Part shown: positions 1-64,000 of the stretch, in pieces | How positions within the stretch are numbered: the stretch's first letter is position 1 | How the letters are laid out: every line of letters begins with the position of its first letter | Source: Centroscyllium fabricii | Lineage: Eukaryota | Assembly: GCA_051313645.2 (NCBI GenBank) | Contig: JBNRSN020000023.1 | Location: 23,684,001-23,748,000 of the forward strand | Direction of reading: 5' to 3' | Length of the DNA stretch: 64,000 nt | Program-made: the position numbers and the translations under genes | Notes under the pieces: model-generated | What the model saw: only the letters and a program-made list of their open reading frames with translations | The model's database searches: none | What the model was told of the DNA's origin: nothing

Positions 1-66
1 ATTGGGGTTGGTGTTCATATTGGTGTTGTTGTTGGAATGGGGCTGCTGTTGGTATTGGGGCTGGTG
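1..66. repeat. G/T-rich hexamer satellite, segment running off the window start
   Basis: Degenerate GGTGTT/GGTATT/GGGGTT/GGGGCT hexamers. Confidence 0.85.
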
Positions 67-1339
67 TTCAATTCAATTCAATTCAAGTTTTATTGTCATT
101 GCAGAGTACTAGTACAATACAACGAGACGAAGACTCGACTCTCCTGAGAGCAGTGCTAATAAAATAAATAAATTACATGCAAAATGCATACAGTAGAGTA
201 CATTATCAGGCGTGCAGGTACCGGAGTTTCTTTTTAGAGTTCAGGAGGCTGACAGCCCTGGGGAAGAAGCTGTTCTGAAATCTAGTCGTGCGGGTGCAAA
301 TTGCTCTGTAGCGTCTCCCGGAGGGCAGGGGGGTGAACAGACTGTGGCTGGGGTGTGTGGGGTCTTTAATAATGTTCATAGACCTCCGTAAGCAGCGTTT
401 GAGGTAGATGCTTTCCATTGACGGTAGCTGTGTACCGGTAATTCGTTGGGCAGTTTTGACTACCCGCTGCAGGGTTTTCCGGTCCAAGATAGTGCAATTA
501 CCATACCAGACAGTGATGCAGCTTGTCAGTATGCTTTCTATTGTGCAGCGGTAGAAGTTGGAGAGGATGCCGGATGGCAGCCTGGCTTTCTTCAGCTTCC
601 TTAGGAAGTACAGGCGCTGTTGGGCCTTCTTAACCAGAGAGGAGGTGTTTAGTGACCAGGAGAGATCTTCCGAGATGTGGACCCCGAGGAACTTGAAGCT
701 GGACACCCTTTCCACCTCAGCCCCTTGGATGAAGATGGGGTGTGTCTTCTGCTTCCAGTCCTCCGGAAGTCCACTATGATCTCCTTGGTTTTCTTGGTGT
801 TCAGTGCCAGGTTGTTGTCGGCACACCAACCCACAAGGCGCTGGATCTCATCCCTGTAGGCTGACTCGTCGTTGTTGGTGATCTGGCCAACCACCGTGGT
901 GTCATCCGCGAACTTGATGATCGTGTTGGAGCCATGGACAGCCGCACAGTCGTGAGTGAAGAGGGAGTAGAGGAGGGGGCTGAGCACACAACCTTGTGGG
1001 ACCCCGTGTTCAGGGTAAGGGGGGGGAGGTGAGGTTGCCTAACTTCACAGACTGTGGTCTGTTGGTTAGGAAGTCCAGGGTCCAGTTGCAGAGGGAGGTG
1101 TTCAGGCCGAGGGTGAGGAGTTTGGTAGACAATTTGCTGGGGACGATGGTGTTGAATGCTGAGCTGTAGTCAGTGCAGAGTGAAGAGCCGTAGTGATAGC
1201 ATCCTCTGTAGATCTGTTCCCACGGTAGGCGAACTGGTATTGGTCCAGGGCGGCGGGGATGCTGGCTTTGATGTGGGCCAGGACCAGCCGCTCGAAACAC
1301 TTCATGATAATGGGTGTAAGTGCAACAGGGCGGTAGTCG
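67..1339 (-). mobile_element. 5'-truncated Rex1/Babar-clade LINE (RT domain and 3' end), frameshifted
   Basis: Minus-strand ORF pieces give [64 protein letters not shown] and FKFLGVHISEDLSW..KKAQQRLYFLRKL. The 3' tail is (TTGAA)4, seen as (TTCAA)4 at 67-86. Possible TSD ggtattgggg(c/t)tggtg at 51-66 and 1340-1355, ambiguous inside satellite. Confidence 0.9.
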
Positions 1340-1697
1340 GGTATTGGGGTTGGTGTTTGGGTTGGTGTTGGTGCTGGTATTGGGGTTGGTATTGGGGTTG
1401 GTGTTAATATTGTGGTTGCTGTTGGTATTGGGATGATATTGGTATGGGGTTGGTGTTGATATTGGTGCTGGTGTTGGTATTGGGGCTGGTGTTTGTATTG
1501 TGGTTGGTGTTTGTATTGGGAATTGTGTTGCTATTGGGTTTGGTGCTGGTATTTCTGTTGGTATTGGGACTGACCTTGATATTGCAGCTGGTCTTTATAT
1601 TGGGGTTGATGTTTGTGTTGGGGTTGGTATTGGTATAGGGGCTGTGGTTGGTGTTGGGGTTGGTGTTGGTATTCGTGTTGCTGTTCGGGTTGGTATT

Positions 1698-1785
1698 AAG
1701 TCACACAACACTACGTTATAGTCCAACAGTTTTATTTGAAATTACAAGCTTTCGGAGCACTACTCCTTCACCAGGTGAAGTCCCA
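1698..1785 (-). mobile_element. Penelope-like element terminal (pLTR) fragment with minimal hammerhead-like core
   Basis: Minus strand reads cacCTGGTGAaggagtagtgctccGAAAgcttg..aataaaactgttggactataac..gtgtgactt. 10-bp TSD ggttggtatt at 1688-1697 and 1786-1795. The empty-site landmark gttcgggttggtattggtatagggtctgg occurs elsewhere in the array (e.g. ~6186). Confidence 0.7.
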
Positions 1786-3577
1786 GGTTGGTATTGGTAT
1801 AGGGTCTGGTGTTGGTGTTGGTACTGGGTTTCATGTTGGTATTTGCATTGGTGTTGATATTGGGGTTGGTGCTGTTATTGGGGTTGGTGTTGCTATTGTG
1901 GTTGGAGATGGGGTTGGTGTTGGTATTGGCGATGGTATGGGTATCGGGGTTGGGGTTGGTGTTGGTATTGGGGCTGGTGTTGGTATTGGGGTTGGTGCCG
2001 GTATTGTGGCTGCTGTTGGGGTTGGTATTGGGGTTGGTGTTGGTATTGCAGTTGCTGTTGATATTGGGGTTGGTGTTGTGCTTGGTTTTACTTTTGGGAT
2101 TGGTATTGGGGTTGGTGTTCGTGTTGGTTTCAGGTTTGTGTTGGAATTGGGATTGGTGTTGACAGTTGGGTTAGTTTTGGTAATGGGGATGGTGTTGGAT
2201 TTGGTGTTGGTATTCAGACTCATGTTTGTATTGGGTTTGGTGCTGTTATTGGGTTTGGTATTTGTATTGTAGCTGGTGTTGGTCTCAGGGCTGGTGTTGG
2301 TACTGTGGTTGGTGTTGGTGTTGGTATTGTGGTTGGTGTTGGTATTGTGGTTGGTGTTGGTATTGTGGTTGGTGTTGGTATTGGGGCTGGTGTTGGTATT
2401 GGGGATGGTGTTTGCTATAGGGTTGGTGTCACGGTTAGTGTTGCTATTGGGTTTGGTGTTGCTGTTGGGTTTGGTGTTGGTATTGGGTTTGCGTTGGTAT
2501 TAGGGTTGGTGTTAGTTTTGGCGTTGGTATTCAGATTGGTGTTGGTACATGGGATGGTGTTGGATTTGGTGTTGAGATTGGTGTTGGTATTGGGGATGGT
2601 TTTGGTATTGTGGCTGGGGTTGGCATTGGGGTTGATATTGGGGTTTGTGATGGTATTGAGCTTGGTGTTGGTATTGGGGCTGGTTTTGATATGGGGTTGG
2701 TATTAGTATTGGAGTTGGTGTTGGTATTTGTATTGACGTTGGTGTTATGTTTGGTGTTGCTATTGGGGCTGGTTTTGAGGTTGGTATTGGGGCTGGTGTT
2801 GGTATTGGGGCTGGTGTTGGTATTAGGGCTGGTGTTGGGCTTGGAGTTGTTGTTTTTGGGTTGGTGTTGTGGTTGGTATTGGGGTTGCTGGTGTTGCCAT
2901 TGGGTTTGGTGTTGCTATTGGGGCTGGTGCTGGTATTGGAGCTGGTGTTGGTATTGGCATTTGTGATGGTATTTGAGTTGGTGTTGCTATTGGGGTTGGT
3001 GTTGATATTGTGACTGGTGTTGGGGTTAGGGTTGATGATGGCGTTGGGGTTGAGGTTGGTGTTGGTTTTGGGGTTGGTGTTTGTATTGCGGTTGGTATTG
3101 ATATGGAGTTGGTGTTGCTATTGTGGTTGGTGTTGGTGTAAGTATTGGGTTTGTGTTATTGGGGTTGGTGTTGGTATTGGAGTTGGTCTTGGGGTTGGTG
3201 TTGGTATTGATGTTGGTATTAACGTTTGTGTTGGTATTGGGGTTGGTACTGGAGATGGTGTTGGAGTTGGTGTTCGTGTTGGTATTCAGATTGGTGTTGG
3301 TATTGGGTTTGGTGCTATTGGGGTTGGTTTTGGTATTGTGGCTGGTGTAGGTATTGGGGCTGGGTTGGTATTGGGGCTGGTGTTTGTATTGGGTAGGTGT
3401 TAGTATTGTGGTTGGTGTTGGTATTAGGGGGTTGGCGTTGGCACTGGTGTTGGGATTAAGGCTGGTTTTGAGGTTGGTATTGGGGCTGGTGTTTGTATTG
3501 GGGCTGGTGTTGGGGTTGCGGTTAGTTTTACAGTTGGTGTTAGGGTTGGTGCTGGTATTGGGGTTAGTGTTGGTGTT

Positions 3578-4303
3578 CAGGTTTGATCCCTTTAGCCTTC
3601 TTCCTTGTTTCAGCTGTGCGGTCTTGCGTTTTCTGTTAGCAAACCTCAGTATGATAACCGGTTTGTCGCTGGCGTTTCTCCTGTGCAGAGGGTGACATGC
3701 CTCGATGTTATTACAGTCCAATTCGATCCCCTTGGACTGCAGAAAAGTAGCCACCTGTTGCTCCGTTGAGCTAGCATCCAGTTCACTGGGCTCACCCCCG
3801 TTGTCGGTGGCCACCGCCCGAGCATATGATCGGGGCTTTGTATGGAGTCCAGTGATGATCACATCATTCATTCTTGTGTACTGCTCCAGGTCCGCCACTC
3901 TGCTCTCCAGATAGTCAACCCGCTTGTCTTTCTCAGCGTTCTGGATCCGCAGAGCCTTCACTTCCTCGACCAGCTCCATGATACTCTTCTGCTGTAGCCT
4001 GACAGCAGAAACTTCCTCCATTAAGAAGTCGAGCGACTTTTTAATGTTGTCGATGTCCTCTTGTGACTGGATCTTCTTGGGACCCATGTAGCCTGGTTTC
4101 GTGCGAGTTTTCCAGGCAATAATCTCTGAATCTTTGAATCTGTTTTAGTAGCTGCACTCCACAGGGCGCCGGAGATTTAAGATAATTTACTCATAAATCA
4201 TCTTTTTCTTTGGACAGGCATTGATTTTACCCTATTAAACTGCCGTTCCGCTTTCCCTATTAAACTTTCCCTATTAAACTGCCGTTTCACTCTCCCTATT
4301 AAA
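3578..4303 (-). mobile_element. 5' fragment of a LINE (L2/Crack/Daphne-like): 5'UTR plus N-terminal ~170 aa of ORF1p
   Basis: ORF from 4087 reads MGPKK..coiled coil..RVADLEQYTRMNDVIITGL..IEACHPL..PVIILRFANRK..LKGSN, typical of an L1-type coiled-coil/RRM ORF1p. Four ccctattaaa copies lie at the 5' end (4230-4303). gttggtgtt flanks both sides. Confidence 0.75.
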
Positions 4304-7300
4304 GTTGGTGTTGGTATTGTTATTGGGGTTGGTGTTGATATTGTGGTTGGTGTTGCTATTGCGGTTGGTATTGGTAGCGGGATTGGTGTTGCTTTTGGAA
4401 TTGGTGTTGGGGTTGGTGTTGGTATTTGGGTTGGTATTGGGGATGGTGTTGGTTTTGGCGGTGGTCTTGGTATTCAGATTGGTGGTGGTATTGGGGTCGG
4501 TGTTGGTATTGGGTTTGGTGTTATTGGGGTTGGTGTTGGTGATGGAATTGAAGTTGATCTTGGGGTTGGTGTTAGTATTGGCAGTGCTGGCATTGGGGTT
4601 GTTGGTATTGTGTTTGGTGTTTGTATTGAGGTTGTTGTTGGTATTGAGTTTGGTGTTTGTCTTGCGGATGGTGTTGCTATTGGGGTTGCTGCTGGTATTG
4701 GTATTGGGGCTGATGTTGATATTGCGGCTGGTTTTTGCATTGGAGTTGGTGTTGGTTTTGGTATTGTTATTGGTGTTGGTGTTGGGGTTGGTGTTGCAGT
4801 TGTTGGTGTTATTGGGGTTGGGGTTGGTATTGGATTGTGTTGGTAATGGTGTTGGAATTGGGTTGGTATTGGTGTTGATAATGGGGTTGGTGTTGGCATT
4901 GCGGTTGCTGTTGGTATTTGGGCTGATGTTGGTTTTGCTTTTGGGATTGGTACTGGGATTGGGGTTGGCATTGGTATTGGGTTTGTGTTGATATTAGGGT
5001 TTATGTTGGTATTGGGGTTGATGTTTGTATTGGGATGGGTGTTGCTATTGCAGTTGGTGTTCTTATTGGGGTTGGTGTTCTTGTTGGGGTTGGTGTTGGT
5101 ATTGGGGTTGGTGTTGGTATTGGGGTTGATGTTTGTATTGGGAATGCTGTTGCTATTGGGATGGTGCTGGTATTGGGGCTGATCTTGGTGTTGTGGCTGG
5201 TCTTTCTATTGGGGTTGATATTGGTATTGGTGTTAGCATTGGTATAGGGGCTGGTGTTGGGTTTGGTGTTGCTATTCGGGTTGGTGTTGCGGTTGGTATT
5301 GGTATAGGGTCAGGTGTTTGGGGTTGGTCTTGGTATTGGGTCTGGTGTTATGGTTGGGGTTGATGATGGTATTGATGCCAGTTTTGCGGTTTGGATTGGT
5401 GTTGGTATTGAGGCTGGTTTTGAGGTTGGTATTGGTGCTGGTGTTTGTATTGGGGCTGGGGTTGGGGTTGGTTTTAGCGTTGGTGTTGGTATTGAGGTTG
5501 GTGTTGGTATTGGGTTTGTGATACCTTTGGGGTTGGTGTTACTTTGGGGTTGGTGTTGCTTTTGGGATTGCTATTGGTGCTGGTATTGGGTTTGTGTTGA
5601 TATTGGGGTTGGTATTGGTATTTGGGTTGGTTTTATTATTGGGGATAGTGTTGGTTTTGGTGTTGGTATTCAGGTTGGTGTTGGGGCTGGTGTTGCCATT
5701 GGGTTTGGGGTTGCTATTGGGGCTGGTGCTGGTATTGGAGTTGATATTCGAGTTGGTGTTTGTACTGGGGGTGGTGTTGCTATTGGGGTTGGTGTTGGTA
5801 CTGGGATCTGTGTCCGTATTAGAGTTGGCATTGTTTTTGCATTGGTATTGGGGTTGGTATTAATATTGGAGTTCGTGTTGGTGTTGGTATTGTGGCTGGT
5901 GTTGGTATTGGGGTTGGTATTGTCGTTGGTGTTGGTGTTGGTACTGGAATGTGTGTCCGTATTGGGGTTGGCATTGGTATTTGTGTTGGTATTGGGTTTG
6001 GTGTTGGTATTGGGGATGTTATTAATATTGTGACTGGTGATGGTATTGGGGTTGGTGATGGTATTGCTGTTGTTGGTGCTGATCTTGGTATTGTGGCTGG
6101 TCTTTATATTGGGGTTGATGTTGGTATTAGGGTTGGTATTGGTATAGGGGCTGTGGTTGGGGTTGGTCTTGGTATTCAGGCTGCTGTTCGGGTTGGTATT
6201 GGTATAGGGTCTGGCGTTGGGGCTGGTCTTTTACTGGGGCTGGTGTTAGGTTTGGGGTGGGTGATGGTATTGATGCTGGTGTTGCTGTTGGGGTTGGTGT
6301 TGGGGCTGGTTTTGAGGTTGGTATTGGGCTGGTTTGCTATAGGGGCTGGAGTTGGAGTTCGGGTAGGTGCTGGTTTTAGGGTTGGTGTTGCGGTAGACAT
6401 TGCAATTGGTGTTGGTATTGAGTTTGTGCTGGTATTGAGGTTGGTGTTGCTTTTGTGGTTGGTGTTGCTTTTGAGATTGCTATTTGTGTTGGTGTTAGTG
6501 CTAGTATTGTAGTTGTGTTGGTATTATGATTGGTGTTGGTACTTGGGTTGGTGTTATTATAGGGGATGGTGTTGATTTTGCTTTTGGTGTTGGTATTCAG
6601 ATTGATGTTGGTGTTGGGGTTGCAATTGGATTTGATGTTGCTATTGGGGCTGGCACTGGTATTGGAGTTGGTGTTTGTATTGGGGATGGTGTTTATATTG
6701 AGGATGGTGTTGCTATTGGGATTGGTGCTGGTTTTGCTGTTGGTATTGGGGCTGATCTTGGTATTGCGGCCCTTTTTATATTGGGGTTGATGTTGCTATT
6801 GGGGTTGGTATTGGTCAAGGGGTTGGTGTTGATGTTGGTATTCGGGTTGCTGTTGGGGTTGGTATTGTTATAGGGTCTGGTGTTGGGGTTGGTCTTGGGG
6901 CTGGTGTTAGGTTTGAGTTTGGTGATGGTTTTGATGCTGGTGTTGCTGTTGGTATTGGGGCTGGTATTGGGGCTGATGTTGATGTTGGGGTTTGTTTTGG
7001 TTTTAGTGTTGGTGTTGCGGTTGGTGTTGGTATTGAGGTTGTTATTGGCATTGGTGCTGGTATTCGGTTATTTATGTTGCTATTGGGGTTGGTGTTGCTA
7101 TTGGGGTTGGTGCTGGTATTGGCGTTGGTGTTTGAATTGGGGCTGCACTTGGTATTGGCTTGTTGTTGGTATTGTGTATGGTTCTTCATATTGGGGTTGG
7201 TGTTGGTATCGGATTTGGGGTTGGTATCGGGTTTGTGTTAGTATTGGGGTTGGTATTGGGTTTGGTGTTGGTAATTGTCTTGATGTTGATATTGGGTTGG

Positions 7301-10300
7301 TGCTGGTATTGGAGTTGGCGTTAGGTTTGGTGTTGGTATTGTGGTTGGTGTTGAGGTTGGTTTTGTTATTGGGTTGGTGTTGGTATTGGGATTGGGGTTG
7401 ATGTTGGTATTGGGGTTGGTGTTGGTGTTTGGGTTGGTGTTGATATTGGGGTTGGTGTTTGTATTGGGAATGCTATTGCTATTGGAGTTGATGCTGGTAT
7501 TGGGGCTGATCTTGGTATTGCAGCTGGTCTCTGTATTGGGGTTGATATTGGTATTGGTGTTAGTATTGGTATAGCGGTTGGTGTTGATATTTGAGTTGGT
7601 GTTGGGATTGGTCTTGGTATTGGGCTTACTGTTGTGGTTGAGGTTGGTGATGGTATTGATGCCAGTGTTGCTGTTTGGGTTGGTGTTGGTATAGAGGCTT
7701 GTTTTGAGTTTGGTATTGGGGCTGGTGTTTGTATTGGGGCTGGTGTTGGGGTTTCGGTTGGTGTTGGTTTTATGGTTGGTGTTGTGATTGGTGTTGGTTT
7801 TGTGTTGGTATTGGGGTTGGTGTTGGTATTGGGGCTGGTATTGTCATAGAGTTTGGTGCTGGTATTGGAGTTGGTGTTGGTATTGGGGTTGGTGTTGGTA
7901 TTGGGGTTTGTATTGGTGATGGTGTTGCTATTGGGGTTGGTGTTGGTACTGGGATCTGTGTCCATATTGGCGTTGTGTGTTGGTGTTGGTATTGGGGATG
8001 GTATTAATATTGGGGTTGGTGTTAGTATTGGGGTTGATGTTGGTATTGTGCCTGGTGTTGCTATTGGGGTTGGAGTTGGTATTTGGTTTGATGTTGATAT
8101 TGGGGTTGGTGGTTGTATTGGGGATGGTGTTGCTATTGGGGCTGGTGTTGGTGTTGCTGTTGTTATTGGGGCTGATCTTGGTATCGTGGCTGGTCTTTAT
8201 ATTGGGGTTGATGTTGGTATTGGGGTTGGTATTGGTATAGGGGCTGTGGTTGGGGTTGGTGTTGGTATTGGTATTCGGGTTGCTTTTTGGGTTGGTATTG
8301 ATATAGAGTCTGGTGTTTGGGTTGGCCTTGGTACTGGGGATGGCGTTAGGTTTGGGGTTGGTGATGGTATTGATGCTTGTGTTGGTGTTGGTATTCGGGC
8401 TGGTTTTGAGGTTGGTGTTGGGGCTGCATTTAGGGTTGGTATTGCAGTAGGTGTTGCGGTTGGTGTTGGTATTGAGTTTGGTATTGGCGTTCGTGTTGTT
8501 ATTGGGTTTGTGCTGGTATTGAGGTTGGTGTTGCTTTTGTGGTTGGTGTTGCTTTTGGGATTGGTGTTGGTATTGGCTTTTGTTGTTATTGGAGTTGGTG
8601 TTGGTATTTGGGTTGGTGTTAATATTGGGGATGGTGTTGGATTTGGTGTTGGCATTGTTATTCAGATTGGGGTTGTCGTTGGTGTTGGTATTGGGGTTGG
8701 TGTTGATACTGGGGATAGTGTTGTATTTAGGGTTGCTGTTAGATTTAGTGTTGCTATTGGGGCTGGTGTTGATATTTGCGTTGGTGTTGCTATTAGGGTT
8801 CATGCTGGGATTGGAGTTTGAGTTTGCAGTGGTGTCAGTATTGGAGATAATATTGGTATTCGCGTTGGTGTTGGTATTGGAGTTGGTGTTGGTATTGGGG
8901 CTGGTGTAGGTATAGGGTTGTTGGTATTCAGATTGGTGTTGGTATTAGGATGGTGCTGGTCTTGGGTTTGGTGTTGGTATTTTGGTTGGTGTTGGTATTG
9001 GGTTTGTGTGGATATTGAGGTTGGTGTTGTTATTGGGGTTGGTGTTGGTATTGTGGCTGCTGTTGGGGTTGGGGTTGTCGTTGGTGTTGGTATTGGGGTT
9101 GGTGTTGATATTGGGGATGGTGTTGTATTTAGGGATGGTGTTGATATACAGACTGGTGTTTGAATTGGGGTTGGTATTGGTATTGGGGCTGGTGTTGGTA
9201 TTGGGGCTGGTATTGGTATTGGGGCTGGTATTGGTATTGGGGCTGGTGTTGGTATTGGGGCTGGTGTTGGTATTGGGCTGGTGTTGGTATTGGGGCTGGT
9301 GTTGGTATTGGGGCTGGTGTTGGTATTGGGGATGGTGTTGCCATTGGGATTGGTGTTGGTTATAGGGTTGGTGTTCCAGTTGGTATTGGTATTGATATTG
9401 GGGTTGGTGTTGGTATTGGGTTTGCATTGGTATTGGGTTGTTGTTAGTTTTGGTGTCAGTATTCAGATTGGTGTTGGGATTGAGATTGGTGTTAGTATTG
9501 GGTTTGGTGTTGCTATTGGGGTACATGCTGGTATTGGAGTTTTTGTTGGTGATGGTGTTGGTATTGCAGTTGGTGTTGACATTGGTGTTGGTATTGGAGT
9601 TGTTCTTGGTATTGGTGTTGGTGTTTGTATTGGTGTTGGTATTCGGGCTGGTGTTGGTATTGGGTTTGGTGTTGGTATTGGAGTTGGTGTTGGTATTGGG
9701 ATTGGTGTTGGTATTGGTGTTGGTATTGGGTTGGTGCTGGTATTGGGATTGGTGTTGGTATTGGGTTGGTGTTGGTATTGGGATTGGTGTTGGTATTGGG
9801 TTGGTGCTGGTATTGGGTTGGTGCTGGTATTGGGTTGGTGCTGGTATTAGGTTTGTGTGAGTATTGGAGTTGGTATTGGTACTGGGGTTGGTGTTGGTAT
9901 TGGGGTTGGTGCTGATATTGGAGTTGGGGTTGGTGTTGGTATTGTGGTTGGAGTTGGTATTGGGGTTGGTGCTTCTTTTGGAATTGCTATTTGGCTTGGT
10001 ATTGGTGATGGTATTGGGTTAGTGTTGCTACTGGGGATGATGTTGGATTTGGTGTTGGTATTGGGTTTGCTGTTGGTATTGAGGTTGGTTTTGGTATTGT
10101 GGCTGGGGTTTGTATTGGGGATCGTGATGGTATTGGGGTTGCTGTTGGTATTGGGGCTGGTTTTGGTATGGGGTTGGTATTCGTATTGGGTTTGGTGTTG
10201 GTATTGGGTTTGGTGTTGGTAATGGGGTTGGTGTTAGTATTGGGATCTGTGTTCGTATTGGGTTGGCATTGATATTTGTATTGGTATTGGGTTGGTGTTG

Positions 10301-10604
10301 GTATTGGGGTTGATATTGTTATGGGGTTGATGTTGATATTGGGTTTGGTGTTTGTATTGGAGTTGGTATTGTGGTTGATGTTAGTATTGGTGTTGGTGTT
10401 GGTATTGGGTTTGATGTAGATACTGGGGTTGGGTTTTGTATTGGGGATGGTGTTGCTATTGGGGTTGGTGCTGGTTTTGCTGTTGGTATTGGGGCTGATC
10501 TTGGTAGTGGCTGGTCTTTAATTGGGGTCGATGTTGGTATTGGAAAATGGGCTGGTGTTGGTGTTGGTATTCGGGTTGCTGTTGAGGTTGATATTGGTAT
10601 TGGG

Positions 10605-11044
10605 TGTCATGGCTCATTCCTCAGCTGGCCACCAGAGGGCACAGAGGGACGCTCAAGACACTTTGACTTTCTACCTCTGCTAATCACCAACAGGTGATTC
10701 CTATTCACTCGTTAGCTGGACTACATAAGCTTTACGCTTTTAGTCTCCTGTGCTGAGTCAAGAGATCTTCATGCTTAAGCAAGCCAGCTCTCCGTCCAGG
10801 TCTCCAAGCCAGCTCTCTTGTGAACTCTCTGCCCGGGACTCAGGTTTTGTTGATACCTTGTTTCTTCATGTTAGTTTTGGAACTCCGTTTCCTATTTGTT
10901 TTAGTGCTTCGCTGTTGTTCACGTTGTTGTTTGTATATATGCCTGTCATTGTAGCCTTCAGTAAAGGAGCAGCTGCTGATTCAACTGATCCTCTCCCTCA
11001 GCCTGCTTCCCTGCACTTGAATCCACACTTTCTGACCCGTCACA
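10605..11044 (+). repeat. 5' LTR of the Gypsy element (440 bp)
   Basis: Starts tgtcatgg and ends cccgtcaca; homologous to 16371-16991; TATA-like ctacataag at ~10721 (tatataag in the 3' LTR). Confidence 0.92.
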
Positions 11045-11045
11045 G

Positions 11046-11056
11046 CTTGACTCAGC
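11046..11056 (+). promoter_or_regulatory. Self-priming primer-binding site
   Basis: CTTGACTCAGC, 1 nt after the LTR, is the exact reverse complement of GCTGAGTCAAG at 10752-10762, about 25-30 nt downstream of the TATA-like box. Confidence 0.8.
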
Positions 11057-11062
11057 CAAAAC

Positions 11063-12759
11063 ATGGATTTAGCAGGGACCAACCAACTCATCACAGAGGT
11101 GTCCCAACTTCGCTTCGCACTCGTCAGTCAGGGAGCTGCAGTCGGTCGCCATGACCAACTACTACAGGACATTCTGAACAACCTTCAAGGACTAACTGAA
11201 GCCGTTCGACGGGGCCTGCAACCCACACCCACTCCGTCACCCACCCCTGCACCACCGACAAGCTCTGCAGCCTCACCTCAGCCTCACGCCCCCTTACCTG
11301 TTCCTGAGAGGTATGACAGTCATCCCGGTAAATGCAGAGGCTTCATCACTCAATGCACCCTGGCATTTGAACTCCAGCCATTCCGCTTTCCCTCGCCCCG
11401 CTCCAAGATCGCCTTCATGATTTCTCTCCTCTCTGCGAAGGCTCTGGCCTGGGCCACAGCAGTCTGGGAAAACCAGACACCCGCATGCTCTGATAGCCAG
11501 CTCTTCATTGAGGAGATGCAGCAGGTGTTTGACCACCCAGTCAGCGCCCGAGACGCGGCCAGCCGGCTACTCCACCTCCGACAGGCATCGAACACAGTTG
11601 CGAATTTCGCCATTGGGTTTCGTACTCTCGCCATCGAGAGCAGCTGGAACCAGGAAGCCTGTCAAAGTCTCGACCATTCATAAACGTAAGACTCTGTGAA
11701 ACAAACTTATCGTCAAAGGTAAAATTTTATTAACTGTTAGTTTGCTAGCAAACGGGAGCTCACGAAGTCAAAGGCTTCGTTAAACTGCTCCGACTATATG
11801 GTCAAGAATCAGTATTTTTATACACAAAGATCAAAACTTTCTACCATGTGACACGGTATTGAGACACAACTATTAACGAAATAAAACAAAAGACAGAGAT
11901 GCGTAAGGGATGTTCTTTTTCTAAGGTTATACAATGATGACTAAACAAAATCAGCAGGGCATTATTATTCTAAGCTAGCCTTGGTCTACAGATGACCAAA
12001 AACAAGAGGCTGAAATATGTTAGGATGGGGATAAATAATATTATAAAGTAGAGACAGTTTGTCTCATCCCTTTTTTTTAGTCATATAGAGAACCGTGAGA
12101 AAGTTTATTTCTATAGTTATTATTCCTTACTCTAATCTTCTTGAGGGTACTGTTTTGCCTAAAAGCCAATCGAGTTATCTTCTTCCTCTTGCCATTCCCT
12201 AATATGGGCCTATCTGTTTTTCTTTGTCTAGTTTTTAGCAAGGTCATTTTAACTGCTGAAATGTCAGACTCCATTTTAGTTAAGAAATGAAATGTGTGAT
12301 AATTTTAATACTACTGTTAGGATATATATATATATATATATATATAAAACTCTATATGAAACTACACTTCTACATTCCCTCATCACTGCTTTTTACCATG
12401 GCCTGTCAGAGGAGATTAAAGACGAACTAGCCACTCAGAACGACATCACCATGCTCGAAGCCCTGATTGACATTTCAATTCGCATTGACAATCGGCATCG
12501 CGAACGGCGCAGAGAGCGCCAGATACCTTCAACCACCACTGAGGCCTGGCGCACCAGCACCACTTCTGTTCCCCACAGAGAATCTTTCAGGCCCCTTCTC
12601 CCGAGCACGGTGTTCCCTGTCACCTCGGAAGAGCCCATGCCACTGGGCAGAGCCAGAATTTCCCACTCCGAACGTGAACGCCGGGTAAGGGAACGCTGCT
12701 GATTCTACTGCAGCAAAACCGGCCATTTTAAAGACTCTTGCTCTGAGCTGGCGGGAAAC
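11063..12759 (+). pseudogene. Gypsy gag (Sushi-type, similar to RTL1/PEG10 gag), split by an inserted solo LTR
   Basis: PERYDSHPGKCRGFITQC..KALAWATA..WNQEA continues after the insert as LITAFYHGLSEEIKDEL. The zinc knuckle reads *FYCSKTGHFKDSC, with the first Cys codon mutated to TGA. Confidence 0.88.
11660..12374 (-). mobile_element. Solo LTR (ERV- or Gypsy-like, 715 bp) inserted in gag
   Basis: TGT..ACA termini; AT-rich; minus strand has TATAAAAA (~11815-11822) followed by AATAAA (~11726-11731); (TA)n at ~12322-12346. Gag resumes after 4 extra nt (agcc/ttcc, a degraded TSD). Confidence 0.7.
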
Positions 12760-12792
12760 GGCCAGACTCCTCTCGCCACGGGAGGGCTGCGA
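12753..12792 (+). promoter_or_regulatory. -1 programmed ribosomal frameshift signal (G GGA AAC plus downstream stem/pseudoknot)
   Basis: The slippery heptamer is in gag codon phase (gcG GGA AAC) and the pol ORF at 12792 is in the -1 frame. Downstream pairings ctcct/gggag and tcgc/gcga are possible. Confidence 0.7.
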
Positions 12793-15700
12793 TGAGTCGA
12801 ATTTCCCCTCCCAACCCGACCTCCTCCGGGGTTCGCCACAACACGACCCTCTCCTGGGACCAACATCACCACACCCTCCAGGCGTTCGTGGACTCTGGCG
12901 CCGCTGGAAATTTCATTGACCGTGACCTGGCCATACAATTAAAGATGCCATGCAGTCAACTGGAGCACCCTCTGTCTATCTCCGCCCTCGACGACAAACC
13001 CATTGGGTCGGGTCAAATAACACACATCACTGACCCCTTGAAGCTAGAGGTGGATCAGCTCCACCATGAAACCATCCAGCTCCACCTCATCCACTCTCCT
13101 GGAATTCCCCTCATCCTGGGTTTTCCCTGGCTAGCTCTCCACAATCCTCAGTTGGACTGGTTTTCTGGCAGACTCCAGGACTGGGGCCCCACCTGTCACG
13201 CCACATGCCTCTTCTCAATTACCCCCCTTGACCCTTCCAAGTCCTCTGGGTCTCCTGAATTATCCCAGGTTCCCCCTGAATACTCTGACCTCCTGGAGGT
13301 TTTCAGCGAGGGGCGTGCCGCCTCTCTCCCCCCTCATCGCCCATATTACTGCACTATTGATCTGCTGCCTGGTACGAGCCCCCCTCGGGGCCGTCCTCTC
13401 TTCCCCCCTCATCGTCCATATGACTGCACTATTGATCTGCTGCCCGGTACGAGCGCCCCTCGGGGCCGTCCTTTCTCCCTCTCTGCCCCAGAAACTGCCG
13501 CCATGGGGGCGTACCTCAAAGACGCTCTCGCCAACGGCGCCATTCATCCCTCCACTTCACCAGCAGGGGCAGGATTCTTTTTTGTGGAGAAAAAGGACGG
13601 TGGCCTCCGCCCGTGTATTGACTATCGGGGACTGAACAGAGTCACAGTTAAGAACCGCCACCCACTTCCACTCATGTCCACCGCCTTTGAACTCCTCCAG
13701 GGCTCCACTATCTTTACCAAGCTCGACCTACGCAACGCCTACAATCTGGTCCATGTCAGAGAGGGGGACGAATGGAAAACAGCTTTCAATACCCCCAACG
13801 GCCACTACGAGTATCTCGTTATGCCATTCGGCCTGGCCAATGCACCTGCCATCTTTCAGTCATTCATCAACGATGTGTTAAGAGACCTACTGAACCAGTT
13901 TGTCTTCGTGTACCTTGACGATATCCTCATCTTCTCAAAATCACCTCCAGAACACATCCAGCATGTCCGCCAAGTCCTACAGCGTCTTCTCAGGAATCAA
14001 CTAATCATTAAGTTGGAAAAGTGTGAATTCCATCGTCCCTCAGTCTCCTTCCTGGGGTTTATTGTTAACAGAGGCAGTCTATAGATGGACCCCTCCAAGA
14101 CTCAGGCCGTTCGAGGCTGGCCATCACCCACCTCCGTCAAGGAGGTTCAACGCTTCCTGGGCTTTGCCAATTTCTACAGGCGATTCATTCAAAACTTCAG
14201 TTCTGTGGCAGCACCCCTCACTACCCTAACCAAGAAGACCACCCACTTCCACTGGTCCTCTCAGGAAGAGGAGGTCTTCCAGGACCTTAAGCGATGCTTC
14301 ACCACTGCTCCCATCCTTGTCCTCCTGGACACCTCCCATCCCTTCACGGTTGAGGTCGATGCTTCAGACATCGGAGTGGGGGGCAGTCCTGTCCCAGCGG
14401 TCACTCCATGACGAGAAGCTTCACCCATGCGCCGCCTTCTCCAGACGCCTGCTCCCGGCTGAGAGAAATTACAACATTGGGAACAGGGAGCTGGTGGCTG
14501 TCAAACTGGCACTTGAAGAATGGAGACACTGGTTGGAGGGGGCCAAGCATCCATTTCAGGTGTGGACTGACCACAGAAACCTGGCGTATATCCCCAGAAA
14601 CACAGAAGATAGGAGTAGGCCTTTCGGCCCTTCGCGCCTGCTCCGCCATTTTGATGAGATCATGGCTGATCATCCAAATCCAGCGCTCCTCTCCCCATAT
14701 CCCCCGACACCCCCCAACTCTAAGAACTATATCTCACACACATACACATGGGCAATTTTTTTAGTATCTCCAATTCACCTAACCTCTATGTCCAGGACGC
14801 TAAATGCCTCAGTGCCCACCAAGCCCGCTGGGCTCTCTTTTTCTCCCGTTTCAATTTCGACCTGGCTCCAAAAATCTCAAGCTGGATGCTCTCTCTCGCT
14901 GATTTGAAACCCCTGTGTCCACTGAAACATCGACACCCATTATCCCCAACACCACAGTCGTGGCGCCCGTCCAGTGGGGAATCGACACCATCGTGCGAGA
15001 GGCACAGCGTCAAGAGCCTGACCCCGGAAATGGACCACTCAACCACTTGTTCGTTCCCTCTGGTGCTCGCTCCCAAGTCCTCCAATGGGCGCATTCCTCC
15101 AAACTTACCAGTCAGCCCGGGGTCACTTGCACACGAGACATCCTCCGCCGACGTTTCTGGTGGCCCTCAGCTGAGAGAGACGTCAGGACAAGCTTGGATG
15201 AAAGACCAGTCTGCGCCCAGAAAAAAAAACCCCCGGACTTGACCACTAGTTCTGCTCCACACCTTGTCCGTCCCCACCCGCTCTTGGTCCCACCTGTCCA
15301 TGGACTTCGTGACCGGTCTGCCACCCTCTCTGGGCAACATGGTCATCCTGGTGGTCGTCGACCGGTTCTCCAAGGCCTGCCGGTTTATCCCTATGCCCAA
15401 ACTCCCATCCGCCATGAGACTGCCGAACACCTGATGCAACATGTCTTCTGGCTGCATGGTCCCCCCCTCAACATCGTCTCCGATCACAGACCCCAGTTCG
15501 CGTCCCTGTTCTGGAAGGTGTTCTACACCCTGTTGGGCGCCTCCGTCAGCCTCTCCTCTGGCGACCACCCCCAATCTAATGGGCAAACTGAGAGTCAACT
15601 AGGACCTTGAGACCCCTCTGCGCTGCTTTGCCTCCTCCCACCCCTCAACCTGGTGCAAACACCTCGCTTGGGCGGAATACGCCCACAACTCGCTGCACAA

Positions 15701-16340
15701 CTCCTCCCTGGCCATGTCCCCCTTCGAATGCCAATACGGCTACCTGCCGCCACTGTTCCCTGAACAAGAGCCCGAGGTGGCAGTTCCCTCTGCTCAGGCC
15801 TTCGTCCGTCGCTGCTAGCACACCTGGAGGAGGGCACAGTCATCACTTTTTGTGGGCCGCCCGCCGCCATCAAATCCAAACCAACCGCCATCGCACCCCA
15901 GCTTCGATCGTTCGACCTGGCCAGAGGGTCTGGCTCTCCACTCGGGACCTCCCCTTGCACACTGAGTCCCACAAACTCTCCCCCCACTACATTGGGCCAT
16001 TGAAAATCATCAAACGGGTCACTCCCGTCTCCTTCCGCCTCCAGCTCCCCCAGTCCATGCGGGTCCACCCCGTTTTTCATGTTTCCCGTCTCAGGCCCAT
16101 CCACACCAGTCTCTTGGCTCCTCCCTCCAAACCTCCCCCAGTGCCACGCATGGTGGGGGGGACAACCCGCTTACACCGTCCGCCACCTCCTTCAGTCCCA
16201 TCAGGTCCATGGGGGGATCCAGTATCTCGTTGACTGGGAGGGGTATGGTCCAGAAGAATGCTCTTGGGTCCTCGCCCGGGATATACTAGACCCCAACCTC
16301 ATCAGAGACTTCAACCACCAGCAGGGGCATCCAAGGGGTC
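12792..16340 (+). pseudogene. Gypsy pol: protease, RT, RNase H, integrase, chromodomain; multiple stops and frameshifts
   Basis: [12 protein letters not shown]; [37 protein letters not shown]; [13 protein letters not shown]; VEVDASD; [26 protein letters not shown]; IVSD..HPQSNGQTE; KLSPHYIGP..HPVFHVS; [16 protein letters not shown]. In-frame TAG at 14082. Confidence 0.93.
14594..14786 (-). mobile_element. Short SINE-like insert (CR1-type 3' end plus HE1-like core) inside RNase H
   Basis: Interrupts NLAYI|QDAK; TSD tatatcc/tatgtcc at 14587-14593 and 14787-14793. Shares ggagtaggcc..gatgagatcatggctgatcatccaaa..ctctaagaactatat with the CR1 end at 50653, then gggcaattttt..ccaattcacctaacct. Confidence 0.65.
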
Positions 16341-16370
16341 GTCGGGTGTCGACCCTAGCCGGGGGACTAC

Positions 16371-16991
16371 TGTCATGGTTCGTTCCTCAGCTGGCCACTA
16401 GAGGGCACAGAGGGATGCTTAAGACACTTTGACTCTCTACCTCTGCTAATCACAAGAAGTCACACAACACCAGGTTATAGTCCAGTTTTATTTTAAATCA
16501 CAAGTTAAATTTAAATAAAACTATTGGACTATAACCTGGTGTTGTGTGACTTCTTGCATTTGTCCACTCCAGTCCAACACCGGCACCTCCACATCATGTC
16601 TGCTAATCATCAACAGGTGATTCCTATTCACTCGTTAGCTGGACTATATAAGCTTTACGTTTTTAGTCGCCTGTGCTGAGTCAAGAGATCTTCATGCTTA
16701 AGCAAGCCAGCTCTTGGTCCAGGTCTCCAAGCCAGCTCTCTTGTGAACTCTCTGCCCAGGACTCAGGTTTTGTTGATACATTGTTTTTTGTGTTAGTTTT
16801 TGAACCCCGTTTCCTATTTGTTTTCGATGTGTTTTTCTTAGTTTTAGTGCTTCTCTGTTGTTCATGTTATTGTTATTGTTATTGTTTGCCTGTCATTGTA
16901 GCCTTCAGTAAAGGAGTTGCTGCTCATTCAACTGATCCTCTCCCTCCGCCTGGTTCCCTGCACTTGAATCAACACTTTCCGTCCCGTCACA
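16371..16991 (+). repeat. 3' LTR of the Gypsy element, containing a Penelope-like insert
   Basis: Homologous to 10605-11044 with many substitutions and small indels. Confidence 0.92.
16453..16598 (+). mobile_element. Penelope-like terminal fragment with 5' inversion (fold-back hairpin)
   Basis: 11-bp TSD tctgctaatca at 16442-16452 and 16599-16609; absent from the 5' LTR; inverted repeat spanning 16453-16556; homologous to 1698-1785. Confidence 0.75.
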
Positions 16992-19900
16992 TAGGGTCTG
17001 GTGTTGGGGTTGGTCTTGTTATTGGGGCTGGTGTTAGTTTTGGGGTTTGTGATGGTTTCGACGTTGGTGTTGGTATTGTGGCTGGCTCTGAGGTTGGTAT
17101 TGGGGCTGGTGTTGGTATTGGGGCTGGTGTAGGGGTTGTGGGGTTTGTGATGGTTTTGACACTGGTGTTGGTATTGAGGCTGGTGTTGGGGTTGGGGTTA
17201 TTGGTGTTGCTATTGGATTTGGTGTGCTATTGGGGCTGGCTCTGGTATTGGAGTTGGTGTTGGGTTTGTGTTGGTGTTGGTATTGGGCTTGAAGTTGGTA
17301 TTTGTGTTGGTGTTATTGGGGCTGGGGTTTGGGTTGGTGTTGGTATTGGGTTCATATTGGGGTTGATGTTTGTATTGGGTTTGGTGCTGGTATTGGGGCT
17401 GATCTTGGTTTTGTGGCTGGACTTTGTATTGGGGTTGATATTTGTATTGGTGTTAGTATTGGTATAGGGGTGGTGTTGGGCGTGGTATAGGGTTTGGGGT
17501 TGGTCTTGGGTCTGGTGTTATGGTTGGGGCTGGTGATGGTATTGGGGATGGTTTTGAGGTTGTTATTGGGGCTGCTGTTTGTATTGGGGTTTGTTGTTGC
17601 TTTTGGGGTTGGTGTTGCGGTTGGTGTTGCTATTGGATTTGGTGTTGGTGTTAGATTTGGTGTTGGTGTTGGTATAGGGTTGGTGTTGGTATTGAGGTTG
17701 GTATTGGGTTTGGTGTTTGATGTGACAAAAGCGACTTACACATCAAATACTTTAAGCAAAGCTTTAATCAGCTATTTACAGAGTTGAGAGTTTTAACATA
17801 TTTACATAGGGAAGCATCATCTCAGACTGAATAGCAGCAGAATTTATACTACTACACAGGAAGTGACATGTACAGGAAATGATGTCACTGGAAGTTCATA
17901 AGCAGAGTTCATCTGACTTCCTGCCAGAAGTCTCAATATCATTACAGTGTTGGTATTGGGGTTGGTATTGGGAATGTTGTTGCTATTGGGGTTGGTGCTG
18001 GTATTGTGGCTGGTCTTTGTATTGAGGTTCAAATTGGTATTGGTGTTAGTGTTGGTATAGGGGCTGGTGTTGGGTTTGGTGTTGCTATTCAGTTTGGTGT
18101 TCGGGTTGGTATTGGTATAGGGTCTGGTGTTGGGGTTGGTCTTGGTATTGGGTCTGGTATTGTGGTTGGGGTTGGTAATGGTATTGATGCCAGTGTTGCT
18201 GCTGGTGTTGGTATTGGTGCTAGTTTTGAGGTTGGTATTGGGGCTGGTGTTTGTATTGGGGTTGTTGTTGGTATTAGGTTTGTGTTGGTATTGGGGTTGG
18301 TGTTGGTATTTGGGTTAGTTTTATTATTGGGAATGGATTTGGTGTTGGTATTCAGATTGGTATTGGATTTGGTGTTGCTATTGGGGTTGGTGTTGGTATT
18401 GGGGTTGGTGTTGGTATTGGGGTTGGTGTTGGTATTGGTGTTGGTGTTGGTATTGGGGTTGGTGTTGGTATTTGGGTTAGTTTTATTATTGGGAATGGAT
18501 TTGGTGTTGGTATTCAGATTGGTATTGGATTTGGTGTTGCTAATGGGGCTGGTGCTGGTATTGGGGTTGGTGTTGGTATTGGAGTTGGTGTTGGTATTGG
18601 GGTTGGTGTTGGTATTGGGGTTGGTGTTGGTATTGGGGTTGGTGTCGCTATTGGGGTTGGTGTTGGTACTGGGATCTGTGTCCATATTGGTGTTGGCATT
18701 GTATTTGCGTTGATATTTGGGATGGTATTGATGTTGGTGTCGGTATTGAGGTTGGTGTCGGTATTGAGGTTGGTGTCGGTATTGAGGTTGGTGTCGGTAT
18801 TGAGGTTGGTGTCGGTATTGGGGTTGGTGCTTGTATTGGGAATGCTGGTATTGGGGCTGATCTTGGTATTGCGGCTGGTCTTTATATTGGGGTTGATGTT
18901 GGTATTGGTATAGGGGCTGTTGGGATTTGTGTTGGTATTCGGGTTGCTGTTCGGGTTGGTATTGCTATAGGGTCTGGCGTTGGGGCTGGTCTTGGTATTG
19001 GGGCTGGTGTTAGGTTTAGGGTTGGTGATGCTAATGATGCTGGTGTTGCTGTTGGGGTTGGTATCGGGGCTGGTGTGCTATTGGGGCTCGTGTGGGAGTT
19101 TGGGTTGGTGCTGGTTTTAGGGTTGGCGTTGTGGTAGGTGTTGCAGTTGGTATTGGGGTTGGTGTTGGTATTGGGTTTGTGCTATATTGGGGTTGGTGTT
19201 GCTTTTGTGGTTGCTGTTGCTTTTGGGATTGCTATTCGTGTTGGTGCTGGTATTGTTTGTGTTGGTATAGGGGTTGATGTTGGTATTTGGGTTGGTGTTA
19301 TAGGGGATGGTGTTGGTATAGGGGTTGATGTTGGTATTTGGGTTGGTGTTATTATAGGGGATGGTGTTGGTATTGGGGTTGGTGTTGCAATTGGATTTGG
19401 TGTTACTATTGGGGCTGGCGATGGTATTGGAGTTGGTGTTATTGGCAATGGTGTTGGGATTCGGATTGGTGTTGCTATTGGGGTTGGTGTTGCTATTGGT
19501 GTTGCTATTGGGGTTGGTGTTGCTATTGGGGTTGGTGTTGCTATTGGGGTTGGTGTTGCTATTGGGGTTGGTGTTGCTATTGGGGTTGGTGTTGATATTG
19601 GGGTTGGTGCTGGTTTTGATGTTGGGGCTGATCTTGGTATTGCAGCCCTCTTTATTTTGGGGTTGATGTTGGTATTGGTAAAGGGTCTGGTGTTGGGGTT
19701 GGGCGTGGTATTGGGGCTGGTGTTAGGGTTAGGGTTGGTGATGGTTTTGACGCTGGTGTTTGTATTGGAGCTGGTTTAGAGGTTGGTATTGGGGCTGATG
19801 TTGAGGTTGATGTTGGTTTTAGTGTTGCTGTTGCAGTTGGTATTGAGGTCATTATTGGGTTTGGTGTTGGTATTGGGTTTGTGCTGGTATTGGGGTTGGT

Positions 19901-22900
19901 GTTTCTTTTGGGGTTGGTGTTGATTTTGGGATTGGTATTCGTGTTGGTGCTGGTATTGGGGTTGGTGTTGGTATTTGGGTTGGTGTTGGTGTTATTATTG
20001 GGGATGGTGTTGGTATTCAGTTGGTGGTATCGGAGTTAGTGTTGCTGTTGGATTTGGTGTTGGTGCTGGTGTTGGTATTGGAGTTGGTGTTGGAATTTGG
20101 GCTGCTTTTGGTATTGGCTTGTTGGTATTGTGGTTGGGTATTGGGGTTGGTGTTGGTATTGGGGTTAGTGTTGGTATCAGGTTTGGTGTTCATATTGGGG
20201 TTGGTGTTCATATTGGGGCTGTTGCTGATATTGGGGTTGGTGTTGCTATTGGGGCTGGTGTAGGGGTTAGGTTTGGTGTTGATATTGTGGTTGGTGGTGT
20301 TGGTATTGGGCATGGTGTTTGTATTGGGCTTGGTGTTGGTACTGGCTTTGTTGTTGGTATTGGGGTTGGTATTGAGAATGTTGTTGCTATTGTGGTTGGT
20401 GCTGGTATTGGGGCTGATCTTGGTGTTGTGGCTGGTCTTTGTATTGGGGTTGATATTGGTGTTAGTATTGGTATAGGGGCTGGTGTTGGGGTTGCTGTTA
20501 CTATTCGGGTTGATGTTGCGGTTAGTATTGTTATAGGGTCTGGGGTTTGGGTTGGTCTTGGTATTGGGTCTGGTTTTATGGTTAGGGTTGGTGATGCTAT
20601 TGATGCTGGTGTTGCTGTTTGGGTTGGTGTTGGTATTGGGGCTGGTTTTGAGGTTGGTATTGGGGCTGGTGGGGCTGGTGTTGGGGATGACGTTGGTGCT
20701 GGTTTTAGATTGGCAGAGGTTGGTATTGGGTTTGGTGTTGGAATTGGGGTTGGTGTTGGTACTGGGATCTGTGTCCATATTGCAGTTGGCGTTGGTATTG
20801 GGTTTGGGGTTGGTATTGGCGACGTTATTAATATTGGGGTTGGTGTTGGTATTGTGGTTGGTATTGGTATTGTGGTTGATGTTGCTATTGGGTCTGGTGT
20901 TGGTATTGGGGTTGGTGATGGTGTTGTGGTTGGTATTGGGGCTGTGTTGGTATTTTGGTCGGTGTTGGTATTGGGTTTGGTGTTGATATTGTTGTTGGGG
21001 CTGATCTTGGTATTGCGGCTGGTCTTTATATTGGGGTTGGTATTGGTATAGGGGCTGTTGGGGTTGGTGTTGGTATTTGGGTTGCTGTTCGGGTTGGTAT
21101 TGGTATGGGTCTGTTGGGGCTGGTCTTTTACTGGGGCTGGTGTTAGGTTTGGGGTGGGTGATGGTATTAGGGCTGGTTTGCTATTGGGGCTGGAGTTGGA
21201 GTTCGGGTTGGTACTGGTTTTAGGGTTGGTATTGGGGTGGGCGTTGGTATTGAGTTTGTGCTGGTATTGGGGTTGGTGTTGCTTTTGTGGTTGGTGTTGC
21301 TTTTGGGATTGCTATTTGTGTTGGTGCTGGTATTGTGGTTGTGTTGGTATTACGATTGGTGTTGGTACTTGGGTTGGTGTTATTATAGGTGATGGTGTTG
21401 GTTTTGCTTTTGGTGTTGGTATTCAGATTGATGGGGTTGGTGTTGCAATTGGATTTCATGTTGCTATTGGGGCTGGCACTGGTATTGGAGTTGGTGTTGG
21501 TATTGGCAATGGTGTTGGTGTTGGTATTGGGGCTGATCTTGGTATTGTGGCACTCTTCATATAGGTGTTGATGTTGGTATCCGGGTTGCTGTTGGGGTTG
21601 GTATTGGTATAGGGTCTGGTGTTGGGGTTGGTCTTGGGGCTGATGTTAGGCTTGGGGTTGGTGAGGGTTTTGACGCTGGTGTTGCTGTTGGTATTGGAGT
21701 TGGTTTTTAGGTTGGTATTGGGGCTGATGTTGGTGTTGGTTTTAGTGTTGGTGTTTCGGTTGGTGTTGTGGTTGGTGTTGGTATTGAGGTTGTTATTGGG
21801 GATGGTGTTATTATTGTGGATGGTGTTGGTTGTGGTGTTGGTATTGGGGTTTGTGCTGGTATTGGGGTTTGTGCTTGTATTGGAGTTGGTGTTGGTATTG
21901 ACGTTGGTGTTGGAATTGGGGCTGTGCTTGGTATTGGCTTGTTGGTATTGGGGTTGGTTTTTGGTATTGGGGTTTGGTGTTGGTATCGGGTTTGGTGTTG
22001 GTATTGGGTTTGTGTTGGGGTTGGCGTTGGTATTGGGTTTGGTGTTGGTATTTGTATGGGTGTTGCTATTGGGGTTGGGGTTAGGTTTGGTGTTGGTATT
22101 GTGGTTGGTATTGGGGCTGGTGTTGGTATTGGGGCTGGTGTTGGTACTGGTGTTGGTATTGGGGCTGGTGTTGGTATTGGGACTGGTGTTGGTATTGGGG
22201 CTGGTGTTGGTATTGGGGCTGGTGTGGTTGGTGTTGGAATTGGGTTTGGTGTTTGTATTGGGGCTGATCTTGGTGTTGCGGCTGGTCTTTGTATTGGGGT
22301 TGATATTGCTATTGGTGTTAGTATTGGTAGAGGGTGTAGAGGGGTTGGTGTTGGTATTTGGTTTGGTGTTGGGGTTGGTATAAGATCTGGTGTTGGGGTT
22401 GGTCTTGGTATTGGGTCTGCTGTTGTGGTTGGGGTTGGTGATGGTATTGATGCTGGTGTTGCTGTTTGGGTTGCTGTTGGTATAGGGGCTGGTTTGAGTT
22501 TGGTATTGGGGCTGGTGTTTATATTGGGGCTGGTGTTGGGGTTTTGGTTGGTGTTGTGGTTGGTGTTGGTATTGGGTTTGTGTTGGTATTAGGGTTAGTG
22601 GTGCATTTCTGGTTAGTGTTGGTGTTGGGGTTGGTGTTCCTTTTGGGATTGGTGTTGGTGCTGGTATTGGGATTGTGTTGATATTGGGGTTGATGTTGGT
22701 ATTTGGGTTGGTTTTATTATTGGGGATTGTGTTGCTTTTGGTGTTGGTATTCAGATTGGTGTTGGTATTGGGGCTGGTATTGTCAGAGTTTGGTGTTGCT
22801 ATTGGAACTGGTGCTGGTATTGGCGTTGGTGTTTGTATTGGGGATGGTGATGCTATTTGGGTTGGTGTTTGTACTGGGATCTGTGTCCGTATTGGTATTG

Positions 22901-25900
22901 GCATTTTATTGGTGTTGGTGTTGGGTTTGGTGTTGGTATTGGGGATGTTACTAATATTGGGGTTGATGTTGGTATTGTGCCTGGTGTTTCTATTGGGTCT
23001 GGTGTTGATATTGGGTCTGGTGTTGATATTGCGGTTGGTGTTGGTATTGTGGTTGGTCTTGGTATTGGGGTTGGTGTTGGTATTTCGTTTGATGTTGATA
23101 TTGGGGTTGCTGTTTGCATTGGGGATGGTGCTGGTCTTGCTGTTGTTATTGGGGCTGATCTTAGTATTGTGGCTGGTCTTTATATTGGTATTGGGGTTGT
23201 TATTGGTATAGGGGCTGTTGTTGAGGTTGGGTTGGTGTTGGTATTCGGGTTGCTTTCCGGGTTGGTATTGGTATAGAGTCTGGTGTTCGGTTTGGGGTTG
23301 GTGATGGTATTGGAGTTGGTGTTGGTATACAGGCTGGTTTTGAGGTTGGTATTCAGGCTGGTTTTGAGGTTGGTATTGGGGCTGGTGTTGGTTTTAGGGT
23401 TGGTGTTGCGGTAGGTGTTGGAATTGGCATTGGTGTTGGTATTGGGATTGGTGTTGCTTTTGGGATTGCTATTGGTGGTGGTGCTGGTATTGGGTTTTTG
23501 GTGGTATTGGCGTTGGTGTTGGTATTTTGGTTGGTGTTATTGGGGATGGTGTTCGATTTGGTGTTGGCGTTGGTATTCAGATTGGGGTTGGTGTTGCTAT
23601 TGGGGCCGGCGCTGGTATTGCTGTTGGTGTTGGTATTGCTGTTGGTATTGGCATTGGTGTTTGAATTGGGGTTGGTGTTAATATTGGGTTGTTTGTATGG
23701 GGGATGGTGTTGCTATTGGGCTTGGTGCTGGTATTGGGGCTGATCTTGGTGTTGCGTTTGGTCTTTGTATTGTGGTTGATATTGGTATTTGTATTGGTAT
23801 AGAGGCTGGTGTTGGTATTGGGGATGGTGTTGGTATTGGGGTTGTTGTTGTCGTATTGGTATTGGCATTGTATTTGTGATGATATTGGGGTTTGTGTTGG
23901 TATTGGGGATGGTACTAATATTGGGGTTGGTATTGTGGTTGGTGTTGGGCTTTTTGTTGCTATTGGGCTGGTGTTGGTATTGGGGTTGGTGTTGGTATTG
24001 GGTTTGATAGTGGGGTTGTGGTTTTTATTGGGGTTGTGGTTTTTATTGGGGTTGGTGTTTTTATTGGGGATGGTGTTGCTACTGCGGTTGGTGCAGGTAT
24101 TGCTGTTGGTATTGGGGCTGATCTTGGTATTGCGGCTGGTCTTTATATTGGTGTTGATGTTGGTATCAGGTTTGGTATTGGTAAAGGGGCTGTTGTTGGG
24201 GTTGCGGTTGGTGTTGGTATTCGGGTTGGTATTGGTATAGGGTCTGGTGTTGTTGGTCTTGGTATTGGGGCTGGTGTTGTTGTTGGTGTTATTGGGGCTG
24301 GTTTTGAGGTTGGTATTGGGGCTGGTGTTGGTATTGCGGCCGGTTTTAGGGTAGGTGTTGCGGTAGGTGTTCATATTAGGTTTGTGCTGGTATTGGGGAT
24401 GGTGTTGCTTTTGGGATTGCTATTGGTGTTGGTGCTGGTGTTGGTGCTGGTATTGGGTTTGTGTTGGTATTGGGGTTGGTGTTCATATTTGTGTTGGTGT
24501 TATTATTGGGGACGGTGTTGGGGTTGGTGTTGGTATTGGGGTTGGTGTTGGTATTGGGGTTGGTGTTGGTATTGGATTGGGTGTTGCTATTGGATTTGGT
24601 GTTGCTATTGGATTTGGTGTTGCTATTGGGGTTGGTGCTGGTATTGGGGTTGGCACTGGTATTGGGGTTGGCGCTGGTATTGGGGTTGCTGTTGGAATTG
24701 GGGCTGCTGTTTTAATTGGGTTGTTGGTATTGCTATTGTGGTTGGTGTTGATATTGGGTTTTGTATTGGTATTTGCATTGGTGTTGATATTGTGGTTGTT
24801 GGTATTGGGGCTGGTGTTGATATTGTGGTTGATGTTGGTATTGAGGCGGGTGTTTGTACTGGGGCTGGTGCTGGTATTGCTGCTGTTATTGGGGCTGATC
24901 TCGGTGTTGTGGTTTGTCTTTGTATTGGGGTTGATATTGGTATTTGAGTTAGTATTGGTATAGGGTCTGGGGTTGGGTTGGTGATGGCATTGATGCTGGT
25001 GTTGCTATTTGGGTTGGTATTGGGGCTGGTTTTGAGGCTGGTATTGGGGCTGCTGTTTGTATTGGGGTTGGTGTTGGTTTTAGGGTTGGTGTTGTGGTTG
25101 GTGTTGGTATTGAGATTGGTATTGGGGTAGGCGTTATTGAGTTTGTGTTGGTATTGGGGTTGGTGTTGCTTTTAGGGTTGATCTTGCTTTTGGGATTGGT
25201 GTTTGTTTTGGATCTGGTATTAGGTTTGTGTTGATATTGGGGTTGGTGTTGCTTTTGCGATTGCTATTGGGTGTTGGTGCTGGTATTGGGTTTGTGTTGG
25301 TATTGGGGTTTGTGTTGGTATTTGTGTTGGTGTTTTTATTGGGGTCAGTGTTGGATTTGGTGTTGGTATTCAGATTGGTGTTGATATTGGGTTGGAGTTG
25401 GTGTTGGAATTGGGGCTGCGGGTTGTATTGGGTTGTTGGTATTGTGGTTGGTAGTATTGGGTTTGGTGTTGGTATTGGGTTTGTGTTGGTATTGGAGCTG
25501 ATGTTGGTAATGGGGTTGGTGTTGTATTGGAGTTGCTATTGGGGTTGGTGCTGGTATTGTGGTTGGTGTTGTTGGTATTGCGGATGGTGTTAGTATTGGG
25601 GTTAATGTTGGTAATGGGGTTGGTCGTGTTGGTGTTGATATTGGGGCTGGTGTTGGTTTTGGGGCTGGTGTTGGTATTGTGGCTGGTCTTTGTATTGGGG
25701 TTGATATTGGTATTTGAGTTAGTATTGGTGTTGGGGTTTGTATTCGGGTTGGTATTGGTGTTGGTGTTGGTATTGGTATAGGGTCTGGTGTTGGGGGTGG
25801 TCTTGGTATTGTGGTTGGAGTTGGTGATGGTATTGATGCTGGTGTTGCTGTTTGGGTTGGTGTTGGTATTGGGGCTGGTGTTTGTGTTGGGGTTGGTGTT

Positions 25901-28900
25901 GGTTTCAGGGTTGCTGTTGGTGTTGGTTTTGAGATTGGTATTGGTGTTGGTGCTGGTATTCGGTTTGTGTTGATATTGGGGTTGGTGTTGGTATTTGTGT
26001 TTGGTGTTGGTATTTGAGTTGGTGTTATTGGGGATGATGTTGATTTTGGTGTTGATGTTGTTGCTATTCAGATTGGTATTGGGTTTAGTGTTGGTATTGG
26101 AGTTGGTGTTGGTACCAGAGTTGGTTTTGGTATTTGTGATGGTGTTGATATTGGATTTGGTGCTGATATTGGGGTTGGTGTTGGTATTGTGACTGGTGTT
26201 AGGGTTATGGTTGGTGTTGGTATGGTTGGTGTTGGTATTTTGCTTGGTGTTGGGGTTGGTTTTGGTGTTGGTATTGTCTTTATTGCAGTTGGTGTTGATA
26301 TGGGGTTGGTGTTGCTTTTGGGATCTCTATTGGGGTTGGCATTGGTGTAAGTATTGGGTTTGTTATTGGGGTTGGTGTTGGTATTTGGGTTGGTATTGGT
26401 ACTGGATATGGTTTTGGATTTGGTGTTGGTGTTGGTATTCAGATTGGTGTTGCTATTGGGGTTGGTGTTGGTATTGGATTTTGTTATTGGGGTTGGTGTT
26501 GGTTTTGGATTTTGTTATTGGGGTTGGTTTTGGTATTGTGGCTGGTGTTTGTATTGGGGCTGTTTATATTCTTGTTGGTGTTGGTATTGGGGTTGGTGTT
26601 GGTATTGGGACTGGTGTTGGTGTTGGTATTGGGACTGAGCTTGGTATTTCAGCTGGTGTTTGTACTGAGGTTGGTCTTGGTAATGGGGTTAGTGTTGGTT
26701 GGGTTCAGGCTTGGTGTTGGTATTGTGGCTGGTGTTGGGATTGTGGTTGGAGTTGGTACTGGTATTGCGGATAGTGTTAGTGTTGGGGTTGGTTTTGGGG
26801 TTGGTATTGGTAGTGTGACTGGTGTTGGAGTTGGGGTTGGTGATGGTATTGGCACTGGTGTTGGGGTTGGGGCTGGTGTTGGTATTGGGGCTAGTTTTGA
26901 GGTTGGTATTGTGGCTGGTGGGGTTGGTGTTCGTTTCAGTGTTGTTGCAGTTGGTGCTGATATTGGGGTTAGACCTTGCATTGTTATTGGGTTGTTGGTG
27001 TTGGTATTGTTATTGGAGTTGGTGTTTATTGTGGTTGGTTTTGGTATTGCAGTTGGTATTGGTTTACGGGTTGGGGTTGCGGTTGGTGTTGCTTTTGAAA
27101 TTGGTATTTGGGTTGGGGTTGGTATTGGGTTTGTGTTGTGGTTTGTGTTGGTCTTAGGGTTGGTGTTGGTGTTGGTGTTGGTGTTGGTATTGGTATTGGG
27201 TTTGTATTGGTATTGGGGTTTTTGTTGGTAGTGTGTTGGTGCTGGTATTTTCATTGGTGTTGGTATTGGGGTTGGTGTTAGTATTGGGGTTGGTGTTGGT
27301 ATTGGGGATGGTGTTGCTCTTGTGGTTGGTGCTGGTATTGTTGTTGGTATTGGGGCTGATCTCGGTATTGCGGTTCATCTTTGTATTGGGGTTGATATTG
27401 TTTTTTGAGTTAGTATTGGTATAGGGTCTGGTGTTGGTATTCGGGTTGGTATAGGGTAGGTGTTGGGGTTGGTCTTGGTATTGGGGCTGGGGTTGCATTG
27501 GTGATGGTATTGGGGCTAGTTTTGAGGTTGGTATTGGGGCTGGTGTGGGGTTGGGGTTGGGGTAGGTGTTGGTTTTAGGGTTGATGTTGGGTTTCGGGTT
27601 GGTGTTGCTTTTGGGATTGGTGTTTGTGTTGGTATTCAGATTGGTGTTGCTATTGGATTTGGTGTTGCTATTGGGGCTGGCGCTGGTTTTGGATTTGGTG
27701 TTGGAATTGGGGCTGCTGTTTGTATTGGGGCTGGTGTTGGTGTCGGGGCTGGTGTTGGGGTCGGGGTTGGTGTTGGTGTCGGGGCTGGTGTTGGTGTCGG
27801 GGCTGGTGTCGGGGTCGGGGCTGGTGTCGGTGTCGGGGCTGGTGTCGGGGTCGGGGCTGGTGTTGCTATTGTGGTTGGTGCTGGTATTTCTGCTGATATT
27901 GGGGCTGATCTTGGTATTGTGGTTGGTCTTTGTATTCGGGTTGATATTGGTATTTGAATTAGTATTGGTATGGGGCTGGTGTTGGGGTTGGTATTGGTGT
28001 AGGGTCTGGTGTTGGGGTTGGTCTTGGTATTGGGGTTGGGTTGGTGATGGTATTGATGTTGGTGTTGCTGTTGGTATTGGGGCTGGTGTTTGCATTGGTG
28101 TTGGTTTTAGGGTTGCTGTTGCAGTTGGTGTTGGTATTGAGATTGGTATTGGTGTTGGTGCTGGTATTCGGTTTGTGTTATTGGGTTTGGTATTTCTGTT
28201 GGTTGTGTTATTGGGGATGATGTTGATGTTGGTATTGCTATTCAGATTGGGGTTGGTGTTGGTATTGTATCTGGTGTTGAGGTTATGGTTGGTGTGGGTA
28301 TTGTGGTTCGTGCTGGTGTTGGTTTTGGTGTTGGTGTTTGTATTGCGGTTGGTGTTGATATAGGGTTGGTGTTGGTGTTGGTTTTGGGATTACTATTGGG
28401 GTTGGTATTGGGTGTGTTATTGGGTTTGGTGTTGGTACTGGAGATGGTGGTGGAGTTGGTGTTGGTATTCAGATTGGTGTTGGGGTTGGTGTTAGTATTG
28501 GATTTGGTGTTGGGGTTGGTTTTGGTATTGGGGCTGTTTATATTCTTTTAGGTGTTGCTATTGCGATTGGTGTTGGTATTGCGTCTGGTGTTGGTATTGG
28601 TGTTGATGTTTGTATTGGGACTGATCTTGGTATTTCAGCTGGTGTTTGTATTGGGGTTGGTGTTGGATTGGGGCTGGTGTTAGATTGTGGTTGGAGTTGG
28701 TACTGGTATTGGTGCTCGTGTTAGTGTTGGGGTAGGTGTTGGTAGTGGGACTGGTGTTGAAGTTGGGGTTGGTGATGGTATTGGCACTGGTGTTGGAGTT
28801 GGGGCTGGTGTTGGTATTGGGGCTAGTTTTGAGGTTGGTAATGGGGCTGGTGTTTGTATTGGGACCAATGGTTTCGGTGTTGATGTTGCAGTTGATGCTG

Positions 28901-31837
28901 GTATTGGGGTTAGGGTTGGTGTTGGTATTATTGGAGTTGGTGTTGATATTGTGGTTGGTGTTGGTATTGCAGTTGGTATTGGGGCTGGTGTTGGTTTTCG
29001 GGTTGGGGTTGCAGTTAGTGTTGCTTTTGAAATTGGTATTTGGATTGAGGTTGTTGGTATTGGGTTTGTGTTGTGGTTTGTGTTGGTATTGGGTTTGGTG
29101 TTATTGGGGTTGGTGGTGTTGGAATTGGAGTTGGTATTGAGGGTGGAGTTGGTATTGAGGGTGGAGTTGGTGTTGATATTGGGGTTGGTGTTAGTATTGG
29201 TGTTGGGGTTGGTTTTGCTTTTGGTATTAGGGTTGGGTTTGTGTTGGTATTGGTGTTTCTGTTGGTATTTGGGTTGGTGTTGGTATTGGTGATGGTGTTG
29301 GTTTTGGTGGTGTTGGTATTCAGATTGGTGGTATTGGGGCTAGTGTTGGTGTTGAAATTGGTGTTAGTATTGGGGTTGGTGTTGGTATTGGTATTGGGGT
29401 TGGTATTTGTATTATTGATGGTGTTGCTATTGGGTTTGGTGCTGGTATTGGGTCTGGTGTAGGTATTGGGGTTGGTGTAGGTATTGGGGTTGGGGTTGGT
29501 TTTAGTATTGGGGTTGGTGTTGGCATTAGGTTTGGTATTTGTTTTGGGGATGGTGTTGCTATTGGGGTTGCTGCTGGTATTGGTGTTGGTATTGGGGCTG
29601 ATGGTATTGCGGCTGGTGCTTGCGTTGGGGTTGGTGTTGGTTTTGGTGTTGGTATTAATATTGGGGTTGGTGTTGTATTGGGGTTGCTATTAGTGTTGGA
29701 GTTGATGGTATTGTGACTGGTGCTGGCATTGGGGCTGGTGTTGGGGCTGGTGCTGGTTTTAGGGTTGGTGTTGGGGTTGGTGTTGATAATGGGGTTGATG
29801 TTGTCATTGCGGTTGCTGTTGGTATTTGGGCTGATGTTGGTGTTGCTGTTGGTTTTGCTTTTGGGATTGGTACTGGGGTTGGGGCTGGCGTTGGTATTGG
29901 GTTTGTGTTGGTATTGGGGTTTCTGTTAATATTGGGGATGATGTTGGTATTGGTATTCAGATTGGTGGTGATATTGGTGTTGGTCTTGGTATTGGGTTTC
30001 GTGTTGATATTGGGTTTGCTGGTGTTGGTATTGGGGCTAGTGTTGATATTGCAGTTGTTGTTGGTATTGGGTTGGTATTGGTGTTGGTGTTCGTGTTGGT
30101 ATTAGGGTTGGTGTTGATTTTGGGGTTGGTGTTGATAATGCGGTTGGTGTTGGTTTTGTGGTAGATTTTGTGGTTGGTGTTGTTTTTTAGATTGGTGTTA
30201 GGGTAGGGATTGGTGCTGATATTGGATTTGTTGGTATTGGGGTTGGTGTTGGTATTATGGATGGTGGTTTTGGTATTCAGATTGGGGTTGTTGCTGGTAT
30301 TGACGTTTGTGTTGGTATTGGGACTGGATAAGGTACTGGGGTTGGTGTTGGTTTTGGAGTTGGTATTGGGGTTGGTGTTGATATTGGGGTTGGTATTGGG
30401 GTTGGTTTTGGTATTGGTTGGTGTTTGTATTGGGGCTGGTGTTGCGGTTGGTGTTGCTTTTTGGGCTGGTATTGGGGTTGGGATTGGTGCGGATATCGGG
30501 TTTGTGTTGGTATTGGGGTTGGTGTTGGTATTGATGATGGTGTTGGATTTGGTTTTGGTGTTGGTATTCAGATTGGTGATTAGGTTTGGTGTTGGTATTA
30601 GGTTTGTTGTTGGTGTAGGGGCTGGTGATGGTACTGGGTTGGTGTTGGTATTGTGGCTGGGTTTGGAGTTGAAATTAGGGTTGCTGTTGAAATTGGGTTT
30701 GGTATTGAGGTTGGTGGTGTCATTGGGGTTGGTTTTGATATTGGGATTGTTCTTGCTATTGGGGTTGGTATTGGGAATCGTGTTGACATTGTGGCTGGTG
30801 GTGGGGTTGGGGTTGGTGTTGGTATTGGGGCTGAAGTTCGTGTTGGCATGGGGACCAGTATTGGTATTGGGGCTGGTGTTGCAGTTAGGGTTGGTGTTTA
30901 TATTTAGTTTGTTTTGGTATTGGAGTTGGTTTTGGTAATGGATTTAGTGTTGTTGTGGCTGGTGTTGGTATTAGGGTTGACGATGTTTTGGGGATTAGTG
31001 TTGCAGTTAGTGTTGGTATTGTGGTTGGTGTTGATATTGGGGATGGTGTCAGTGTTGGTATTTGGGGTTGGTGTTGGATTTGATGTTGGTGTTGCTGTTG
31101 TGGGTATTGGGATTGGGGTTGGTGTTGGTTTTTGGGTTGGTGTTGAGGTGGATGTTGTAAGTATTGGGGTTGGTACTTTTATTGGGGTTGGTGCTATTTT
31201 GGGGGAGTTGGTGTTGGTGTTGATCTGGGATTGGGGTTGGTGTTTGGTTTTAATGTTATTGGGTGTTGGTATTCGGCTGGTGGTACTGGGGTTGGTTTTG
31301 GTATTGGGGTTGCTGTTGGTATCGGGTTTGGTGTTGATATTGGGGTTTGTGTTATTGGAGCTGCTGTTGGTGTTGTGTTTGGTGTTGGTAGTAGGTTTTT
31401 GGTGGTATTGGGGTTGGTATTGGGGTTTGTGGTGTTGGTGTTGGTATTTGGTTTGTGTTCGTATTGGGTTTGGTGTTGGTATTGGGGTTAGTGTTGGTAT
31501 TGGGGATGGTGTTCGTATTTGGGTTGGTGTTTGCATTGGGGTGATGTTGGTATTGGAGATGCTGTTGCTATTGGGTTGGTATTTGGGCTAGTGTTGAGGT
31601 CGGGGTTTGTGTTGGTATTGAGGTTGGTGTTGGTATTGGAGTTGATGGTGTTGGTGTTGGTATTGGGTTTGGGCTTGGTGTTGGTCTTGGTTTTGGGGTT
31701 TGTGTTGCAGTTGGTGTTGCTTTTGGAGTTTTTATTGGGGTTGGTGTTGGTATTGCTTTGGTGTTTGTTTTGGGGTTGGTATTGGGGATTGAGTTGGTTT
31801 TGGGGTTGGTGTTGCTATTCGGATTGGTGTTGGTATT
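16992..31837. repeat. G/T-rich hexamer satellite, main block (interrupted at 17718-17946)
   Basis: About 14.6 kb of degenerate hexamers with local perfect 18-mer runs and kb-scale duplications. Confidence 0.95.
17718..17946 (-). mobile_element. Short solo LTR (229 bp, Gypsy-like)
   Basis: TG..CA termini (tgatgtgac..cattaca); exact 5-bp TSD gtgtt at 17713-17717 and 17947-17951; ATTAAA on the minus strand near its 3' end. Confidence 0.75.
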
Positions 31838-32836
31838 TGTCACAGTTGGCATACCTTTTTAGGGTGTATTCCCCTTTAAGGTATCCATCTTTGTATCCTG
31901 TTGTGTTAGTTTGTATTGTTAAATTACCTCAATTAGGTGCTCTCATTCCTGTGTGTGCTTTATGTCAGTGCCTGCAGCTGGTTGGTTAAACCCAAATGAT
32001 CTATTTGCTGGTTTTGCTCATAAGCTGGGGGTCTTGCATGTGGCAGGTGCGGGATCATTGAATTAGCTGGATTTCATTTAGACATTCTACAAACTACTGG
32101 AAGAAGTGGTTACTGCTTCTGTGCTGCTGGAGAGGCTATGGGTTTGGGCTTTCCCTTGCCCTATTGAGGACGGATTCCCTTTGGAAGACTCGGCTAGAGT
32201 GAGACTAGCTGTGGCAGCTAGAGTGAGACTAGCTGTGGAGTAGACTTCAGTGAATTACAATTTGTCATCAGTCTGGACATTGTGTTCAGCCACCTGCAGC
32301 TCAGGCTGGGCTGCTTGAGAGGCAATGGGGTTGGAGCTCATATCACTCAGCCTTGACATTGCACTCTGCTATTCTGCAGTTCAGGTTTGGACATTCATAT
32401 GTTTAGTAAGGGTGTTCCCCTGCTTGTGGATCAGGTATTTTCTTCCTCTGAAGACTCAGCCGGAGTGAGTCCCGACCAGCAGGGCGGACTCGGAAGAGAG
32501 TTCAGAATCTACTACTTGGACATTTGGTTCATTATCATCCGAACTCAGGTTTGGACATTGCTTGCTACCTGTTTTACAGGATTTGGACATGAATTCCTCT
32601 GGTAAATGATGCGCTTGGCTGCGTAGCATTCCTCTACTCATTTCTCACAACTTTGGGAAGTTCTGTGCCAGTCTTCAGCTAAGACTTGTTTAAGATGTTT
32701 AATCGATTTGTGTATGTGTGAATGCAATTTATTATGTTTTTGGTAATTTATATATATTAAAGGAGTTCAGCTCTAGAAAGACGTTTCAGTGTCTCTGCAT
32801 TTGGGCCCCACCACAATCCGTTACAGATCCGTTACA
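31838..32836 (+). mobile_element. Solo LTR (~1 kb) of the long-LTR family
   Basis: tgtcaca..ccgttaca termini; TSD gtatt at 31833-31837 and 32837-32841; terminal atccgttaca duplicated. The 3' part attaaaggag..tttcagtgtctctgcatttgggcccc is shared with 34338 and 59988. Confidence 0.88.
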
Positions 32837-34337
32837 GTATTGGTGTTTGTGTTGAGGTTAGGCTTGGTGTTGTTGGGGTTGGGGTTGCAATTGGAGTTGG
32901 TCTTGGGGTTGATGTTGGTCTTGGGGTTGGTGTTGGTGTTGGGGTTGGTGTTGGTTTTGGGGTTGGTGTTGCGTTTGGTGTTGGCATTGGGGTTGGGTTT
33001 GGTGTTGGTATTGGGGTTGTGCTGGTATTGGTGTTGTTGGGGTTGGGTTTGTTGCTCGTATTGGGGCTGTGCTGGTATTGGGGTTGGTGTTTGTTTTGGG
33101 GATGGTGTTGCTATTGGGGTTGCTGTTGGTGTTGCGGCTGGTGTTTGCATTGGGGTTGGTTTTGGTGTTGGTATTGATGTTGGGTTGGGTTTGTGGTTGT
33201 TGGTATTGGTATTGGCACTGGTGTTGGCATTGGGACTGGTTGATTTTAGGGTAGTTGTTGGTGTTATTGGAGTTGGGGTTGGTGTTGGTATTGAATTGTG
33301 TTGGTAATGGGGTTGGTGTTGATAATGTGGTCATTGTGGTTGCTGTTGGTATTTGGGCTGATGTTGGTTTTGGTGTTGGTTTTGCTTTTGGGATTGGTAC
33401 TGGGATCGGGGCTGGCGTTGGTATTGGGTTTGTGTTGGTATTGGTGTTGGTATTGGTGTTGGTATTCAGATTGGTGGTGCTATTGGTGTTGGTCTTGCTA
33501 TTGGTGTTGGAATTGCGTGTGTTGCTGTTGGGGCTGATGCTGGTGTTGGTGTTAGAGTTGGTCTTCGTATTGGGGCTGGTGTTGGTGTTGTTGTTGGTGT
33601 TGGTATTGGGGTTGGTATTCTGGTTGGTGTTGGTATTGGTGTTTATATTGGGTTTGTGTTGGTATTAGGGTTGGTGTTGATTTTGGGGTTGGTGTTTGTT
33701 TTCGGGCTGGCGTTGATATTGCAGTTGGTGTTGGTTTTGTGGTAGATGTTGCGGTTGGTGTTGCTGTTTGGATTGGTATTAGGGTTGGGATTGGTGTTGA
33801 TATTGGATTTGTTAGTATTGGGGTTGGTGTTGGTATTAGGGATGGTGTTGGGGTTGGGATTGGGTTCAGTATTGGAATTGGGGTTGTTGCTGGTATTGAC
33901 GTTTGTGTTGGTATTGGGACAGGATTAGGTACTGGTGTTGGTATTGGAATTGGTATTGGGATTGCAGTTGTTATTGGGGTTGGTGTTGATATTGGGGTTG
34001 GTGTTGATATTGGGGTTGGTGTTGATATTGGGGCTGTTTTTGGGATGGGGTTAGTGTTGACATTGTGTTTGGTGTTGGCATTGGAGCTGGTGTTGGTATT
34101 GGATTTGGTGCTGACATAGGGTTTGCTGTTGGTATTGTGGTTGCTGTTGGTTTTGGGGTTGGTGTTACGGTTGGTGTTGCTTTTTGGGCTGGGGTTGGGG
34201 TTGGGATTGGTGCTCATCGGGTTTATGTTGGTATTGGGGTTGGTGTTTGTGTTGGTATTGGGGATGGTGTTGGGTTTGGTTTTGGTGTTGGTATTCAGAT
34301 TGGTGTTGGTATTAGGTTTGGTGTAGGGGCTGGTATC
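32837..34337. repeat. G/T-rich hexamer satellite
   Basis: Same periodicity; resembles the 29.7-30.6 kb block. Confidence 0.93.
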
Positions 34338-36482
34338 TGTAACGGTTGGGTGTTAGTGGAATGAAGGCGGGGCCCAAATGCAGAGACACTGAAACGTTTA
34401 TAAAACTAAACTCCTTATTACTAAAACACTATAGAATACCAAAAACATACAATAATATAGGACACATATAACACACAAGTCTTATCAACAGACTGGCACA
34501 GACTTCCCGACACAGCGAGCAATGAATAGAGGGGTGCCACGCAATCCAGCGCGCCATTCTCCCAAAGAATACCAGTCCAGGCATAACTGTCCAACCTAAA
34601 GAGAACCGAGCAAGTCCTCCTCAGCGAGCATGACATCTCAATCCACCCTCTATGTAGAGGATTTGGGAACAGCTTATGCTTCCAGATTACCAATGTCCAA
34701 ACCAGAGTTCGGATGAAGAAATGAATGTCCAAGTAGTAGAAATGGGTCCGACCTACTTCTTCTGCTCCGTCACAGAGACTTAACCCCATGGCAATCAGGC
34801 AGTAGCGCACCAGGTCTACTGGCAGGGGGACTCCCTTACCAAACAGATGAATGTCCATTGCTGAGTTCCCAATAGCAGGGCGCACTGTCAAGGCGGAGGG
34901 AAATGAGTTCCACCCCAATGCCCCTGTTGGGCAACCCAGCCTGAGCACCTGAAATAGCAAAGTACAAGTACAAGCTGAGTCAATCGATCTGCAACCTCCT
35001 TGCCTCTGACGGCCACTCAGCACAACAGCCGAAAACCACCTCCTTCCAGTGGCCTGTAGAATGAATAATGGATATCCAGTCCCAAGACGCATTACCATCA
35101 AATGATCCCGCATCTGCTCTCAGCCAACCTCCTGATTATATCCTAAACCCAGCAAGTACCCTATTGGGTGATAGCCAATAATCCTGAGGGGATGAGAGCA
35201 GAGCACAACTAGCACATACATAGATAATTGAACAGTTAATAACATAACAAGGGAACCTATTCCTTAAAACAGCTGTGGAGCCACAGTAAAAACTGTTTCT
35301 AATATTTAAAGGAACAGGCCCCCTGTGACAGGACCCCCCCTTAAGGGCCGACAGTGACGGCCCAAATACCCAATAAGCCGAAATAGGGTGGGCGGAGGGT
35401 ACAAAGAGGAGACAACAGTCTACAAAAAAATTTTTTAAGAGTAATTAAACGCTACAGTGTCTGCTGGGCCCCATTTGACGGGATCATTCTGTAACGGTTG
35501 GGTGTTAGTGGAATGAAGGCGGGGCCCAAATGCAGAGACACTGAAACGTTTATAAAACTAAACTCCTTATTACTAAAACACTATAGAATACCAAAAACAT
35601 ACAATAATATAGGACACATATAACACACAAGTCTTATCAACAGACTGGCACAGACTTCCCGACACAGCGAGCAATGAATAGAGGGGTGCCACGCAATCCA
35701 GCGCGCCATTCTCCCAAAGAATACCAGTCCAGGCATAACTGTCCAACCTAAAGAGAACCGAGCAAGTCCTCCTCAGCGAGCATGACATCTCAATCCACCC
35801 TCTATGTAGAGGATTTGGGAACAGCTTATGCTTCCAGATTACCAATGTCCAAACCAGAGTTCGGATGAAGAAATGAATGTCCAAGTAGTAGAAATGGGTC
35901 CGACCTACTTCTTCTGCTCCGTCACAGAGACTTAACCCCATGGCAATCAGGCAGTAGCGCACCAGGTCTACTGGCAGGGGGACTCCCTTACCAAACAGAT
36001 GAATGTCCATTGCTGAGTTCCCAATAGCAGGGCGCACTGTCAAGGCGGAGGGAAATGAGTTCCACCCCAATGCCCCTGTTGGGCAACCCAGCCTGAGCAC
36101 CTGAAATAGCAAAGTACAAGTACAAGCTGAGTCAATCGATCTGCAACCTCCTTGCCTCTGACGGCCACTCAGCACAACAGCCGAAAACCACCTCCTTCCA
36201 GTGGCCTGTAGAATGAATAATGGATATCCAGTCCCAAGATGCATTACCATCAAATGATCCTGCATCTGCTCTCAGCCAACCTCCTGATTATATCCTAAAC
36301 CCAGCAAGCACCCTATTGGGTGATAGCCAATAATCCTGAGGGGATGAGAGCAGAGCACAACTAGCACATACATAGATAATTGAACAGTTAATAACATAAC
36401 AAGGGAACCTATTCCTTAAAACAGCTGTGGAGCCACAGTAAAAACTGTTTCTAATATTTAAAGGAACAGGCCCCCTGTGACA
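34338..36482 (-). mobile_element. Non-autonomous LTR element: two 993-bp LTRs around a 159-bp interior (large TRIM-like)
   Basis: LTRs at 34338-35330 and 35490-36482 are near-identical (3 substitutions seen by eye). 6-bp TSD ggtatc at 34332-34337 and 36483-36488. PPT (minus AAGGGGGGG) at ~35334-35342; PBS at 35479-35488. Confidence 0.9.
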
Positions 36483-39400
36483 GGTATCGGTATTGGGTTT
36501 GGTGTTGAAATTGGGGTTGGTGGTGCCATTGGGGTTGGTGCTGGTATTGGGGTTGTTCTTGCTATTAGGGTTGGCGTTGGTATTGGGGCTGGTGTTGCTG
36601 TTGGGGTTGGTTTGAGGTGGGCTTTGGTATTGGGGTTGGTTTTGAGGTGGGGGTTGGTTTTGAGGTGGGGGATTGGTATTGGGGTTGGTGTTGGTATTTT
36701 GTTTGGTATTGATTTTGTTATTGGGGTTGGTGTTGGTGTTGAGGTCGGTTTTGATATTGGGGTTGGTATTGAGGTCGGTTTTGGTACGGTGTTGGGGTTG
36801 CTGTTGGTATTGGGGTTGCTGTTGGTATTGGGGTCGCTGTTGGTATTGGGGTCGCTGTTGGTATTGGGGTCGCTGTTGGTATTGGGGTCGCTGTTGGTAT
36901 TGGGGTCGCTGTTGGTATTGGGGTCGCTGTTGGTATTGGGGTCGCTGTTGGTATTGGGGTCGCTGTTGGTATTGGGTTGGTGTTGACATTGGGTTTGTTG
37001 GTATTGGGGTTGGTGTTGCTGTTGGGGTTGGTGTTGATATTGGGGTTGTTGGTGTTGGAGGGGCTGGTGTTGGTGTTTGTATTGGGGCTGTTAGTGGTAT
37101 CTGGGTTGGTTTTGATATTGGAGTTGCTGGTGATATTAGGGTTGGTATTGGGGTTGGTGTTAGTATATTTGGTGTTGGTTTTGTTATTGGAGTTATTATT
37201 GGGGTTGGTGTTGGTATTGAGGTCGGTTTTGGTACTGGCATTGGTGTAGGGATTGGTGTTTGTATTGGTGTTGGTATTGGGGCTGCTGTTGGTATTGGGT
37301 TTGGTGTTGGTATTGGTGTTGGTGTTGACATTGGGTTTGTTGTAATTGGGGTTGGTGTTGATATTGGGGTTGTTGCTGGTGGGGCTGGTGTTGGTGTTGG
37401 TGGTGGTATTTGGGTTGGTTTTGACATTGGGGTTGCTGGTGGTATTGGGGTTGGTGTTGAAATTGAGGTTGGGGTTGGTATTGGGTTTGGTGTTGGTATT
37501 TTGTTGGTTTTGTTATTGGGGTTGGTGTTGGTACTGGGGTTGGTGTTGGTATTGAGGTCGGTTTTGGTACTGGCATTGGTGTTGATCTCTGTGTTGGTAT
37601 TGGATTTCGTGTTTGTATTGAAGTTTGTGTTTGTATTGGGGTTGGGGTTTTATTAGTGTGGTTGGCATTGGGTTTGATGTTTGTGTTGGTATGGGGTTTG
37701 GTGTTGGCGTTGATGTTGGTATTGCGATTGGTGTTGGTACTGGGGTTGGTATTGGTATTGCGTTTGGTATTGGGGTTGGTGTTGACATTGGGGTTGGTGT
37801 TGGTATTTGGGTGGTTGTTTGGGGGTTGGTGTTTGGTTGGTTTTGGTATTGGGGCTTGTGTTTGGGTTGGGCTTGGGCTTGGCATTGGTATTGGGACTGG
37901 TGGAGGTATTTGTGTTCATGTTGACATTGGGGATGCTGGTGGTTTTGGGGTTGGTGTTGGTATTGTGTTTGATGCTGGTGTTGGTATTGGAGTTGTTGGG
38001 GCTGGTGTTGATATTGAGGTCGGTTTTGGTATGGGCATTGTTGTTGGGGTTGATATTGGTTTTCATGTTTGTATTGGGGTTGGGGGTTTACTGGTGTTGC
38101 TGTTGGTTCTGGGTTTAGTGTTTGTGTTGGTGTTGGTATTGGGGATGGTGTTGGATTTGGGCTTTGTGTTGGTATTGGTCTGGTGTTCATATTGGATTTG
38201 GTGTTATTGAGGCTGCTGTTGGTATTGGGGTTGTTGCTATTGGGCTTGGTGTTGACATTGGGGTTGCTGGTGTTATTGGGGTTGGTGTTGACATTGACAT
38301 TGGGGTTGGTGTTAGTATTAAGGTTGTTGGGGTTTGTGTTGATATTGATGGTTTTGGTACTGGCATTGGTGTTGGGGTTGATGTCAGTGTTGATCTTGGA
38401 TTTCGCGTTTGTATTGAGGTTGGTGTTTGCATTGGGGTTGGGGTTTTTATTGGTGTTGGTATTGGGTTTGATGTTGGGGTTGATGTTGTTATTGGGGTTG
38501 GTGTAGGTATTGGGGTTGGTGTTGGTATTGGAGCTGGTATTGGGTTTGGGGTTGATTTTGGTATTGGGGTTGGGGTTGGTATTGGGTTGATGGTATTGGG
38601 CTTTGCATAGGTATTGGGTCTGTTGATATTCAGATGTTGTTGCTATTGGGGTTGGTGTTGATATTGGGGTTGTTGGTGGGGCTGGTGTTGGTGTTTGTAT
38701 TGGGGCTGGTGGTGGTATTTGGGTTGGGTTTGGTGTTGGTATTGGGGTTGGTGTTGATTTTGGGGTTGGTGTTGGTTTTGTTATTGGGATTGGTGTTGGT
38801 ATTGGGGTTGTTATTGAGGTCTGTTTTGGTACTGGCGTTGGTGTTGGGGTTGATGCCGGTGTTGGTACTGGATTTCGTGTTTGTATTGAGGTTTGTATTG
38901 GGGTTGGGGTTTTATTGGTGTTGGCATTGGGTTTGATGTGTGTTGGTATGGGGTTTAGTGTTGGCATTGATGTTGGTGTAGGTATTGGGGTTAGTTTTGG
39001 TATTGTGGCTGGTGTTGATAATGGGGTTTGTGTTGACATTGGCGTTGGGGTTGGTGTTGGGGTTGGGCTTGGTATTGGGACTGGTGGAAGTATTTGTGTT
39101 CATGTTCACGGTGTTGGTATTGGGTTGGTGTTGACATGGGAATTGGTATTGGGGTTGGTATTGTTGGGGTTGGTGTTGATATTGGGGTTGGTGGTACAGG
39201 CATTCATGTTGGGGTTGATATTGGTGTTGGTATTGGATTTTGTGTTTTGCATTGAGGTTGGGGGTGTGTTGGGGTTTTTACTGGTATTGGGGATGGTGTT
39301 GGATTTGGGCTTGGTGTTCATATTGGAGTTGGTGTTATTGAGGCTGCTGTTCGTGTTGGGGTTGGGGTTAGTATTGGAGTTGGTGGCGGTGGTAGGGCTG

Positions 39401-40396
39401 GTGGTGGTATTTGTGTTGACATTGGGGTTGCTGGTGACATTGGGGTTGGGGTTGGGGTTGGGGTTGGTGGTATTGTGTTTGTTGTTGGTGTTGGTATTGG
39501 GGTTGGTGTTGATATTGATGTTGGTGTTGATATTGACATCTGTTTTGGTACTGGCATTGGGTTGATGGCAGTGTTGGTCTTGGATTTCGTGTTTGTATTG
39601 GGTTGGGGTTTTTATTGGTGTTGGTGTTAGTATTGGGTTTGATGTTGGTATTGGTATGGGTGTAGGTATTGGGGTTGGTATTGGAGTTAGTGGTGACATT
39701 GGGGTTGGGGTTGGTATTTGGGTTGTTGGTTTGGGGGTTGGTTTTGGTATTGGGGCTGGTGTTGGGGTTGGGTTGGGATTGGTGTTGGAATTGGGGCTGG
39801 TATTAGGTTTGGAGTTGATTTTGGTATTGGGGCTGGTGTTGGTGTTGGGTTGGTGTTGGTATTTGGTTTTGTGTAGGTATTGGGGCAGTTGATATTCAGA
39901 TGTTGTTGCTATTGGGGTTGGTGTTGATATTAGGGTTGCTGTTGGTATTAGGGCTGGTGTTGGTATTGGGGCTGGTTTTGCAGGTTTGGGTTGGTGATGA
40001 TATTGGGTTTATGCTGGTATTGGGGTTGGTTTTGGAATGGAGGTTGGTGTTTGTATTGGGTGTGTTGGTATTGGGGTTGTTTTTGGTATTGGGGTTGGTA
40101 TTGCGGTTGGTGTTGATACGGAGTTTTGTGTTTTTATTGGGGTTCGCATTGGGATTGAGATTGATGTTGGTTTTGGGGTTATTGCAATTGGTGCTGGTAT
40201 TGGCTTTGGTGCTGTTATTGGGGTTGGTGTTGGATTTGGTGTTGGTATTGGGGTTCGTGTTTGTATTGGGGTTGTTGTTGGTTTTTGAGTTGGTGTTGAA
40301 ATTGTGCTTTGGGTTGGTGTTGCTTTTGGGGTTGGCATTGGGGTGGATGTTGATGTTGGTATCGGGGTTTGTGCTTTTATTGGGGTTGTTGTTGGT
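36483..40396. repeat. G/T-rich hexamer satellite
   Basis: Same periodicity; includes about 8-9 tandem copies of ttggtattggggtcgctg at ~36820-36970. Confidence 0.93.
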
Positions 40397-40760
40397 CATA
40401 GAGTCATATGGTGAAAAATTGGGTCATGCACGTTTTCGGGCGGTAAAGTGGGCGCAGCACTAAAATTAGCGCCGGGCGCAAAGCTGCACCCAGTTCCACA
40501 ATATTCAGTTTAGCACCCTGGTAGGTGATTGCAGTGCTAAGTCAAGCATTGCACGGCACTCTTAGGGTGCAAACAGCGAAAACTCAGGCACTAGCAGCGA
40601 GCGCGGGCACAGAGCTTCATCTATCAGTCAGCGGCTGGCCAGACATGCTGACGCCGTCCAGCTCTTAAAGGGGGAGGGTCTTCCTCCTATTCCAGGCACA
40701 CCCTGCTCATTTCCTGTCTGACTGCTGCTGTGGCCACATCTGAGCCCCAACTATGCAAAA

Positions 40761-42611
40761 ATGGAGAGGCGCCCCAGAGAGAGAGCTGAGAGATTTAGCG
40801 ACACGGCATTGAAGATGCTGCTCACTGCAGTGGAGGCTCACAGAGCCGTTTTTGTTTTCACAAAGTGGCAGGAAACCTGTGTTACAGGAGTGCAGGCAAC
40901 TGGAGGGAGGTGGCTCGCTATGTTAGCAGTCACAGCATGGTGCCCAGGACCATGTTTCAGTGCAGAAAAAAATTCAACGACCTGACTAGGGGTGTCAGGG
41001 TGAGTGTCTTTCTGTATATCTCTCCATCTCAACCTAACTGTATGGCCAGAGGGTTCTAAACCCCCAATATAGAACCCTCAGCCAGAACCTAATGCCCCTC
41101 AGGTTCAGGGTCTTTGCACGGCCTTCTGCTCCAGGGTTTTGCATAGGCTTTTGCTGAAACACAGTTTGCATGTAGTAAGGGCAATTCAGCCTGTTGCTCC
41201 AGAGCTTTGCATAGGCTTTTGCTGAAACACAGTTTGCATGCAGTAAGGGCTATTCAGCCATGGCAGGCACTTCAGATGAAATAGTTGCTGTCTTGTAACT
41301 CCGATTCTGTCCCTTTCCTTGCAGGCGAAACTGGCTCACAATCACGGAGCAGGACCGCACGGGTGGTGGTCCACCTGATCTAGTGGAGCAGAGTCCCCTG
41401 GAGCTGCGCGTGCAGTAGATTATGGGCAACTGCCTCAGTGCTCCTGTCGCCACAGGAGATGCCGACCCCGTTGTGGGCAGCAGTGGTGAGTTCATGACCT
41501 TCCTCTCCTCTCTCCTTCCACTTGGTCCTCACAACAGCAGCCTTTGGCACTTTCCATCCAAAGAAGTCGGTGCCTACACTCATTGCTCCCTTGCCACCAC
41601 CTTGTCCTCATGCGAAACCCACTCTTGTACCTCTGTCGTTTCAGATGGTGAATCATCAGCTGAGGAGGCGGCCCCTCAACCTTCGCGGGAGACGGAGTCT
41701 GAAGGGCAGGAGGAGGAAGAGGAAGCAGCAGCAGGACGCCCACCGTCTACCGAGGAAGGCCATGGTGACAGGGGGAGCCCGCCTTCCATGCAGGGGACTG
41801 AGGTGTGGTGGTGGGATCTGCGGGGTGCAAGTGGGGGGGGGGGGGAGGGCAGCTCCAAAGCGTGTTGCCCAGAGGGAGAGTGGGTCATCGACCCCTGATG
41901 GCCTGACTGCAGAGGACGAACGGGTCCTCTCTCAAATGAGACCCAAGGCGGGGTAGTGGCACAATGAGCTCATGCATGCAGTAGGGAGGTTGCCTGAAGC
42001 CACGCAGGAAATGGCGCGAAGTGTCGAGCACTTTGCAGCAGCGCAGGTGGAAGCCGCGCAGATGCTCACTGCTGCAGTGCAGTCAGTGGGTGCTGCGGTG
42101 CAGCCACTTGTTGCTGCATTCCAGTCAGTGGGTGCTGCGGTGCAGCGGCTTACTGGCACCATGCGTCAACTGACTGGTGCCGTCCTGTCTTCGGGCACCA
42201 TTACCCTGGGCTTTGAACGTGCCACAGCAATCTGTGCTCCAGCAGATTGCTGGGGAAGATGAGGCGCGGGCCCCTGGGAGTGAGACTGGATTGGTGGAAC
42301 AGGGAGGTGCTAGCCTCTCTCACCAGGGCAGCATTGCTGCTGCCAGCAGTGCCTCTTCTCCACTGCTGTTGGACCCGCCCGTACACCAGACTGCTGCCGC
42401 TCATGCAGAGGTGGAGCAGTCTGAAACTGGGCCCTCCAAGCCCAGAGCTGGTCGAGACCGACCTTCGAAAGGTGTGGCAGTGTCAAGTTCGGACACTCCG
42501 CAGCCGTCCACCAGGGTTGCTGCAGCCACTGGGGTGACATTAAGGAGGAGCATTAAGGTGGGGAGTGGGGAGGGGGGAACGGCGGAAGGGCAGGAGCTCC
42601 CCGGAGGCTAA
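40761..42611 (+). pseudogene. Harbinger Myb/SANT-like (trihelix) DNA-binding protein, spliced and frameshifted
   Basis: RERAERFSDTALKMLL..WREVARYV..RTMFQCRKKFNDL; donor gtgagt at 41000; acceptor ttgcag ending 41324 followed by AKLAHN..RTGGGP; donor at 41486; acceptor at 41644; acidic and helical C-terminal exon. Confidence 0.78.
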
Positions 42612-42884
42612 GCAGTAGCCACTTTACATCACAAAGACAAGTGACATGTGTTTTGAAAGGCCGAGGTTCGTGGCCAGTTATATTTTACCATAGTTTTGGG
42701 GGATTGTTGTTGGCTTTGATAGCCAGTTATGTTTACCATTTTTTTTTGGGGGGGGGCGGTTGTTGTTGGGGCGGTTTTTGTACAATAAACAGTTCTTTTA
42801 ATGAAAATTTTCATGGTTCCTGCTTGCCATCATTGATGCCTTGAGCGGCTTAATGGTAGCGGGTTGGTCTAAGTCAGGTCATTC

Positions 42885-43972
42885 TTAAGGGCAGACCTCT
42901 TCACCAGCAGGGTCCAAGAAGTGGCTGTCTATGAGCCTCTGACGTAGAGCCCTTCCACTTTCCGCATGCTTCCTGTGTTGGGGCTGCTGCTGATGCTCCT
43001 CATCTTCGTCCTCCTCCTCCTCCGGCACTGCAACAATGTCTGGCAGCACTGGCTGGGTCCTCAGGAATGCCCGGTTATGCAGCATGCAGCAGACAATGAC
43101 GAAGCGGGACACACTGGCAGGCGCATACTGGAGGGCTCCTCCAGAATGGCCCAGACAGCGGAAGCGTTGTTTGAGCACGCCAATTGTCTGCTCAATGAGG
43201 TTCCTAGTCACCTGATGGCTGTCGTTGTATCGAAGCTCAGCAGGGGTTTGGGGAGCAGGGAGCAGGGTCATCAGCCACGGGGTCAGTGCATATCCTTTTT
43301 CCCCTAGAAGCCATCCAGCTGAGTGATTCGGTGCCTTGAAGAGGTCTGCCACAGTAGTCTGGTGCAGTATGAAGGCATTGTGGGTGCTGCCTGGATAGTG
43401 CGCATTCACAGCGAGGATCCACTGTTGGTGCTCACACACCAGCTGTAAGTTTAGAGAATGGAAGCCTTTCTGTTGCGGTATTCCTCAGCATTGCGATACG
43501 GCACCCGCAAAGCCACATGCGTGCAGTCAATGGCGTCCTACACCATGGGGAAGCCCTGCACATTGGCAAACCCCACATGGCATTCCTGCTGCTTGTCCAG
43601 GGCCATGGGGAATGATATATACTGTCGCCTCCTTCTGTATAGGGCTTCTGTGACCTGATGGATGGTGCAATGCACCACAAACTGCGAGATATTAGTTATG
43701 TCCCCAGTACCTGCTTGAAATGAGCTGGTGGCATAAAAGTTGAGAGCACAGTAACCTTCACTGCCATCGACAAGAGAAGTCCTGGTCCTCTGTTGAGGCT
43801 GCAGGTCTGGCTGAAGAAGCTGGCAGAGCTCCGTCACCACCTCCTTACTGAACCACAGCCTGCGCAGACACTGCTCCTCCGACATTCTCCGGTATGAGTA
43901 CTGCTGTCCGAAAACCCTGCCACGGTAAGGTCTCCTGTGCACACGACTGTCTGCCCTCCTGCACCTGGTCAT
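42885..43972 (-). pseudogene. Harbinger DDE transposase (HARBI1-like family), inactivated
   Basis: ALNFYATSSFQ..GD..ISQ; GFPMV*DAIDCTHV; YPGSTHNAFIL; WLLGEKGY; RNLIEQTIGVLKQRFRCL; VCCMLHN. Contains a stop and frameshifts. Confidence 0.88.
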
Positions 43973-44508
43973 GACTGGTGCTCACTGTCGGCGTCTGTCA
44001 GTGTCTCTGTAGGCGTCTCTCTGCCCTGCCAATGTAATGCAGCAGGCCACCACCCCACATCCAGTGCAGTTCCTATAGTGTCAATGGAAGCAAAGCACAG
44101 AAGGCCAAAAACTCAGAGTACCTACAAACCTATGACTAGAGTGCCAAGTATGTCAGAAAGCAGTGAGTCAAACAACAAACACTCTTTCCTCTCTCCAAAA
44201 TCTCTCTCTCTCTCCCTCTCTCTCCAAATGCTGGCAAAATAGCTGCCACAAGGAAGTGTGCCCCTTTAAATAACACCCCAGTGGATCCACAGCACGGCAG
44301 ATGCCTTCCAGGAACCTGTCGCGGGCAGCGCTGGGCGTTGGGGAGGCGGATGCCACTCAATTTCTAGTCCAGCCCTCAGTAAGGGCGTTGCTCAATGGAA
44401 TGACATCAGAATCAGTGTGCGCCGAGCAGCGGGCACTAAGGGTTAGCGCCGCCGGCGCACGCCTGGCGAATTTTGCGCCGGGCGCTAAATACTTTTTCAG
44501 CTCCATTA

Positions 44509-44579
44509 TTAGTTAATAAAAGCCTGTAGTTTAGGTAACTACTCGTCTTTGTGTATTAATTGACGATACGTCACCCACA
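44509..44579 (+). mobile_element. Orphan 3' end of an LTR (AATAAA..CA)
   Basis: aataaaagcc..tttgtgt..cacccaca lies between the Harbinger right end and the resumed CR1 tail; no matching 5' part is visible. Confidence 0.4.
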
Positions 44580-46745
44580 AAGTTATACACCACAGAAAGA
44601 GTCCCTTCGGCCCATTGTGTCCGCGCCGGCCATCAAGACGTCTATTCTAATCCCATTTCCAGCACTTGGTCTATAGCCTTGCATGTTCTGGCATTTCAAG
44701 TGCTCATCTAAATGCTTCTTGAATGTTGTGAGGGTTCCTGCCTCGACCACCCTTTCAGGCAGTGAGTTCCAGATTCCAACCACCCTCTGGGTGAAAAAGT
44801 TCTTCCTCAAATCCCCTCTAAACCTCCCGCCCCTTACCTTGAAGCTATGCCCCCTGGTTATTGACCCCTCTACTGAGGGAAAAAGTTCCTTTCTATCTAC
44901 CCTATCTATGCCTTCATAATTTTGTACACCTCAATCAGGTTCCCCCTCAGCCTTCTCTGCTCCAAGGAAAACAACCCCAGCCTGCCCAGTCTTTCTTCAT
45001 AGCTGACGCACTCCAGCCCAGGTAACATCCTGGTGAATCTCCTCTGCACCCTCTCCAAAGTGATCACATCCCTCCTATAGTGTGGCGACCAGAACTGCAC
45101 ACAGTACTCCAGCTGTGGCCTAATTAGCGATTTGTACAGCTCCATCATAACCTCCCTGCTTTTATATTCTATGCCTCGGCTAATGAAGGCAAGTATCCCA
45201 TATGCCTTTTTAACCACCTTATCTACCTGTCCTGCTGCCTTCAGGGATCTATGTACATGCACACCAAGGTCCCTCTGATCCTCTGTCCTTCCTAGGGTCT
45301 TACCATTCATTGTGTATTCCCTTGCCTTGTTAGTCCTCCCAAAATGCATCACCTCAAAATTTTTCAGGTTAAATTCCATTTGCCACTGCTCCGCCCATCT
45401 GATCAACCCGTCTATATTGCCCTGCACACTGAGGCTTCCCTCCTCACTATTTACCACCCCATCAGCTTGTGTGTCATCTGCGAACTTACTGATCATACCT
45501 TTTACATTCATATCTAGATCATTAATGTAGACTACAAACAGCAAGGGACCCAGCACCAATCCCTGTGGTACACCACTGGACACCGGCTTCCAGTCACAAA
45601 AACAAACTTCGACCATCACCCTCTGCCTTCTGCCACTAAGCCAGTTTTGGATCCAATGTGCTGAGGTGCCCTGGATCCCATGGGCTCTTACCTTCTTGAC
45701 TAGTCTCCTATGCAGGACTTTATCAAAAGCCTTACTGAAGTCCATGTATACCACATCCACTGCACTACCCTCATCCACACACCTAGTCACCCCCTCGAAA
45801 CATTCAATCACATTGGTCAGACATGATCTCCCCTTGACAAAGCCATGCTGGCTATCCTTGATCAATCCTTGATCAATCCTTGCTTCTCCAAGTGGAGACT
45901 AATTCTGTCCCTCAGAATGTTTTCCAATATTTTCCCTACCACTGATGTTAGGCTCACTGGCCTGTAATTCCCTGGTTTATCCCTACTACCCTTCTTGAAT
46001 AATGGTGCTATGTTAGCTGTTCTTGAGTCCTCTGGCACATCCCCTGTGGCCAGAGAGGTTCTGAAAATTTGTGGCACAGCCCCTGCAACCTCCTCCTTTG
46101 CCTCACACAGCAGCCTGGGATACATCTCATCTGGGCCAGGTGATTTATCCACTTTTAAGCCTGCTAAAACCGCTATTACCACCTCCCTCTCAATACGAAT
46201 TTGTTCAAGTATATCACAGTCCCCCTGCCTGATTTCTGTGTCTACATCTTCCTTTTTCATAGTGAACACAGATGCAAAATATTCATTTAAAACCCTACCT
46301 ACATCTTCTAGCTCTACACAGATTGCCACTTTGGTCCCTAATGGGCCCTACTCTTTCCCTGGTTATCCTCTTGTCCTTAATATCCTTATAAAACACCTTC
46401 GGATGTTCCTTTATTTTGCTCGCCAGTGTTATTTCATACCCCCTCCTCGCTCTCCTAATTTCTTTTTTAAGTATCCCCCTGCACTTTTTATACTCCTCCA
46501 GGGCTTCCTCTGTCTTTAGTCCTTTGTATCTGCCAAAAGCCTCCCTTTTTTTCCTAATCCATTCTCGTATATCCCTTGACATCCAGGGTTCCCTAGGCTT
46601 GTTGGTCCCACCCTTGACCTTTTACGGGAACATGTTGCCATTGTACTCTCATTTCCTTTCTGATAAACTCCCACTGCCCTGATGTGGATTTTCCTACAAG
46701 TAGCTGATCTCAGTCCACTTTGGCCAGATCCTGCCTTATCATATT

Positions 46746-47961
46746 GGGCCAGAAATTGCAGTGGAGCGCACCCGGTACTCCCGCAGGAAGCAAGCGCAAT
46801 GTTCCGGGTATGCGCTCGCACAGAGTATGTGCACGGAATGGGCTTTTCCGAGACCCAGCCAGAAGAGGCTGGAGTCTCGCACGCATGGAGCGATTTGCAC
46901 CAAAACATTCAGAGGTAAGTAGGGGGGATTCTGTGCTTTTCTGTGTGCAACTGGTCTTCCAGTTGCACGTGAGAAAAGGAGTCATAAACCGTCCGTAAGG
47001 GAGAGCACTGCGGTGAAGAAGATGGTAATGGAAGTGTTTAAATTTAATTTTAACTTTACGAGCTTTTAAATTAGTTTTATGCTGTTGTGTGGCCAGTAAT
47101 GAGTCTTTTTTTAGACTTTCTGTATGGTTAAAAAAAAAAATCAGGTTTTGCAGTGATGGATGTTTCACAAGCGATTGATTGCTTTGAAAGTATGCTTAAT
47201 TAGCAGAAGTTAAAAATTTGTTTAATGTTGTTGCTTTCACAGTGTTGAAGGATGGGTATCAATTTTAAGTTAATTAAATTAAAATGAAAAATGTAGCTTT
47301 CAGTGCTGTTTCTTTGGCCTTTCCGGTTATCTACTTATACACTCACTTTGCTTTCAGTGCTGTTTCTTTGGCCTGCTTAAAAGCTTTTCCTGTTAACTAT
47401 TTAACACTCACTTTGCTTAAAATGTCTTTAAATATATGATAAATATTTAAAATAACTTTAAAAATCTTTCAATGTTTCAAAAACTTAGCTAAACAGTGCT
47501 ACAAATGCAAAGAAAATAGAGCTACTTCCAGCCATTTTACCTTCATATTTAAACAGAATTAATAATAAAAGATTTCAGGTGTTCCACAGGACTTAAGAAA
47601 TTCTATGATAAATACTTTAAATGTTTCAAAAACTTAGCTAAACACTGCTACAAATGCAAAGAAAATACTTCACTTCTGTTTGAACGAGCTGCTGCCTTAC
47701 TGTGCTTCTTCACCAGTCTGTGTCAGCTGCAGGGGGCATGTCCATTCCAATCTGACCTTTGTGGGTGGGGCCTCCGACTTGCACCCGCACCACAGCAATG
47801 CACGAGATGCGCCCCTTGCCTGCCTGACCTGATACGCAGCCCAGGAAGGGAAAGAAAAATCTGAATGATCGAGCGCAAAAACGGCCAGAGTCCGGTGCGC
47901 TGCGTAAGTGCTCCGTATGGGCTTGCACTTGCAGCAAACACCGGACTCTAATTTCTGGGCC
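46746..47961. mobile_element. Non-coding TIR element (1216 bp), probably non-autonomous Harbinger
   Basis: TIRs GGGCCAGAAATT and AATTTCTGGGCC (11/12 match); 3-bp TSD att; GC-rich arms around an AT-rich core with direct repeats; CR1 ORF2 is contiguous across it. Confidence 0.8.
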
Positions 47962-50135
47962 ATTAAAATTGGCCTTCCCCCAATTTAGAACCTTTATTCC
48001 CGGTCCTTCTCTGTCCTTTTCCATGACTACCTTAAATCTCACCGAATTATGGTCACTGTCACCAAAGTGCTCTCCTACTTACACATCTACCACTTGCCCA
48101 GCCACATTCTGTAGAATTAGGTCCAGTACCGCCCCCTCTCATAGGACTGTCTACATGCTGGCTCAAAAAGCTCTCCTTGATGCACTTTAAGAATTCGGCA
48201 CCCTTTAAGCCTTTCACACTCTGATGATCCCAGTTAATATTGGGGATGTTGAAATCTCCTCCTATTATTACCCTATTATTTCCACACTTCTGAGATTTGC
48301 CTACATATCGGTTCCTCTATCTCCCCCTGACTGTTTGGGGGCCTATGGTACACCGCCAGCAAAGTGCTTGTCCCCTTTTTGTTTTAAAGTTCTACCCAGA
48401 TGGTCTCATTAGAGGAACCTGTTAATATATCATTCCTCCTTACAGCAGTAATTGACTCCTTGATTAATATTGCAACACCCCCTCCTCTTTTACACCCCCC
48501 TCTATCCCGCCTGAAGATTCTATACCCCGGAATATTGAGCTGCCAGTCCTGCCCCTCCTTCAAACATGTCTCTGTGATAGCAACAATATCATACTCCCAT
48601 GTGTTCATCAACATCTTCAATTCATCCACCTTATTCGCAAGACTCCTTGCATAAAATAAATGCCATCCAGCCTTGCCGTACTCCCTTGTGCCGTTGCATA
48701 TTTGCTCTGCCTTCCAGGCTGACTTGTTTTATCCTCTATTTGGCTGTGCGCCACCCCCTACTATAGTTCCACTCCATATCCCATCCCCCTGCCAAGTTAG
48801 TTTAAACCCCCCCAACAGTACTAGCAAACCCCCCTGCAAGGATGTTGGTCCCGTTCTGGTTCAGGTGCCACCCGTGTGACTTGCCCAAGTTCCAACTTCC
48901 CCAGAAGCAGACCCAGTGATCCAGGAAACTAAAGCCCTCCCTCCAGCACCAACTCTCTGGCCACGCATTCATCTACTCTATCCTCCTATTCCTATACTCA
49001 CTAGCACGTGGCACTGGGAGTAATCCAGAGATTACAACCTTTGAGGTCCTGCTCTTTAATCTGCTACCTAGCTCCCTAAATTCATGTTGCAGGACCTCAT
49101 CCCTCTTCCTACCCATGTCCTTGGTACCAATGTGAACCACAACCTCTGACTGTTTGCCCTCCCTCTTCAGAATGCCCTGCAACCAGTGACACACTTGACT
49201 CTGGCACGAGGGAGGCAACAAACCATCCTGGAGTCACGTCTATGGCCACAGAAATGCCTATCTGTTCCCCTTACGATAAAATCCCCTATCGCTATTGCTC
49301 TCCCACTCTTTTCTCCTCCCCTCCTGAACAGCAGAATCACCCCTGGTGCCAAGAAGTTGGCTACTGCTGCCTTCCTCTGATAAGTCATCACCATCAACAG
49401 TATCCAAATTGGTATACCTGTTTGAGAGGGGGCTGAGCACAGGGGTCCCCTGCACTATCTGCCTGCTTCTACTACTACAGCTGATGGTCACCCATTTCCC
49501 TTCTGTCTGTGCAGCCCTTACCTGTGGTGTGACCAGCTCACTAAACATGCTATCCACAACCCTCTCATCATCGTGAATGCGCCAGTGGACATCCATCTGC
49601 AGCTCCAGTGCCGCAAAGCAGTCTGCTAGTATCTGCAACTGGATACATTTCTGGCACACATGGTCATCAGGGACAGTGGCAGTGTCCCTGAATTCCCACA
49701 TAGTGCAGGTGGAGCATAACACGGGGATGGGCTGTCCTGACATGACGTACACTTTAATAGATTTAAATTAAGCCACACCACCAATTAAATGATGTGCTTG
49801 CCTGTCAGCAGTCCCTGCTACACTACAGAGACCCTAGAAACTATAAACCACAGAATTGAAGATTTTGTAAAAACGGATAAAGGGAGTACTCACCAACCAA
49901 TCACTTACCTGCTTTCTGGTGACATCACACTTTGATTACTTTTTACCTCTCCCTCCTGCTGCTGAATTGGTAGGCCTTGCTCCTCATCACTTTTGTAGCC
50001 TCTGCTGCTGCCTCGCCGCTCAAGCCACAACCAGGTCTGCTCCACACTACCGCTGTGGTCTGGGCCTTGTTCCTTGCTGCTTTTGTAGCCTCCACTGCTG
50101 CCTCGTTGCTCAAGCCACACCCAGGTCCGCTCTGC

Positions 50136-50652
50136 GCTGGTATTGTGGTTGGAGCTGGTATTGGGGTTGATCTGGTGTTGGTATCGGGGATGGTGTTTGT
50201 TTTGGTTTTGGTGTTTTTATTGGTTTTGGGTGCTGGTATTGGGCTGGTGTTTGTATTGGTGTTGGTGATGGTACTGGGGTTGGTATTGGTATTAGGTTCG
50301 TTTTGGTATTGGTATTGGGGATGAGGTTGGTGTTGGTATTGGGGCTGGTGTTGGGGTAGTGGTTGGGGTTGTGGTTGGTGTTGCTATTGTGGTTGGTGTT
50401 GGTTTTGGTGTTTGCATTGGGGCTGGTATTGGTTTTGGGGTTAGTGTTGGTGTTGGGGTTGGTTTTGGTAATGTTTCTGTGTTGGTACTGGGTTTGGTGT
50501 TGGTATTGGTGTTGTTGGTATTCGGATTGGTGATTGTATGGGGGCTGGTGTTGGTATTCGGGATTGTGTTGGGTTTGAGGTTGGTGTTGGTATTCAAATT
50601 GGTGTTGGTATTAGGGTTGGTGTTGATATTGGGATGGTTTGGGGGTTGGGTT
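50136..50652. repeat. G/T-rich hexamer satellite
   Basis: Same periodicity. Confidence 0.9.
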
Positions 50653-52150
50653 ATAGGAGCAGGAGTAGGCCATTCAGCCCCTCACGCCTGCTCTGCCATT
50701 CGATGAGATCATGGCTGATCATCCAAACTCGGTACCCTGCACCTGCCTTCTCCCCATATCCCTTGATACCTTTAGCTCTAAGAACTATATATAACACCTT
50801 CTTAAATACCATTAGCTCTAAGAACTATATATAACTCCTTCTTAAATATATTTAATGACTTGGTCTCAACTACATTCTGTGGTAGAGAATTCCACAGGTT
50901 CACCACTCTCTGGGTGAAGAAATTCTTCCTCATCTCTGTCCTGAATAGCTTACCCCTAATCCTTAGACTGTGACCCCTGGTTCTGGACTCTCTGACCATC
51001 GGGAACATTCTTCCTGCATCTAGTTTGTCCAGATCTGTCAGAATTTGATACGTTTTGATGAGATCCCCTCTCATTCTTCAAAACTCCAGCAAGTATAAAC
51101 CCAATCGACCCAATCTCTCCTTGTACGTCATTCCTGCCATCCCAGGAATCAGCCTTGTGAACCTTCGCTGAACTCCTTCCATGGCAAAAACATCCTTCCT
51201 CAGATAAGGTGACCAAAACTGCACACAGTAATCAAGGTGTGGTCTCACCAAGGCCCTGTACAACTGCAGCAGGACATCCTTGTTCCTATACTCAAACCCT
51301 TTCGCTATGAAGGCCAACATACCATGTGCCGCCTTCACCCTTGCCTTCAACGACTGGTACACAAGAACACCCAGATCTCGTTGCACTTCCCCGTCTCCCA
51401 ATCTATTTCCATTCAGATAATAGTCTGCCTTTCTGTTTTTGTCACCAAAGTGGATAACCTCGCATTTATCCATGTTATATTGCATCTGCCATGCTTCTGC
51501 CCAATCACACAACCTGCCCAAATCATCCTGAAGTTTCTCTGCATCCTCCTCACAGCACACATGCACACCCAGCTTTGTGTTGTCTGCAAACTTGGAGATA
51601 TTACATCTAGTTCCCTTATCTAGGTCGTTAATATATATCGTAAATAGTTGGGGTCCTCGCACTGATCCCTGCGGTACCCCACTAGTCACTGCCTGCCACT
51701 CGGAAAAAGACCGTTAATTCCTACTCTCTGCTTTCTGTCCGCCAACCAGTTCTCTTTCCAAGTCAATACCTTGCCTCCAATCCCATTTGCTTAACTTTAC
51801 ACACTAATCTCTTATGCGGGACCTTATTGAAAGCCTTTTGAAAGTCCAAATATACCACATCTACTGGTTCTCCCTTATCTATTTTCCCAGTTACATCCTC
51901 AAATCTCCAGTAGATTAGTCAAGCACGATTTACCTTTTGTAAATCCATGTTGACTTTGTCTGATCCTGTCACTGTTTTCCAAGTGCTCAGCTATTACATC
52001 GTTTATAATGGACTCTAGCATTTTCCACACTGTCAATGTCTGTAATTCCCTGCTTTCTCTCTACCACCCTTTTTGAATAGTGGGGTAACATTAGCTACCC
52101 TCCAATCCATGGGTACAGTTCCAGATTCCAGTGAAAGATGATCAGTAACG

Positions 52151-52183
<33 letters not shown>

Positions 52184-52517
52184 GGATGGGAGACCATCGG
52201 GGAAGACCAGGTGCAATAGCAGGCAGTGACCACGGAGGAGGCGCTAACGCGCGGTCAAAAAGCAGACCGTTAACCGGTCTGTTAAAAACTCCATCCACCA
52301 CTTCGAAAGAAGATACGACAAGAAGAAATAATGCATCCACTATTTCTAGGGCCACTTCCTTAAGTACCCTAGGATGTAGATTATCCGACCCTGGGGATTT
52401 ATCGGCCTTTAATCCCGTCCGTTTCCCTAACACCATCTCCCTACAAATACTGATTTCTTTCAGTTCCTCCCTTTCATCAGACCCTATGTTCTCCAACATC
52501 TCAGAGGGTATTTGTGT
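50653..52517 (-). mobile_element. 5'-truncated CR1 LINE (RT and 3'UTR)
   Basis: SGVPQGSVRGP..KFADNTKLG..RALVRPHLDYCVQFWSP; DKSPGSDNLHPRVLKE; 3' end ataggagcaggagtaggcc; ~41-bp tandem duplication at ~50772-50850. Confidence 0.9.
52149..52328 (+). mobile_element. 5'-truncated 5S rRNA-derived SINE (SINE3-like) inserted in CR1
   Basis: cggaagctaagcagagtcaggcctggtcagtacttggatgggagacc matches the 5S internal control region (box A, IE, box C). It is followed by ~105 nt of unrelated structured sequence and a GAA-rich tail; taa flanks both ends. Confidence 0.75.
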
Positions 52518-55500
52518 TCTCTGGGCGGTTATTTGTGTTCTATTGTGCTTGGTGTTTGTTTTGGGGTTGGTGTTGCAGTTGGTGTTGGCACTGGAGTTGG
52601 TTTGGGGATTAGGCTTGGTGTTGGTTTTGGGTTTGTGTTGGTATTTGGCTTGGTGTTGGATTTGGGGTTGATGTTGATATTGGGGTTGGTATTGGGCTTG
52701 CTGTTGGTATTGGGGTTGGTGTTTGTATTGGGGTTCGTATTTGTATTGGGGTTGTACTGGTTTTGGGGTTGGTCTTGGGGTTGGTATGGAGGTTGGTGTT
52801 GGTATGGAGGTTGGTGTTGGTATGGAGGTTGGTGTTGATATTGGGGTTGGTGTTGGTATTGGGGTTGGTGTTGGTTTTGGGCTTGGTGTTGGTATTTGGT
52901 TTGGTGGTGACATTGGGTTTGGTGTTGGTATTGGGTTTGGTGTTGGTATTGGGATTCGTGTTGCTATTGGGGTGTTGTTTGTATTGGGTTTGGTGTTGGT
53001 ATTGTGGTTGGTGTTTGTATTGGTTTTGGTGCTATTGGGGCTGGTGGTGTTATTGGGGTTGGTGTTGACAGTGGGGTTGGGTTTGGTATTGGGGTTAGTG
53101 TTCACATTGGGGGTGGTGTTGGTATTGGAGTTGATGTTGGCATTGGAGTAGCTGCTGTTGGGGTTGGTGTTGTGGTTCGTGTTGGTATTGGGTTTTGTGT
53201 TGAGTTGGTGTTAATATTGGCATTGGTGTTGATTTTGAGGTCTGTTTGTATTGGTGTTGGGGTTGGTATTGGGTTTCGTGTTTGTATTGGAGTTGTTTTT
53301 TTTATTGATTTTGGTGTTTATATTGGGTTTGGTGTTGGGGTATGTGTTGGTATTGGGGTTGGTATTGATGTTGGTGTAGGTATTGGGATTGGTGTTGGTA
53401 CTAGGGTTGGTGTTGGGACTGGTGTTGGTATTGGTGTTCGTGTTGACATTGGGGTTGGTGTTGGTATTTGGATAGTTAGAATTGGGTTTGCTTTTGGTGT
53501 TGGGGCTGGTGTTGGTACTGGAGCTGGTGTTGGTATTTGGGCTGGTGTTGGCATTGGGGTTGGTGTTGACATTGGGGTTGGTTCTGGTCTTGGGATTGGT
53601 GGTGGTATTTGGGTTGGTGGTGGTATTGAGATTTGTAGCTATTGGAGCTGGTGTTCATATTGGCTTTGGTGTTGACATTGGGGTTGGTTTTGGTGTTGCT
53701 ATTGCGTTTGGTGTTGGTATAGGGTTTGGTGTTGGTATTGGGGCTGGTGTTGGTTTTGGTTTTGACACTGGGGTTGGTGTTGGTATTGGGGTTGGTGCTG
53801 GTGTCGGGGCTGTTGTGTGGTGTTGGTATTGGGGCTGGGATTGGGATTGGGGCTGTGGGTGCTATTGGGGTTGGTGTTGACATTGAGTTTGGGGTTTGTA
53901 TTGGTGTTGGTAGTGGGTTTGGTGTTGGGGTTGGTGTCGGTGTTGGGTATCATGTTTGTATTGAGTTTGGTGTATGTATTGGGGTTGTGGTTTTTGTTGG
54001 TGTTGGTGTTTCTATTGGGTTTGTTGTTGCTATTGGGGTTGGCCTTGGGTTTAATGTTGGTGTTTGTATTGGGGTTGTTGTTGCAATTGGGGCTGGTGTG
54101 GGTATTGGGTTTTGTGCTGGTATTGGGTTTGTTGTAGACATTGTGGTTGGTGGCGCTAATGGGGTTGGTGTTGGTCGTGGTATTGGTGTTGATAGTCATT
54201 AGGTTTGGTGTTGGTATTGTCTTTGGTGTTGGTATTGGTGTTGTTGTTGGTATTGGGTTTGGGGCTGGTGTTGGTATTGGGGTTGTTAGTTTTGGGGTTG
54301 GTGTTGGTATTGGGGTTGGTGTTGGGTTTGGGCTAGGTGTTATCGTGGCTGGTGTTGATTTTGGTGTTGGTGTTGCTTTCGAGATTGGTGTTGGGTTGGA
54401 TGTTGGTGCTGGTATCTGGTTGTATTGTGGTTGGTGTTGGTATTGGGGTTGGTGTAGGTATTGGGGCTGGTGATGGTATTGGACTTGGTATTGGGCTACT
54501 GGTATTGGGGTTGGTGTTTGGGTTGGTGTTGGTATTGGGGCTGTGGTTGGTATTGAAGCTGGTGTAGGTGTTGGTATTGGGATTGGTGTTAATATTGGGG
54601 TAGGGGTTGGTATCGGGGTACGTGTTGAAATTAGGGTTGGTGTTGGGGTGGGTGTTGGTACTGGGGTTGGGGTTGGCCTTGGTATTGGGGTTGGTGGTTG
54701 TTTTGGTGTTGGTGTTTTTATTGGGGTTGGTGTTGGTATTGGGGTTGGTGTTGGTATTGGGGTTGGTGTTGGAGCTGTGGTTGGTATTGGGGTTGGCGTT
54801 GGTATTGGGGTTGGTGTTGGAGCTGTGGTTGGTATTGGTGTAGGTGTTAGTATTGGGGTTGGTATTGGGTTTGGTGTTGACATTAGGGCGGGTTTTGTGT
54901 TTATATTGGGGTGGGTGTTGTTTCTGGGGTTCGTGTTTGTGTTGGTATTGGGTTGGTGTTGGTATTGGGTTGCGTGGTGTTATATGGGCTGCTGTTGGTG
55001 TTGGTGTTTGTATTGGTGTTGGTGTTTGGGTTGTGTTGGTATTGGGGTTTGTGTGGGTAATTGGCTTGATGTTGGTATTGGGTTTGGTGTTGCTATTGGT
55101 GTTGGTATTGGTGCTGGTGTTGGGGTTGGTGTTGTTATTGGGGTTGTTCAAGTTGGGTTGTTGGTATTGGGGTTTGGTGTGGGTATTTGGCTTGGGGTTG
55201 GTATTGGAGTTGGTAATGGGGCTGGTGTTGGGGTTGGTATTGTGGTTGTTGGTATTGGGTTTGTTGGTATTGGGGCTGGTGTTGCTATTGGGGTTGGTGT
55301 TTGTATTGGGGTTGTCATTCATGTTGGTGTTTTCGTTTGAGTTGGGTTTTGTGTTGGTATTGGAGTTGATGTTGGTATTGTGATTGGTCTTGGTATTGGC
55401 CTTGGTGCTAGTATTGGTATTGGGGCTGCTATTGGTAGTGGGGTTGGTGTTGGTATTTGGGTTGGTGTTGCAATTGGTACTGGTGTTGGAGTTGGTATTA

Positions 55501-58086
55501 GGGTTATTATTGGTATTGGTTTTGTTGTTGGAAGTTGATATTGCCGTTGGTGTTATTAGGGTTGATGTTGATATGGGGGTTGATGTTGGTATTGTGATTG
55601 GTGTTGGTATTGGGGCTGGTGTTATATTGGAGTTGATGTTGGTACTGGGGATGGTGTTGGGGTATGTGTTGGTATTGATGCTTTTGGAGCTGGTGTTGGT
55701 ATTGGGTTTGGTGTTGGTATTGGGATGGTGTTGGTATTGGGTTGTCATTTGTGTTGGGGTGGTGTTAGTATTGGGGTTGGTATTTGGGTTGATGTTGATA
55801 TTGGAGTTGGTGTTGGTATTGGGATTTGGGTTGGTGTTGGCATTGGGTCTATGGTTGGTACTGGAGTTGGTGTAGGTGTTGGGGTTGGTGTTAATATTGG
55901 AGTAGGGGTTGGTATCGGGGTACATGTTGAAATTAGGGTTGGTGTTGGGGTGAGTGGTGTTGGTATTGGGGTTCTTATTGGGGTTGGTGTAGGTTTTGGG
56001 GTTGTTGGTATTGCGGTTGGTGTTTGGTCTGGGCTAAGTGTTGGTATCGTGGTTGGTGTTCATTTTGGTGTTGCAGTTGGTGTTGCTTTCGAGATTGGTG
56101 TTGGGTGAATGTTGGTGTTGGTATCAAGTTGATGTTTGTATTGTGGTTGGTGTAGGTAATGGGGCTGGTTTTGGGGCTGGTGATGGTATTCGAGTTGGTG
56201 TTGGTATTGGGACTGCTGGTATTGAAGTTGGTATTGGGGCTGCTGGTATTGAGGTTGGTGTTGATATTGGGGTTGGTATTTGGGTTGGTGTTGGTATTGG
56301 GGCTGTGGTTGGTATTGAAGTTGGTGTAGGTGTTGGTATTCGGGTTGGTGTTGGTATTGGGGTTGGTCTTGGTATTGGGGTTGGTGTTTGTATTGGGGTT
56401 TGTGTTTCTGGGGTTGGTGTTTGTGTTGGGGTTGGTGTTTGTGTTGGGGTTGGTGTTTGTGTTGGGGTTGGTGTTTGTGTTGGGGTTGGTGTTTGTGTTG
56501 GGGTTGGTATTTGTGTTGGGGTTGGTGTTGGTATTGGGTTGCGTGTTAATGGGGCTGGTGTTGCTATTGGATCTGGTGTTGGTATTGGTGCTGGTGTTGG
56601 GGTTGGTATTGGGGTTGTTGGTATTGGGTTTGTTGTTGGTCTTGTGGCTGGTGTTGCTATTCGGGTTGGTGTTGGTATTGGGGTTGTCGTTCATGTTGGT
56701 GTTATTGTTTGAGTTGGTATTGGAGTTGGTGTTGGTATTGTGATTGGTCTTGGTATTGGTGGTATTGGGGCTGCTATTGGTAGTGGGGTTGGTGTTGTAA
56801 TTGGTGTTGGTATTAGGGTTATTATTGGCATTGGGGTTGGTTTTGTTGTTGGAAGTTGATATTGCCATTGGTGCGGGTATTGGTTTGGTGTTTTTATTGG
56901 GGTTGATGTTGGTATTGGGGATGGTATTGGAGTTGGTGTCAATATTGGGGTTGGTCTGGTATTGGTTTTGGTGTGGTATTGGCATTGGTGTTGGCATAGG
57001 GGTCGGTGTGGTATTCAGGTTGGTGGTGGTATCAGGGATGGTATTGGCGTTGGTATTGGTATTGGGTTTGGCATTGGGGTTGATGTTAGTAATTGGGCTG
57101 GTGTTGGTATTGGGGTTGGTATTGCGACTGCTGGTATTGGGGCTGGTGTTGGTATTGTGGTTGTTGTTGGTATTGGGTTTGTTGTTGGTATTGGGTTTAA
57201 TGTTCATATTGGGGTTGGTATTGGTATTGTGGTTGTTGTTGGTATTGTGGTTGTTGTTGGTATTGGTATTGGTGTTGGTATTGTGGCTGGTGTTGCTATT
57301 GGTGCTGGTGTTGCTATTGGTGTTGGTATTGAGGTTCTCATTCATGTTGGTGTTTGTATTGGTTTGTGTGGGTGTTGCGATTGTGGTTGGTGTTGGGATT
57401 GGGGTTGGCTTTGGTGCAGTTATTGGAGTTGTTGTTGGGGTTGATGCTGGTATTGCGGCTGGGGTTAGTATTGGGGCTGGTGTTGGTATTGTGGTTGGTG
57501 GTTGGGTTGGTATTAGTGTTCCTGTTGGTATTGGGGTTGGTATTGTTATGGCGTTTGTTGTTGGTATTTGGGTTGGTGTTGGCATTGGCGTTCATGTTGG
57601 GTTTGGGGATGTTTTTGATGGAGTTGGTGTTTTGTATTGGGGTTGGGATTGGTGTAGTGTTGGTATTGTGGTTGGTATCTGTGTTAGTGGGATTCCTATT
57701 GGTGTTGGTATTGTGGTTGGTGGTGGTATTGGGCGTTGGTGTTAGTATTCGGGCTGGTGTGGTTATTTGGGTTGGTTGTTATTGTGGTTGGTGTTGGGAT
57801 TGGTGTTGGTATTTACCATTGGTGTTGGTATTGGAGTTGTTATTGGGGTTGATGTTCATATTGCAGCTGGGGTTAGTATTGGGGCTGGTGCTGGTATTGT
57901 GGTTGGTGTTTGTAATTGGGCTGGGGTTGGTATTAGGGTTCCTGTTGGTATTGGGGTTGGTGTTGCTATTGGGGTTGTTGGGATTGGAGTTGTTGTTGGT
58001 GTTGTGGTATTGTGGCTGGAGTTGGTATTGGGGTTGATGTTGGTATTAGGGTTGGCGGTGGTATTGGGGTTGTTATTTAGGTTGGT
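52518..58086. repeat. G/T-rich hexamer satellite
   Basis: Same periodicity; duplicated block with ~1.3 kb spacing (landmark at ~54585 and ~55888). Confidence 0.95.
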
Positions 58087-58587
58087 GGGGGCATAATCTT
58101 AAAATAAGGGGCTACCATTTCAAAACTGAGATGAGGGTGAACTTCTTTACTCAGAGGGTGGTGCGGCTGTGGAATTTGCTGCCCCAGAGAGCTGTAGAAG
58201 CTACTACGTTGAATAAATTTAAAACTGAGATAGACAGTTTCCTGGAATTAAAGGGAATTAGGGGTTATGGTGAACGGGCTGGTAAGTGGACGTGAGGCTA
58301 GGTTCAGATCGGCCATGTGATCTCCTGGACCAGTTTTCGATCGCCTAGATGGGTCGGAGAGGAATTTTCCTGATTTATTTATTTTTTTTCTCCAAAATTG
58401 GCTACTTTTTTTTTTAATCTGGTTTTTCACCTCTCCCAGGTGATCACATTGGTCTGGGCGGGGTGGAGAGTAAAAATAAAATTGAGGTTAGGATCAGATC
58501 AGCCATGATCTTGTTGAATGGCGGAGCAGGCTCGAGGGGCCGATTGGCCTACTCCTGCTCCTATTTCTTATGTTCTTATGTTCTTAT
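58087..58587 (+). mobile_element. CR1 LINE 3' end (ORF2 C-terminus, 3'UTR and tail)
   Basis: GHNLKIRG..EMRVNFFTQRVVRLWNLLP; tail tcttatgt repeats; homologous to 62240-62720. Confidence 0.85.
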
Positions 58588-61500
58588 TGGCTTTTGGGTT
58601 GATGTCAGTATTGGTGTTGGTATTGGAGTTGGTGTTCGTATTGGGGTTGGTTTTGGTATGGGGTTGGGGTGGATGTTGGTGTTGAAATTGAGGTTGATGT
58701 TGGTATTGGGGTTGGTGTTTTTATTGGGGTTGTCATTTGTGTTGGCATTGGGGTTGCTTTTTATACTGGGGCGGGTGTTATTGGGGTTGATGTTTCTGGT
58801 GTTGGGATTTGTGTTATTGGGGCTGGTGTTGGTATTGGGTTTGCTGTTGGTATTGGGGCTGGTGTTGGTATTGGGGCTGGTGTTGGTATTGGGGTTGTCG
58901 TTCATGTTAGTGTTGGTATTGGGGTTTGTGTGGGTGTTGGGATTGGAGTTGGTGTTGGGATTGAGGTTGGCTTTGGTGTTGGTATTGGAATTGTTGTTGG
59001 GGTTGATGCTGGTATTGCGGCTGGGGTTAGCATTGTGGCTGGTGTTGATATTGTGGTTGGAGTTGATATTGGGGGTCCTGTTGGTATTGGGGTTGGGATT
59101 AGTTTGTTGTTGGTATTTGGGTTGTTGTTGGTATTGGCGTTTGTGTTGGGATTGGGGATGTTTTTGATGGAGTTGGTGTTTGTATTGGGGTTGGGATTAG
59201 TGTGGTGTTGGTATTGTGGTTGGGATCTGTATTATTGGGATTCCTATTGGTGTTGGTATTGAGGTTGGTAGTGGTATTGGGGTTGGTGTTGGGGTGGATG
59301 TTGGTGTTGAAAGTGGGGTTGGTGTTGGTATCGGGGCTGCAGTTGGTATTGCGTTTGTTGGTGTTGGTGTTAGGGTTGGTGTTGCTGGTGTTGGTATTGG
59401 AGTTGGTGTTGGTATTGTGGCTGGTGATGGTACTGGGGCTGCTGTTGGTATTGCGGTCAGCCTTGGTATTGGGGCTGATGGTGGGTTTGTTTTTGGTATT
59501 GTGGTTGGTGTTACTATTAGGGTTGGTGTTGTGATTGGGCATTGGTATTCGGGCTGGTGTAGGTATTGAGGTTGGTGTTGTTATTGTGGTTGGTGTTGGT
59601 ATTGTTTGCTGGTATTGGTGTTGGGGTTGGTATTGGAGTTGTTATTGGGGTTGATGCTGGTATTGTGGCTGGCATTAGTATTGTGGTTGGTGTTGGTATT
59701 TGGGTTGGGGTTGGTATTAGGGTTCCTGTTGGTATTGGGGTTGGTATTGTTATGGTGTTTGTTGGTATTTGGGTTGGTGTTGATGTTGGCATTGGGATTG
59801 TGGCTGGTGATGGTATTGGGGCTGTTGTTGGTATTGCGGTCAGCCTTGGTATTGGGGCTGATGTTGGGTTTGTTTTTGGTATTGTGGTTGGTGTTGCTAT
59901 TAGGGTTGGTGTTGGTTTTGGGGTGGGTTTTGGTTTTGCGATTGGTGTTGGTGATGGGGTTGGTGTTGGTCTTGGGGATGGTATTGTTGTCACAGATGGG
60001 AATTCCTCTTTAAGGAATCCATTTTGATTTCTATATTTTTGTTCTCTGTTTGGTATCTTGTTTTCCTGTTAATATAGCCTGTTGAACCTCACATACCTGT
60101 GTGTTCCTCGTTCTCTATGCCTGCATCTTATTGGTTAGCACTAATCTATCCAGTTGCTTGATCGGCTTATAAGCTGGGTGCTGAGACCAGGGAGTTGCCG
60201 GATCATTACTACTTTATACTACCAAGTAGCTTGTAACAACTTTGCAGTACTAGGACACACAGAGGTGCTGTTCTAGATCCGTGGGAGGCAGTGAGCTGGT
60301 GGATATGGATTTCTCCTTCTGAAGACTCTGGTAGAGTGAGTCCCTGCTGAAGGGCGGACTCTGGAAGATTCCTAAATTCTACATTCTGGACACTGTTCTC
60401 GATCACCTGAACTCAGGTTTGGACATTCCATTTATACATTATGGACATTGCTCGTTATGATCTGAACTCTGGAGCTCCGATGGAGGCTGTGTTGGTAGGG
60501 CGTTTCCCTGCTAGTGAATAATGGATTTCTCCTTCTGAAAACTCTGGTAGAGTGAGTCCCTGCTGTAGGGCGGACTCTGGGAGAGTTCCATTTCTTATTC
60601 TGGACATTGCTTTCTATTACCGGAACTCAGATATTGGACATTTCATTTCTACTGCAATGAGGTCTTTTCTGTAAGTAGGATGCTCTTTGCCGAGTGTCCT
60701 GGGAGTTTGGAATAAGGCTTGTTTCCAACTTCACAGAGGAAAACTATATCCAGGGATGCTCTTGGCCGAGTGTCCTGGGGGTACAGTTGGACATTGTTTG
60801 CAATCACCTGTACTCAGTATTGGACTTTTCATTACTACTACATAGGAGGCCCTTTCTGTTATTAGGATGCTCTTTCCTGAGTGTCCCGAGGGTTCAGTTT
60901 CTGTATTAAGCTTGTGCCAGTTTTCAGTGGAAGACTTGTTTTTTATGTTATATATTTTGTATGTATGGATGTAGTTGATTATGTTTTCTGCATTTTATAT
61001 TAAATAAAGGAGTTCTAGCTCTAGACAGCAGTTTTCAGTGTCTCGCATTTGGGCCCCACACCCAAACGTTACAATTGTGGTGGATGTTTGTGTTGAAGTT
61101 GGCATTGCTGTTGGTATTGGTGTTGCCATCTGTTTTGGGGTTGTTATTGGTATTGTGGCTGATACAGGTATTGCATGTGGCATTGGTATTTGGGCTGGTG
61201 TGGGTATTGGGGTTTGTGTTGGGACTGGGGTTGGTGTTGGTATTGGGTGTTGTGTTGGTATTAGGCTTCCTGTTGGTATTGGGGCTGGTATTGGTATTAT
61301 GGCGTTTGTTGCTGGTATTTGAGTTGGTGTTAGTATTGGGTTTGGTGTTGGGATTGGGGTTGGTGTTGGGTTTGGGGATGTTTTTGATGGAGTTGTTGTT
61401 TGTGTTGGGGTTGGGATTGGTGTGGTGTTGGGATCTGTGTTGTTATTGGGGTTCCTATTGGTGTTGGTATTGGGGTTGGTGTTGGTATAGCAGTTCCTAC

Positions 61501-62239
61501 TGGGGTTGGTGTTGGTATTGTTTTGATGTTGGTATTGGAGTTAGTGTTGGGTTTGGGGTTGGTATTGAGGCTGTTGTTGGTATTGGGGTTGTCTTGGTAT
61601 TGGGGTTGGTGCTGGTATTAGGGCTGGTGTTGGTATTGGTGTTGTTGCTGTTATTGGGGTTGGTGTTGGTATGGGGGTTGGTGTTTCTGTTGGCATGGTT
61701 GTTGGTGTTGAGTTTGGTGTTGGTATTGGCGTTGGTGCTGGTATTGGTATTAGGTATGGTGTTGGTGTTGATATTGGAGTTGTTATCAGTATTGGGGTTG
61801 ATGCTGGTATTGTGGTTGGGTTTGGTATTGGGGCTGGTGTTGGTAGGGGTTGGTATTGCATTTGGTGTTGGTGTTCTTATTTGAACTGGGGCTGGTGTTT
61901 TTATTGGGGTTGCTTTTTGGTCTTGGGTTTGGTCTTGGGATTGGCATTCGTCTTGGTATTGGGGTTTGTCTTGCTATTGGGGTTGGTGTTGGTATTGGTG
62001 CTGGTATTGGTATTGTGTTTGTTGTTATTGGGGTTGGTATCAGTGTTAGGGTTGATGCTGGTATTGTGGCTGGGGTTGGTATTGGGGTTGGTGTTGGTAT
62101 GTGGGATTGGTGTTGGGTCTGGGGCTGGTGTTGGTATTGGGGTTGGTGTTGGTCCTGGGACTGGTGTTGGTATTGGGGTAGGTGTTGGGTCTGGGGCTCA
62201 TGTTGGGTCTGGGGCTGGTGTTGGTATTGGGGCTGGTGT
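58588..62239. repeat. G/T-rich hexamer satellite (interrupted by the solo LTR at 59988-61073)
   Basis: Same periodicity. Confidence 0.92.
59988..61073 (+). mobile_element. Solo LTR (1086 bp) of the long-LTR family
   Basis: tgtcaca..cgttaca termini; exact TSD attgt at 59983-59987 and 61074-61078; tataag at ~60167; aataaa at ~61003; internal tandem modules. Confidence 0.9.
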
Positions 62240-63751
62240 TAAGAACATAAGAAAATAAGAAATAGGAGCAGGAGTCAGCCAATTGGCCCTTCGAGCCTGC
62301 ACTGCCATTCAACAAGATCATGGCTGATCTGATCCTAACCTCAAATCTACTTTCACTCTCCATCCCGCCCGAACCTATGTGATCTCCTGGGAGAGGCGAA
62401 AAACCAGACAAAAACTCATTGGCCAATATGGGAGAAAAAATCTGGAAAATTCATCTCTGACCCATCTAGGCGATTGAAACTTGTCCAGGAGATCACATTG
62501 CCGATCTGAACCTAGCATCACGTCCATTTTTCTGCCCGCTCACTGTAACCTCTAATCCCCTTTACTTTCAAGAAACTGTGAATCTCTGTTTTAAATTTAT
62601 TCAAAGTAGTAGCTTCCACAGCTCTCTTCGGCAGCAAATTCCACAGATCTACCACCCTCTGAGTGAAGAAGTTTCTTCTCATCTCAGTTTTGAAAGGGCA
62701 GCCCCTTATTCACAGATTATGCCCCCTAGTTCTAGTCTCACCCATCAGTGGAAACATCCTCACCGTGTCCACCCGATCAAGCCCCCTCACAATCTTATGT
62801 TTCGATAAGATCGCCTCTCACTCTTCTGAACTTCCAATGAGTAGAGGCCCAACCTACTGAACCTTTCCTTATAAGTCAATCCCCTGATCTCCGGAATCAA
62901 CTGAGTGAATCTTCTCAACTGCCTCGAGAGCAAGTATATCCTTTCTCAAATATGGAAACCAAAACTGTACGCAGTATTCCAGATGTGGCCTCACCAATGC
63001 CCTGTATAACTGTAGCAGAACTTTCCTGTTTTTATACTCCACCCCCCTTGCAATAAAGGCCAAGATTCTATTGGCCTTCCAGATCACCTGCTGTACCTGT
63101 ATACTAACCTTCTGTGTTTCATGCACCAAGACCCCCAGATCCCTTTGTACTTTAGAACTTTGAAGTTTCTCTCCATTCAGATAATAATTTGCTCTTTGAT
63201 TTTTTTTTTTGCCAAAGTGCATAACCTCACACTTTCCAACATTATATTCCATCTGCCAAATCTTTGCCCACTCACCTAGCCTGTCTATGTCCCTTTGCAG
63301 GTTTTTTATGTCCTCCTCACTCACTGCTTTCCCTCCCATCTTAGTATCGTCAGCAAACTTGGATACATTGCACTCGGTCCCTTCCTCCAAATCGTTAATA
63401 TAGATTGTAAAAAGTTGGGGTCCCAGCACTGACCCCTGCGGAACACCACTAGTCACTGATTGCCAATCTGAGAATGAACCATTTATCCCAACTCTGTTTT
63501 CTGTTAGATAGCGAATCTTCCACCCAAGCCAGTATATTACCCCCAATCCTGTGATTTTTTTATCTTGTGCAGTAATCTTTTGTTGCACCTTGTCAAATGC
63601 CTTTTGGAAGTCCAAATGCGCCACATCCACTGGTTCCCCTTTATCCACCCTGTTTGTTACGTCGTCAAAGAATTCGAGCAAATTTGTCAAACATGACTTC
63701 CCCTTCGTAAAACCATGCTGACTCTGTCCGATTAAGTTATACTTATCCAAA
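62240..63751 (-). mobile_element. 5'-truncated CR1 LINE (RT and 3'UTR)
   Basis: SQHGFTKGKSCLTNL..LDFQKAFDKV..GVPQGSVLGP..KFADDTK..RPHLEYCVQFW; tail seen as aagaacataagaaa on the plus strand. Confidence 0.92.
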
Positions 63752-64000
63752 TGTTGGTATTGGGATTGGTGTGGTATTGGGGCTGGTGTTGCTATTCGGT
63801 TGGGGTTGGTGCTGGTATTGGGGTTGATGTTGGTATTTAGGGTTGGTTCTGGTATTTGAGGTTGGTGTTGGAATTGGGGCCTGTGTTGGTATTGGGTTTG
63901 GGGTTGGTATTGGGTTTGGTGTTGTTGGTATTGGGCTTGGTCTTGGTATTGGGTTTGGTGTTGTTGGTATTGGGCTTGGTCTTGGTATTGGGGTTGGTGT
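63752..64000. repeat. G/T-rich hexamer satellite running off the window end
   Basis: Same periodicity; includes a ~42-bp tandem duplication near 63905-63990. Confidence 0.9.

What the first reader, a model, noticed from the sequence alone, without database searches (positions are those of the whole stretch)
34338..36482. Very young non-autonomous LTR element with a 159-bp interior and a self-priming PBS
Seen: two 993-bp LTRs with only ~3 differences and a 6-bp TSD. The interior holds just a PBS, an ATG-led stub and a PPT. The PBS (minus AATGATCCCG, 35479-35488, 1 nt from the LTR as in the Gypsy element) is complementary to CGGGATCATT ~25 nt after TATAAT in the LTR (35101-35110; one C>T change in the 5' LTR at 36261). 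Established: described TRIMs typically have short LTRs and tRNA PBSs. Inference: a minimal, tRNA-independent parasite of Sushi-type chromoviruses, recently mobile. This is the best candidate for an undescribed system in the window.
Basis: partly seen in the sequence, partly recalled or inferred. Interest (0 to 1): 0.72.

Follow-up and report, generated by a model that had tools for sequence, protein, structure and literature searches.

The report
Self-priming miniature retrotransposon parasite family
This is one of about 8,000 copies of a stripped-down jumping gene that has lost its protein genes; matched sequence changes across its family show that it likely starts copying itself with the tip of its own RNA instead of a tRNA, likely borrowing the enzymes of the full-length element it was cut down from.

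Summary
Real, and a family rather than a one-off deletion. The structure is as reported: 993-bp LTRs, 3 differences, 159-bp interior, 6-bp TSD. The genome holds 7,951 exact matches to the short-interior pattern. Subfamilies fall to about 45% LTR identity yet keep a 152-190-bp interior. The primer-binding site changes between subfamilies, and the 11 nt lying 29 nt behind the TATA-like box change to match, at 4 positions. This is comparative support for Tf1/Sushi-type self-priming. The parent is in the same genome: a 5.5-kb chromovirus (gag-PR-RT-RH-IN-chromo). Nested deletions sharing breakpoints link it to the minis (4,450, 1,974, 712, ~165 bp). After losing gag, the minis strengthened the U5/leader stem and roughly doubled their LTRs. 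Corrections: the primer is 11 nt; the usual TSD is 5 bp; the ATG is a non-conserved gag relic; the neighbouring Gypsy is not the parent; 'very young' is not shown. No RNA data were available, so the transcription start, the cleavage and the helper remain inferred. Ten paper searches gave no self-priming TRIM-like family; the scan's notes hold no look-alike.

The parts
34332..34337 (.). Left copy of the 6-bp target-site duplication, in a degenerate G/T-rich satellite
34338..35330 (-). 3' LTR, 993 bp
35101..35111 (-). Predicted 11-nt self-primer sequence (start of R) in the 3' LTR, fully complementary to the PBS (10 Watson-Crick pairs + 1 G-U)
35135..35140 (-). TATA box of the 3' LTR, 29 nt before the primer site
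34424..35113 (-). 230-codon open frame inside the LTR (also 35576-36265); no Pfam hit, no sign of protein-level selection, probably not a gene
35331..35489 (-). 159-bp interior: PBS, decayed first gag codons, a short remnant of the gag-pol middle, parent 3' end, PPT
35334..35342 (-). Polypurine tract
35334..35399 (-). Stretch homologous (75-81%) to the last ~70 nt of the parent's interior
35447..35472 (-). Leader arm (relic of the gag start) predicted to pair with U5
35478..35488 (-). Primer-binding site, 11 nt, 1 nt from the LTR, not TGG-led
35490..36482 (-). 5' LTR, 993 bp
35521..35551 (-). U5 arm predicted to pair with the leader arm (hairpin z = -7.0)
35566..35571 (-). Poly(A)-signal position (34414-34419 in the 3' LTR); reads AATAAG in this copy where close relatives have AATAAA
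36253..36263 (-). Predicted self-primer in the 5' LTR; carries a private mismatch at primer position 3 (36261), seen in 1 of 174 LTRs examined
36287..36292 (-). TATA box of the 5' LTR (predicted promoter)
36483..36488 (.). Right copy of the 6-bp target-site duplication

Best explanation
The element is one copy of a family of about 8,000 non-coding LTR retrotransposons, cut down by nested internal deletions from a chromodomain-bearing Gypsy family of the same genome; it likely primes reverse transcription with the first 11 bases of its own RNA and likely borrows Gag, reverse transcriptase and integrase from that parent family. Inferred steps: Pol II starts 29 nt behind the TATA box. The first 11 nt fold back onto the PBS while U5 pairs with the former gag start. 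The helper's RNase H cuts after nt 11, as shown for yeast Tf1, and the released end primes minus-strand DNA. The PPT primes the plus strand, and the helper's integrase inserts the copy with a mostly 5-bp duplication. Shown from sequence: copy number, TSDs, descent, covariation of primer and PBS, a stronger U5/leader stem and longer LTRs than the parent. This particular copy carries a primer mismatch and an altered poly(A) signal and is probably a poor donor.
For: Family: 7,951 short-interior matches, control 0; 60 of 60 loci from two samplings have two LTRs around a 152-170-bp interior. Covariation: six PBS types each come with the matching R sequence; 158 of 174 LTRs from 87 elements pair at all 11 positions (at most one G-U), 14 have one mismatch, 2 lack the site. 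Of 19 parsed variant loci, 15 show the matched change in R. Position: 29 nt behind a TATA-like box in 22 of 24 mini representatives. U5/leader duplex beats every control window in 30 of 30 representatives; z = -6.98 for this copy. Parent: 9,103 gag-start and 8,236 parent-PBS matches; Gag, protease, RT, RNase H, integrase, SH3 and Chromo domains in one frame; same LTR ends, PPT and 5-bp TSD; LTR divergence 0-1.6%, overlapping the minis'. Shared breakpoints link parent, 1,974-bp, 712-bp and mini forms; the minis form one clade, support 100, nested in the parent family.
Against: No RNA evidence: start site, cleavage and RNA-primed strong-stop DNA are unseen. The third duplex of the Tf1 'pretzel' (R against the LTR end) beat all control windows in only 4 of 30 representatives. 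Two-sided changes in the U5/leader stem are few (2 pairs; 192 of 500 shuffles reach that). Four single-copy PBS variants are not matched in R; they read as post-insertion decay. Primer position 2 is mismatched in both LTRs of some copies, so the needed duplex may be shorter than 11 bp. The window's subfamily is far from the parent (only short 73-78% LTR matches), and other self-priming chromoviruses exist in the genome, so the present helper is not proven.
Confidence: 0.8

Rival explanations
1. Self-priming and descent are right, but today's helper is another Sushi-type family, or several, because self-priming needs a structure and not a shared sequence.
For: The derived minis share little LTR sequence with the parent. 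The window's other Gypsy has the same 11-nt fold-back design. 6-bp TSDs occur in 8 of 67 minis and 0 of 7 parent copies, a difference too small to weigh much.
Against: The minis keep the parent's LTR ends, PPT and 3' interior. The parent family is abundant and overlaps them in age.
Confidence: 0.12
2. The PBS is primed by a tRNA, a tRNA half or another host RNA; the match to R is an inherited relic or serves folding only.
For: Described TRIMs, Helenus and Ajax use tRNA or tRNA-fragment primers (passages of PMC10886601, PMC13570524). The genome's tRNA set was not screened here.
Against: None of the PBS types begins with TGG. The PBS varies at 5 of 11 positions and R follows at 4; a fixed host primer would not allow this, and a relic would decay while the LTR fell to about 45% identity.
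Confidence: 0.04
3. The minis are repeated post-insertion deletion products, or were spread by DNA recombination and segmental duplication, not by retrotransposition.
For: 12 of 79 parsed minis sit in tandem arrays. One pair (L022/L023) shares its TSD and looks duplicated.
Against: 67 of 79 have their own TSD. LTR pairs are about 99.5% alike within a copy while subfamilies differ by up to 55%. One clade with shared breakpoints. No gag-type start follows the derived PBS (0 hits).
Confidence: 0.02
4. The element is not fully non-coding: the 230-codon frame in the LTR makes a protein that aids its spread.
For: The frame is longer than in 300 of 300 shuffles, and long sense frames recur in related subfamilies.
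Against: No Pfam hit. Shared variants show 40 synonymous changes against 37.2 expected without selection, and 41 of 46 close relatives carry frame-changing indels in the region. It is absent from distant subfamilies. Its first ATG overlaps the predicted start site.
Confidence: 0.02

Closest known systems
Tf1/Sushi group of chromoviruses (Tf1, Tf2, Tj1, Tosmo, sushi-ichi); passages of PMC10085805, PMC4600332, PMC7175516, PMC6317226
   Same: PBS complementary to the predicted first 11 nt of the RNA; a second duplex between U5 and the PBS-adjacent leader; parent with single gag-pol frame and chromodomain; LTR ends fit the Sushi motif of PMC3601003 (also the rGmr1 motif).
   Different: The described members are coding elements; this one has no genes. 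The third 'pretzel' duplex is not consistently supported here. LTRs are about twice the parent's.
TRIMs, long-TRIMs and tandem-array TRIMs (passages of PMC13570524, PMC10886601)
   Same: Two LTRs around an interior of little more than PBS and PPT; TSDs; subfamilies; tandem arrays; long-LTR/short-interior forms are reported in sugar beet.
   Different: 2.1 kb, above the 1-kb and 1.5-kb TRIM limits. All 115 sugar-beet families were given tRNA-derived PBS motifs; here the primer is predicted to be the element's own RNA. The parent and deletion intermediates survive in the same genome.
Helenus, Ajax, Cassandra (passages of PMC10886601)
   Same: Non-autonomous LTR elements; vertebrate Helenus families are thought to ride on Gypsy elements.
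   Different: They carry tRNA- or 5S-derived promoters and tRNA primers, and animal Helenus makes 4-bp TSDs. Here there is a TATA box, no Rfam match and a 5-bp TSD.
Retrozymes (search listing only, PMC4918200)
   Same: Non-autonomous LTR elements thought to depend on Gypsy machinery.
   Different: No ribozyme family matched in 8 loci.

Membership tests
Tf1/Sushi self-priming retrotransposons | PBS complementary to the sequence just behind the LTR promoter (self-primer) | tested here: met
   158 of 174 LTRs pair at all 11 positions; matched changes at 4 positions across subfamilies
Tf1/Sushi self-priming retrotransposons | Transcript starts at the first base of the self-primer | not testable with these tools
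   No RNA holder listed; only the 29-nt TATA spacing
Tf1/Sushi self-priming retrotransposons | U5 pairs with the leader downstream of the PBS | tested here: met
   Best of all control windows in 30 of 30; z = -6.98; 92.8% of cells paired, few two-sided changes
Tf1/Sushi self-priming retrotransposons | Third duplex: R downstream of the primer pairs with the LTR end | tested here: inconclusive
   Beats all controls in 4 of 30; -12.2 kcal/mol with 2 of 31 controls as low in this copy
Tf1/Sushi self-priming retrotransposons | RNase H cleavage after nt 11 yields the primer | not testable with these tools
   Bench test; known for Tf1 (passage of PMC7175516)
Tf1/Sushi self-priming retrotransposons | gag-pol with a chromodomain integrase | tested here: not met
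   The mini has none; its parent family does. It works like a member and descends from one, but is a non-coding derivative
Tf1/Sushi self-priming retrotransposons | Parent RT falls in the Tf1/Sushi clade | tested here: inconclusive
   No tree with named references was built; closest single-RT hits are fish chromodomain polyproteins at 75-86% identity, some named Tf2-type
TRIM (strict) | Two LTRs, PBS, PPT, TSD, no mobilisation genes | tested here: met
TRIM (strict) | Total length under 1 kb (or 1.5 kb) | tested here: not met
   2,145 bp; LTRs of about 890-1,320 bp across subfamilies
TRIM (strict) | tRNA-complementary PBS | tested here: not met
   No TGG start, and the PBS tracks R; the host tRNA set itself was not screened
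LARD | Longer than 4 kb with a long non-coding interior | tested here: not met
   Interior 152-190 bp in 79 minis
Helenus / Cassandra / retrozymes | tRNA-, 5S- or ribozyme-derived sequence in the LTR | tested here: not met
   Rfam scan of 8 loci: one chance hit outside the elements, E 2.7

The most novel reading that the evidence does not exclude
An undescribed kind of minimal retroelement parasite that needs neither genes nor a host tRNA. Freed from coding, it has rewritten its own primer at least six times, tightened the priming stem, doubled its R region and evolved several-fold faster than its helper while reaching similar copy number. With the surviving deletion series, it is a natural mutagenesis map of the cis signals for self-primed reverse transcription in a vertebrate.
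Probability: 0.55. Interest if true: 0.66.

Novelty: new variant of a known kind. Interest (0 to 1): 0.53.

Why it matters
In the passages I read, self-priming was demonstrated in fission yeast and is only predicted or implicated for vertebrate Tf1/Sushi elements. Here the primer and its binding site change together along a family tree, which is comparative evidence in a vertebrate. The deletion series shows what such an element cannot lose: the LTR, about 50 nt behind it and about 70-100 nt before the PPT. That bounds where packaging and priming signals can lie. The stronger stem and longer LTR of the minis pose testable questions on how parasites compete for a helper's enzymes and whether a minimum RNA length applies. 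Practically, about 8,000 interiors with 1-kb LTRs are some 10-17 Mb of genome (inferred from copy number times unit length) that finders needing a tRNA PBS or protein domains would miss.

Tried and rejected
Expression: no RNA holder listed. Other organisms: two further organisms share 23-26% of words; laid contigs cover parts of the LTR at low depth and not the interior, so range beyond this species is open. Insertion polymorphism: the flank chosen (L010) proved to be a high-copy repeat and the test was uninformative. Rfam: nothing. LTR frame as a gene: rejected; the Atlas search gave no result. Neighbouring Gypsy (about 10676-16991) as parent: rejected, no blastn hit to the mini and 55% amino-acid identity to the true parent over protease-RT. 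A coding partner with the minis' own PBS: 0 hits for that pattern. Primary Tf1 papers PMC1369541, PMC109269 and PMC6388632 are not held; Butler 2001 was not looked up. Rows dropped: L092 (not parsed; its printed 3' LTR pairs with one G-U), L120 (not parsed), L032 (5' LTR misparsed, left out of the divergence median). No structure or complex prediction was run: there is no credible protein in the element.

Full report
Observation. The element is on the minus strand: 5' LTR 35490-36482, interior 35331-35489, 3' LTR 34338-35330. The LTRs are 993 bp and differ at three places, two of them CpG transitions. The TSD is a true 6-mer. The insertion sits in a degenerate G/T-rich satellite. The duplex runs to 11 nt with a terminal G-U pair, and the 5' LTR carries a private mismatch at primer position 3.

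It is a family. The window lies in a 7.2-Gb genome. The host is probably a cartilaginous fish; this rests on a recalled SINE motif and on unchecked scan notes, and was not tested. All 40 scored matches (of 1,471 candidates) to the junction-interior-junction stretch cover it end to end at 97% or more. All 30 fetched, the window's copy among them, are LTR-interior-LTR: 20 have a 5-bp TSD, 5 a 6-bp TSD, 5 are in tandem arrays. The LTR-end+PBS 16-mer has 5,145 exact hits, control 0. The first 30 of these along contig C1 all have 152-170-bp interiors; 22 have 5-bp TSDs, 1 a 6-bp TSD, 7 junctions are in three arrays. Their 3' LTRs (970-1,201 bp) fall into subfamilies down to 44-60% identity. A pattern spanning leader to PPT to LTR start within 105-140 nt has 7,951 hits, control 0. 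Within-copy LTR divergence has medians of 0.41% (n=30), 0.47% (n=29) and 0.55% (n=19).

Self-priming. A PBS-free pattern gave 7,836 hits and showed recurring PBS variants among the first 100 listed. I fetched 20 variant loci, chosen to cover the variants, and parsed 19. In 15 the R sequence carries the matching change; these cover five further PBS types. Four single-copy variants have an unchanged R (three G-U, one mismatch) and read as later decay. Over all 87 parsed elements (79 minis, 8 parent-family), 158 of 174 LTRs pair at all 11 positions with at most one G-U, 14 have one mismatch, and 2 truncated or misparsed LTRs lack the site. Two-sided changes fall at PBS positions 3, 6, 8 and 9; read on the tree they need at least six events. 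The site lies 29 nt behind a TATA-like box in 22 of 24 mini representatives and 29-31 nt in 6 of 6 parent-family ones; the motif search was permissive. No PBS type begins with TGG. Covariation could come from selection or from the primer being copied into the PBS; either way R acts as primer (inference).

The rest of the Tf1 'pretzel'. PMC10085805 (passages) describes three duplexes. The U5/leader duplex is better than every control window in 30 of 30 representatives, and this copy's hairpin has z = -6.98. On 28 aligned sequences 92.8% of cells pair, but only 2 pairs change on both sides, which shuffles often reach (192 of 500); the alignment also misregisters the parent rows in the outer helix. 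So the stem is conserved, with weak covariation. The third duplex is inconclusive (4 of 30). A poly(A)-like hexamer lies 65-85 nt before the LTR end in all 37 representatives, so R is long; this copy reads AATAAG there.

The parent. Read in another frame, the stub resembles a gag start. A gag-start pattern gave 9,103 hits. These loci have the same LTR end, a related PBS and, in 18 of 30 by an exact 9-mer test, its complement behind the TATA box. Of 10 fetched in full, 7 are 5.5-kb elements with 498-583-bp LTRs and 4.45-4.52-kb interiors, 2 are internally deleted, 1 was not parsed. One has an uninterrupted frame with Gag, protease, RT, RNase H, integrase, SH3 and Chromo domains. Its RT region matches fish chromodomain polyproteins at 75-86%. 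Parent-type PBS junctions number 8,236, and parent-family LTR divergence is 0-1.6% (n=8). No gag-type start follows the minis' PBS.

Descent by nested deletion. Mapped on the 4,450-bp parent interior, the 1,974-bp form jumps 1350 to 3708 and 3810 to 4007. The 712-bp form adds a jump from 52 to 1228 and occurs at two loci. Basal minis (L093, L107) keep 1-52, 1228-1250 and 4352-4450. A tree of 37 sequences on 293 columns (3' interior plus U3, primer excluded, rooted on parent copies) puts all 30 minis in one clade, support 100, sister to the 712-bp form. Root-to-tip distances are 0.47-1.42 for minis and 0.00-0.17 for the others, with the window's subfamily near the far end of a ladder. Long branches can attract, but the shared breakpoints support single origin independently. 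The excess divergence suggests many more replication cycles in the minis (inference).

What changed after gag was lost. The U5/leader duplex is -31.5 to -47.0 kcal/mol in 79 minis, and -15.0 to -30.4 in 8 plus 30 parent-family copies (the two sets overlap), with no overlap between minis and parent family. The ATG survives in 49 of 79. R grew from about 340-420 nt (R+U5) to 700-1,110 nt, with internal tandem duplications visible in 5 of 7 LTRs self-compared. PMC13570524 (passages) likewise notes short interiors among long-LTR non-autonomous families in sugar beet.

The LTR frame. A 230-codon frame spans R in this subfamily. It has no Pfam hit, no synonymous excess (40 against 37.2 expected among shared variants), and frame-changing indels in 41 of 46 close relatives. 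It is longer than 300 of 300 shuffles, which I leave unexplained.

Age. At 7e-10 per site per generation (epaulette shark, PMC10587355, passages; borrowed rate), 3 differences in 993 bp give about 2.2 million generations, or 0.7 million on the one non-CpG change. Some copies have identical LTRs, so the family was active more recently than this insertion. Present activity is untested.

Novelty. Ten full-text searches were run. Those joining self-priming or Sushi with non-autonomy returned 0, 1, 2 and 0 papers. I read passages of two of the three; they mention the terms in unrelated places. The third (PMC5857283) I saw as a listing only. Subscription journals, Butler 2001, the primary Tf1 papers, Repbase, Dfam and all supplements were not seen, and an unpublished library entry for such a family is quite possible. 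Papers seen as passages: PMC6317226, PMC10886601, PMC10085805, PMC3601003, PMC4600332, PMC7175516, PMC13570524, PMC10587355, PMC10680173. The scan's own notes hold no look-alike sequence, and none of the 8 notes shown of 35 fitting concerns this family.

Verdict. Both ingredients are known, non-autonomous LTR miniatures and Tf1/Sushi self-priming; their union, with a covarying primer and a surviving deletion series, I did not find described. New variant of a known kind. Confidence 0.8 in the mechanism, interest 0.53.

Noticed in passing
window about 10676-16991 (+): A broken Sushi-type Gypsy (Gag, protease, RT, RNase H, integrase, SH3). Its PBS (11046-11056) is the 11-nt complement of 10752-10762, 28 nt behind a TATA-like box: the same design in another family.
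   Followed up: partly
L112:802-5148, residues 480-900: The parent's RT region is 85-86% identical to several database proteins, one named as Takifugu rubripes. If the host is a cartilaginous fish this may point to horizontal transfer with teleosts.
   Followed up: no
window 34424-35113 and LTRs of related subfamilies: Sense-strand open frames in R are longer than shuffles in several related subfamilies (for example 229 and 205 codons, 0 of 300 shuffles each) without any synonymous bias. Unexplained; stop-codon avoidance is one untested idea.
   Followed up: partly
L017, L020, L024, L025, L027, L032/33, L037-39, L057/58, L115: Head-to-tail arrays sharing LTRs are common: 12 of 79 parsed minis and 1 of 8 parent-family copies.
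   Followed up: partly
L001, L003, L014, L015, L029, L060, L104, L108: True 6-bp TSDs in 8 of 67 minis (6 of 29 in the window's PBS type) against 5 bp in the rest and in 7 of 7 parent-family copies.
   Followed up: partly
L064, L081/L116, L063, L111: The 712-bp intermediate occurs at two separate loci with the same three breakpoints; L063 and L064 also show a ~140-bp duplication in R of the 5' LTR.
   Followed up: yes
L098, L105, L106, L108, L110: The subfamily with the most derived primer has an expanded A-run/T-run in mid-interior (180-190 bp) and only 0-2 LTR substitutions: among the youngest sampled.
   Followed up: no
window 1-64000: The window is a degenerate G/T-rich satellite with a period near 18 bp, interrupted by nested mobile elements, among them a DDE_Tnp_4 transposase fragment (42888-43484) and RT fragments (44909-46347, 51081-51713).
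   Followed up: no
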